The position numbers were made by a program, and so were the translations under genes. A model generated the notes under the pieces. That model searched no databases, was not told the DNA's origin, and worked only from the letters and a program-made list of their open reading frames with translations. From Macrostomum lignano (lineage: Eukaryota): a stretch of DNA of 64,000 nt. Each line of letters starts with the position of its first letter. The stretch's first letter is position 1. Location of the stretch: NCBI GenBank assembly GCA_002269645.1, contig NIVC01001491.1:62001-126000 (forward strand). Direction: 5' to 3'. Shown in pieces: positions 1 to 64,000 of this stretch.

Positions 1-895
1 CACGGCTCTTAATCCTCACTGCTCTTAATCCTCACGGCTCTTAATCCTCACGGCTCTTAATCCCTAATCCTCCTTAATCCCCACGGCTCTTAATCCTCAT
101 ATTTTCTTAATCCTCATGGTTCTTAATCCTCACTGCTCTTAATCCTCACGGCTCTTAATCCCTAATCCTCCTTAATCCTCACGGCTCCTAATCCCTAATC
201 CTCCTGAATCCTCACGGCTTCTAATCCCTAATCCTCCTTAATCCTCACGGCTCCTAATCCTCACGGCTCTTAATCCTCTCGGCTCTTAATCCTCACGGCT
301 CTTAATCCCCAATCCTCCTTAATCCTCACGGCTCCTAATCCCTAATCCTCCTGAATCCTCACGGCTCCTAATCCTCACGGCTCCTAATCCTCTCGGCTCT
401 TAATCCTTACGGCTCTTAATCCTCACGGCTCTTAATCCCTAATCCTCCTTAATCCTCACGGCTCTTAATCCCTACCCTAACCTCCTTAATCCTCACGGCT
501 CTTAATCCTCTCGGCTCTTAATCCTCACGGCTCTTAATCCCTAATCCTCCTTAATCCTCACGGCTCCTAATCCCTAATCCTCCTGAATCCTCACGGCTCC
601 TAATCCTCACGGCTCCTAATCCTCTCGGCTCTTAATCCTTACGGCTCTTAATCCTCACGGCTCTTAATCCCTAATCCTCCTTAATCCTCACGGCTCTTAA
701 TCCCTAACCTCCTTAATCCTCACGGCTCTTAATCCCTAATCCTCCTTAATCCTCACGGCTCCTAATACCTAATCCTCCTGAATCCTCACGGCTCTTAATC
801 CCTAATCCTCCTTAATCCTCACGGCTCCTAATCCCTAATCCTCCTGAATCCTCACGGCTCCTAATCCTCAGGGCTCTTAATACTTTCCCTAATCC
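1..895. repeat. Intronic minisatellite of ~16-17-nt units (CACGGCTCTTAATCCT and AATCCCTAATCCTCCTT variants)
   Basis: Direct tandem repetition visible throughout; ends about 20 nt before the CCCAG acceptor at 914. Confidence 0.95.
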
Positions 896-914
896 TCACC
901 ACCCATAATCCCAG

Positions 915-2470
915 ATCGAGTTCGGTTGCTGCGAAGCAGCAGAGTTCGCCCGGCAGTTGCTCAGGGGCAGCATAGTGCAGCTGGAGCTGCTGTTCGCACA
1001 GCCGGCCGCTCGGCTGTTCGTGTCGCCCGCCTTCGACTGGCTGCTGCAGCGGCGGATGCGTCTGGCCACGGAGAACTTCATCAGGCAGCTGCTGGGACTG
1101 GCGAGTCAGCTGGTCAGGACGCTGAGCAAAGCGGAGGTGCTTGGCAAGAGTTTAAACTTGGTGAATTAGAGTTTGCAGCTTAGTGAATTAGAGTTTACAG
1201 CTTAGTGAATTAGAGTTTACAGCTTAGTGAATTAGAGTTTACAGCTTAGGGAACTAGAGTTTGGAGCTTAGTGAATTAGAGTTTACAGCTTAGGGAACTA
1301 GAGTTTGGAGCTTAGAGAATTAGAGTTTGGAGCTTAGTGAATTAGAGTTTACAGCTTAGGGAATTAGAATTTGGAGCTTAGTGAATTAGAGTTTAGAGCT
1401 TAGTGAATTAGAATTTGGAGCTTAGTGAATTAGAGTTTAGAGCTTAGGGAATTAGAATTTGGAGCTTAGTGAATTAAGAGTTTTTAGCTTAGGGAATTAG
1501 AGTTTAGAGCTAAGTGCATTAGAGTTTACAGTTTAGTGAATTAGAATTTAGCTTGTACTGTTGACGTTGCAATCTCCACCCATCGCAGGTCAACCCAGAC
1601 CAGTTCCCACCAGCTGAGGCCCGCAAGGTGGGCAAGGCTGCCTACCAGCTTGAGCACAAACTCAACCTTCTGACTGACCTGGCCGCGGGCATCGAACCCC
1701 GAGTCACCCTGGAGGGTGCCGAGCGCGAGCGAGTGCTGGCTCTGAGATCAGCTGACTGGGCCGACCCTGCCAGCAGGCGGGCACTGGCTCGGGCCTCACT
1801 CGACAGGTAAGACGTTTTAAAGCTCTTTATGTGAGGCTGTTTGACCTTCTAATGTATCCTAGTGCACTGGGACCTTGAAATGTCACCTGATTGAAATTGC
1901 AACCTTCAGGTGTTAACAGATTTAAAAAGGACCTTCAAATACTTTAAATTATCGCCTCTTGGAGACAATGGTCCTTCAAATATCACCTGGTAGAGAATAT
2001 AAGCTTAGTGTCTCTTGGTTAAAATTTAGACATTCAAATGTTACGTGGTTAAAGCTTTGACCTTCAAATGTCACTTCGTTAAAGTTTTGACCTTCAAATG
2101 TCACTTCGTTAAAGTTTTGACCTTCAAATGTCACTTGGTGGAGAATATGACCTATGCTTAGGACCATATCACACGTACCTGATGTCATCTGATTAAAGCA
2201 GTGACCTTCAAATCTCACCTGGTTAAAACTAGCACCAGGTAGTCATCAGGTAGTGACTTTAACCTTCATATGTCACCCAGTAGAATCTCTCCTGTGACTT
2301 TTAAACTAGTTTTTCAACCTTCAAAAACGTTCTATCCCAGGCACAGAGCAGTTAAACAAACTCTGGCATCGCGAAGCAGCCGGCTGGCTGAGAACTGCCC
2401 GACAGATTTTCTCACCGACTGGCTGCAAGTTGTGCACTTTGGGAGCCACATCTCCGAGGCTGAGTCTTGA
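915..2470 (+). CDS. 3' part (189 aa in window) of an RlaP/PF10127-like Pol-beta-superfamily nucleotidyltransferase; exons 915-1136, 1589-1806, 2341-2470; 5' exons lie upstream of the window
   Basis: AG/GT boundaries with matching phases (0, 2); an alternative in-frame donor exists at 1161. Product IEFGCCEAAEFARQLLRGSIVQLELLF...SPAFDWLLQRR...LLGLASQL / KAAYQLEHKLNLLTDLAAGIEPRVTLEGAERERVLALR / SSRLAENCPTDFLTDWLQ follows the remembered PF10127 motif order (F-x-x-x-L-L-x-G...LE-x-L; Y/L-x-G-x-A; K-x-x-Y/H...; S-x-L-P...L-x-x-W-L). Family call is from memory, not a search. Confidence 0.7.
1165..1545. repeat. Intronic 22-nt minisatellite TTAGTGAATTAGAGTTTACAGC
   Basis: Tandem copies fill intron 1137-1588. 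Confidence 0.92.
1868..2325. repeat. Degenerate ~30-nt intronic repeat with core GACCTTCAAATGTCAC
   Basis: Core recurs across intron 1807-2340, with near-exact 30-nt copies around 2060-2130. Confidence 0.75.
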
Positions 2471-2526
2471 TACTCAGTGTAACGTCTGTTAGTCGTACAA
2501 TCATAGTTCCGCTTATATTTATGGCT

Positions 2527-2532
2527 AATAAA
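2527..2532 (+). promoter_or_regulatory. Probable polyadenylation signal of the RlaP-like gene
   Basis: AATAAA 57 nt after the TGA stop at 2470. Confidence 0.55.
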
Positions 2533-2714
2533 CACTTATTCAATTGTGATAAATATGAATAAAATTATGTTTATGATTGTATTTATACGCTCGCATTTTA
2601 TAATTTATAATAAAAAGATTTGCTTTCATGATCAATTCTGCTGTGATAAATTTTTTAGATTTCACCAACCCAAATCCCCATTATACTCGTACCTTCGATC
2701 CCTAAGACCCTCAA

Positions 2715-3290
2715 TCCCACCACCCCTAATCCCCACCTCCCCTGATCCCCACCACCCCTAATCCACACCACCCCTAATCCACACCACCCCTAATCCACAC
2801 CACCCCTAATCCACACCACCCCTAATCCCCACCACCCCTAATCCCCACCCCTGATCCCCGCCACCCCTAATCCCCACCACCCCTAATCCACACCACCCCT
2901 GATCCCCACCACCCCTAATCCCCACCACCCCTAATCCCCACCACCCCTAATCCACACCACCCCTGATCCCACCACCCCTAATCCCCACCACCCCTAATCC
3001 CCACCACCCCTAATCCACACCACCCCTAATCCACACCACCCCTAATCCACACCACCCTAATCCACACCACCCCTAATCCCACCACCCCTAATCCCCACCA
3101 CCCCTGATCCCCACCACCCCTAATCCCCACCACCCCTAATCCCCACCACCCCTAATCCCTACCACCCTAATCCCCACCACCCCTAATCCCAACCACCCTA
3201 ATTCCCACCACCCCTAATCCCCACCACCCCTAATCCCAACCACCCTAATCCCCACCACCCCAATCCCACCACCCTTAATCCCCACAACCG
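2715..3290. repeat. C-rich 16-nt minisatellite CCCCTAATCC(C/A)CACCA
   Basis: Tandem units, most containing CCCTAA (some CCCTGA); G-rich, G4-capable on the - strand. Confidence 0.95.
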
Positions 3291-4596
3291 CTAATCAGCA
3301 CCATTTTAAATCGTCATTACGGTATAATGGTAATCAAATTTTAAAAGTAATAAATATTAAAAGCAATGCTAATGTATTTACACTATTCAACTATTCCCAA
3401 TGAGAATATAAAATTCAATTTTAACAAAATGAGCTAAAATCGAACAATCATTTCGAGCTGCAATGTTTTAATTATGTACGATTTAGTTCAAAGTTTTATT
3501 TTACTTAAACATTTGAGCAAAGCAAACAAGCGAAAGAGAAAAAATAAGCATTTAAGGTTAAGATAGGGTGATTTTTGTGATAGTGAAGAGCTGCTAAACT
3601 TTTCTACTTTAAGTAGCATATTGAAGATATTAAGAAGTTTAAACAAGCTGCATATATGAAATAACTAGTTGTACATGCAGTTGTTTAGTTGGTAGCCTTT
3701 TTTACTTAAAATTTGGCGTAAATCTGTTTACCTGCTTATAAATTAGTTTTGTGTCCGCTTAATTAGCATGACAAATAAATATTATAAGGCGCTAGAGATG
3801 CCAGTACTGCGTTAGTAGCAATGGAAACAAAGGTGATTAGCATTGACAGAATACCTAAAGTAACAATTTTCTCCGTCCTCGAAAGAAAATTTACATTGAA
3901 AATAAAAAGATATCTATAGTTCTACTTTTCGAGGACAGCACGGCAGTTTGAAATCGCGCGAAAAATCGGTTAAGAGAAAATCGATTTATTAAAACAAAAA
4001 GAGGTTACTTACTGAGGTAACCTTTTCGAAATTACGAAGTAGAAATTCACAGACTGACTTCCGTCTTTAATTCGCGTTTCTCTGGCGCCAAAAGAAGCAA
4101 AAAATATAAAAATTTCGAAATCGAAATCGAAAAAAAGAGAAACACGGAAAGTTGAAAAAGACTTTCTATCGCTTCTGTTCAATTTGCGTTACTGTAAGTA
4201 GAGTGGGCTGACCATGCGAGCGCGTATTTTGCAAAGCGGTAAAAGCTGCTAAATATACATTAGAAAGCAGTAAATATATCTGATACATATTCGTATGTAT
4301 TGGATGCATTGCTTTGTTTGAGTGACTGAGTCTCCCTATTTCAGCTCACTTGGACATTCCTGTGGTTGAAATTAAACAGTGTCCGGAAACTTTTGCAACA
4401 CCCCTCGCATTAGCGCAATGCGGAAAAAAGCAATTAAATATGGAATGACGATTTTATTGGATCCTCAAGTACCTTTGCTAGACCGTTTCTAGGTGAGCTA
4501 TAGCTGTGTTTCAAAATTGAAAATGTTTTGCAAACTAACAATGCGTGACTAGCCATCATTTCTTGGAATGCGAGACGCAACATACACTTTAAAAGG

Positions 4597-7500
4597 CTAC
4601 AAATCTGTGGTCAGATCTCTTCCACGAGAAGCCGCTTGAGTAGTGTGAGTATCGGTTGGCTTCTTGTCCAGCATCCAGCCTCCATTGTCGATGGTTGCCG
4701 GGCCAACCAGGCATTGAAATCGCAGGCCGGTGTTGCCGTCCACCGGCTGAATCGTCTCTGCCGGGAACTCCATGCCGCTATTGGCGAATTCCTGGGCGGA
4801 GGCGAACAGTTTCGGATGATGATGCCGAAGGCTGACACCGCGACGCGTCAGGTCGCGTTGCAACGCTGTCAGATTATTTCGTCGTCTAGCCCGACGCTTC
4901 TCCTGCTCCAGCTCGTTGCTCGACGTTGTCGCCGCGTCGTCGACGCACCGGACGACAGTCCAGCAGCGAAGCAGCGGGCCGCCATCGTCACCAGTGTTGC
5001 GCGTCTGCGGGTAGCTGCTCGCCAGCGGGAGGGCGGCGCAGAGAACGAAAGTCGAACCTTGCATCGACGAGCTGCGGTCGGCTTCGGCAACGGTAGCTAC
5101 GGATGCGTCAGGGTCCGCCGCTGCAGCCGGGTCGCTCCACGGCAGGAAGGTTGGCGGACGCAGCAGGGTCGGGATGTTGCTGTTGCTGCTGCTATTGTTG
5201 GACATGAAGACTCCGGATAGGACTAACTGGACGCAGCCGCCGCTGTCTGCAGAGACGTTCGAAGCTCCTCGCTTAGCCAGTCGAGCCAGTGGCGGCCCGG
5301 CTCGACACGCTGCTCGTCTCAGAGCCGACCGGCAGGCGGCCAGTTGGCGGTCGAAAGCGCAGACGCGACTGTGCGCTGCCCAGTGCGCTCGACGGCAAGG
5401 GTCTGAGCAGTAGCCAACTGTGGCGCAGTTGGGGCAACCGCAGGGACAGCCGCCGTCGCCGCCACTGACGCGACTGCATCGCGGGTTGCAGCAGCGCCCA
5501 ATAGCCGACGGAGCTGCTGGCAAAGCTAGCGAATCTGTTGGCTGAGTCTCCGACTTCCGCGCCGACTTCTTGGCGATGCAGAACAGGGCAGCTGCTTCGT
5601 CCGCCGTTCGAGACTCGTCGTTGGAAAGTTGCGCGTTTCTACGATCGATCGACTGCAGCAGCGTTCGAGTCTCGGACATCCGGGTCAGACCGGCTTCGTA
5701 GCTCGGCGCCTCGGCGGGACCTTCAGCTAGGAATTTAACGGCTGCTTGTTCTTCTGACTGATGATTTTTCTGGTCTACGGCGTCTTTCAATCCGGTGGCG
5801 TGGACTGCGAGCGAAGCTGACCTCGTTGGTGGTGGCGGAGGCGGCGGCTTGCTGGGCGTCGATAAGGTTACTTGATTCGGCTGCGGCTTCGATGAAAAGT
5901 CACTTGGTCGCAGAGTCAAGTTCAGCAGCGGAGGCGGTGGCGGCTGCGGCCGTAGTTGATCTGTTTTACTGACGTTTCCGTCAGGTGTTCGGCTGTCTAA
6001 GCTGCTCTGTTTGATGTAGCGCCTCAGCTGCGAGCCGCTCTCAGTCGACTGGTGTTTCTTGGGTTGCACCAGCTGTTGCGGCTCGGCTTGTAGACGGTTT
6101 GTCATCCCGGCTGGCAGGCTGACAAACTTTGGCATGATGAGCACCGCCCTTGACACCTGATTGGTTGCGGCCGAATCGGACATCGTTGGGGTTGCTGACG
6201 TCACAGACGAAGCCGCTGATGCTGTTGCCACCGCTGCGGCCGCTTCTGACTGAACTTTTCGTCGCCATGGATGTTGCTGTCTCTCGCCAGGTTGCTTCTG
6301 GCTGTCCCAGCATGCCGCTACCGACTGCGGCCGTCCACTGTCGCCGTCATCGCCCAATGGCAAACTGTCAATCCAGTCGGGTAGGTCAAGGCGCGACAAG
6401 GATCTGTGTGCATGACAACGGGAGAGTTTGAAATAATCATGCCTAATCCCGATCCCTGATCCCGATCCCTGATCCCGATCCCTGATCCCGATCCCTGATC
6501 CCGATCCCTGATCCCGATCCCTGATCCCGATCCCTGATCCCGATCCCTGATCCCGATCCCTGATCCCGATCCCTGATCCCGATCCCTGATCCCGATCCCT
6601 GATCCCGATCCCTGATCCCGATCCCTGATCCCGATCCCTGATCCCGATCCCTGATCCCGATCCCTGATCCCGATCCCTGATCCCGATCCCTGATCCCGAT
6701 CCCTGATCCCGATCCCTGATCCCGATCCCTGATCCCGATCCCTGATCCCGATCCCTGATCCCGATCCCTGATCCCGATCCCTGATCCCGATCCCTGATCC
6801 CGATCCCTGATCCCGATCCCTGATCCCGATCCCTGATCCCGATCCCTGATCCCGATCCCTGATCCCGATCCCTGATCCCGATCCCTGATCCCGATCCCTG
6901 ATCCCGATCCCTGATCCCGATCCCTGATCCCGATCCCTGATCCCGATCCCTGATCCCGATCCCTGATCCCGATCCCTGATCCCGATCCCTGATCCCGATC
7001 CCTGATCCCGATCCCTGATCCCGATGACTCACCTACAGATGACCTTCTCGCTCTCAGATTTCGCCTTGGCCTCCAGCCTCTCGATGAAAGTTGGATGGCA
7101 CCTGGTCTGAAGTGCTCGCTTCGACTGCCCCGCTGGCTGCTGCCTCTGCCGGTACCTGCCGCCTCCTTTTCTGCTGCCTCTGTCGGCAAGCAGGTCTTCG
7201 CTGGCCGCCCGACCGACTTCTTCCTGGCTTTCGCCGAGGCCTCCAAGATCGGCCAGGCTGGTGGCGCCTCTACGATTAACCGCACCGATTTCGTCTAAGT
7301 TTGTCTCCGCGAAGGCTTCAACAGCGGCAGCCTCCATCAGGCAACGGTGCAGTTCGTACAGCGACACGGACTTGCCGTCCTCGCCGGGATCTGTCAGCGG
7401 CGAGTCAGTCGGCGATTCGTCGACATCTCTAGCGGCATCCAGATCAGTTGATTTGATTCGGCGGCGCCAAAACTCTCGCCGCTGCGCTACCAGTGTCGGC

Positions 7501-9710
7501 GGTGGCACCGGCGGCGGCGCCGAGCTCTGGCCGGCGAAGATTCGCAAAGCGTCTTCGTCGCTCATCAAGTGTCGCAGCTCGTAGCCGCGGTGACTGTCGG
7601 AGCTCAGAGGCTGCTGATGTACAATGGTCGCTTGAATCGGTGTTAGCAGCGGCTTATCGTCGTCTGGTGATGAGTCGCTGCTGTCCGGAATGAAGGCCGC
7701 CTCCACGGTCAGCGCTGCAATTGGCGGCGCCGCGTCAGTTGTCGCCGCGGCGCTCTCCCTAGCGCTCAACTCCTCCAGCTGACGCTTCAGGCTCAGCAGG
7801 CGCTGCTGATGCAGCATCGACTCTGAAGACAAGGCGTCTGGGCGACTGCTTCTGCACGCCAGAGACGGCAGCGGCGAGGACGGCGGGGGTGGCGGTGGCA
7901 GCAGCGGCTTCAGGGTCGACGGCGGAAACGTCGTTGAAGGCTGCATTATTGACTCGAGGCCGCCGCCGTCGACACCGACGCCGAAGTAGCCCTGAGCTGG
8001 AGTCCTGACTGCTGACGGGCTCACTGTGCACGACGTGGAAACCAGAATGTGCAGCAGCTGCGGTTGCGACGCTACTGTCGCAGTTTCGCTGTTCCGACCA
8101 TCGAATCCGTTGACTTTGCCGCCGCCAACTGTGCGGACGATGCCTACGGCGCTGTTGGCGGCGAGCCCAGCCGCTCTAGCCGTCGCCCTGGCAACGGCGG
8201 CTCCGGCGCTGGCTGCGCTGGCCTCCGACGTGACGACGCCAGGCTGTTCCTCGGTGCAGCTGTTGATACAGGTGCCGTTGTAGTCGGTGACTCTCGCGCT
8301 GGAGGACGCGATGGCTCTGACTGCGCCGGCGAGCTCTGCGGAGGAATCGGCCAGTAATTAATAAACGCATTTTTAAAGGGGCTGGTGCAGTCGAGGTTTT
8401 CATATCGGGCACTATGGATGCCATAAACTTTTGCCGCTCTTAGCTCGTACCTGTCTACGCGCACCTCCTCATTTCAATCGAGCGTTATGTACTTTTTTCT
8501 GCGTCTCTGGATGAAGCGTTTTTTTCATCAATATTTACAAACTAACTCTTTGCAAAGGCAGAGAGCCTTAGCAAACTTGTCTCAATTAAGTCAGTTACTT
8601 TCTTTCTGCTCCAATTATCTCCTAAGTCGAAGGGATTAGGGAGACAGTCACGGGAGAGGATGGCCTACACGAGTGTCATTTGTTCTTAATTAATCGATTG
8701 GCTCGTACTATGGGTCCATTGAGTTCTTACTCAATTCTGTAGCCATAATGTACTTCCGTAGACAGCCATACCTTTAGGGGCTGATGTCTGGATATCCCAA
8801 CCAAATTAAGATTGCTTATTTCATTTCGTTATTGATCATCAAAAAGCGAAGCAAGTTCAAACCTACAGAGACGAAAGACAAAGCGTGTGTACAAGTGCGT
8901 GCCTGCTTATTTTAGCTCGTACTTATCATTAGCGCTAAAACTACGGCAGTTTGATTTACCTTCTGGCCGCCTTTTAGTGTACTGCATGATCGCATTTGAC
9001 TCCTCTGCATTGTTGCTGTCTTCTTCTGGATCGATCACGTCTGACTCTGCCGACTTGCCAGAAGCTGCTGTCAGCAAGCGCAAGCCTGTCTGACACAGAC
9101 TCGGATCCGAGCAGCTGCGGGTCGGGTGCTTCGTCAGCGATGTGCAGCACTCAGTCGGGCTGGAAGCCTCTGCCGCAGCTGCCACCGCCGCCGCCGCCGC
9201 AGCCGCCACAGCGGCCTCCTCAGCGATGGCTCCAAGGCGTCGACAGCCGCTACTTGCGCGGCTTTGTCTGCCATTTCGCAGCAGAATCTGCTGCTGCCGG
9301 TGCTGCTGCTGCAGTCGGCGTCGGGCTTCGCGTCGGACGTCGCGTCGGGCCGTCACAGCCGAGGATGCAGCCGCCGCGGCCGTCTGCGGATGTAAGTCCA
9401 AGAGGTCCAGGTCGTCCTGTGAGAGCACTGGCAGTCGCTGCTTGAAATCGACAGTAAAAGCGTTCACAACCGCGGCTGTCGCAGCTTTTGCCGCTGCAGC
9501 CGCCGGCGCGTCAGCTGGCCACTCCGCGTCGCTGGACTCGCTAGACTCCGATGAAGTCGAGTACTCGATGGCCTCGGCGTCGGGCTCGTGCAGCCAGGGC
9601 CGTCGCAGCCGTTGCCGATGGGCTCTTGGTTGATGTTGCTGCTGCTGCTGCTGCTGAGGCTGTTGCTCCTGCTTCGGGGATACAGCAGATTTAGAGGTCC
9701 CGCTGTAGTT
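4597..9710 (-). CDS. AJM1: AJM1 (C9orf172)-like apical junction protein with MYND-like zinc finger; exons ~9710(or 9668)-8960, 8335-7033, 6403-4597
   Basis: C-terminus has CCNPRC...CPNCATVGYCSDPCRRAHWAAHSRVC and QRDLTRRGVSLRHHHPKLFASAQEFANSGMEFPAETIQPVDGNTGLRFQCLV, matching the remembered AJM1 C-terminal domain (QRELRLRGVFLRHEFP...IYPTDRRTGRPFMC). Donors AAG/GTAAAT (8959) and TAG/GTGAGT (7032); acceptors CCGCAG (8336) and CACACAG (6404); phases 1 and 2 match. The 5' boundary is uncertain. Confidence 0.82.
6446..7025. repeat. Homogeneous 13-nt minisatellite GATCCCGATCCCT (~45 copies) filling AJM1 intron 7032-6404
   Basis: Essentially invariant tandem copies; source of the spurious GSGSGIGIRDRDQ ORF translations. 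Confidence 0.97.
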
Positions 9711-10250
9711 CTACGCTCACAGCAACTCTTAATGATCTGGACGACCCAGCCAATCGGCGTATAAGCTCCGCATCTCCCATTCAGATTGCTCCGCCCAGCC
9801 GTTCCTACTGCCCGCGGAATTCCCACTAGCTTTCGCTTCCATTTCCTCTCCGCATCTCTTAGTATCGCTTGCACTTTTCTCGAGAGAAAAAAAACTTGCT
9901 GATGTTGGGTACCCCGCAGTGCTGCCCCCGAATCCGCGAAAGAGCGGCGATGATGATGAAGAGGGAAACTGGGCGGATGGAGATCGACGAATTACTTTTG
10001 CTGCTGCGACCTGTGTGGCTACTGCATGACTGCTGTGTGTTCTTGTTTGAAAAAGAACTGCCCACTGATGTTCTGCATTAAACATGGCTCTGGGCTTCCA
10101 TCCATCCAACCTAATATACACCAACTGAACATTCTTAGCTGCAGAGTTTAGCTGGCGTCAAGACGGCTGTCCCGGATGCGAGTGCGTGTCGTTTGTGACT
10201 TACTCTTAATTAAAGTTGCAAGTACAAATAGAGATGCAAAATTAACTTAC

Positions 10251-10291
10251 CTGCATCGCTTCGGCTGATGGTAGAGCCTCTAGTAGAGGAT
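10251..10291 (-). CDS. 41-nt micro-exon, probably of the AJM1-like gene ((D)PLLEALPSAEAMQ)
   Basis: Pyrimidine-rich acceptor TTTCATCTCCATCGTTTGCAG and consensus donor CAG/GTAAGT; open from phase 1 to phase 0 (a second frame is also open). Confidence 0.55.
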
Positions 10292-11929
10292 CTGCAAACG
10301 ATGGAGATGAAACTTGACTTTGGTTTTGCTTGAATGTTTTTGGATCCAACTAATCAGGACAAGAACTGTGACTAAACTCAGACCAGCCTTAGTGACCATG
10401 GCTGGTCCTTTTTGAGGCAACGAGCTAGAAATTGCCGCTAACTTGGCATTCATTTGCTGCCGCTCTGTTTACAGTTTGCGAAAGCAAAAAAAGAGAATCG
10501 AATTGTTAAACAGGTGAAAAATATTGTCGTTCCAGTGTCGACTGCACTGCCTTTGAGAATGGAGAGAGGAAAGAGGTTCATTTCCGACTCGGGTAATTCA
10601 TTGCATTCCGCGCTCCACTGAAGCATGCCACCCCGTTTCCATATTCGAGTTGGCATGTTGTCGCTGCCCGAATGTAATGCTCGAGTGTAATTGAATTTTA
10701 ACATGTCATGAAAGAATTGCAAGAGCGATGGAGAACAACTTCTTCAAAAATGGTTGACTTGACTTAGGCGGCCCTCCCTCCCTTCCTCAAGCACTTCTCC
10801 ACTCCTCGCTCCATCTGTTCGGCTCCGCCCCAGCCTTCAATTTCCATGCTACATCCCCGCGGCATGCAGACTACCCTTCAATTCAATTCCAAATTTGCCG
10901 TCCCAAGCTGGTCGAAGAGAAAAAATCGAATAGGAAAAATGGCTTAGGCAGTTTCCGGACAGCTGATCGACCGCGGCCCATGGGGCAGTTCCAGGCCCAA
11001 GTAGGGCTTGGAAGAAAAGATCTGGAGGAGAGATGGCAATCCGATCCAAGCAATTGTCGCTGGTTGTCAAGCCCAGTCAGCCAGTGGCAAGCGGGGCGGC
11101 GCACCCACCCACCCACTCGGTCGTGTCCTCGCATCCCTCCCGTGGAGGCAGGCATCAAGCAAGTCAGTTTTTGTCTGTATAACTCTCTAATAAATATTCT
11201 AGTAGAAGTTAAAGCAAATAGAACGTTGGGTTCGGTTTTTGAAAAGTTTTTAACCCCAAACGGAGTCAATTTCCATGGAAAACATGACTATTGACTTTGA
11301 ACTAAACAAAATCAGTATTTGAATAAATGTATAAGCAGATAGAAAGAGGAAAAGTGCAAAAGCTTCATAATGGGATTTTTCAGCTCGCGTTGCAGAAATC
11401 TCACCTACTTTTAGTTATAATCCACTTCCTGTTGCTTCTACTTCACTAGAAATTTCCATTTATAGTCAAAGAGAGAGGAAGGGAGAATGGAGTTGAAGAA
11501 GATGATGAAGCATGAGCTAAATAAGCGAGGCGGAGCGGTGGAGACGGCGAAAGAAATGGAAACTTTGCTGCTGCTTTGCCAGCGGCAGTCACGCATGCTG
11601 TGTGCGAGAAGAGCCACTGTGGTCGCATATGGGCTGAATATTCTGATTATTTATGCTGATTATTCAAAAATAATAATGAATGCGAAAAACTTTCTTTAGC
11701 GAGGTCTCAAGACACTTGTGGTGCCTGCAGGGGCCACAACTATCAAAATGAGAGTAACATATCTTTTTCGCTCTATTCGTCTCTAGGGATATTTGAGAAG
11801 TCGCATAATCGGTCTCATCTGTACCACGTCTTTCACATCAGTGTTGTTCGAAGCGAAAGTGAACCAAGCTTGATAACCTGACAGAAGCTTTATTTTAGCC
11901 ACCTCTTGCACAGGGCATCCACCAATGCA

Positions 11930-12195
11930 AGATAGTGGCGCCCACCAAGAGACAGAAGCGACCACCAAGGGACAGGAGCGCCCACCAAGAGACAGGGACG
12001 CTCACCAAGAGACAGGGGCGCCCACCAAGAGACAGGGGCGCCCACCAAGAGACAGGGACGCCCACCAAAAGACTGGGGCGCCCACCGAGAGACAGGAGCG
12101 CCCACCAAGAGATAGGGGCGCCCATCAAGTGACAGGGGCGCCAATCAAGAGACAGTGGCGCACACCGAGAGATAGGGGCGCCCACCAAGAGACTG
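11930..12195. repeat. 20-nt minisatellite GAGACAGGGGCGCCCACCAA
   Basis: Tandem units; same family as 56960-57492 in the opposite orientation. Confidence 0.92.
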
Positions 12196-12215
12196 AAACC
12201 TATGTGTTTCAATCC

Positions 12216-12515
12216 GCAGCCCTGTGGTCAAGCGCGACGCTCTGATGTGCCATGCTGCGGCCCAGGCTCGATTCCAAGTGTAGTCCACATTAATCTGGGG
12301 CTAATCGGAATCTCGGCTTGGCTCTGCTTGTGCAATTAACACCCAGCTTAAGGGGCCAACCCCCAAGGCCCAATGAAGTGTACATGTCTAACGATAAATA
12401 AAGTTAGGGCCTCTGTACACTCCTGTGTGAGTGTGTGCCTGTGCGAATGACTGCGTACGTATCCGCGCGCTTGTGTGCCTGCTCAGGGGAGTCGGTGGAA
12501 TGCCACCAACTGCGT
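12216..12515 (+). mobile_element. tRNA-derived SINE-like element, copy 1
   Basis: A-box-like TGGTCAAGCG (12224) and B-box-like GGCTCGATTCC (12265); body blocks ATTAACACCC, GGCCAA, CTGTGTGAGTG, CGCGCTTGT and GGGAGTC are shared with copy 2. Confidence 0.6.
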
Positions 12516-13284
12516 GAGGAAATTGCATAAATCACATGAAGGATTGAATCGGATTCAATTTATGCACTTCGACCTTTCCCGTCACGATTTATTGACTTCT
12601 GAACTGCGATTTTATTTTTTTCAGTAGAGTCGCGGTTCTACTAAAACAAACCAGCTTCCGTGAAGGATATCAAGCCGGAAAATATGACTAAAGAATTTAT
12701 TACATTTTCACCGTTCTGGTGTGAAGCAGTTCTATCGTTTGATGCTTACAAAATATACCGACACAATTCCTAATTCCAAACAAGATACTGATCTGAAGGC
12801 TTGAAGCAAAGTGCACTCGCAATTGCGCACCCAGATGATCAGAGAGGGGCACCTTCTGAAGACGAAAGTTAGGAGGCAGTTGAAGCGTGGGTCTGTCCGT
12901 CTACTTTCTATCCCAGTTAAGCGGCGGGCTACATCTTTCTCCTACAGCATTATCGCTACCCCATGCTGCTAGCCACCTGCAGATATGCACTGGCTAAATT
13001 ACTTTAGAATCCCCATGCTCTGCCCTGCATTTTCTGCGGATTGTGTGACCTCAGTTGCTCCCTGAACCGCTCTAGGAAAATTAATATTTATTTATTAGAT
13101 TTTTGTAGATTAGGTAAGGTTAAGGAGCAATATATTCAATACATGCAGTTTAAATTCACTTACAATATGCCTCGGTTACACATGTAAATAATCGCATTTC
13201 AGGGAGCTTGGGCGTACGCATTTATACTTGCCAATACTTAATTCTTGTTCGAACAACATTTTCTGCTTACTACTTACTAGTAGT

Positions 13285-13560
13285 GCACTGCCCAGTGGCT
13301 TTGAATTTACATCTGACTCTCCAGCCATGACCCCCTGGTTCGATTCCCGCGGCCACATTCATTTGAGGCTTGTGTGCATGAAAATTTGTTGGGAGTTTTC
13401 CTTCGATTAACACCCTTGAAGGCCAAACTCCAAAGGCACAGAAAGTGTGCAATGCCTGACGATTAGAAAGTCAATGAGCCGCTGTGCACCCTGTGTGAGT
13501 GAGTGCCGGCGAACTGTATTAACGCGCTTGTAATGTGCTAGGGAGTCATCGGAATGGACA
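13285..13560 (+). mobile_element. tRNA-derived SINE-like element, copy 2
   Basis: A-box-like TGCCCAGTGG (~13291) and B-box GGTTCGATTCC (13337-13347); body aligns by eye with copies 1 and 3. Confidence 0.65.
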
Positions 13561-13709
13561 GAATTGTCCCACTGATGCTCGTAGGACGTAGTTCGTAGTT
13601 TAGTGAATGAGCAAGAGAACTTGCCTTTTTTCTGTCTGCGGGTTGATTGTCATGTCTTAATCGGAGAGGGGTTACCCAAAATCCTAAAGTACTCAGTCCA
13701 AAAACGTAC

Positions 13710-15708
13710 CCAATAAGTTGTCAATCGATCCTTCCGATGTTTCCTTGTCGCTCTCGTCCATCGCATCCTCTTCTTCAGTTTGTAGTTCGAAAGTCCTGTC
13801 TGCATCTTCGATTGTTTGAGACTTATCATGGTCAGTGTCGAACTTTTTGAAGTCTTCAATTGCGCCCTCATCGTTGTTGTTGACTTCTTTTTCATCCCTG
13901 CCAATCCATTCTTGTTGATGTTCCTTTTCTGCGAAATACTCTACGTTCTCGGATCCACCATCGCTGGCCGTGACATATGAATCGCAACAGGAGCTGCCCA
14001 TTGCTGTCAGATAGCAGCACCCGGACGATACTGAAGCATCCGAAGACTCCACTGCCGCATCAGTGTCCTCCTCAATGATGGGAAACAAGCATCGGCTGCA
14101 GCCCTCAAACCAGAGATTGTTTGCTCGAAGAATCTCTTGAATTCTCAGATACTCATCGCGTTCGTCGACGGTTTCATCGTTGTCTTCTTCATCGAGCTCT
14201 TCGTCAGAGGCTGCTGCGTCCTCATCCAGATCAGTTCTGCGTGGCAGCGGAGGCGGCGGTGGTATGAAAAAATTGTCGTCCAACGTTGCGTTTGCATCTT
14301 CGACACAGCCAACTGCTGTGCCCCACGGAATAGGGGGCTTCTCATCGCGATGGTGAAAGCTCATGCTCCATTCCTTGTTCATATCCTCTTCCTCGTCCCA
14401 GAGCAAAGCTCTTCGACCTGACGAGGCCCAGTGTCGCGGCGTTGGTGGCGGCTTCTGCAGCGTTGCTTCTTTCTTAGTCTCAGCTGCCGCCATCGAGGCT
14501 CCGCCGAGCGGACTTGACTCGCCCTCGGGTGAATGACGTTTCGAGAAATCATTTCCCGCGCCTCCGCCGCCCTCTCCGTCTGTATCGTCACGACGCTCAT
14601 CAGCACCACGGATGCTGCAGCCGTTTATGGTGTTTTCTTTTGCCGTCTCATTCTTTTGAAGCCGGTTGCGTAGGTTCTCAAGGTCGGCCTTAATTTCAGC
14701 AAGCCGGTCAAGCAGCTCGTTGTAGTTCAGCGGCAGCGGCGGTGGCGAAACTGGCGGCTGTGGTGCCATCTCCAGCTCAGGCGTTCTCGGATTTTCGACC
14801 ATCGGCGGAGTCGACGGCGGTGAAGCAGAAAGCGGTGGCTGAGCAGCTGCTGGGGCAAAAAGCCAGGAAAAAATAGAGTTGGTACATCGGTTCAGTGCTT
14901 CATGTCGCAGCTGGTTGGACTGATTTGGATCATCTAGATTTGATGACTTTGCTAGAATTTCCTGGTTCTTCTTTAGACCTAAATTTAACAATGGCTGATG
15001 CTGTGTTTGTTCTAAAAAATCATTTACGGACGAGTGATTTTTGCTGCTCAGCTCTGCATGTTGCTGCGTTGGCTGCACTTTTCGGCCTTCTTCTAACATG
15101 GATGTTTGCAGTTGCTCCGTTATCAAGCTTTTATCGTCGGGAAAAGGCATTAAACCGTCTACATTTCTGCTCGTTTTTTGTTTATCTTCTTCAACCTCTC
15201 GGTCTGGAAAGCGTACGCCAATGCTGGTTTGCAGCCTGCGCTCAAAAAACACGCTCGAGTCGATTTTAGAAGCATCATTGATGTCAGACACGGGCGCGAC
15301 AGACGTTGAGCAGTCGACGCGAAACCAAAACGCTGCGTACTGACGTCTGACAAAGCCGGCATAGCTGTGCAAGCAGCGAGGACTCGAGCTGGCATCGCCC
15401 AAACCGTAGCGGCAGTCCGTGCCGAGTTGCATACGGCGCAACAGGCTTCGGTTGTAGTCGTCAATTGAAAGCGGAGATGATGACGGCGGCTTAGTCGGGG
15501 GTAGCGGAAGCGTCTGAGCTGGAAGCGTTGAGCTCTGAGATTCTGAATGAAGAGTGTCTTGGTGCTTCCAATTTTCGTCTTTCAATTTCGACGTCCGCTC
15601 CGTCATCAGCTGACGTCCCCAATAACCAACCGCCGCTGCGGTAGCCGCGGCCGCTGCTGCAGCAACTGCTCTGCTGCCAGCCGTCAGAGCTAGGACTCGG
15701 CTGAGCAT
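13710..15708 (-). CDS. Large coding exon (~666 aa) of an unrecognised acidic/Pro-rich protein; possibly the first coding exon of the AJM1-like gene
   Basis: 2.1-kb stop-free frame (13693-15807); T-rich acceptor TTTTTTTTTACAG at 15751, ATG at 15708, strong phase-1 donor TTGG/GTACGT at 13709. No family recognised. Confidence 0.65.
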
Positions 15709-17624
15709 GACGGCTCCGCTTCTGCCGTTGCCGTCATTCTCTCGCAAAAACTGTAAAAAAAAAGCAAATCCGAAACGAATCGAAAAATCTGTCGGACCGA
15801 CTGACAATCAGTTTTGACAGTTGCTGCTGCTGCTGCTGCTGCACTTCCCTGCCTCTCCGTATTGCTGCCCTTCTCTAGTCTTTAAAAATAGAACAGAACA
15901 GAAGGGGAGGTTCGCTATGTGCTTCCCCAATCCAATCAACCCCACTCCCATACTCTTTTCCCTCTCCCTCCTCGCCCTTCTCCAAACCGTCCTCGGTTCT
16001 CTTCAAGCGCAACTTGAATCTCTTCTCAACGGCGTTTTCCTTTCCCTGTGTCTCCTCTCTTACCCTTGGCGCCGCTCACAATGCCTTTAGCGACTTCCCT
16101 CCTCTCTCCTGGAATTTCACTGCAACAGTGTGCGAGCACCATTCAGTCTCTTGTCGGTATATCCCGACCCTGCTTTTTTGCCTTGAGTGTACACTGATTA
16201 GACTTGACATATTTTTCTATTATTCAATCGTGTTCCATTGTGTTTCTTTTTGCTACCCAATGCGGCCACTGGAGCAGAAAAATTAATAACCGAGACAGAT
16301 TCTCTGTATCGTCCTGGTCGGTGGTAGCTCCCTGAGATACAGTGCAAATTCAATGGACACTCAGCTAATGTGTGCATTTTCCTACAAGGGAGGAGTGGGG
16401 AACTGGAGAATGGAGCCGTTCCCTCAAATATGAGCGACCAACCCCTACCACCCCAGAGCCTTGCCTACGTCAACAAGCAGATATAATACAGTACAGCCGT
16501 TACGACCGCCCACCCCACCCCCTGTCGTAGTTGAGCTAATGCACAACGGAAGTAAAGTTGATATATATAATGGCCTACACATATGCTATTGTAATGCGCT
16601 ATGTAGAATCAGCAGCGCTTGCCAATGCAGGCGTCAGCAGTCACAGAGGCCAACTAACTGCGACAGCGTATGGCTTTAGTTGAGCGAAAAAAGCCCGCCA
16701 ACGCCCGGGCCATGTTTGACGCGGGTTGATCTGAGAGTGCAAAAATCACGCATCAAGCTGTAAACAGTTTAACTGTGCATATGGCTCGGGTGACTTTAAT
16801 TTGGAACTCTTTTTTCTCTCTACTAGATCTGAACTCTACCTCGCATTTTCACTTCTTTCCGCTTGTGTTGGTCCGCTGCCGGGAGGGTCTCACCGTTGTA
16901 AAACCAACAGAGCGGAACGGAATATTTTTGCTTTTCCTACTCCCACCCCCCCAATCTCTACGAGTCCTCGCTGGTTGAAAAAAATGAAGACGAGAAGCAA
17001 GGAACTTTTTCCTATAGTTAAGCCAAGGAGACCGCTTAGCATGAAAGTCTGGGTGGTCTGGGTGGTTTTTTTAATGCACGATTAAGGCCATTATTGATCA
17101 ACTTGCGATTCTTGAGGCAGTGTAGCCTATGAGCTAATCAAGTTGTTGCTTGAGTTGCAACTCCAAACTCTTGTACAGGATCTCCTTGAGTAAGTAGCTC
17201 GTGAAACCAACCGGCAATGCATAGCGGCGTCAACTTTGACAAACAAGGAACGGTTGAAATTTTAGGGGGGAAAGAAAGACGATCAAGTGCCTGTCGATTT
17301 TTGTTTGCTCGCTTTTGATATGGGAGCGAATGAAATGTAGCCATAATTCGACGATTGGGAATTGGCGGCTTTTACCTCCCCGTGTAGCAAATGTCGATTA
17401 TGACTTGAAAAAAGCGAAGCAAAATTTAAAATAAAGCCTGCAAACCATTCTATCTGGCTTCAATAGCCTCTATTTACGAGTTATTTCGTAACAGTGACCT
17501 TTTTTGAACTGAATGCATTAAAAACGGAAGTACACATGTACTTTAAGGATACAGAATCGGTTTGCTAGTCTTACAGTCAACCTGCAACCAGTGAGACAAG
17601 CCTTCCTGCTCGTAAACAAACTTT

Positions 17625-17808
17625 CACACCATGTAAATCGGCCCTGACTTTCTAATTGTCCGGGTATGTACACTCTCTGTGCGTTGGGGTTTGGCCCTCA
17701 TAGGTGTGAACGGCACAACAACCCCCGAGACCAATTTTCGTGTATGAATGTCAAGTGAATGTCGTCGCATACGGAATCCAGCCGAGACGTGTATGGCGTG
17801 GAGACTAT
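17625..17808 (-). mobile_element. SINE-like element, copy 3 (partial)
   Basis: Reverse complement carries GGCTGGATTCC, ACATTCA, GGCCAAAC, GCACAGA-AGTGT and ATTAGAAAGTCA in the same order as copy 2. Confidence 0.6.
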
Positions 17809-17984
17809 TGTCAATTTTGCTTTCATTGAATAGTCATTTTAAAACTGTTTCCAATTAAAAGTACATTTAAATTCTATTTTTAGGCAAAGATAAATGTTTT
17901 TTTAGGCACACATTTTTACTAGCAATCGGGGCGCCCAAAAAGCAATTAGGGACTAAAATTATTTATGTGAATCCTACTTGCCTT

Positions 17985-18708
17985 GACATCTCAGCAATTC
18001 CCCCATTAACCCTTGACCGTACCATTGAAATCTTATCAATTCCCCCAAAAATCCTTGACATCTCAGTAGTTCCCCCAGTAAGCCTTGACATATCAGCAAT
18101 TCCCCCAGTAAGCCTTGAAATCAAAGCAATTCCTCCAGTAAGCCTTGACATCAAAGCAATTCCCCCAGTAAGCCTTGACATCAAAGCAATTCCCCCAGTA
18201 AGCCTTGACATCAAAGCAATTCCTCCAGTAAGCCTTGACATCAAAGCAATTCCTCCAGTAAGCCTTGAACTCAAAGCAATTCCTCCAGTAAGCCTTGACA
18301 TCAAAGCAATTCCTCCAGTAAGCCTTGACATCAAAGCAATTTCTCCAGTAAGCCTTGACATCAAAGCAATTTCTCCAGTAAGCCTTGACATCAAAGCAAT
18401 TCCCCCAGTAAGCCTTGACATCAAAGCAATTCCTCCAGTAAGCCTTGACGTCAAAGTAATTCCCCCAGTAAGCCTTGACATCAAAGCAATTCCTCCAGTA
18501 AGCCTTGACGTCAAAGTTCCTCCAGTAAGCCTTGACGTCAAAGTAATCCCTCCAGTAAGACTTTACATCAAAGCAATTCCCCTAGTAAGCCTTGACATCA
18601 AAGTAATTCCCCCAGTAAGCCTTGACATCAAAGCAATTCCCCCAGTAAGCCTTGACATCAAAGTAATTCCCCCAGTAAGCCTTGACATCAAAGCAATTCC
18701 CCCAGTAA
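17985..18708. repeat. 30-nt minisatellite AGTAAGCCTTGACATCAAAGCAATTCC(T/C)CC
   Basis: Tandem copies; explains the PPVSLDIKAI and SRLTGGIALM ORFs on both strands. Confidence 0.95.
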
Positions 18709-19484
18709 TTATTCAATTATATCTAGCAAATAAAACTCCAGTCAATATGCTATGCAGTAAGCTCTAGAGCCGGCACAACAGACAGGTGAATTATTTATTA
18801 ACAAAGTTAATCGAAGTGCTTCTACTATTGTAGCCTTCCGTGCACTGTGGTAAACCGCAACTTTGATGCGATTTAATTTCGACTCTCAAATCAGTCCCCT
18901 ATAAGACATCAGAACTTCTTACTATCGGAAGACGGCGGCACAAGACTGACGCCATCAGCCAACTCCCAGCGGTGCAGTCAGTTGAGGCGCGCATATCATT
19001 AATTATTTATGAGGCTCTGAAAAAATCTGAATCCCTCTGTGAGACTTGCAACGAAATAATTCAAGAAGGCAGTCAATTAGAGTCGTCAGGAACATAAGTC
19101 CCAAAGGGCGAAGTACCGATCTCGCACGCATGCAATTTTCTATTTTTGCTTTATCATACTACCAAAACTTAAAACCGAAGTAGTAGTATGTTGAGTGTTA
19201 GTATGCCTACGACTGCATGATTTAAAAATATAATTTTTCACTTTGTTCTTATCGAGTCTGCCCCAGCCCGTGTCTCGCATGCACAACTCGCTCAAAGCGA
19301 GAGAAAAGTGGTGTTCGTTGATAGCACGTAGGTGGGTCGACCGGCGAATTTTATCGGGTTCAAAGTGCAACACCAAACTGTAATGCTTTAAATACTCTGA
19401 TAGATACTCTGGTCCTGAGTTCAAAACTAGCTGCTAATCATTACGTGAAAGTGTCAACGGAACCTTGCACGTCCATTCGTCGTC

Positions 19485-22400
19485 ATGGCCGGTTCTTCCT
19501 CTGGCGCTCGGCTGTTGCTTTCGTCGCCGAAAATTGCACGCAACCTGCTGAGCTTGTCGATGTCATTCCTACTGATGTTCACCAGCTACCAGGGCCTGGC
19601 ATCGTTGCAGAGCTCCATCAACTCAGTTGGCGGCCTGGGTACGGCGGGCCTGGCGGTAACTTACGCTTGCGTGGTGCCTTCGTCGCTTCTGGTGTCGCCG
19701 TTGGCTTTGGACTGGCTGGGTGCCAAGCGGACAATGCTGCTCGGGATGCTGGGCTACGTCATCTATTTCCTCCTGAGCTTGGCGCCTGGCTGGGCCACCA
19801 TCATACCCGGCTCGGCTCTGCTGGGTCTGTGCGGAGCGCCGCTCTGGGCTGGAATGAGTTTGTACACTGTGCAGCTCGCCGCCATTGCGGACGCCGAGGC
19901 TGCAGCTGATGACAAAGGACGTCAGAATAATGGCGATAAAAGCGGCAAAAAAGTTGCCACTTTGCCAGTGTTCTTTGGAGTCTTCTTTACAATAGTTACC
20001 AGCTGTGAGTTCTCGCGCTAACGGCCGGGGGCCGTCATTTCTGACCGCGGTACGATCTTGGCAAAGGCGTTGCGCCAGGGAGTGCCCACAGACCTGTAAA
20101 TATTGACAGAATTTACAGTAAGCGCTTTCTTGCTGGCTGGGTTTCGACTGCCTTGTAGATTTGCGGCAGTGCCCAACGCACTCTGGTGAACTCGGGAACT
20201 AATTAAATTTCATCTTTGGTGGACATGGATTGCCAAATATACAAAAGCTATGATTTTTCACCAACCCCAGGCAATATTTGGGGCAACTTGATCTCCTATT
20301 TGACGCTGGTGGATCGCAGTGATGGAGGCGTCTCCAACTCAACAGCCTCTATCAGCAATTTCAGCTGCGGCTATCGCTTTTGTCCAGCGAAACCGGCTGC
20401 TGGAGCAGAAGCACCCACCAGCGACGCCGAAGTGGAGGCGCTTGGACCCGGCGGGCTGCCCGCTGTGAAGGTGTGAAAAATGCCGAATTTAAGATTAAAG
20501 AAGAAAGCTTATTTCAAACTTTTTAACTTCAGTCCCCATGAGTGCACTACAGCAATGCATACCCACAGCACCATTGACAATCCAGAGCACCACTGACATC
20601 CCAGAGCACCACTGACATCCCAGAGCACCACTGACATCCCAGAGCACCACTGACATCCCAGAGCACCACTGACATCCCAGAGCACCACTGACAATCCAGA
20701 GCACCACTGACATCCCAGAGCAACACTGACATCCATGGAGCACCTCTGACATCCCAGAGCGCCCAGAGCACCACTGACATCCTAGAGCATCACAGACATC
20801 CAAGAGCACCACTGACATCCTAGAGCATCACTGACATCCCAGAGCATCCCTGACATCCCAGAGCATCACTGACATCCCAGAGCGCCCAGAGCACCACTGA
20901 CATCCTAGAGCATCACAGACATCCCAGAGCACCACTGACATCCTAGAGCATCACTGACATCCCAGAGCACCACAGATATCCTATAGCACCACTGACATCT
21001 CAGAGTCCTTTTTCATCCCTAGTCCACTATGAATTGTTGTTGTTAATGACAGCTGGAACACATTTTCGAATATTATGTAGCCATCTTTACTCCGTTAAAT
21101 TAAATATCCATTTCAGTTTTACACTCTGATGTCCTGTTTCATCGCAACAGCAGTGGTCTCCGTGCTAGTGATGTTCTTCCTCGTAGATCGAAACGATCCG
21201 CCGAAAAACGAGGAGCCAGTCAAAGCCGGAACGCAGCAGCAAGTCTCTCAACTGTTAGAGAGGCTTCGTAAAGCGCTGGCTCAATTGGTGGATCCGAGGC
21301 AATTTCTTCTGGTGCCTTTGACCATCAATGCTGGACTGTCACAGGCTTTCTCACTCGGCGACTTTACTGAGGTTTGAGACCCGCGAAGCCTAAGTTGTTT
21401 AATCGACCGTATCGTTTTTGCAAATTTGACGATAGTCAGTACAAGAAGCCCCAGGCACACTCGCGGGCAACACTCCGACGTCCACCGACGTACTTGACAT
21501 GCCTGACATTGATGTACATCGCTGGCGAATGGGTATTTTTACATTACGTCGGCTAACGACAAGTTTATACGGCGGAAAAACGTCAGTGTAGCGTAATAGT
21601 ACCCACTTCGAGTGGGTTTTCTAATAGCCCCCTTTAGAAAGTGACTTCGAGTGGGTTTTCTAATAGCCCCCTTTAGAAAGTGACTTCGAGTGGGTTTTCT
21701 AATAGCCCCCTTTAGAAAGTGAAGGCACATGTAAATATTAAGTTAGTGGGTGCCTGACACACGTTTCTGCTAGCGGAATGGTTAACGAAAGACGACCTTA
21801 AATTAAGTGGAGCTTCTTAGAAAAACGATTGAAGGTTTTCGTTGTTTTAGTTTCTACGATATGAGCTATAGCTTGCCTACATCAATTCGTCACTAAAAAG
21901 TAGGCCGTTAAAATGCCATAAAAGTTGAACATTTATGAATGTTCCTCCTACGTAGTCTGATACGTAATCGTAATCTTTTTTCAATACGTAGTTCTATTTA
22001 TTTTTGTGTTTGAAAAATGAAAAAGGTTTATGGAATTCGATTGTTTTTTTCCGGTATTTTAAGTCGTCCCATAGAGCAATCGCAGCTCCATGCAGACAGA
22101 ACAATTAATTCATGCCACCCGTTCGAAAAGCGCAGGGTTTCGTAGCCTGCACCTCGGGCATCGCCTCCGTCGGTCTGGTGATGATCAGCTACGGAGTGAG
22201 CCAGGTTGTGACCGGACTGCTTGCTGGACAGGCTGCGGCTCGAGTTGGCCCAGCTCCGGTGCTTCTGAGTGGTGAGAAGGATCGAGAAAAATGAAACTTT
22301 GTTATACGCTCGCATGTCACTCGTGCTATGGTGTCACTGTCTAATCGCATTCGGGTATTTTCTGGTTAAACTGTTATAGGTACGCTCGTATTGAAGTTCC

Positions 22401-24136
22401 AACTTTTGAGCCAGTTAATTCGATAATTTAAATTTGATCAATACAGGGTATTTTAAAGCTATTTATTAGGGAATTTGGGCCTCTTAACCAAACAATTTTA
22501 GGTCACTCAATGAAGCTCTTTTAGATCACTCAATCAAGCTCTTTTAGGTCACTCAATCAGGCTTTTTTAGATTACTTAACCAGGCTATTTTAGGTCACTC
22601 AATCAAGCTCCTTTAGGTTACTCAATCAGCCTCTTTTAGGTCACTCAAACGGCTCTTTTAGGTTACTCAATCAGGCTCTATTAGGTCAACTCAATCAGGC
22701 TCTTTTAGGTTACTCAATCAGGCTCTTTTAGGTCACTCAATCAGGCTCTATTAGGTCAACTCAATCAGGCTCTTTTAGGTCACTCAATCAGGCTCTTTTA
22801 GGTCACTCAATCAGACTCTTTTAGGTCACTCAATCAGACTCTTTTAGGTCACTCAATCAGGCTCTATTAGGTCACTCAATCAGGCTCTTTTAGGTCACTC
22901 AATCAGGCTCTATTAGGTTACTCAATCAGGCTCTTTTAGGTCACTCAATCAGGCTCTTTTAGGTTACTCAATCAGGCTCTTTTAGGTCACTCAATCAGGC
23001 TCTTTTAGGTCACTCAATCAGGCTCTATTAGGTCACTCAATCAGGCTCTATTAGGTCACTCAATCAGGCTCTTTTAGGTCACTCAATCAGGCTCTTTTAG
23101 GTCACTCAATCAGGCTCTATTAGGTCACTCAATCAGGCTCTATTAGGTCACTCAATCAGGCTCTATTAGGTCACTCAATCAGGCTCTATTAGGTCACTCA
23201 ATCAGGCTCTATTAGGTCACTCAATCAGGCTCTTTTAGGTCACTCAACGAAGCTCCTTTAGGTCACTCAATCAGGCTCTATTAGGTCACTCAATCAGGCT
23301 CTATTAGGTCACTCAACCAGGCTCTTTTAGGTCACTCAATCAGGCTCTATTAGGTCACTCAATCAGGCTCTTTTAGGTCACTCAACGAAGCTCCTTTAGG
23401 TCACTCAATCTGGCTCTTTTAGGTCACTCAATCTGGCTCTTTTAGGTCACTCAATCAGACTCTTTTAGGTCACTCAATCGGTCAGTTTCGGATCACTCAG
23501 TCAAGCAATTTTTGGTCACTTGGATTGAAAATTATGTTTACTCAATAAAATATATTGGTGCTATCAGGATTACTTAATCCACCATTTCTTGTTGTTCAAT
23601 CATGGTAGATTAAATATTTTAGCTTTCTTATTATTCTCGCAAAAAACATTCTAGCACTAATGGGTCTGCTAGCGATGGAAGTCGGCTCGCTATTCTGGGA
23701 GGTGCTTCCACAGCCGGAGTGGCCGCTGCACGGCATGGCTGTCGCCTGGGGCGCCGTGGACTCCGTCTGGGTGACGCTTCTTAACGGTGAGATTGTGGCT
23801 TGATTATTGACTTTGCCACTACTAGAAATTTTAGCTCGTTTATGAAATGAAATTATGAATTATGAAACTTCAGCCCTCTACGGCGAATACTTTGCCGACA
23901 ACGCTGGAGCGGCGTTCTCCGCTCTCCGCCTCTGGCAGTCTCTTGGCTTCATCATTGGCTTCTCATACAACAAGCTGCTTTGCATCGAGCAGAAGTTGTA
24001 CGTCATGATTGGCTTGCTGGGTCTCAGCTCCGTTACCTTTGTTATCTGCGTCCTGATCAACAGGCGTAAGACAATTCAGGTCATTGCACCGCTGCAGACA
24101 GCCGATTCCGAGAAACAGTTAAGCGAAAATGATTGA
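19485..24136 (+). CDS. UNC93A: UNC-93-like MFS membrane protein, 501 aa; exons 19485-20004, 20271-20470, 21117-21371, 22136-22271, 23655-23786, 23874-24136
   Basis: Motifs FTSYQGLASLQSSIN, APLWAG, NIWGNLIS, DPRQFLLVPLT, FVACTSGI, WGAVDSVW, ALYGEYF and AAFSALRLWQSLGF; all introns GT-AG with matching phases; total 1506 nt. Confidence 0.9.
20572..21005. repeat. 19-nt intronic minisatellite CCCAGAGCACCACTGACAT
   Basis: Tandem copies in UNC93A intron 2. Confidence 0.93.
21605..21721. repeat. Exact triplication of a 39-nt unit ACTTCGAGTGGGTTTTCTAATAGCCCCCTTTAGAAAGTG
   Basis: Three identical contiguous copies in UNC93A intron 3. Confidence 0.92.
22495..23480. repeat. 23-nt intronic minisatellite GGTCACTCAATCAGGCTCT(T/A)TTA
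   Basis: Tandem copies in UNC93A intron 4. Confidence 0.95.
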
Positions 24137-24335
24137 AGTGAACAACAAACTCCAGCTTTCTCCAGCTAATTTGTTTATTTGTTTGTTCCTACGAATTGTA
24201 ACAGTTTTATTGATGCTTCTAAAAGTATATGCTTTGAAATTTATAAAAAGTAAAACTGCAAGCTTAAAAAAATTTTATTCATAAAATCGGTTCGACTTTG
24301 GTTTCCATGACAACCACGTCCAAATCGATATAAGC

Positions 24336-28845
<4,510 letters not shown>

Positions 28846-30264
28846 TGACCATTCTAGGAATACTTTAAGTCAACTATATCATAGCTATTGCTGAGCCATA
28901 AAGCTCTAGTACATATATTACTTGTCAGATGCTTTTACACGAATTTACACAATTTTTCATGGCACGTGATGGCTTCCTGCCATGTGTTTCGACATGTACG
29001 CAAAAATACCCAGAATATTTTGCCGATAAAAATCATTTCCTGGTCTATAAATTACGGCTGAATCGACCCAGAATTTTATTGTGTGATATTTATGTGCACA
29101 CACCACACCACAATTTGCCTCTCTGTTGGCCACTCAAATGAAGCGCATGGCGCCGCTCGAAAGAAATGGCCAGTGCCCTTAAGTAAAGTCATGCTCGTTT
29201 CTGGTGGCATCATTATGGGGATGATTAAACTTCATGTAAAAAATCGAAAGTCAAAAGTCGTTGGCCTAGCTTTTTGCACTCATTTGTGCGCTCGAATAGC
29301 ATCCCTAGCAACTGCATGTACATCTTGCTTGGCTAATCCTCACCGGCGAACCTACTATGAGTTATACATCAATTATAAATATAAAGTAAATTTACCTGTA
29401 CCAAGGATCATGTATGTATATTTAATCGAGTCTGTGGTGAAGAAATTGTATGTAACATTGAATTTTGTTCAGGCCAGACCGATCGATGTATTCAAAATTC
29501 AAATTAATGTTTTATTTTACACACTCAAAATGCATATCGGCCAATCATAACTGAAGATGATGTACAGAAGTAGTAAAACGTATCAGCTACTGTAGTCAAT
29601 TTCCAGCAGGCCTTCACTCCTGTATGTTTAGCAAAATTGGTGCAGTTACTAATAACATTGGCTAAGAGTAAAAGAAGCTTGCACATATACAAGCGCATTT
29701 ACATGTATATGATGTACTTAGCGGCACCAAAAAAGTATGAAAGGCATTTATTAGTAATTAAACAGATGCTGTCAAAGCTGATTCAGTAGCATTGATTAGC
29801 AGCAATAAGGCAGAACAGTACAATATGTTCAATTCAGTCCTCTATGCTTCGAAGTATACGAAACTAAACCTTTATATCTATCTCTTAAACTTATTAATTT
29901 GCCATATATATTAATAAATATATAGCTGTACATGTACAGACAGTATCCATACATTGAACAGTCTGTTTAATGTAACTTAAGTCCCCGATCCGATATTTTG
30001 AATTGATTTATACAATGTTGGATACTCAGCTAAACAAAAATCTGCGAAACAAACTGTTTTTAAACGCAGCATCTAACCAATAAATTCTTAATATTGAATG
30101 ATTTTCGGCATAAACTAAAAGGAATTACGATTGTTTATAACTATGAGCAAAATCTTTTAACTTCACATTTAATGTGAAATTTTCCTAGCTTTCTTACAAC
30201 GTACATTGTTGCGTGCGTGCTATAGGTTCTCTGCTTTCACATTCGCACTCTAGCATTTGCTTTC

Positions 30265-30275
30265 TATATATAAAA
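30265..30275 (+). promoter_or_regulatory. Probable TATA box of the ferritin gene
   Basis: TATATATAAAA about 110 nt upstream of the ATG at 30385. Confidence 0.5.
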
Positions 30276-30384
30276 CAACGCGTTTAGCTATATCAGCGGA
30301 TAAAATTCGCCGCATAACATACGTTTATATACGCAATAGTACTCATAGACCGAACTATATAATATCAATAACTAACTAACCACA

Positions 30385-32969
30385 ATGAGCCGTGTACGCC
30401 AGAACTTCCATGAGGACTGCGAGGCCGCCATTAACAAGCAGATCAACATGGAGCTGTATGCCTCGTACACCTACCAGGCGATGCACTTCCATTTCTTGCG
30501 CGAAGATGTTGCCTTGAAGGGTATCGCCGGATTCTTCGGCAAGAGCTCCGAGGAGGAGCGAGAGCACGCCGAGAAGCTGATGAAGTACCAGAACATGCGC
30601 GGCGGCACCATTGTCTTGCAAGATGTACAGAAGCCCGCCAAGCAGACCTGGGGCTCAATGCTAGAAGCTATTCAGGATGCTCTGGAGCTTGAGAAAGTTG
30701 TCAATCAGGTGAGCTTCAGTGTATAGCAGGCCTTTTTAAGCCTTTTAAATAAAATTAGGCTCTATCATCAGGCCTAACTGCCTAACACTACTAGGCCTAC
30801 AGGAATTTTTAATTGACCTATAACTATAAGATAAGTATAATTTGCTTTGTAGAATGTATACTTTAATATTATTTATAACAAACAAAATAACATAATGTAG
30901 AAAATAGGGACTAATTCACTTTTTAATTAAACAGTTTCATTTTATTTAAGATTTATTCTTTATATATATATTTGTTAAATTAAGTCTAAACGTAATTCAC
31001 ATAAAAAGAAAAGGGTAAGGCCTAGCCTAATGCAATGAAATTGAAATAAACCAAGGCCAAGGCCCAAGCAAGGCAAGGGAATACTAAATATATATAATAA
31101 GTTTTATTAAAAATCAAAAATATGTATGGCACAATTCCTTGGTTAAAACCAAAGTAAATTTATTTCTTTAATGCTTTTCAAATAACTGCACCTTAATGGT
31201 CTATGCTTATATAGTTATTAATTTAGTAAGAAATCATTTTGCAATTTTGCCAATTTTCTATAGATATAAAATTTAATTCGTTATAAAAATGCAATTTAGA
31301 TTAGGCCCCCTAGTCTAATTGCAGCCTAGTTTAGTCTAGTAGCCTTTTCTATAGGCCTTTTTAAACCTTTAGTTTTATCATTACTATTATATAATATTAT
31401 ATTTTTTATTACTAAAAATGGTTATCATTTTATTTTTAGTCATATATATTTTCACTATACTATAATAGAAATTCTAGTATGATTTAAAATGTTATTCTTT
31501 TAGAAATTTTGAAAAATAGTTGTGACATTTCTACTAGATTGTTTTTAATTAAATTAGAATTCCTTTTATCCATTGCTTATTTATAGCTAGGCTTACATAT
31601 TTAAGTTTTTTATAGTAACCTATTACTCAAGAGATATAGGCATTTTGGTCCTTTTGATAATTTAGTCTTTGCCACCCCTGATCCTTCAGACACCACCCTC
31701 CTTGATCCTTTAGACAGTATCTTCCCTGATCCTTTAAGCACCACCCTCCTTAATCCTTCAGACAGCGCCCTCCCTGATTCTTCAGACAGCACCCCTGATC
31801 CTTCAGACAGCACCCCTGATCCTTCAGACAGCACCCTCCCTGATCCTTCAGACAGCACCCCTGATCCTTCAGACAGCACCCCTGATCCTTCAGACAGCAC
31901 CCCTGATCCTTCAGACAGCACCCCTGATCCTTCAGACAGCACCCCTGATCCTTCAGACAGCACCCCTGATCCTTCAGACAGCACCCCTGATCCTTCAGAC
32001 AGCACCCTCCCTGATCCTTCAGACACCACCCTCCCTGATCCTTTAGACAGTATCTTCCCTGATCCTTCAAGCACCACCCTCCTTGATCCTTCAGACAGCA
32101 CCCTCCCTGATTCTTCAGACAGCACCCCTGATCCTTCAGACAGCACCCCTGATCTTTCAGACACCACCCTCCCTGATCTTTCAGACACCACCCTCCCTGA
32201 TCTTTCAGACACCACCCTCCCTGATCTTTCAGACACCACCCTCCCTGATCTTTCAGACACCACCCTCCCTGATCTTTCAGACGCCACCCTCCCTGATTCT
32301 TCAGACACCACCCTCCCTGATCTTTCAGACACCACCCTCCCTGATCTTTCAGACACCACCCTCCCTGATCTTTCAGACGCCACCCTCCCTGATTCTTCAG
32401 ACACCACCCTCCCTGATCTTTCAGACACCACCCTCCCTGATCTTTCAGACACCACCCTCCCTGATCTTTCAGACACCACCCTCCCTGATCTTTCAGACAC
32501 CACCCTCCCTGATCTTTCAGACACCACCCTCCCTGATCTTTCAGACGCCACCCTCCCTGATTCTTCAGACACCACCCTCCCTGATCTTTCAGACACCACC
32601 CTCCCTGATCTTTCAGACACCACCCTCCCTGATCTTTCAGACACCACCCTCCCTGATCTTTCAGACACCACCCTCCCTGATCTTTCAGACACCACCCTCC
32701 CTGATCTTTCAGACACCACCCTCCCTGATTCTTCAGACACTAAAACCTATTCGCCCACCTCCCCACCCCACCAGAGCCTGCTGGATCTGCAGAAACTCGC
32801 TGACAATCGCGGCGACCCCCAGCTGTGCGATTTTATCGAAGGCGAATACCTGAAAGAGCAGGTGGAGTCCATCAAGGAGCTGGCGGATCACGCCACTAAT
32901 TTGAAGCGAGTTGGCTCAGGTCTCGGCGAGTTCATGTACGACAAGGAAGCTTTCGGCGAATCTTCTTGA
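30385..32969 (+). CDS. FTH1: Cytosolic H-type ferritin, 172 aa; exons 30385-30708 and 32775-32969
   Basis: [90 protein letters not shown]; ferroxidase residues present; phase-0 GT-AG intron; no signal peptide. Confidence 0.96.
31670..32740. repeat. Intronic minisatellite with 21-nt (CCCCTGATCCTTCAGACAGCA) and 24-nt (CCCTCCCTGATCTTTCAGACACCA) domains
   Basis: Tandem copies ending ~35 nt before the ferritin exon-2 acceptor. Confidence 0.95.
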
Positions 32970-34089
32970 AAATTCTTGATTGGTGTGCATTGATATTGAC
33001 TTCAGGAGAGACTTCAGGAGCAATTTAGTAGCTATAGAATTCACAGCTGTGTGCAAAAAAATAATCTGTACGAAGTTCTGTTATAATCCCGTTTAATCTT
33101 GTCATTATTTATACAGTAGTTAAGTTGATATAAACCGTTATAATTGTTGTTTAAGTAACTCGATATCATGGATCTTTTCAAGCAATTGATATGTTTAACT
33201 GTATTAGTTATTATATTACTTTGAATAATACTTTTCCGAGCTAAATAAATTGAATAATTTCTGTAGGGCAAGCTTTCCGAATTCCAAAATTATAGTTCTG
33301 CAAAATATAAAATTTTCTAGTTTGTTTGTAGTCTCTTATTTTCTACGATAGTATTGATAGTTGTTGGTGTTGTCTAATCTCTAATCTCCTCTTTCCTTTT
33401 CTTTTCTAATTCCTCTCCTCTTCTCTAATGACGAAAATGATAACTATTTAAATTATATTAAAGTACGATATCATTCAGATTAAAGGATAATGACTTATTT
33501 ATAGTCGTAGTCTATTTCTATAGCAACGCTGATGAAAAACTAATTTGGGCCATCTATTTTAAAAAGTTAATAATTTTCGTTGCTTGCTACTTACATGTAG
33601 AAGTAGACAGTTGAAGTGCTAGGATTTTAAAGGCAGTCAGCCATAATTTTGAAGCGTAGTACTGTGTAATGCATTACTGACAAATGACCCCCCAAGTTCT
33701 TTTTATATTAAAAGCTGTGAGGTAATACAATTTACCAATATGACAGTAGACTGCATGCTTTCTCACATAAGAATGATCTCTCTTAGTATCTCTTGATCAT
33801 GAGGTCTGATATGCAATTTCCGGTTAATCAAGGCACAGTATACATACATATCTGCGTATTCCTGTGAATATTCAAAGGATTAATCTTATGTCGATGTATC
33901 AGCTTAAAGAGCTTGTTTAGAAATTATTTCTCGCGAATGAATATACTAATCCCTCTATATTACAGTGTGTTTCTTATCAAGCATTCTCATTGCATGTATG
34001 TATTACAACTGCATGTATGTACGTGTACATTCTCTGCAAGTTTAATGTAGTTGACGAAGTCTCTCTGTACAATGTACTATAGTCTTTTG

Positions 34090-35320
34090 GTGCCGCGAGA
34101 GGGAAAGGAGATTGGCACCGAGAAGGAATAGAGATTGGCATCGAGAAGGAAGGGAATGGCGCCGAGAAGGAATGGAGATTGACGTCGAGAAGGAATGGAG
34201 ATTGGCACCGAGAAGGAATGGAGATTGGCGCCGGGAAGGAATGTAGATTGGCGTCGAGAAGGAATGGAGATTGGCACCGAGAAGGAATGAATATTGCCGC
34301 CGAGAAGGAATGGAGATTGGCGCCGAGAAGGAATGTAGATTGGCGTCGAGAAGGAATGGAGATTGGCGCCGAGAAGGAATGGATATTGGCGCCGAGAAGG
34401 AATGGAGATTGGCGCCGAGAGGGAATGGAGATTGGCGCCGGGAAGGAATAGGAATGGCGTCGAGAGGGAATGGAGATTGGCGCCGAGAAGGAATGGAGAT
34501 TGGCGCCGAGAAGGAATGGAGATTGGCGCCGAGAGGGAATATAATGGAGATTGGCGCCGGGAAGGAATGGGAATGGCGTCGAGAGGGAATTGAGATTGGC
34601 ACCGAGAAGGAATGGAGATTGGCGCCGAGATGGAATCGAGATTAGCATCGAGAAGGAATGGAGATTGGCGTCGGGAGGGAATGGATATTGGCGCTGAGAG
34701 GGAATGGAGATTGGCGCCGAGAAGGAATTGAGATTGGCGCCGAGAAGGAATGGAGATTGGCGCCGAGAGGAAATGGAGATTGGCGCCGAGAGGGAAAGGA
34801 GATTGGTGCCGAGATGGAATCGAGATTGGCGTCGAGAGGGAATGGAGATTGGCGCTGAGAGGGAATGGAGATTGGCGCCGAGAAGGAATGGAGATTGGCG
34901 CCGAGAAGGAATGGAGATTGGCGCCGAGAGGAAATGGAGATTGGCGCCGAGAAGGAATGGATATTGGCACTGAGAAGGAATAGAGATTGGCATCGAGAAG
35001 GAAGGGAATGGCGCCGAGAAGGAATTGAGATTGGCGCCGAGAGGAAATGTAGATTGGCGCCGAGAAGGAATGGAGATTGGCACCGAGAAGGAATGGAGAT
35101 TGGCGCTGAGAAGGAATTGAGATTGGCGCCGAGAAGGAATGGAGATTGGCGCCGAGAGGAAATGGAGATTGGCGCCGAGAGGGAAAGGAGATTGGTGCCG
35201 AGAAGGAATTGAGATTGGCGCCGAGAAGGAATGGAGATTGGCGCCGACAATGAATGGAGATTGGCGCCGACAATGAATGGAGATTAGCGCCGACAATGAA
35301 TGGAGATTAGCGCCGAGAAG
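34090..35320. repeat. 23-nt minisatellite GAGATTGGCGCCGAGAAGGAATG
   Basis: Degenerate tandem copies; source of many overlapping ORF calls. Confidence 0.95.
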
Positions 35321-35849
35321 ACAGACAGGAGAGCAGTTCGGGCAGAATTTGAATGACGGCTAGGCAGCCTTGAGAAGAATGCCATACACGGTTCAGGTGC
35401 CAGTTCCATACCTAGAGTCTGCGTGCTTCCTAATTTTGCCAAGATCGTTCAACTTCAGCTATCGTGACTCTGACCCTGAATTCACCAGTCAGCTCATCTC
35501 ACCACCCAGACCTTTTGCCCCTCAATCTTCTAAGGTTTTTTTATATTCTCAAAATCGCAAAGCAGCAAGACGACCCAGAGAGGTTCAAGCAAAGACCAGG
35601 AAGAGGCTAAAGATTGCATTGTTGAGTTGCTTTTAGCTCACGGGCTGATGGAGCGCAGAGGAGACTGCAAGCTTCCGGTGAGGCCGTTCTTCCACTCTGG
35701 TAGCTATTATATAAAAATATTACGGGCCCGACCCGTTGCAGTGAGGAAGTCAGGGGGACAAAAGTTGATTCCATGCAGGCTTCTTCCAGAAAATTAATTC
35801 TCTGCGTGCCACGGGATGGTAGAAGCCACGGCTTTTGGCTTTTGTATAG

Positions 35850-36605
35850 CATTCCTCACCCAGAATCCCCAATCTTCCCCATCCAGAATCCTCAATTTTC
35901 CCCACCCAGAGGCCTCAATCTCCCCACACAGAATCGTCAATCTTCCCCATCCAGAATCCTCAATCTTCCCCATCCAGAATCCTCAATCTTCCCCATCCAG
36001 AATCCTCAATCTTCTTCATCCAGAATCCTCAATCTTCTTCATCCAGAACCCTTAATCTTCCCCATCCAGAATACCCAATCTTCCCCATCCAGAACACCCA
36101 ATCTTACGCATCCAGAACACCCAATCTTACGCATCCAGAATACCCAATCTTCCCCATCCAGAATACCCAATCTTCCCATCCAGAATACCCAATCTTCCCA
36201 TCCAGAATACCCAATCTTCCCCATCCAGAATACCCAATCTTCCCCATCCAGAATCCTCAATCTTCCCCATCCAGAATCCTCAATCTTCCCCATCCAGAAT
36301 CCTCAATCTTCCCCATCCAGAATCCTCAATCTTCCCCATCCAGAATCCTCAATCTTCCCCACCCAGAATACCCAATCTTCCCCACCCAGAACACCCAATC
36401 TTCCCCATCCAGAACACCCAATCTTCCCCATCCAGAACACCCAATCTTCCCCATCCAGAACACCCAATCTTCCCCATCCAGAACACCCAATCTTCCCATC
36501 CAGAATACCCAATCTTCCCATCCAGAATACCCAATCTTCCCCATCCAGAATACCCAATCTTCCCCATCCAGAATACCCAATCTTCCCCATCCAGAATCCT
36601 CCAAT
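35850..36605. repeat. 22-23-nt minisatellite CCCAATCTTCCCCATCCAGAATA
   Basis: Tandem copies. Confidence 0.94.
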
Positions 36606-37153
36606 CTGATAGCAAATGTAGCTATTTACTTGAGTCTGTACAAACACAGACATTTTTGTCCATAAATTTATATGCCAAGGACCACTAGGAACACTTCGTT
36701 ATAGTCAAGTCTAGTAGTCCTTGGTATATGCATAGCGATGGTGTCCAGTCGCACAATGCAGTGATCAAATATAGTATCTAGTATTTGTTTATGAGAGTAT
36801 CGAGCTCAGCACTGAAGATTGCCTGTTTTCTAAAATATCTCTATGCTCAATGTCTGCAGGGAGTTCGGCTGCTGCTCGGGTATCCAAGTCACCTCCAGGT
36901 GTGACCGACCAATCGGCAAGGATAGCAAAATGAGATGATAGATTTCTATTGCCTCTTTTTAATGCAAATAAACCGCTCTGTTTTGTCTGATAATAGTGTC
37001 TGCTGGTCAGCTGGTAGTCTTTTTGGTGTCTTAAATTTACATGGCTATTCCTGTATCATTATAGCAATGCATGTAAAATTATTGATATCGCAGTTGCATA
37101 AACCATTGAACGAAATCATGAGACAGGTGAAACCTGGGATAGAAAAACTCCGC

Positions 37154-37925
37154 GCGGCCCATAAAGCCTCTCTATCCAGCTCTCGGGTCCTTTGAAACTT
37201 CACAATGGCAATGGGGCCCGCTCAGGTTTGTCACACTTCTCAGCTCTCTTCTATCCTCTCTTCTCCTCACTCCTCTCTCCTCTCCTCTCCTCTCTTCTCT
37301 CCTCTCCTCTCCTCTCCTCTCCTCTCCTCTCCTCTCCTCTCCTCTCCTCTCCTCTCCTCTCTTCTCTCCTCTCTTCTCTTCTCTTCTCTCCTCTCCTCTC
37401 CTCTCCTCTCCTCCTCTCCTCTCTCCTCTCCTCTCCTCTCCTCTCCTCTCCTCTCCTCTCCTCTCTTCTCTCCTCTCTTCTCTTCTCTCCTCTCCTCTCC
37501 TCTCCTCTCCTCTCCTCTCCTCCTCTCCTCTCTCCTCTCCTCTCCTCTCTTCTCCTCTCCTCTCTCCTCTCCTCTCTTCTCTCCTCTCTTCTCCTCACTC
37601 CTCTCCCATCTTCTCTCCCCTTTCCACTCTCCTCTCCCATCTTCTTTCCCCTTTCCTATTTTCTCTCGGAAGTCTCATCCCCTCTCTCCTCTCTTCTCTC
37701 CTCTCCTCTCCTCTCCTCTCTTCTCTCCTCTCTTCTCTTCTCTCCTCTCTTCTCTTCTCTCCTCTCCTCTCCTCTCCTCTCCTCTCTTCTCTCCTCTCTT
37801 CTCTTCTCTCCTCTCTCCTCTTCTCTCTCTCTCCTCTACTCCCCTCTCTCCTCTCCTCTCTCCTACCCTCTCTCCTCTCCTCTTTTCTCTCCTCTTTCCT
37901 CCTCTCTCGTCTCTGTTCTCTCTTC
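37154..37925 (+). repeat. Conserved leader followed by a (CTCTC)n-type polypyrimidine tract
   Basis: Leader GCGGCCC...AAGCCTC...TCGGGTCCTTTGAA and CTTCTCAGCTCTCT, also found at 61557-61633; CT tract at 37240-37925. Confidence 0.8.
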
Positions 37926-38647
37926 TTACTCGTAAAAGGGAAAGATGAAAAGGGCGGATCGAACCCTGGGCCCCAGGTTCAATTTCGCGCGCGTCTGTAT
38001 TAATGACCCTTTTCAAATCTGTTTGCTTCTTCAATCAGTAAAAGATTAGAAAAAAACAATCAGATTCTGTGAGGGAATCAAAGGGGAAGGAAGTTACGGA
38101 AAGAGCATTGTTGTGCAGACAAAGGTGGATTCACAGGCCCGAGAAATTCTTGATTGAGCTAAGTGGCCCTGTAAGTCTTGCTTTTTTAACACTTCTTCTG
38201 CAGCACTAGAGATTCAAACCCTTATTTAGCTGACACCATCAATTCAACAGCCTGCAGGTGCCGTGGCTTGCAAAGATTTCTATCAGGAAGTTTTTCTGAA
38301 GCCGAAAGGAAACTTTTAGAGGATTTTTTCACTCTTTTTGTCACCCCGCGCTGCAGTCCTCGCGGTACAGAGGGAGAGAGAGGGGGCCAGAATGCCTTCA
38401 GGGGCCCACGAGCCTCGCTCTTGAGCCTGTCTGACAGCTCAGATCCAAGAGCAAGTGTTTGCTTTTGGTTTGAGTTGATTTTTTTTAACAATCAAGATTA
38501 AGAGGAACTGCGGAGCCAGGCCATGTGCCCTAAAGGAATTTTCTTTCTTGCGACAGGATGCCAACTTTTTAATTTATCATTTCGCTTTATCAACTATAGG
38601 GGTCAGTGCAGGTAGTTAACCTTGGACAACCGGAGTAGAATTACACT

Positions 38648-39400
38648 AGGCGCCAGCACCAAGGGGCGCCAGCACCAAGGGGCGCCAGCACCAAGGGGCG
38701 CCAGCACCAAGGGGCTTTAGCACCAAGGGGCTTTAGCACCAAGGGGCGCCAGCACCAAGGGGCTTTAGCACCAAGGGGCGCCAGCACCAAGGGGCGCCAG
38801 CACCAAGGGGCTTTAGCACCAAGGGGCGCCAGCACCAAGGGGCGCCAGCACCAAGGGGCGCCAGCACCAAGGGGCGCCAGCACCAAGGGGCGCCAGCACC
38901 AAGGGGCGCCAGCACCAAGGGGCGCCAGCACCAAGGGGCGCCAGCACCAAGGGGCGCCAGCACCAAGGGGCGCCAGCACCAAGGGGCGCCAGCACCAAGG
39001 GGCGCCAGCACCAAGGGGCGCCAGCACCAAGGGGCGCCAGCACCAAGGGGCGCCAGCACCAAGGGGCGCCAGCACCAAGGGGCGCCAGCACCAAGGGGCG
39101 CCAGCACCAAGGGGCGCCAGCACCAAGGGGCGCCAGCACCAAGGGGCGCCAGCACCAAGGGGCGCCAGCACCAAGGGGCGCCAGCACCAAGGGGCGCCAG
39201 CACCAAGGGGCGCCAGCACCAAGGGGCGCCAGCACCAAGGGGCGCCAGCACCAAGGGGCGCCAGCACCAAGGGGCGCCAGCACCAAGGGGCGCCAGCACC
39301 AAGGGGCGCCAGCACCAAGGGGCGCCAGCACCAAGGGGCGCCAGCACCAAGGGGCGCCAGCACCAAGGGGCGCCAGCACCAAGGGGCGCCAGCACCAAGG
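38648..39400. repeat. Homogeneous 16-nt minisatellite GGGGCGCCAGCACCAA (~47 copies)
   Basis: Near-invariant tandem units, with a few GGGGCTTTAGCACCAA variants at the left end. Confidence 0.97.
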
Positions 39401-40292
39401 CGGGCACAGCTTATACCCTTAACCTTGTCGAGTTGGTTAAGTGTCACTATTCTGTGTTTTTCCTGCATGCCCAGTTGCAATCAACTTCAGTCACCAGCAG
39501 AATTTCGGTTGAAGGAGAAATTCAATGCGAACCTAAAACAGTTCACAAACCACAAGCACACTTCGCGGATGTTAAAAAAGTCATAAATAAATTTGTTTTA
39601 TGATTCTGCTATTATATAGATTAGGTTGTATGTTTCTAAAGAGATTAACTCAGGGTCTACAACTGTTCAGTTGGTTTTTTAAACAACATTTTTACGCAGC
39701 GTCCGCACGCTACAGTGGCGGTCACTGCCGCTGACTTGACAGGCAGAGAGCACAAAGACTCGCAGGTCCAGCCCAGATCCTTTCTCGGGAAATCCTGAAG
39801 CTTTGCCTGACGAAAGAGTGAATGAAGCAAGCAGCAAGAAGGAGAAGCAGTCTCTCTCTCGCGTGATGTGGGAAGACGAGAGCAGAGAGCGGAACCAATG
39901 CGCTCAGCTTCCTTCCTCCGCATTGGCTAGCCCTGCTCCCGACTCTGCCCTGATCCCCACCCACCTCACGTTTTTCAATTCCCTAGCTAAGATGAGGAAA
40001 TATTTCACACCTCAACCATCCCGTTCTCATTTTATAGAGACTTTACTTGCATTTGGTGAGGGCTGCACACTCGACCAGTCAGTCAGGCAGAGCCATAGGC
40101 ACATCAAAGTCAAAGCAACTTCCTGAGCAGCTCTCGTTTATTCTCTATAGCAAAAGCTGTGTCTTCTTAATACTGTAGCTGTCATATAACTGCTTAACCT
40201 GCGAATGCAGACTCTGAAACAGGAGGAATATTATAGGGCCTGCGCTCTGACTGCCTCTGGCGGCGGGCATGGACACGAACTTGGCGGTGAGT

Positions 40293-40645
40293 TGCCTGCA
40301 TTCTCCCTGCATTCTCCCTGCATTCTCCTTGCATTCTCCCTGCATTCTCCCTGCATTCTCCCTGCCTGCATTCTCCCTGCATTCTCCCTGCATTCTCCCT
40401 GCATTCTCCCTGCATTCTCCCTGCATTCTCCCTGCATTCTACCTGCATTCTCCCTGCATTCTCCCTGCATTCTCCCTGCATTCTCCCTGCATTCTCCCTG
40501 CATTCTCCCTGCATTCTCCCTGCATTCTCCCTGCATTCTCCCTGCATTCTCCCTACATTCTCCCTGCATTCTCCTGCATTCTCCCTGCATTCTCCCTGCA
40601 TTCTCCCTGCATTTTCCCTGCATTCTCCCTGCATTCTCCCTGCAT
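40293..40645. repeat. 11-nt minisatellite CCTGCATTCTC
   Basis: Tandem copies ending ~80 nt before an ETS-gene acceptor. Confidence 0.95.
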
Positions 40646-40723
40646 CCCCCGTGTTAATCCATCAAGCTAAAACTCTTACTAATCCACAAGCAAATCACAC
40701 AAACTCTGCGGAGTCTCCTTCAG

Positions 40724-43700
40724 CTCCCTACCCAAAGTGCACCTGGCAGCGGCAGTTGAACAATGGCAACCCGCACTCCACAGCAGCGCCTTCAGCGGGT
40801 GAGCTTTTAATTTAGCAACTTCTCAAACTTAATTTATACACTGAAAATATCAAAATCAGTGCATGAGGCAACTAACTATGGTTACACTGTGTAACCTGAC
40901 ACCACGGTATGGTCTGCTATGAGCAGATGATTGGAAATTTTTAGTGGACCTGCCATGTCACTTATAGCAGAATTGATGCTGCGGACGAGTCCGGGGGCGG
41001 GCAGGGCAGACAGACAGGCCAGTTTCCTGCCCGCCATCATTTCCGCACGAACGCTGTGTATGCAAGCGTCAGTTGAGACATAATTATTGAGCTTTGATTA
41101 CTGCGGACATGACAGCTCAGGCCCCGTTGGTCTCTTCTTCCTTGGAGGAGGCTTGAAGTGACCGCTAGATAATGATAGCAGCATCCATGTTGCCGATGCG
41201 GAGACAAGTGAAATCGATACACCCCCCAAGTTTGCATTATCCAAAACTTATAATTAACACTTTGCAGTGTGTATTAATAGTCATGGTGGCTGATTTCAAT
41301 AGGAACTAAATTTAAAATCACTTAAAAGATGTTTTATTATTTTATATTTAGGTCTTGCGAAGTTTAGGTCTAGTGAAGTTTAGGTCTTGTGAAGCTATTT
41401 TAGGTCTAGTGAAGTTTAGGTCTTGTGAAGCTATTTTAGGTCTAGTGAAGTTTAGGTCTTGTGAAGTTTAGGTTTTGTGAAGTTTAGGTCTTGTGAAGTT
41501 TAGGTCTTGTAAATTTTAGATCTTATGAAGTTTAGGTCTCGTGAAGTTTAGGTCTTGTGAAGCTTAGGTCTTGTGAAGTTTAGGTCTTGTGAAGTTCAGG
41601 TCTTGTTAAGTTTAGGTCTTGTGAAGTTTAGGCGCTGGGCTGATGCTTTTAGGTGATTTGCTGAATTTTAGGTTTTATGAATCCTGGCAAATTTCAGTCT
41701 TTATGAGTCTTATTCAAAACATCGCTTTCATTTGTCACGACCTTCCTCTTTGCCGCAGGCTATGGAAGTGTCCAGCAGCCCTCACTGGGCCACCTGTACG
41801 AGGATTCCGCACTGCAGAAGGATCTGGGACCTCAGCATCAGCCTCATCATCAGCAGCAGCAGCAACACCCACCGCAGCAGCAGCAGCAACAGCAGCAACA
41901 TCAGCATCAGCAGCAGCAGCAGCAGCAGCAGCACATCTCGCAGCCGTTCCACCAATCTCACTGGAGACCGCAAGGTAAATCTCAATTTCAAAGAAAAAAT
42001 CCCCAATCTAAAAAATCTGAGTTTTTTCTATCCTACTCATTTTCCCAAAGCTCAGTTTTGATTTATTGTGTCACGGAAGTTGACGATCCTACCATATTTG
42101 ATTTAAAAAAACATGGCATGCTCACGTTGAGCGAAATGACAGCTCGTGGAATTATGAGGCCACGTGCGCACTGAGCTCGGCCAGCTCACTGAGAGGGGAT
42201 ACTGGGTGGCGCCAGCCTCCCATGCAGGCACTCCCCCACGCGTCAAACAAGCCTTGGATACAAAACGTAGGAAGCTGGGAAATGATCTAACTGTGAACAC
42301 GATGTCTGTTTGATCGCGTTTCTTTAGAAACAAAATCAAGCTACCAATGCGTCGAATATAGAAACTGATGGCTGCTCATTCGTCATGCAGTTCTTGTCAC
42401 ATTTCTTCTGTTAGTTAGATATTTATGGCCCATTGTCACATTCCAAAAATCAGAAACTTTTTGCATAACATTTCTTCACACTGTCCCTATAGCAATGGTC
42501 TTCCAAAACCGCCCAAAGCACAGCGCCCATAGAACAGCGCTTATAGAACAGCGCCCACAGAACAGCACCCATACAGCAGCGCCCATAGAACAGCGCCCAT
42601 AGAACAGCGCCCATAGAACGGCGCCCATAGAACAGCGCCACCAGAAAAGCGCCCATAGAACAGCGCCCATAGAGCATGCAGCGCCCATAGAACAGCACCC
42701 ATAGAGCAGCGCCCATACCGGTAGAACAGCGTCCATATAACAGCGCCCGAGCATAGCGCCCATAGAAAAGCGCCACCAGAAAAGCGCCCATAGAACAGCG
42801 CCACCAGAAAAGCGCCCATAGAACAGCGCCCATAGAACAGCGCCTATAGAACAGCGCCCATAGAACAGCGCCCATAGAACAGCGCCACCAGAAAAGCGCC
42901 CATAGAACAGCGCCCATAGAACAGCGCCCATAGAACAGCGCCCATAGAACAGCGCCCCTAGAACAGCGCCCATAGAACAGCGCCCATAGAACAGCGCCCA
43001 TAGAACAGCGCCCATAGAACATCACCAACCGCACAGCGCCCAGTTTAACGACTCCATCTCTCTATTTTAGAAAATTCCCAACATAAAACAATCCATTAAG
43101 TACCAGCAGAATATGAGTGATTTGCTCATTATTACTGTGAGGGAGCATGGAAAGGACCTGGGCCATTGCACCACCATGCCACCATTTTCCTGAACATTTT
43201 TTGGCCTCCGCGGGTGGTCCGTCAGGGATGCATGCCCTGGAGTTCCAGTTAGAGAACAGCATCAGCAGGCGAGTGCATGCCTGGTGTGACAACAAAGCGT
43301 GGGATGTCGCGGTGCCCCACTGAGAGCTCGGAGTCGGCAGATAAGGGCGACCCATTGTTGCGATGCGGCAACCCGCTGCTTCGAGTTCCGCATAGCAGTG
43401 AGAAAAGTTTTAACAGAGCCTCTCAACTTACCAAAACAGCGGGGGCCGGAGGAAAAGGAGCAGTTAAATTTGGCTCATCAATTCGTCAGCAAAGTTTTTT
43501 GTCCAGGTTAGATAGGGGCTGTAGGGTCACCTGCTCATATTTATAATTGGCTAGTGGGTGTGGCAAGTGGTAATTATTACTATCGTATCAAGATTGAAAA
43601 ATGACACCCTGAAAACATCTTGTCTATGCAGCCCGCATTGGTTGGAGCGTTTTAGGACCATATTGGGATGTGCGTCCATATTTTTAATTGAGAAAAATCG

Positions 43701-44509
43701 AGGAACGTACAATGTTCTTTATTGTACCATGAGTGCATTTTGCAGCTCAGGGTACAGTTTGGGAATGAGGCTGTGGATCTAAAATGGCATCTATATCTAT
43801 CTAAAAAGCGCATGTAAAAGAATTCCGTGGTCGCCCACATCAAAATCCATCTTCAAATGCTCGCTTTTAGGTTTTGAATTCGAACTCATTCACAACCAGC
43901 TGTTCCTCACGCACCGTCACCCCAGCAGGCTCTGGCCAAATCCAGCTCTGGCAGTTCCTACTGGAGCTGCTCTCCGACAACCGCAACTCCGCCTGCATCG
44001 CCTGGGAGGGCACCAACGGCGAATTCAAGCTCTCCGACCCCGACGAGGTGGCCCGTCGATGGGGCGAGCGCAAGTCCAAGCCCAACATGAACTACGACAA
44101 GCTGAGCCGGGCGCTGCGCTACTACTACGACAAGAACATCATGTCGAAGGTGCACGGCAAGCGCTACGCTTACAAGTTTGACTTTGCCGGCCTCGCTCAG
44201 GCGATGCAGCCGCCTCAAGCTGCCGACCCGTCCACGGCCGCCGCCGCCTACAAGTACCAGCAGCAGTACCAGCAGGAACTGCTGGTCGGCTCCGCCGGTT
44301 ATTTTGCCGCCGCAGCCGCGACCAACGGCAAGCTGAACAACTTCTGCGGCATGATGGGCGGTGCTGCCGGGTTCTTCCCTGGCAACAGCGTTGGTGGCTA
44401 CTCCTCCTGGGCCGCCGCCGCCGGCAATCAGTCGGCCGCCGCCGCCGCCGCCGCATCGCTGTACCACCCGAACATCTCCGGCTACCCAGGCGCGCAATAC
44501 TATGCCTAG
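40724..44509 (+). CDS. ETS transcription factor of the ERG/FLI1/FEV class; exons 40724-40798, 41759-41974 (poly-Q/H), 43929-44509 (ETS domain and Ala-rich tail); 5' exons unresolved
   Basis: [17 protein letters not shown]...[61 protein letters not shown] is nearly identical to ERG-class ETS domains. The last exon is near certain; the two upstream exons are supported by GT-AG sites and phase-1 symmetry. Confidence 0.88.
41348..41630. repeat. 16-nt intronic minisatellite GTGAAGTTTAGGTCTT
   Basis: Tandem copies in ETS intron 40799-41758. Confidence 0.92.
42495..43040. repeat. 14-nt intronic minisatellite CAGCGCCCATAGAA
   Basis: Tandem copies in ETS intron 41975-43928. Confidence 0.94.
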
Positions 44510-44667
44510 GACAGTGAAATGTTTGACCCTGGAGTAAAAATCCTCTTTAGCAGTCTGGTTCAGAGACTTACAGCAGCACATAAGCAAGTTTCTGGGTCAT
44601 TATTTACCATTTCAATATCATGAACCAAAATAACCAAAGGTTGAACCAAAATAGGCCTCTCTCTGAT

Positions 44668-44704
44668 AGAATAGAATAGAATAAAATAGAATAGAATAGA
44701 AATA
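44668..44704. repeat. Short (AATAG)n tract
   Basis: Direct reading; abuts the MITE-like element. Confidence 0.8.
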
Positions 44705-44707
44705 GGG

Positions 44708-44821
44708 GGCCCGTTCTATAAAGCCATCGTAAGATAAGATCGTTCTTAGCTCCCATCTCTGCAGTGTAAAAGTTTCGACGTACGATCGAACTTACGCTAC
44801 GACAGCTTTATAGTAACGACC
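44708..44821. mobile_element. Small MITE-like element with imperfect ~30-nt terminal inverted repeats
   Basis: Left GGCCCGTTCTATAAAGCCATCGTAAG versus reverse complement of right end GGTCGTTACTATAAAGCTGTCGTAG; no clear target-site duplication. Confidence 0.55.
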
Positions 44822-46639
44822 TCAGAATTTCTATCCACAAAGTTATCAATTGGCACTTCTTTTTACAGAAGTTTAAAGACACGCTTAAATCGTTACATGG
44901 TCGGGAGTTTGCCGAACCCCTGGTTGCTTCAATTGAGTTGCTACTCCATGTCGAGGGTCTCCCTGGTGTAGAACAGCAGCTGGGCTTTGTTGGCAAGCAA
45001 ACATTTTTGTTCCCTTTTGCGTTTTTACTGAATTTCCTTATGTTATGAATTTGAGTTTCTGAATTTGCTTTCTCGTGTCTCGTAGGACTATTTTTGGCAA
45101 CAATATCCCATTTATAGCCTTGGTTCACATCGTGCTGATTAATTTCTCTGACTTCAAAAATTAATGTTAGTCATTTCGGGGCTTCGTCAGTGACTTGGTC
45201 TTCGGAAGTGTGACCTCTGCCTCTCTTTCTGCTTCTTCCGTCTATTGTGTTTTTTTACTAAAAACCAAACGGTGTCCCCGTGAGAGACCCATGATTAAAA
45301 CAATTTTTGTTGACAATAACCTACCTGCTCACCAAGAGTCCAATGCTCACTTGTTTAGCCTGGCTTTAAATACTCGGTTTTGTCACCTACGGATTGAAAT
45401 TTGTAGCTTGTTCTGTAAATAAAATTGCTCAGTTTTCAAGTTTGCAATTAAAAAAATTGACTCCAAGCATTCTTCTTCTGTTCGGTTGGCTCAGTGCCAA
45501 GTCAACAGGCTCTAAGAAGGGCAGCATGTCGAAAAGGATTTTCGCCTACAAGAGACGACACGTGCGAAAATACCCATTGAAAATTAGTCAGTCTGGAAAT
45601 CTTTTATATAGTTGTAAAAAATTAGAAACTGAATTAAAAAGATTTTTTTTGTTAATGTGAAGTGACTGTTGGTTAGTAATTTATAAGGGGGCACTTAATG
45701 CTGCGGAGACGTTGTCATGGTTGCTACAAGTATAATTACATGTAGTTTCAGAGAGCTTTGCAATAAAAAAGATCTTAGAGTGATTGCCTTATCGGGATCA
45801 GGGACGTTTAAACTACGAGTTAGAAGCCTGGATTGGGAATTTTGTGCTTTAAGAGGGCCGTTCTTGCCGTAACATTTCAAATTTTCGCTTGTTGACAGAA
45901 GTTGCTGTTAACGACATCGAGAGCTGGAAAGTGGAAAGCATGCAACGAAAAATATCATTTTTGGAGTGCAGTGTATGAAATGTTTGAATTTTTTGTAGAA
46001 ACCTTTTAGATACTTAAGATTGAAAATAAAATATGCAAAAATAGTTATTAAAATTGAGAAATTTAAGTACGATTCTCTTGTTGCCAGTCCAGATTCTATC
46101 TTCAGAACTCCCTGGTCGAATCAAAGCTAACTTGCGTTGCCTTCTTCCCCCAAGAACACGCGGTTCCCTACGATGTGGCACTCCCACTCCTCCCCTCATC
46201 CTCTCTCCTCGCTGTGCTCGCACAGGTAAATAGAGGTTGTGAGGAATTAAAATTGTGTAATTAGCTTCCTCAGTCCTTGACGAGATCCATTACTGCACCT
46301 AGCTCTGGGGAGCAAATGTCGAACCCTTGAGGCCTTCTCTTTCTTTCCTTCCTCCTTTCTCCATGTGATGACTATGTTAGATTATTATTAAGGCATACGG
46401 TATAAAGACGGACTCAGGCCAGAGCAGGACATCGCGCTTGTATCAGGCAGCCATGCGCAGGCTTTAATGAGAGAGTCAGAAATGATTGGACGGGCACCCG
46501 TATTTGACCGTGATTTTGGATAGCATAATTATGAGACTTTTAATTTGAGGAAGAGCATGGTTATGGTAGATGAAATAAATGAAAGTTGGGCTCTTGATGA
46601 TGCATTTTTGATGACATTCTATAAGAAAAGTGAATCTCC

Positions 46640-49600
46640 GTATTTAGATTCCTGTTGATGGGCGATTCTCCGTATTTAGATTAGATGGGCGATTCTCTCC
46701 TTATTTAGATTCTTGAAGATGGGCGATTCTCCGTATTTAGATTAGATGGGCGATTCTCTCCTTATTTAGATTCTTGAAGATGGGCGATTCTCCGTATTTA
46801 GATTAGATGGGCGATTCTCTCCTTATTTAGATTCTTGAAGATGGGCGATTCTCCGTATTTAGATTAGATGGGCGATTCTCTCCTTATTTAGATTCTTGAA
46901 GATGGGCGATTCTCCGTATTTAGATTAGATGGGCGATTCTCTCCTTATTTAGATTCTTGAAGATGGGCGATTCTCCGTATTTAGATTAGATGGGCGATTC
47001 TCTCCTTATTTAGATTCTTGAAGATGGGCGATTCTCCGTATTTAGATTAGATGGGCGATTCTCTCCTTATTTAGATTCTTGAAGATGGGCGATTCTCCGT
47101 ATTTAGATTAGATGGGCGATTCTCTCCTTATTTAGATTCTTGAAGATGGGCGATTCTCCGTATTTAGATTAGATGGGCGATTCTCTCCTTATTTAGATTC
47201 TTGCAGATGGGCGATTCTCTCCTTATTTAGATTCTTGCAGATGGGCGATTCTCTCCGTATTTAGATTCTTGCAGATGGGCGATTCTCCTTATTTAGATTC
47301 TTGCAGATGGGCGATTCTCCTTATTTAGATTCTTGCAGATGGGCGATTCTCCGTATTTAGATTCCTGCAGATGGGCGATTCTCTCCTTATTTAGATTCTT
47401 GAAGATGGTGATTCTCCGTATTTAGATTCCTGTGGATGGGCGATTCTCCGTATTTAGATTCTTGCAGATGGGCGATTCTCCGTATTTAGATTCCTGTGGA
47501 TGGGCGATTCTCCTTATTTAGATTCTTGCAGATGGGCGATTCTCTCCTTATTTAGATTCTTGCAGATGGGCGATTCTCTCCTTATTTAGATTCTTGCAGA
47601 TGGGCGATTCTCCGTATTTAGATTCCTGTGGATGGGCGATTCTCTCCTTATTTAGATTCTTGCAGATGGGCGATTATCTCCTTATTTAGATTCTTGCAGA
47701 TGGGCGATTATCTCCTTATTTAGATTCTTGCAGATGGGCGATTCTCCGTATTTAGATTCCTGCAGATGGGCGATTCTCCGTATTTAGATTCCTGCAGATG
47801 GGTGATTCTCCGTATTTAGATTCCTGCAGATGGGCGATTCTCCGTATTTAGATTCCTGCAGATGGGTGATTCTCCGTATTAAGATTCCTGCAGATGGGTG
47901 ATTCTCCGTATTTAGATTCCTGCAGATGGGTGATTCTCCGTATTTCGATTCCTGCAGATGGGCGATTCTCCGTATTTAGATTCCTGTGGATGGGCGATTC
48001 TCTCCTTATTTAGATTCTTTAAGATGGGTGATTCTCCGTATTTAGATTCCTGTAGATGGGCGATTCTCTCCTTATTTAGATTCTTGAAGATGGGTGATTC
48101 TCCGTATTTAGATTCTTGCAGATGGGCGATTCTCCTTACTTAGATTCTTGCAGATGGGCGATTCTCCGTATTTAGATTCCTGCAGATGGGCGATTCTCCG
48201 TATTTAGATTCCTGTGGATGGGCGATTCTCTCCTTATTTAGATTCTTTAAGATGGGTGATTCTCCGTATTTAGATTCCTGTAGATGGGCAATTCTCTCCT
48301 TATTTAGATTCTTGAAGATGGGTGATTCTCCGTATTTAGATTCCTGTGGATGGGCGATTCTCCGTATTTAGATTCTTGCAGATGGGCGATTCTCCGTATT
48401 TAGATTCCTGTGGATGGGCGATTCTCCTTATTTAGATTCTTGCAGATGGGCGATTCTCTCCTTATTTAGATTCTTGCAGATGGGCGATTCTCTCCTTATT
48501 TAGATTCTTGCAGATGGGCGATTCTCCGTATTTAGATTCCTGTGGATGGGCGATTCTCTCCTTATTTAGATTCTTGCAGATGGGCGATTCTCCTTATTTA
48601 GATTCTTGCAGATGGGCGATTCTCCGTATTTAGATTCCTGCAGATGGGTGATTATCTCCGTATTTAGATTCCTGCAGATGGGCGATTCTCCTTATTTAGA
48701 TTCCTGCAGATGGGTGATTCTCCGTATTTAGATTCCTGCAGATGGGCGATTCTCCTTATTTAGATTCCTGTGGATGGGCGATTCTCTCCTTATTTAGATT
48801 CTTGAAGATGGGTGATTCTCCGTATTTAGATTCCTGCAGATGGGCGATTCTCCGTATTTAGATTCCTGTGGATGGGCCATTCTCACCTTATTTAGATTCT
48901 TTAAGATGGGTGATTCTCCGTATTTAGATTCCTGTAGATGGGCGATTCTCTCCGTATTTAGATTCTTGAAGATGGGTGATTCTCCGTATTTAGATTCATG
49001 CAGATGGGCGATTATCTCCTTATTTAGATTCTTGCAGATGGGCGATTCTCCGTATTTAGATTCTTGCAGATGGGCGATTCTCCGTATTTAGATTCCTGCA
49101 GATGGGCGATTCTCCTTATTTAGATTCCTGTGGATGGGCGATTCTCTCCTTATTTAGATTCTTGAAGATGGGTGATTCTCCGTATTTAGATTCCTGCAGA
49201 TGGGCGATTCTCCGTATTTAGATTCCTGTGGATGGGCGATTCTCTCCGTATTTAGATTCTTGAAGATGGGTGATTCTCCGTATTTAGATTCCTGTGGATG
49301 GGCGATTCTCTCCGTATTTAGATTCTTGCAGATGGGCGATTATCTCCTTATTTAGATTCTTGCAGATGGGCGATTCTTCTTATTTAGATTCTTTAAGATG
49401 GGTGATTCTCCGTATTTAGATTCCTGTAGATGGGCGATTCTCTCCTTATTTAGATTCTTGAAGATGGGTGATTCTCCGTATTTAGATTCCTGCAGATGGG
49501 CGATTCTCCTTATTTAGATTCTTGCAGATGGGCGATTCTCTCCGTATTTACATTCTTGCAGATGTTCGATTCTCCTTATTTAGATTCTTGCAGATGGGCG

Positions 49601-50740
49601 ATTCTCCGTATTTGGATTCCTGCAGATGGGTGATTCTCCGTATTTAGATTCCTGCAGATGGGCGATTCTCCGTATTTAGATTCCTGTGGATGGGCGATTC
49701 TCTCCTTATTTAGATTCTTGAAGATGGGTGATTCTCCGTATTTAGATTCCTGCAGATGGGCGATTCTCCGTATTTAGATTCCTGTGGATGGGCGATTCTC
49801 TCCGTATTTAGATTCTTGAAGATGGGTGATTCTCCGTATTTAGATTCCTGTGGATGGGCGATTCTCTCCGTATTTAGATTCTTGCAGATGGGCGATTATC
49901 TCCTTATTTAGATTCTTGCAGATGGGCGATTCTTCTTATTTAGATTCTTTAAGATGGGTGATTCTCCGTATTTAGATTCCTGTAGATGGGCGATTCTCTC
50001 CTTATTTAGATTCTTGAAGATGGGTGATTCTCCGTATTTAGATTCCTGCAGATGGGCGATTCTCCTTATTTAGATTCTTGCAGATGGGCGATTCTCTCCG
50101 TATTTACATTCTTGCAGATGTTCGATTCTCCTTATTTAGATTCTTGCAGATGGGCGATTCTCCGTATTTGGATTCCTGCAGATGGGTGATTCTCCGTATT
50201 TAGATTCCTGCAGATGGGCGATTCTCCGTATTTAGATTCCTGTGGATGGGCGATTCTCTCCTTATTTAGATTCTTTAAGATGGGTGATTCTCCGTATTTA
50301 GATTCCTGTGGATGGGCGATTCTCCGTATTTAGATTCCTGTTGACGCGCGATTCTCCGTATTTAGATTCCTGTGGATGGGCGATTCTCCGTATTTAGATT
50401 CCTGTGGATGGGCGATTCTCCGTATTTAGATTCCTGCAGATGGGCGATTCTCCGTATTTAGATTCCTGTGGATGGGCCATTCTCTCCTTATTTAGATTCT
50501 TGAAGATGGGTGATTCTCCGTATTTAGATTCCTGCAGATGGGCGATTCTCCTTATTTAGATTCCTGCAGATGGGCGATTCTCTCCGTATTTAGATTCCTG
50601 TGGATGGGCGATTCTCTCCTTATTTAGATTCTTGAAGATGGGTGATTCTCCGTATTTAGATTCCTGCAGATGGGCGATTCTCCGTATTTAGATTCCTGTG
50701 GATGGGCCATTCTCATCTTATTTAGATTCTTGCAGATGGT
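46640..50740. repeat. ~4.1-kb satellite of 27-34-nt monomers (GATGGGCGATTCTCCGTATTTAGATTCCTGCA) with higher-order repeats
   Basis: 61-nt dimer period at ~46660-47190; rare variants recur at a 556-nt spacing around 49370-50170. Confidence 0.96.
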
Positions 50741-51917
50741 AGATTTTCCAAACCAAGTTGGATTCCGTGAGCCGAAGGGCATTTGACAAGCCATGATAGA
50801 GAAGTTTTATTTAATTATTTCAGAATTAAGATTGATGATCAACGTTTAAAATAAAAAAACGTCTTTCCGATCGTCCATTATTCATCAAGGTTGTTTTTTG
50901 TTAACTGTCGAACGTTTCTGTTTATCCAATTGAACAATGACGCAACTGCTACGGATGGGGTCTTTGATTTTCGAGCCCTTCATCAGTCGCGTGCAGCATT
51001 CATTCAATGCGCCCACCGGCTCGGCCAACAAGGACCTTTAAAATCGCCGGATTGGAAGCGAGTAGTGAAAATGGATTTTATTTTCCTTTTAGCACTAAAA
51101 AGACGGGAGTTCATTTTTTATAATTCGAGCAACAAGATATTCAAATTGGTTCAAAACATTTTCATGATTTTTGACTCCCTTGTGACACCCTGGATCCGTC
51201 ACTGTGTACATATTATTTGTAGTAAAACGACCCCTAGTTCGATTTAAAATGATCAGCCTCCAGTCCAATCGTTTTTTTTTTATAATTCGTGGTCCATGGA
51301 CACGGACTCGAATCATCAGAATCGGGCGCCGCCAGCAGCCACGTGACCTAGCAGGCGCCGTAATTTCCTGTGCCGGTCGATCGAGTTCTCATTTGCCGCA
51401 ATCAAACTGCTATGAACAGATAACCATTAACGCATGCCAAACTTCGGAAGCTTATCAAGAAATTCAAATAAACCGCAGGGTGCTTCGAACTGGCGATATT
51501 TTCATAATTGCCGGCCGAGAAATATTAGCTCGAATTACACACTCAAACCCACCCCCGTGTTGTCAGCATTAAGACAGCTGATGTCGTGCGGGGCCACCAT
51601 GCAGTGTCTTTGGAGGAGTTTTGTTCTTGTCTAACATTTCCTTTGTTGCGGCTGAGTCATCGAGGTTAACAATATATTAATAATGAAAATATTTGTAGGA
51701 GGTATTTGTAGCCTCCTTGGGTTGGCACTCGTTCTCCGGAGGTAGCTTGATTATATCCTCGTTTCTGTGAGAAAATTGAATTTTATGGCATATGAGCCAA
51801 TGCGCTGTTTCATGTCTTTGCAAGCGTGCTTACTACACTACTTATTTAGCATTAATAGTAGTAAAGTTTGGGCGTATCACAATTTTTCGACAAAAAAGAA
51901 GGAATTTTACATAAGTA

Positions 51918-52262
51918 GCTTAGTGTTGTCATGAGTAGCTTAGAGTTGTCATGAGTAGCTTAGGGTTGTCATGAGTAGCTTAGGGTTGTCATGAGTAGCT
52001 TAGGATTGTCATGAGTAGCTTAGGATTGTCATGAGTAGCTTAGAGTTGTCATGAGTAGCTTAGAGTTGTCATGAGTAGCTTAGAGTTGTCATGAGTAGCT
52101 TAGGGTTGTCATGAGTAGCTTAGGGTTGTCATGAGTAGCTTAGGATTGTCATGAGTAGCTTAGGATTGTCATGAGTAGCTTAGGATTGTCATGAGTAGCT
52201 TAGAGTTGTCATGAGTAGCTTAGAGTTGTCATGAGTAGCTTGGAGTTGCCGTGAGTAGCTTA
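51918..52262. repeat. 20-nt minisatellite AGCTTAG(A/G)GTTGTCATGAGT
   Basis: Tandem copies. Confidence 0.94.
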
Positions 52263-52931
52263 GCTTATGGGCGCTTGTGAATACAAGCCAGGATTTTCTG
52301 TTTCTGGAGTTGCGTCCGTGACGAAATATTTTTAGGGATAAGAAAGAGCAAGGCTCTCGATATCGTATGAAGTATTTTCATTTTTTTCGGAAATGCCTGA
52401 CTTAGGGGCTTTATATTGCGCTCTGTTAAGGTGCTGAAATTAGCGAAATTGGCTCTTGAGCACTCTCGAGTAATCGTTCTACCCGCATCGGATGCTTCAA
52501 TCCTCTCCTGGGTCTAAGCTCCATTGTTATTCAACAGGGCCATCTTGCAGCCCTCAGGCCTCATTCGAACCTTTTTTGAAAATCCCCTCAATTCTGGGCT
52601 GGAACTCAGAGCGGTCTCGGTGACGGCCTGATGGGGGACTCCGCCGCTTTCCCAGCTGGCAAGGCAGGCAGGTGGGGCAATTGAACAAATTTCAGGCAAT
52701 CGACTGGAGGCAGAGGGCTGACTACAATAGATCCTCACTCCTAAAGTATTCCCCCATATAATTTCTCTCTCTCTCTTCAGTATGCGCAATGTTTATTGGA
52801 GTATCCATGGCAACGAGGAGACAGCAATCTGCCGGAGAACCCAGTCCGGCAGCAGCAGAGAGCCCGACCGCCCCAGCCTCCCCAAGCTAACATCTGTCAT
52901 TGCTCTCGCCATCAGTTTGCGCGTACTCGCG

Positions 52932-52934
<3 letters not shown>

Positions 52935-52972
<38 letters not shown>
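52935..52972. repeat. (GA)n microsatellite upstream of the P4-ATPase gene
   Basis: About 19 GA units. Confidence 0.92.
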
Positions 52973-52976
<4 letters not shown>

Positions 52977-53308
52977 CCACCAGGAGGCCTGCCGGCACTG
53001 CCAGAAATGCAGGTCCGCTTGGCTAAAGGGGAGAGGCGGATCGCAGCGGGAGGGTAGAGAATGGGTAGCATAGACAGGCTTTGTTTCAGCCAGTCTCAGC
53101 CTCATCGCCCAAACCTCCATTCCCAAACTCAAGCCGCGTCCGCCCCAAACTCATTTAAGCCTGTTTCAGCGCGAACCCATCTATATGAAGGAATTTTCCC
53201 GACTCCCACACTACCGTAGCTTCCCGCACTCCAACACCACAGCCTCCCAGTAGTGCAACATCTGTCTTCAAGCGCAACAGAGTTACCCGGCGGAGTAGCT
53301 TAGCAACG

Positions 53309-56300
53309 ATGGGCTGCTTTCAGCAGCTGCTAGTGTTGCTGGGCCTGCGGCCGCCCAACTATCCGGAGCTGCGAACCATCTGCGTCAATCACATGCCAAT
53401 GAAGAAGGGCGAACAGATTGTTGAGGAGAAATATCCCAACAACCGAGTGGTTACTTCCCGGTACACAATTTTCACTTTTCTGTTCAAGAATCTGTTCGAG
53501 CAGTTCTGCCGAGTTGCCAATTTTTACTTTCTGGTTGTGGCCATCATACAGTTCATCATTGACACCCCCGTTAGTCCAGCCACCTCGGTAATGCCTCTGG
53601 TCATTGTGCTGGCAACAACGGCTATCAAACAGGCCTACGAGGACTTTCTGAGACACCGAGCGGACAACAAGGTGAACAATACGCCAGTGAGGGTGGTCCG
53701 CGGAGGCAGCCTGCGCACCATTAAATCCTACGAAGTCTGCGTTGGCGACGTGCTCAGAGTTGGCCGCAACGAAAGCTTCCCCTGCGACTTGCTGCTGCTG
53801 TCATCCTCCGATCTCAGCGGCGAGTGCAGTGTCACGACGGCCAACCTTGACGGCGAGACAAACCTCAAGAGCCTAATGGCGGTGGAAGCGACCCGCACCT
53901 ACCAATCTGTCAGCGCAATTCAGAAGCGTTTCCGCGCCAGGATTGGTTGCGAGCAGCCGACATCGGATTTGCACAAATTCAAAGGCAACATGACCATTAG
54001 GATGGACACGCGCGACGAGCTGAAAATACCGCTGTCAGCGAAGAACATGCTGCTGCGAGGCGCCGTCCTGCGCAACACCGAGTTCGTCTTCGGCGTGGCC
54101 ATCTACACCGGCCAGGAGACCAAGATGCAGCTGAACTCACAGCGCGGCAAAACTAAGAAATCCGTGGTTGAAAGGCGCTTGGATCGATTTCTGCTGTGCT
54201 TCATGGCCATTTTGTTCTTTCTGGCTATTTTCAGCTCGTCGATGAAGTGGATTTATTTTAGCTTTGACGCCGGCATTCACAGCGCCTGGTACCTGCCACC
54301 GGAAGAAACGACTGCATGGAGAATTATTCAAGACTTCCTCGGCTTTCTGGTCCTGTTTAACTACATTATCCCCATCTCACTCTATGTGACGATCGAACTG
54401 CAAAAGTTCCTGGGATCCATGTTCTTCGAAAGCGATCTTGACATGTACTTTGAGGATCCGGACACGGGGGAAAAGTTTCGAGCACAGGCTAACACCTCCG
54501 ACCTGAACGAGGAGCTCGGTCAAGTGCAGTACTTGTTCTCTGATAAGACAGGCACGTTGACGGAGAATAAAATGACGTTTAGAAACTGTTCCATCGGTTC
54601 GAAATGCTACTGCGACATGAACGGTCAATTGTGGCTGACAGAAGACGGTCGACCAGTAAAGAAGCGAGTTCGATTCGAGCCAGATGAGGAGCTATTCTTT
54701 ACTGTGCTGGCTCTGTGTCACACAATTCGAGTTGAGGTGCCAAAAAAGTTTGGTCGCGGAGGCCGCGAGATCAACGAGCGCCTGTACACTGCGGAGGAAG
54801 CGCAAACCTACACGTACCAGGCCAGCTCTCCGGACGAGAAAGCCTTTGTTGAGGCCTGTCGCAATTTCGGAATCATATTTCACGGCACAGAAGAGGGCGT
54901 GAGCATTATCAGCTACAAGAACGTAATCCACAAATACCGCGTCATGGAAGTTCTAGAATTCGACTCTGACAGAAAGTGCATGTCGGTGATTCTTCGTCGA
55001 GAGAACGGCAGCTACTGGCTGTTGACGAAGGGGGCCGAGAGTTCCATGCTGGACAAGTGCTCCTCAGGCGATAAAGAATCGATAATCGAACGATCGGCAG
55101 AGTTCGCTCGGTTGGGTCTCCGAGTGCTAGTGATTGCTCATCGCCAGCTATCCGAAGATGAGTTCAAGACAATGCAAGATGCTCTACTCGAGGCCAATCA
55201 GGATGTTGCCAACAGGGAGAAGCGAACTGTAGAGGCGTACAAGAGCATCGAGCAAAATCTGGCGGCCATCGGTTGCACAGCCATCGAGGACGAGCTTCAA
55301 GCCGGTGTCAAAGAGACAATCACAGACCTGAGATCAGCTGGAATCCAGGTGTGGATCCTGACCGGTGACAAGCGAGAAACCGCCGAGAACATCAGCCTCT
55401 CGGCCGGTCACTTCACGGAGTCGATGACGCGCATTCGGATAGTGGAGAAAACGGACATCGAATCTTGCTCTCAGGAGGTTTTCCGAGGACTCGAGGAAAT
55501 CTCAGTTGCGTCTATTCCCAGTCAGTACTGCGTTGTGGTTGACGGACAGTCTCTGCAGTATCTGGTCGCCGAGGACAAGGAAGCCGAAGATTTGAAGTGG
55601 CGATTTCTCGAGCTTTGCCGCAAGACGGCAGCCGTCCTGTGCTGTCGTTGCACTCCTCTGCAGAAGGCCAGAGTAGTTGCCATGGTGAAGAGCGGCATCA
55701 AGCCTATGCCCGTCACCTGCTCGATTGGGGACGGAGCCAATGACGTCTCGATGATCCGCGAGGCGCATGTCGGTGTCGGGCTATTCGGCAAGGAAGGCCG
55801 TGCAGCCGCGCTGAACTCCGACTTCGCGTTGGCCAGGTTCAAATTCCTGCGCAAGACACTGCTGTTCCACGGCCACCTGTACTACATCCGACTGGCAATA
55901 ATGCTGCAGTACTTCTTCTACAAGAACGTGGCTTTTGTAGGCGCGCAACTGTTCTACACTTTCTTCTCCGGTTTCAGCGCTCAGTCAATGTACGATTCCG
56001 TGTTTCTGAGCATCTATAATTTAACTATGACGTCTCTGCCAATTCTAATTTACGGTTTGTTTGAGCAGCACGTGAGCCGCTCTAGGCTGAATGAAGAACC
56101 TGAACTCTATAAGAAAATTGCTCACAATCGCGTGCTGCTGTGGTCAAAACTGCTGGTGTGGTCCGGTCTGGGCTTCTGGCATTCGGCTTGCTGCTTCTTC
56201 TTATTTGTCGGAATTCTGCTTTACAACTCAACTTTTGGGACCTATTTATACGACATTTATAGCTTCGGCTCCGTTGTTGTCGAGTTTATTCTGATCTGCG

Positions 56301-57517
56301 TAACACTCAGACTGGTTATTTTTACATACAGCTTTCAGGTAAGTCGTCTGTAATCCCATTGCAAAGCTATGCAACAGACAATTAATTTCTGTTCACGTTT
56401 CAAACCTCTCAGGTTCCGTTTGTCATCGGAATCGTTGTGACTGTCCTCGGGTTTGCTGGCCTGCTGTCGCTGTACAACTATCTGACGCTGCCGTTATTCG
56501 GCAACAATCTTGACTTTCTGTGGGTGTACTTTGACATCTGCCAGCAGCCGATAGTGTGGGCCCTGATGCCGCTGGTTGCTGCAATGGCACTGTTCCCAGA
56601 TATCCTCATTCGCGTCATGGAGGACACCAAGGAGATGCGAATCATTAGGCAGAGACAATTGGCCAAGTCTCGATTCGAGGTGAGAACATGCAGATGGAGT
56701 TTAACGCCACTGTGGAACAAAATCACAAGATTTGCATTTCTAAATAAAACACACCGGAAACTTTCAAGAGCTCCAAAGGCACTCGGCGGTACAACTTGCC
56801 CTACTGTAGTCATAATTTACTAGCTCGTATAATACTGCAGAAAATATCTATGTCGGAAATATGGAGGGTCAGAGCAGTGGCGATTACACAAACTTTAATT
56901 GGAAGGTCCGTTACCCTAAAGGTCACCAATATTTGGTGTCTTGGTGTGCGCCCGGCCCTGTCTCTTCGTGGGTGCCCCCGTCTCTTGGTGGGCGCCCCTG
57001 TCTCTTGGTAGGCGCCCTTGTCTCTTGGTGGGTAAATCTGTCTTTTAGTTGGCGTCCCTGTCTCTTGGTGGGCGTCCCTGTCTCTTGGTTGGCGTCCCTG
57101 TCTCTTGGTGGGCGTCCCTGTCTTTTGGTTGGCGTCCCTGTCTCTTAGTGGGCGTCCCTGTCTCTTGGTGGGCGTCCTTGTCTCTTGATTGGCGCCCCTG
57201 TCTCGTGGTGGGCGTCCTTGTCTCTTGATTGGCGCCCTTGCCTCTTGGTGGGCGTCCCTGTCTTTTGGTGGGCGCCCCTGTATCTTGGTGGGCGTCCCTG
57301 TCTTTTGGTTGGCGTCCCTGTCTCTTGGTGGGCGTCCCTGTCTCTTGGTGGGCGTCCCTGTCTCTTGGTGGGCGCCCTTGTCTCTTGGTGGGCGTCCTTG
57401 TCTCTTGATTGGCGCCCCTGTCTCTTGGTGGGCGTCCCTGTCTCTTGATTGGCGCCCCTGTATCTTGGTGGGCGTCCCTGTCTCTTGATTGGCTTACTTA
57501 CTTACTTACTTACTTAC

Positions 57518-57551
<34 letters not shown>

Positions 57552-58987
57552 CACTTACTTACTTACCTACTTACTTACTTCCTTATTTATTTATTTACTT
57601 ACTTTTGAGATTTAACATAAAATGTAAAAATACTGTGTCGGACGTATGGAGCCACAGTGTGAATTAGAAATTCAAAATACTTCTATTTTGACTGATATTC
57701 AGTGTTCCATTGCCGTTTCTAAGCAACGATCAGTGCTTAATATGATCGTAGAAGCAGAAGTCTGCTTCTCCTTCTGCTTCTCCGTTTGCTTCTATTTCTT
57801 TCCTTTGTTTCTGCTGAAGGAGCAGCTGCACAGGAAGTATTGCATCCTGAAGGCTGCAGCTGCAACTCCTTGTCTTTCTCACTGTCTTTAAAAAGCTTCC
57901 AAACAGGCCGTAGTTGCATGCTCAGCACTCTCAACATCGTTTGCCTTCCACTCTTTCTCGCTTGTTTCCTGTTGAGCACACAAGCAGCTGCAGTCAGGCA
58001 TCCAGCTCCACTCACTAATGCCCAGTCTCGCATCTATTGTCAGCAGCCCCCCAGAACGGAAGAGGACAGCCGTGGTACCGTCGGGGTGAGCGCAATTCCA
58101 CTCTCCCAGTTTTCCACTTCACTTTTCTGGTCTCTTTCTCCGTTTTGCTCGAAGTATCCCGCCAAGCTTGGGCTAGACTCTGTCAGCTGCTACTGTCAGT
58201 TAAAAGCCTCTGTAGGCATCATACTACTTGTGTATAAGTGCATTGCTGCCTTCTGCATTTGCATTAGTAGTTAAAATGTTTGCATGTCTATACGTGCATT
58301 TAATGTCAGTCTGGACAATTGCGATAAACAAATTATTTGCCTGATTAGCAAATGCGAATTGGCAAAATGCAAATGCGAAATTTGCATAATAAATAAATCT
58401 ATTTCCGGAAAACCCCGGGGTTAAGACCATAGACTGTAGCTTCTGCAACTCTCAAGCATTAGCACATAAAGGAAAGCACTTGAGAAGCATTTTTTGAATC
58501 TGACTGACATGGTCGCCGTGCTGTGGCCCCCGGTCCCGGGGTTTTGGGGTCCTCTGAGACGGCTCGTATCGTACACTATACTATAGTCTATGGCCAGTCC
58601 TGCAGACACACTTCGACACGAACGGAATTTGTTTTTTGCAGACTTCTGTATGAACATGTTTTAAAAATGATACCCATGGAAAATATTGTCAATTGTGTAC
58701 GAGAATTAACGTGACTTTCTCTCAAACTAACTCGCCCGCAGGATTTGAAGCTTTCAGCTGCAGCCGATTATGGAGTCAACAAGCAGAAAGAGACAGTCCT
58801 GTCCACAGACCATGGCTTTAATAGTGATGCAGAGAAGCAGCAACAACAGCCGCAGGTGATTTTAAAGTTCCGAGTCAACCAGAAGGCCAATAATGCCTAT
58901 CAGAATTCGGCGTTCAACGCGCAGGAAGAACCGGCGCCTGCCGAAGCCGGCGAGCGGTACGAAACGTCCGATGCTACAGCTGGATGA
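53309..58987 (+). CDS. ATP11: P4-type ATPase (phospholipid flippase), ATP11 class, 1180 aa; exons 53309-56338, 56413-56679, 58742-58987
   Basis: YPNNRVVTSRY, KNLFEQFCRVANFYFL, ATP11-type IIDTPVSPATSVMPL, TANLDGETNLK, PISLYVTIE, phosphorylation site DKTGT, ASSPDEKA, LTGDKRETA, IGDGANDVSMI; two phase-0 GT-AG introns; last exon is less certain. Confidence 0.93.
56960..57492. repeat. 20-nt intronic minisatellite TTGGTGGGCG(T/C)CCCTGTCTC
   Basis: Reverse complement of the 11930-12195 unit; lies in ATP11 intron 2. Confidence 0.94.
57493..57603. repeat. (TTAC)n/(TTAT)n microsatellite
   Basis: Directly fused to the end of the 20-nt array. Confidence 0.92.
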
Positions 58988-60462
58988 CAGACACCTCCCT
59001 AGCGACTAGCACTGCATTCAACTCCCAGTTTGCTCTGACAGACAAGCCTTTAGTGAACGGAGCCGCTGCCCCCCTCTGTTGAATCCTCTCTCTCTCTTCT
59101 CCTCTCCTCCCCTCGCGGCGGGAAGGCAAACAGAAATGCGGGATAGAATTTCTGGTAAGGGCGCTGCATTTTGCCCACGGTCTGCTGGCAGAGCGCCTTC
59201 TCCTATATTGTACAGCCCTGGCTCCCCTCTTCTCTGCAAGCGCATTTTAATTCAGCTATAAAAAATTAATGACTCCCAAGCATGCTGAGCGTCAGATTTG
59301 CATCTGTCAAACATGCAATCATATCGTGTGCAGCATTTGGAGTGAGTTATTTCAACGCGTAAACTTTTTTCTACGGTTTCCATGACGACGAATGCAGCAG
59401 CAGAGAATCTGGGAGAGTCTGAGTTGGATGCAGACTAGGGGTTCCTGTTGGCGGGGGAGACAGGTGCACTGAAACACCGTTCACATTACCTATTCGCATC
59501 TACTTGTGCCATCTTCACGTGTTGTTAAGACAAAAAACTTTTTTCCATTTCCTCGTTGACCCAGTGATGCTTTGCTTTGAGCATTATCCGAGTTCAGTTC
59601 CGCCAAAGAGAAATGCACAGATTAAACTCTGCAACAATTTAACGATTGACTTTTCGGCACAGAGCCTTTAATCTTGACAATTTAATTTAGATTTATTTTT
59701 GTCTTGGCCTTCATAAATCAAACTTTATTTTTTTTATAACAAAACTGTAATCTTGAGCCAAATCGCTGATCTTATTTTTCTGTCTGCAATTTTACACTTT
59801 GATTGCTCTTCTCCAACTCGTGTGCCTTAGATACTACTTTCAGCGCTCTTTCGAGCATCATTTTTTTCAAAAGAAGCTTGAGGAGCCTTGAATCGTATCT
59901 TTACTACTTATAATATATTTCAATAGATATGGTCATTGATCTTGTGTGATAAGAGCGTCGTTTTGCTATGAACTGAATATACTAAACAGTCATGCTTATT
60001 CACTGAAATACAACGTTGGGCCATGAAAAGCCTATTGCGTTAGTCTCTGTTAATTAAAGACCAGTCAAAGAGTTTTAAGAGACTGGGTAGGGTCTAAAAA
60101 ATACTCTTCACAAGTAGCAACGTCGCCATAGGCACCAAACTGGACAATTTAAAAGCCCAAACTGCACACACAGTAAGCCACACTATGGAAATAAGATTGA
60201 GTGAACGCTTTGTGCGCACTTAGCCTACTGAGAGACTACAGACCCTGTAGACTCTCGTCTCTACCCCCATCTCTTGGCAAACACGTGGCTGCTTAGAGAG
60301 ACACGCCTTTTGTGGCCAAATACTCTTCTGTGCAGGTGAGAGGGGGAGAGACAGGAGGAGACAGCAATGCATTAAAGAAGAACGGCGCAATAGCCAACTG
60401 GCAAATGCCACTTACTGGCTACCGCGTCTTTGGAGAGCAAGCTCAGGCCAACAGTAGCAACA

Positions 60463-63400
60463 ATGTCTGTGAGTAAATAATCCAACTTTCGAAACTATAA
60501 ATCATAAATCATAAATAAACTATAAATCAAACTATGAAACTATGCATCGGCATATAAGTATATAAATATTAATTTCTTAAGCATAATTGGATCATAATTA
60601 ATAATCTCAGCTAAAATAGACACGCTTGTACAGATGCTTAGGGGCCGTAGCAACTCAGAGCGCGGCCAACCTCCCAGGCTTAAAGCATGGGAGGACATAA
60701 GGGGGGACAGAGCCGAAAATGAACATGTAAATTATTTCAAGACAAATAGTGTTGCTGGTACTCATTTTGGCGCCTCAGGCAGGCATTCATTTTGGCGCCG
60801 CAGGCAGGCACTCAGTTTGGCGCCTCAGGCAGGCACTCAGTCTGGCGCCTCAAGCAGGCACTCAGTCTGGCGCCTCAAGCAGGCACTCAGTTTGGCGCCT
60901 CAAGCAGGCACTCAGTTTGGCGCCTCAGGCAGGCATTCATTTTGGCGCCGCAGGCAGGCACTCAGTTTGGCGCCTCAGGCAGGCACTCAGTCTGGCGCCT
61001 CAAGCAGGCACTCAGTCTGGCGCCTCAAGCAGGCACTCAGTTTGGCGCCGCAGGCAGGCTTTCTTGCTCTCAAAACCAAGGAACTTAATTTAAAATTACA
61101 GGATGCGGAGGAGGGCAACGCGGAGGAGGTCCTGGAGCTGACTCCGCAAGAAGAGAAACGTGAGCAATTAACAAAATGATTATCAAAACATAAGAATGTT
61201 AATCAACAACACAGCTACTCAAGCCGATTCCATTCGTTAACCTCTAGTGTTCCGCGAGACCTACAACGCGTTGAGCAAAGGCCGGGGCGACCTGCCGGTC
61301 AACCTGATCGGCCAGGCCCTGCGGATGAACAACCAGTGCCCCACTGAGGCTGAGCTACAGAAAATCATCGAGGATCACCGCGATGAGGATGCCGTGGATC
61401 CAGGCAAGATTCCTGTGGTTGATTTGTATCAAAACAATCTTAAATCGATGTTGTAACCAGAGCAATTTTTTCTGAATTAAAGGTTGCGCAGATAAGGTGC
61501 CGATTTCAATAGCTAAGAGCGCGCATCAGTTTCCATTGGACACAATCACACCACATGCGGCCCGCGAAGCCTCCCTAACCGGCTTTCGGGTCCTTTGAAG
61601 TTCCAAAATACGTAGCAATCTTCTCAGCTCTCTCCTTTCTCTCCTCATCTCCCCTCCCCTGTCTCAACTGCTCTCCCCTCTCCTCTCTCCCATCCTCTCC
61701 CTCTCCTCTCTCCCATCCTCTCCCCTCTCCTCTCTCCCATCCTCTCCCCTATCCTCTGTCAACTGCTCTCCCCTCTCCTCTCTCCCATCCTCTCCCCTCT
61801 CCTCTCTCCCATCCTCTCCCCTCTCCTCTCTCCCATCCTCTCCCCTCTCCTCTCTCCCATCCTCTCCCCTCTCCTCTCTCCCATCCTCTCCCCTCTCCTC
61901 TCTCCTATCCTCTCCCCTCTCCTCTCTCCCATCCTCTCCCCTCTCCTCTCTCCCATCCTCTCCCCTCTCCTCTCTCCCATCCTCTCCCCTCTCCTCTCTC
62001 CCATCCTCTCCCCTCTCCTCTCTCCCATCCTCTCCCCTCTCCTCTCTCCTATCCTCTCCCTTCTCCTCTCTCCCATCCTCTCCCCTCTCCTCTCTCCCAT
62101 CCTCTCCCCTCTCCTCTCTCCCATCCTCTCCCCTATCCTCTGTCAACTGCTCTCCCCTCTCCTCTCTCCCATCCTCTCCCCTCTCCTCTCTCCCATCCTC
62201 TCCCTCTCTCACCTCTCCTCTCTCTCATCCTCTCCCTCTCTCCCCTCTCCTCTCTCCCATCCTCTCCCCTCTCCTCTCTCCCCTCGTGGATTCTATTCTA
62301 TATCTGGCCCAATTAAGTTTAAAAAATTTCCAAACCTCTTTTTTTAAACAACGACTTTGTTGCAGGAGTTGACTTTTAATTTTTAAACAAAACTGAAGCA
62401 CTTAGTTGAATATAAAACGTATGCATTTCAAACAGAATGAGTTACTGAAAACCTATGCTATCCTTGTTGAACTCTGCTTAATAACAGACGAAATGCCCAA
62501 AGTGGACTTTGAAGAGTTCTGCACCATCATGAAAGAAAACTGGAAGACGCGCGACCAGCTGGAAGACCAGCTGAAGGCCGCTTTCGCCACCTTCGACAAG
62601 GCCGAGAGCGGCATCATCGAGGCCGAGGACTTCAAGAACTGGATGATGACACTCGGCGAGGCGTTGGAAGAGGGCGAAATCAATGAACTGCTGAAAGATG
62701 CTGGCACTCTCGATGGAAAAGTTCCTTACGATCGTGAGTTTGAAGTATTGTTATTTGATAATACCTTAGGTAATTTATTTGAATCTCAATAACTAACAGT
62801 GGAGTACTATTGCAATGGGAAGTTACGGGGAGTCATAAGCTGATGTTGTTATTGACCATCGCAAGGATCTGTCAGGTAGATAATGACCGATGAATCATGC
62901 AGAATCACGTACTCTCCCCCCTCCTCTCCCCTCTCCTCTCTCCCCTCTCCTCTCCCCTCTCCTCTCCCCTCTCCTCTCCCCTCTCCTCTCCCCCCTCCTC
63001 TCCCCTCTCCTCTCCCCTCTCCTCTCCCCTCTCCTCTCCCCTCTCCTCTCCCCTCTCCTCTCCCCCCTCCTCTCCCCTCTCCTCTCCCCTCTCCTCTCCC
63101 CTCTCCCCTCTCCTCTCCCCTCTCCTCTCCCCCCTCCTCTCCCCTCTCCTCTCCCCTCTCCTCTCCCTCTCCTCTCCCCTCTCCTCTCCCCTCTCCTCTC
63201 CCCCCTCCTCTCCCCTCTCCTCTCCCCTCTCCTCTCCCCTCTCCCTCTCCTCTCCCCTCTCCTCTCCCCTCTCCTCTCCCCTCTCCTCTCCCCTCTCCTC
63301 TCCCCTCTCCTCTCCCCCTCTTCTCCCCTCTCCTCTCCCCTCTCCTCTCCCCTCTCCCTCTCCTCTCCCCTCTCCTCTCCCCTCTCCTCTCTCCCCTCTT

Positions 63401-63558
63401 CCCTCTCTTATTTATGAAGAGTTATTTTTCAAATCTCTTCAGAATTCGTTCCGCACCTGCTCGACGCGTACGGTCGTCCGGCCTCTAAAAAGCCGAAGGG
63501 CTCCGCCAAAAAAGGTGGCAAAAAGTCAGCTGCAAGTTCCGGCAAAGGAAAAAAGTAG
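60463..63558 (+). CDS. Calmodulin-like EF-hand protein with Lys-rich C-terminal tail, 193 aa; exons 60463-60468, 61102-61159, 61248-61403, 62488-62733, 63443-63558
   Basis: [31 protein letters not shown]...[77 protein letters not shown]; total 582 nt; intron 3 needs a GC donor; AATAAA at 63686. Confidence 0.85.
60762..61060. repeat. 25-nt intronic minisatellite GGCGCCTCA(G/A)GCAGGCACTCAGT(T/C)T
   Basis: Tandem copies in intron 60469-61101. Confidence 0.93.
61557..62283 (+). repeat. Conserved leader plus 24-nt CT-rich minisatellite TCCTCTCCCCTCTCCTCTCTCCCA
   Basis: Leader matches 37154-37249; array lies in intron 61404-62487. Confidence 0.88.
62912..63405. repeat. 12-nt CT-rich intronic minisatellite CCTCTCCCCTCT
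   Basis: Tandem copies in intron 62734-63442. Confidence 0.94.
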
Positions 63559-63844
63559 TTGTTGCACTGGAGAAAGAACCTTTATGTCAATGCATAAGAG
63601 CATTGATATGTCTAAGAACTTTCCCACTTGATGTTTTGTAATTTCAACAAACAATATCCTTGCTAATATTTGCGTACTGCATTCAAATAAACACTGCTGA
63701 TCAAAAAGTAATATTTTTATAAACGTATTTTTGGTCGCCAACGACGAGTACACTACGATATCGAAGCCTCAGTTTTTTTAATGCACCAGAAGATTTTGTT
63801 TGACTCAGCGAGTTTCTCAGTCTCGTAGATTTTATGTAGTCACC

Positions 63845-64000
63845 AAGTTTCCACGGGTTTCAGTGGGTTTCATTGCCGTGGGTTTCAGTGGGTTTTAGTG
63901 TGTTTCATTAAGTTTTCGTGGGATTCCTTGGGTTTCAGTGGGTTTCAGTGAGTTTCAGTGAGCTTCACTAGATTTCAGTGAGTCTTCAGTGAGTTTGAGT
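63845..64000. repeat. Degenerate 10-nt repeat G(G/A)GTTTCAGT running off the window end
   Basis: Direct reading. Confidence 0.8.

What the first reader, a model, noticed from the sequence alone, without database searches (positions are those of the whole stretch)
915..2470. Intron-containing animal gene for a bacterial/phage-type RlaP-like nucleotidyltransferase
Seen: three GC-rich exons separated by minisatellite-filled GT-AG introns splice in phase into a 189-aa C-terminal region with a stop and an AATAAA. Established: RlaP (RNA ligase-associating Pol-beta; PF10127) proteins are known mainly from bacteria and phages, where they are linked to RNA repair and biological conflict. Inference: the motif order (EFARQLLRGS..LELLF; SPAFDWL..RR; LLGLASQL; KAAYQL; GIEPRV..ERERVLALR; SSRLAE..DFLTDWL) fits that family. 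Introns carrying host-type repeats argue against bacterial contamination. This could be a domesticated RNA end-repair or nucleotide-signalling enzyme uncharacterised in animals. The catalytic GS...DxD motif should be in exons upstream of the window and cannot be seen.
Basis: partly seen in the sequence, partly recalled or inferred. Interest (0 to 1): 0.8.

Follow-up and report, generated by a model that had tools for sequence, protein, structure and literature searches.

The report
Flatworm RlaP-family nucleotidyltransferase gene, last exons
The region holds the last three exons of a real flatworm (Macrostomum lignano) gene for a divergent RlaP-type RNA nucleotidyltransferase, one member of an unstudied protein family that sponges, molluscs, annelids and several protists also carry.

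Summary
Exons 915-1136, 1589-1806 and 2341-2470 have AG/GT borders and splice in phase into 189 aa, with a stop at 2468-2470 and AATAAA at 2527. Both introns contain minisatellites.

The peptide is 100% identical, over all shared residues, to UniProt's Macrostomum lignano "NTP_transf_2 domain-containing protein". That model's upstream exon carries GSRMYGLSTPQSDVDY.

Neither the peptide nor that model hits Pfam directly. The RlaP assignment rests on three other lines:
- The peptide's homologues (E down to 3e-19) are ~610-aa animal and protist proteins that score above the PF10127 (RlaP) threshold.
- A family profile trimmed to the window-encoded columns matches bacterial/T4 RlaP (hhalign 96.7%, E 4e-10).
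- An AlphaFold model of the peptide best matches phage RlaP-like nucleotidyltransferases.

This is not a recent bacterial acquisition. The family is widespread in spiralians and sponges. Mytilus, Lymnaea and the sponge Sycon share four intron positions in the catalytic domain. The flatworm shares none.

Two points remain open. The database model lacks about 31 aa between the DxD motif and the third carboxylate, and no transcript was found.

Verdict: a new, divergent member of a known but barely studied family. Interest is moderate.

The parts
1..914 (+). 3' part of the upstream intron. A 16/33-nt minisatellite covers 1-881, and the acceptor AG is at 913-914.
   Evidence: TRF. 36 copies of CTTAATCCTCACGGCT against 0.04 expected by chance. 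No homologue matches in here apart from one alignment overhang.
915..1136 (+). Coding exon, phase 0 to 0, 74 codons (IEFGCCEAAEFARQLLRGSIVQLELLF...SKAE). It encodes the strand carrying the third catalytic carboxylate (E, GAG 918-920) and the first helices of the helical domain.
   Evidence: tblastn from homologues reaches E 4.6e-11. hhalign places the E opposite the invariant D of the bacterial enzymes.
1105..1613 (+). Alternative GT...AG intron used by the UniProt model P0001 (donor after 1104, acceptor before 1614). It removes 19 aa relative to the 1136/1589 junction.
   Evidence: Every complete homologue in the alignment has residues across this gap. Which junction is used in vivo was not tested.
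1137..1588 (+). Intron (GT...AG, 36% G+C), filled by a 22-nt minisatellite at 1147-1551.
1589..1806 (+). Coding exon, 218 nt (VNPDQFPPAEARKVGKAAYQLEHKLNLL...SLD). It carries the family-invariant K-x-x-Y-x-x-x-H-K motif and the ER..LALR motif.
   Evidence: tblastn from homologues reaches E 3e-7.
1807..2340 (+). Intron (GT...AG, 38% G+C) with a 30-nt repeat at 2009-2139 and degenerate copies from 1870 to 2276.
2341..2470 (+). Last coding exon (its first base completes the split R codon; then HRAVKQTL...SRLAENCPTDFLTDWLQVVHF...). It encodes the C-terminal helix with the conserved W. Stop TGA at 2468-2470.
   Evidence: tblastn E 8e-4.
2471..2563 (+). 3' untranslated region with AATAAA at 2527-2532 and 2558-2563.
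   Evidence: The polyadenylation site itself is inferred.

Best explanation
Window 915-2470 is the 3' end (three coding exons plus 3' UTR) of the Macrostomum lignano member of a eukaryotic branch of the RlaP (PF10127) family of Pol-beta-fold nucleotidyltransferases.

**What the window encodes**
- The beta-strand bearing the third metal-binding carboxylate (E of IEF).
- The whole C-terminal helical domain. In the solved Pseudomonas RlaP this domain forms the other wall of the RNA/NTP cleft, and its last helix packs back onto the catalytic domain.
- The G-S...S-D-x-D part of the active site lies in an exon upstream of the window.

**Inferred function**
By homology with the two characterised bacterial enzymes, the protein would add one or a few NMPs, without a template, to the 3'-OH of damaged RNAs such as nicked tRNAs. 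That would restore nucleotides before religation. This step is inferred and was not shown here.

**Architecture and origin**
- In other animals the protein is about 610 aa. An N-terminal RlaP-like half has lost the catalytic residues, and a C-terminal half has kept them.
- The gene is an old animal gene, not a recent bacterial import.
For: **Identity**
- The only close database hit is the M. lignano protein P0001. It is identical over all shared residues, and its upstream part reads GSRMYGLSTPQSDVDY.

**Family**
- An exhaustive HMMER search found 42 relatives.
- All 16 relatives that matched any Pfam family matched PF10127, 15 of them above the gathering score (Mytilus, Lymnaea, Capitella, Ephydatia, Sycon, Diphylleia, Mastigamoeba and others). 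One 220-aa fragment (P0005) matched nothing.
- Family profile against bacterial/T4 RlaP: 99.2%, E 6e-20. Window-encoded columns only: 96.7%, E 3.6e-10 over 163 columns.
- An HMM of the window region scores T4 NrdC.11 at 22 bits and bacterial RlaPs at 18-28 bits.

**Structure**
- The AlphaFold model of the 189 aa has pLDDT 91 and is all-helical.
- The 13 best BFVD matches are phage proteins, and all four that carry a functional name are called nucleotidyltransferase or "RNA repair pathway protein" (prob 0.97-1.00, TM 0.49-0.67).

**Constraint**
- All 10 strictly invariant columns and 17 of 24 columns conserved at >=90% in the window-encoded part are kept in the flatworm.
- The frame is intact, and third codon positions are 74% G+C.

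**Ancestry**
- About 40 named spiralian and sponge orthologues were found.
- Four phase-0 introns of the catalytic domain are shared by Mytilus, Lymnaea and Sycon, and two more by Lymnaea and Sycon, where the Mytilus mapping has a gap.
- The flatworm groups with molluscs in a neighbour-joining tree.

**Biochemistry of the family**
- PMC12776372.
Against: - The peptide and P0001 alone give no Pfam, NCBIfam or PDB sequence hit. Membership rests on intermediate sequences.
- P0001 lacks about 31 aa that every homologue has between S-D-x-D and the third carboxylate. If that is real and not a missed exon, the core fold could not form and the protein would be inactive.
- No transcript-derived protein for this gene was found in a collection that includes Logan assemblies.
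- All Foldseek E-values are above 1e-3.
- Tree support is weak, at 52%.
- No eukaryotic RlaP has been assayed. The bacterial operon context that suggested RNA repair does not exist in animals.
Confidence: 0.8

Rival explanations
1. The flatworm copy is a catalytically dead or decaying relic. The gene model is correct in joining DVDYLL directly to IEFGCC, so the strand-helix-strand connection of the nucleotidyltransferase core is deleted. The protein is then inactive or not made.
For: - P0001 lacks about 31 aa, including the nearly invariant RG, that all 27 orthologues have.
- No transcript-derived protein was found.
- None of the three flatworm introns is at an ancestral position, so the gene has been heavily remodelled.
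Against: - All 10 invariant and 17 of 24 highly conserved positions encoded in the window are retained, and the 189-codon frame is intact.
- The same database model visibly mis-joins another junction, leaving a 19-aa gap, so a skipped small exon is plausible.
- The upstream intron runs off the window, so the exon cannot be looked for here.
Confidence: 0.15
2. It is a recent horizontal acquisition from a bacterium or phage that later gained introns ("domestication" in the flatworm lineage).
For: - Most of the >10,000 RlaP sequences are bacterial or viral (PMC12776372).
- The flatworm intron positions differ from those of other animals.
Against: - The nearest relatives are animal proteins, not bacterial ones. 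tblastn against 50,697 phage records finds nothing.
- The family is present in sponges and many spiralian phyla, with shared introns.
- The flatworm sits with molluscs in the tree.
Confidence: 0.03
3. It is a nucleotidyltransferase of the Pol-beta superfamily but from a family other than RlaP, for example the kanamycin/lincosamide nucleotidyltransferase type or a signalling oligonucleotide synthase such as Hailong HalB.
For: - The best solved-structure matches of the Mytilus orthologue are ANT(4'), HalB, 3c18 and LinB (prob about 1.0, E about 5e-3, TM 0.4-0.48).
- UniProt names the flatworm protein NTP_transf_2.
Against: - PF10127 is the top Pfam family for every homologue that matched any family. 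PF01909 is weaker or absent.
- The helical domain encoded in the window aligns along its length with RlaP profiles.
- No RlaP structure appears to be in the PDB copy searched, so those PDB hits are simply the nearest available folds.
Confidence: 0.04
4. It is bacterial or other contamination of the assembly, or a chance open frame.
For: None found.
Against: - Three GT-AG introns.
- An animal 3' end signal.
- Flanking animal genes: a MYND-finger protein and a P4 flippase.
- Identity to a M. lignano database protein.
- Significant homologue hits to each exon.
Confidence: 0.01

Closest known systems
Bacterial RlaP (PF10127), e.g. Pseudomonas fluorescens/aeruginosa RlaP in rtcB-rlaP-rtcA operons (PMC12776372)
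   Same: - The same domain plan: a Pol-beta nucleotidyltransferase core with G-S, S-D-x-D and a third carboxylate, then a helical domain ending in a helix that packs back on the core.
- Profile-profile match along the whole domain.
   Different: - Only about 15% identity.
- The eukaryotic proteins have an additional N-terminal degenerate copy of the domain.
- There is no operon and no adjacent RNA ligase.
- The third carboxylate is E, not D.
- The activity of the animal protein is untested.
Phage T4 NrdC.11 and other phage RlaP-type nucleotidyltransferases
   Same: - PF10127 members.
- The window-region HMM scores NrdC.11 at 22 bits.
- The best structural matches of the window-encoded model are phage proteins of this kind.
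   Different: - The phage proteins are single-domain, 230-340 aa, and tied to phage RNA-repair modules.
- No detectable similarity by tblastn.
Spiralian and sponge "uncharacterized protein LOC..." orthologues (e.g. Mytilus californianus XP_052084005.1, Lingula, Owenia, Lineus, Ephydatia, Sycon)
   Same: - About 31-34% identity with the flatworm catalytic domain, with the same invariant residues.
- These are the true orthologues by best hits and by the tree.
   Different: - The flatworm sequence is the most divergent and escapes Pfam.
- It shares none of the conserved intron positions.
- Its database model lacks about 31 aa of the core.
- Its N-terminal half has not been seen.
Two-domain nucleotidyltransferases with solved structures: ANT(4')/kanamycin nucleotidyltransferase, LinB, Hailong HalB
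   Same: A Pol-beta core plus a helical domain. These are the best PDB matches of the Mytilus orthologue model.
   Different: They belong to different families and have different substrates (aminoglycosides, lincosamides, dATP oligomerisation). The matches are weak: E about 5e-3, TM 0.4-0.48.

Membership tests
RlaP (Pfam PF10127) | Homology to bona fide RlaP proteins along the domain, detectable by profile methods | tested here: met
   - hhalign of the family alignment (flatworm sequence as first row) against P0060/P0061/T4 NrdC.11: 99.2%, E 6e-20.
- Window-encoded columns only: 96.7%, E 3.6e-10.
- The three reference proteins were themselves verified as PF10127, at 47-94 bits.
RlaP (Pfam PF10127) | Direct single-sequence match to the Pfam model above its gathering score. 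This is an operational criterion and not a biological one. | tested here: not met
   - No Pfam hit at E<=10 for the 189-aa peptide or for the 269-aa P0001.
- Orthologues and other homologues do pass, at 32-128 bits against a cut-off of 23. One protist homologue (P0009) scored 18 bits, and one fragment (P0005) matched nothing.
- The failure is read as a loss of sensitivity on a divergent, partial sequence.
RlaP (Pfam PF10127) | G-S-x-x-Y-G ... S-D-x-D motif (two catalytic aspartates) | not testable with these tools
   The motif lies upstream of the window. It is present in the database model of the same gene: GSRMYGLSTPQSDVDY. The genomic DNA for it could not be retrieved.
RlaP (Pfam PF10127) | Third catalytic carboxylate on the next strand, at the normal spacing from D-x-D | tested here: inconclusive
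   - The residue is present: E of IEF (918-920) aligns with the invariant D of the bacterial enzymes.
- In P0001 it follows D-x-D after only 4 residues, where homologues have about 35. This is either a missed exon or a deletion.
RlaP (Pfam PF10127) | C-terminal helical domain with a terminal helix that returns to the catalytic domain | tested here: met
   - AlphaFold model with pLDDT 91 and ten helices, including the terminal W-containing helix at 168-180.
- Top BFVD matches are phage RlaP-type proteins, TM 0.49-0.67.
- The description of the PfRlaP structure is in PMC12776372.
RlaP (Pfam PF10127) | Genomic association with an RNA ligase (the basis of the name) | not tested
   - This is an operon criterion for prokaryotes and phages.
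- No ligase was noticed among the long ORFs of the window, but no dedicated search was made.
RlaP (Pfam PF10127) | Addition of 1-2 NMP to RNA 3'-OH | not testable with these tools
   A biochemical property, shown only for two Pseudomonas enzymes (PMC12776372).
Animal/eukaryotic ~610-aa tandem RlaP subfamily | N-terminal degenerate RlaP-like half preceding the active half | not testable with these tools
   - Shown for the orthologues: hhalign of the N-terminal halves against the catalytic-domain profile gives 96.8%, E 2.8e-10. The Mytilus model repeats the secondary-structure pattern.
- The flatworm N-terminus lies outside the window, and P0001 is a fragment.
Animal/eukaryotic ~610-aa tandem RlaP subfamily | Conserved phase-0 intron positions in the catalytic domain | tested here: not met
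   Four positions are shared by Mytilus, Lymnaea and Sycon, and two more by Lymnaea and Sycon. None of the three flatworm introns coincides with any of them. This bears on gene-structure history, not on protein homology.

The most novel reading that the evidence does not exclude
Animals outside the usual model organisms (sponges and spiralians, including this flatworm) keep an ancient two-module enzyme: a dead RlaP-like half fused to a live one. It would act on damaged RNA ends alongside the tRNA ligase RtcB, or make a nucleotide signal, as part of stress or antiviral defence. This would be an RNA-repair or conflict system of bacterial type that ran vertically through early animal evolution, apparently without counterparts in the model animals. 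No vertebrate or ecdysozoan appeared among the relatives whose source could be identified, but this was not tested systematically. The flatworm copy, with its rebuilt intron set and possibly shortened core, might be a derived regulatory pseudo-enzyme.
Probability: 0.25. Interest if true: 0.65.

Novelty: new member of a known kind. Interest (0 to 1): 0.4.

Why it matters
**State of knowledge**
- RlaP enzymes were characterised only in late 2025, in two Pseudomonas species. They are thought to replace nucleotides removed by ribotoxins before RNA religation.
- Eukaryotic members are mentioned in the literature only as "a small number". Every animal orthologue found here is annotated as uncharacterised.

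**What this work adds**
- The flatworm gene belongs to a conserved sponge-to-spiralian orthologue group with a duplicated (dead plus live) domain plan. That gives a concrete entry point for asking whether animals have a template-independent RNA 3'-end repair step.
- Macrostomum lignano is experimentally tractable (my own knowledge: RNAi, in situ hybridisation and transgenesis are established in it), so the question can be tested.

**Limits**
- The gene is already in databases.
- The family is known.
- Nothing here shows activity.

Tried and rejected
**Searches that found nothing useful**
- Direct searches with the peptide or P0001 against Pfam, NCBIfam and PDB sequences: nothing.
- Family profile against PDB sequences: only a marginal minimal-nucleotidyltransferase hit at E 0.23. 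The PfRlaP structure seems not to be in that copy.
- tblastn of the hybrid protein against 50,697 phage genomes: no match.
- Foldseek of the window-encoded model against PDB: only generic helical bundles, nothing significant.
- Retrieval of the upstream exons: no contig on record for P0001, so the missing ~31 aa and the N-terminal half could not be checked.
- Word-index homologue search with the family alignment: only 4 hits because of candidate capping. The exhaustive search and the Mytilus query were the useful ones.
- A hidden exon in 1-914: none, all frames are translated repeat.
- A second copy of the gene in the window: none.
- Rfam scan of the window: no hits.

**Ideas rejected**
- Contamination.
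- A chance ORF.
- Recent horizontal transfer.
- The reasons are given under the rival explanations.
Full report
**1. The observation**

- Segments 915-1136, 1589-1806 and 2341-2470 are each preceded by AG, and the first two are followed by GT.
- Joined, they make 570 nt with one open frame of 189 codons, ending in TGA at 2468-2470. The other two frames are broken by many stops.
- AATAAA follows at 2527 and 2558.
- Exons are 55-66% G+C against 36-38% for the two introns, and third codon positions reach 74% G+C.
- Intron 1 is nearly all a 22-nt minisatellite (1147-1551).
- Intron 2 has a 30-nt repeat (2009-2139, with degenerate copies from 1870 to 2276).
- The sequence upstream of 915 is a 16/33-nt array covering 1-881.
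- These particular repeats occur nowhere else in the window. The window as a whole is full of minisatellites, and most of its long ORFs are translated repeats.

**2. Whose gene it is**

A word-indexed search of 5.8 billion proteins returned a single hit, P0001. This is a 269-aa Macrostomum lignano protein that UniProt calls "NTP_transf_2 domain-containing".
- P0001 is identical to the window peptide at every shared residue, so the window is from that flatworm or a near-identical copy.
- P0001 uses a different GT-AG pair (donor after 1104, acceptor before 1614) and so lacks 19 aa.
- Its upstream part, not in the window, reads ...LELAACAGSRMYGLSTPQSDVDYLL and then joins directly to IEFGCC, the first residues encoded at 915.
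- The DNA for those upstream exons could not be fetched.
- The flanking genes are ordinary animal genes. A MYND-finger protein lies on the minus strand at 4597-8024, and a P4 phospholipid flippase at 53309-56353.

**3. What family it belongs to**

Direct single-sequence searches failed.
- The 189-aa peptide and P0001 give no hit in Pfam, NCBIfam or PDB sequences.

An exhaustive HMMER search of 1.84 billion cluster representatives, using the two-sequence profile, found 42 relatives.
- The best (E 3e-19 to 4e-14) are proteins of about 617 aa in which the match is the C-terminal third.
- Eighteen of these relatives were scanned against Pfam. Sixteen matched a family, and in each case PF10127 (RlaP) was the top hit. 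Fifteen scored above the gathering score, at 32-128 bits against a cut-off of 23. P0009 scored 18 bits, and the fragment P0005 matched nothing.

I aligned 13 catalytic domains with the flatworm sequence (A2). I compared that profile with an alignment of two bacterial-type RlaPs and T4 NrdC.11 (A3), all three verified as PF10127.
- Full domain: hhalign gives 99.2% probability, E 6e-20, over 212 columns.
- Trimmed to the columns encoded in the window, so that the GS/DxD motif cannot drive the result: 96.7%, E 3.6e-10, over 163 columns.
- An HMM of the window region scores T4 NrdC.11 at 22 bits and the bacterial proteins at 18-28 bits.

In these alignments the E of IEF (GAG at 918-920) lies opposite the invariant aspartate of the bacterial enzymes. 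That is the third metal-binding carboxylate. The window therefore encodes one catalytic residue plus the whole helical domain.

**4. Structure**

With an 18-row alignment, AlphaFold models the 189 aa confidently (pLDDT 91.2, pTM 0.87) as ten helices.
- Against solved structures, nothing significant appears.
- Against predicted viral structures, the first 13 matches are all phage proteins. All four with a functional name are called nucleotidyltransferase or "RNA repair pathway protein", which is the Pfam description of PF10127. Probabilities are 0.97-1.00, TM-scores 0.49-0.67 and E-values 3.5e-3 to 0.18.

The full-length Mytilus orthologue also models well (pLDDT 91.6).
- Its best PDB matches are two-domain nucleotidyltransferases: ANT(4'), Hailong HalB, 3c18 and LinB.
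- These matches are weak. They place the protein in the superfamily and do not displace the RlaP assignment.

**5. Which splice form**

Both junction pairs have acceptable GT/AG contexts. Only spliced reads can decide which is used.

**6. Is the flatworm gene intact?**

For:
- Of the 24 alignment columns conserved in at least 90% of 27 orthologues and encoded in the window, the flatworm keeps 17.
- These 17 include all 10 strictly invariant columns. The other seven changes are mostly conservative.

Against:
- Every homologue has about 31 residues between S-D-V-D-Y-x-x-x-Y and the E-Y/F strand, including a nearly invariant R-G. P0001 has none of them. Without them the two catalytic strands cannot be connected normally.
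- A skipped small exon seems more likely, since the same model also mis-joins another junction. A real deletion cannot be excluded, because the relevant intron runs off the window and 1-914 holds only repeat.
- No transcript-derived protein for the gene was in the searched collection.

**7. History**

Named relatives include the following:
- many bivalves and gastropods, and a chiton;
- the brachiopod Lingula;
- the annelids Capitella and Owenia;
- the nemertean Lineus;
- the sponges Ephydatia and Sycon;
- the protists Diphylleia, Platysulcus and Mastigamoeba.

All the animal ones are annotated "uncharacterized".

I mapped exons of the Mytilus, Lymnaea and Sycon genes on their genomic loci.
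- Four phase-0 introns of the catalytic domain are at identical alignment positions in all three species. Two more are shared by Lymnaea and Sycon, where the Mytilus mapping has a gap.
- The gene, with its introns, therefore predates the sponge-bilaterian split.
- None of the three flatworm introns coincides with these positions.

A neighbour-joining tree puts the flatworm with the molluscs, with weak support (52%). No vertebrate or ecdysozoan appeared among the relatives whose source could be identified, but absence was not tested systematically.

**8. Architecture of the family**

The N-terminal halves of ten ~610-aa proteins, aligned, match the catalytic-domain profile at 96.8%, E 2.8e-10, over 194 columns.
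- In the N-terminal half, G-S is replaced by C-P-W and S-D-x-D by A-R-H-N.
- The Mytilus model repeats the same strand/helix order in both halves.
- The animal protein is thus a tandem of an inactivated and an intact RlaP-like module.
- Whether the flatworm has the first module is unknown.

**9. How it most likely works**

*Shown here:*
- Homology to RlaP.
- Retention of the catalytic and invariant residues that could be examined.
- A helical domain of RlaP type.

*From the literature (PMC12776372):*
- RlaP enzymes add one or two NMPs to RNA 3'-OH ends and prefer damaged RNAs.
- RNA and NTP meet in the cleft between the catalytic and helical domains.
- The proposed role is to replace nucleotides removed by "smart" ribotoxins before ligation.

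*Inferred:*
- The animal protein does the same chemistry on RNA ends.
- The dead N-terminal module may serve as an RNA-binding or dimer-mimicking partner.

I put about 0.9 on family membership, about 0.5 on RNA 3'-end extension as the activity, and about 0.15 on the flatworm copy being inactive.

**10. Novelty and verdict**

The gene is already in UniProt, the family is known, and eukaryotic members have been noted in passing (also PMC10400998).

What is new here:
- The explicit assignment of this Pfam-invisible flatworm protein to RlaP.
- The breadth and age of the animal orthologue group.
- The tandem dead/live architecture.
- The complete turnover of intron positions in the flatworm.

Verdict: a new member of a known kind, of moderate interest.

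Noticed in passing
window 4597-8024, minus strand: Neighbouring gene with a MYND zinc finger (PF01753, 23.5 bits). The N-terminal third of its 811-aa ORF is a translated minisatellite (GSGSGIGIRDRDQ repeated about 17 times). A second long ORF, 7029-8024, abuts it.
   Followed up: partly
window 53309-56353, plus strand: A single uninterrupted 1014-aa ORF encoding a P4-type phospholipid flippase (PhoLip_ATPase_N/C and E1-E2 ATPase domains; DKTGTLT motif).
   Followed up: partly
window 17967-18767, 31610-32853, 33977-35296, 35773-36609, 37192-37948, 38641-39480, 62897-63631: Most long ORFs of the window are translated minisatellite arrays, often open on both strands or in several frames. The window is unusually dense in tandem repeats. 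An Rfam scan of the whole window found nothing.
   Followed up: partly
L003 (Mytilus californianus), L004 (Sycon ciliatum), L005 (Lymnaea stagnalis): The RlaP-family gene has at least 10-13 exons in these animals. Four phase-0 intron positions in the catalytic domain are shared by both molluscs and the calcareous sponge, and two more by Lymnaea and Sycon. None of the three flatworm introns is at any of these positions.
   Followed up: yes
P0004 and orthologues (residues about 110-360 of about 617): The N-terminal half of the animal proteins is a degenerate copy of the RlaP domain, with the catalytic motifs replaced (GS to CPW, SDxD to ARHN). Some protist relatives (P0010, P0013, P0021, about 1000-1300 aa) carry additional copies.
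   Followed up: partly
L007 3001-4857: A 618-aa family member (P0007) on a 1.4-Mb contig of an ENA assembly is encoded without any intron, unlike the mollusc and sponge genes. The organism was not identified.
   Followed up: no
window 2708-3303: Just downstream of the gene lies a 16/32-nt array (CCCTAATCCCCACCAC). It shares the CTAATCC core with the array at 1-881 upstream of exon 915. The two flanking arrays may be related.
   Followed up: no
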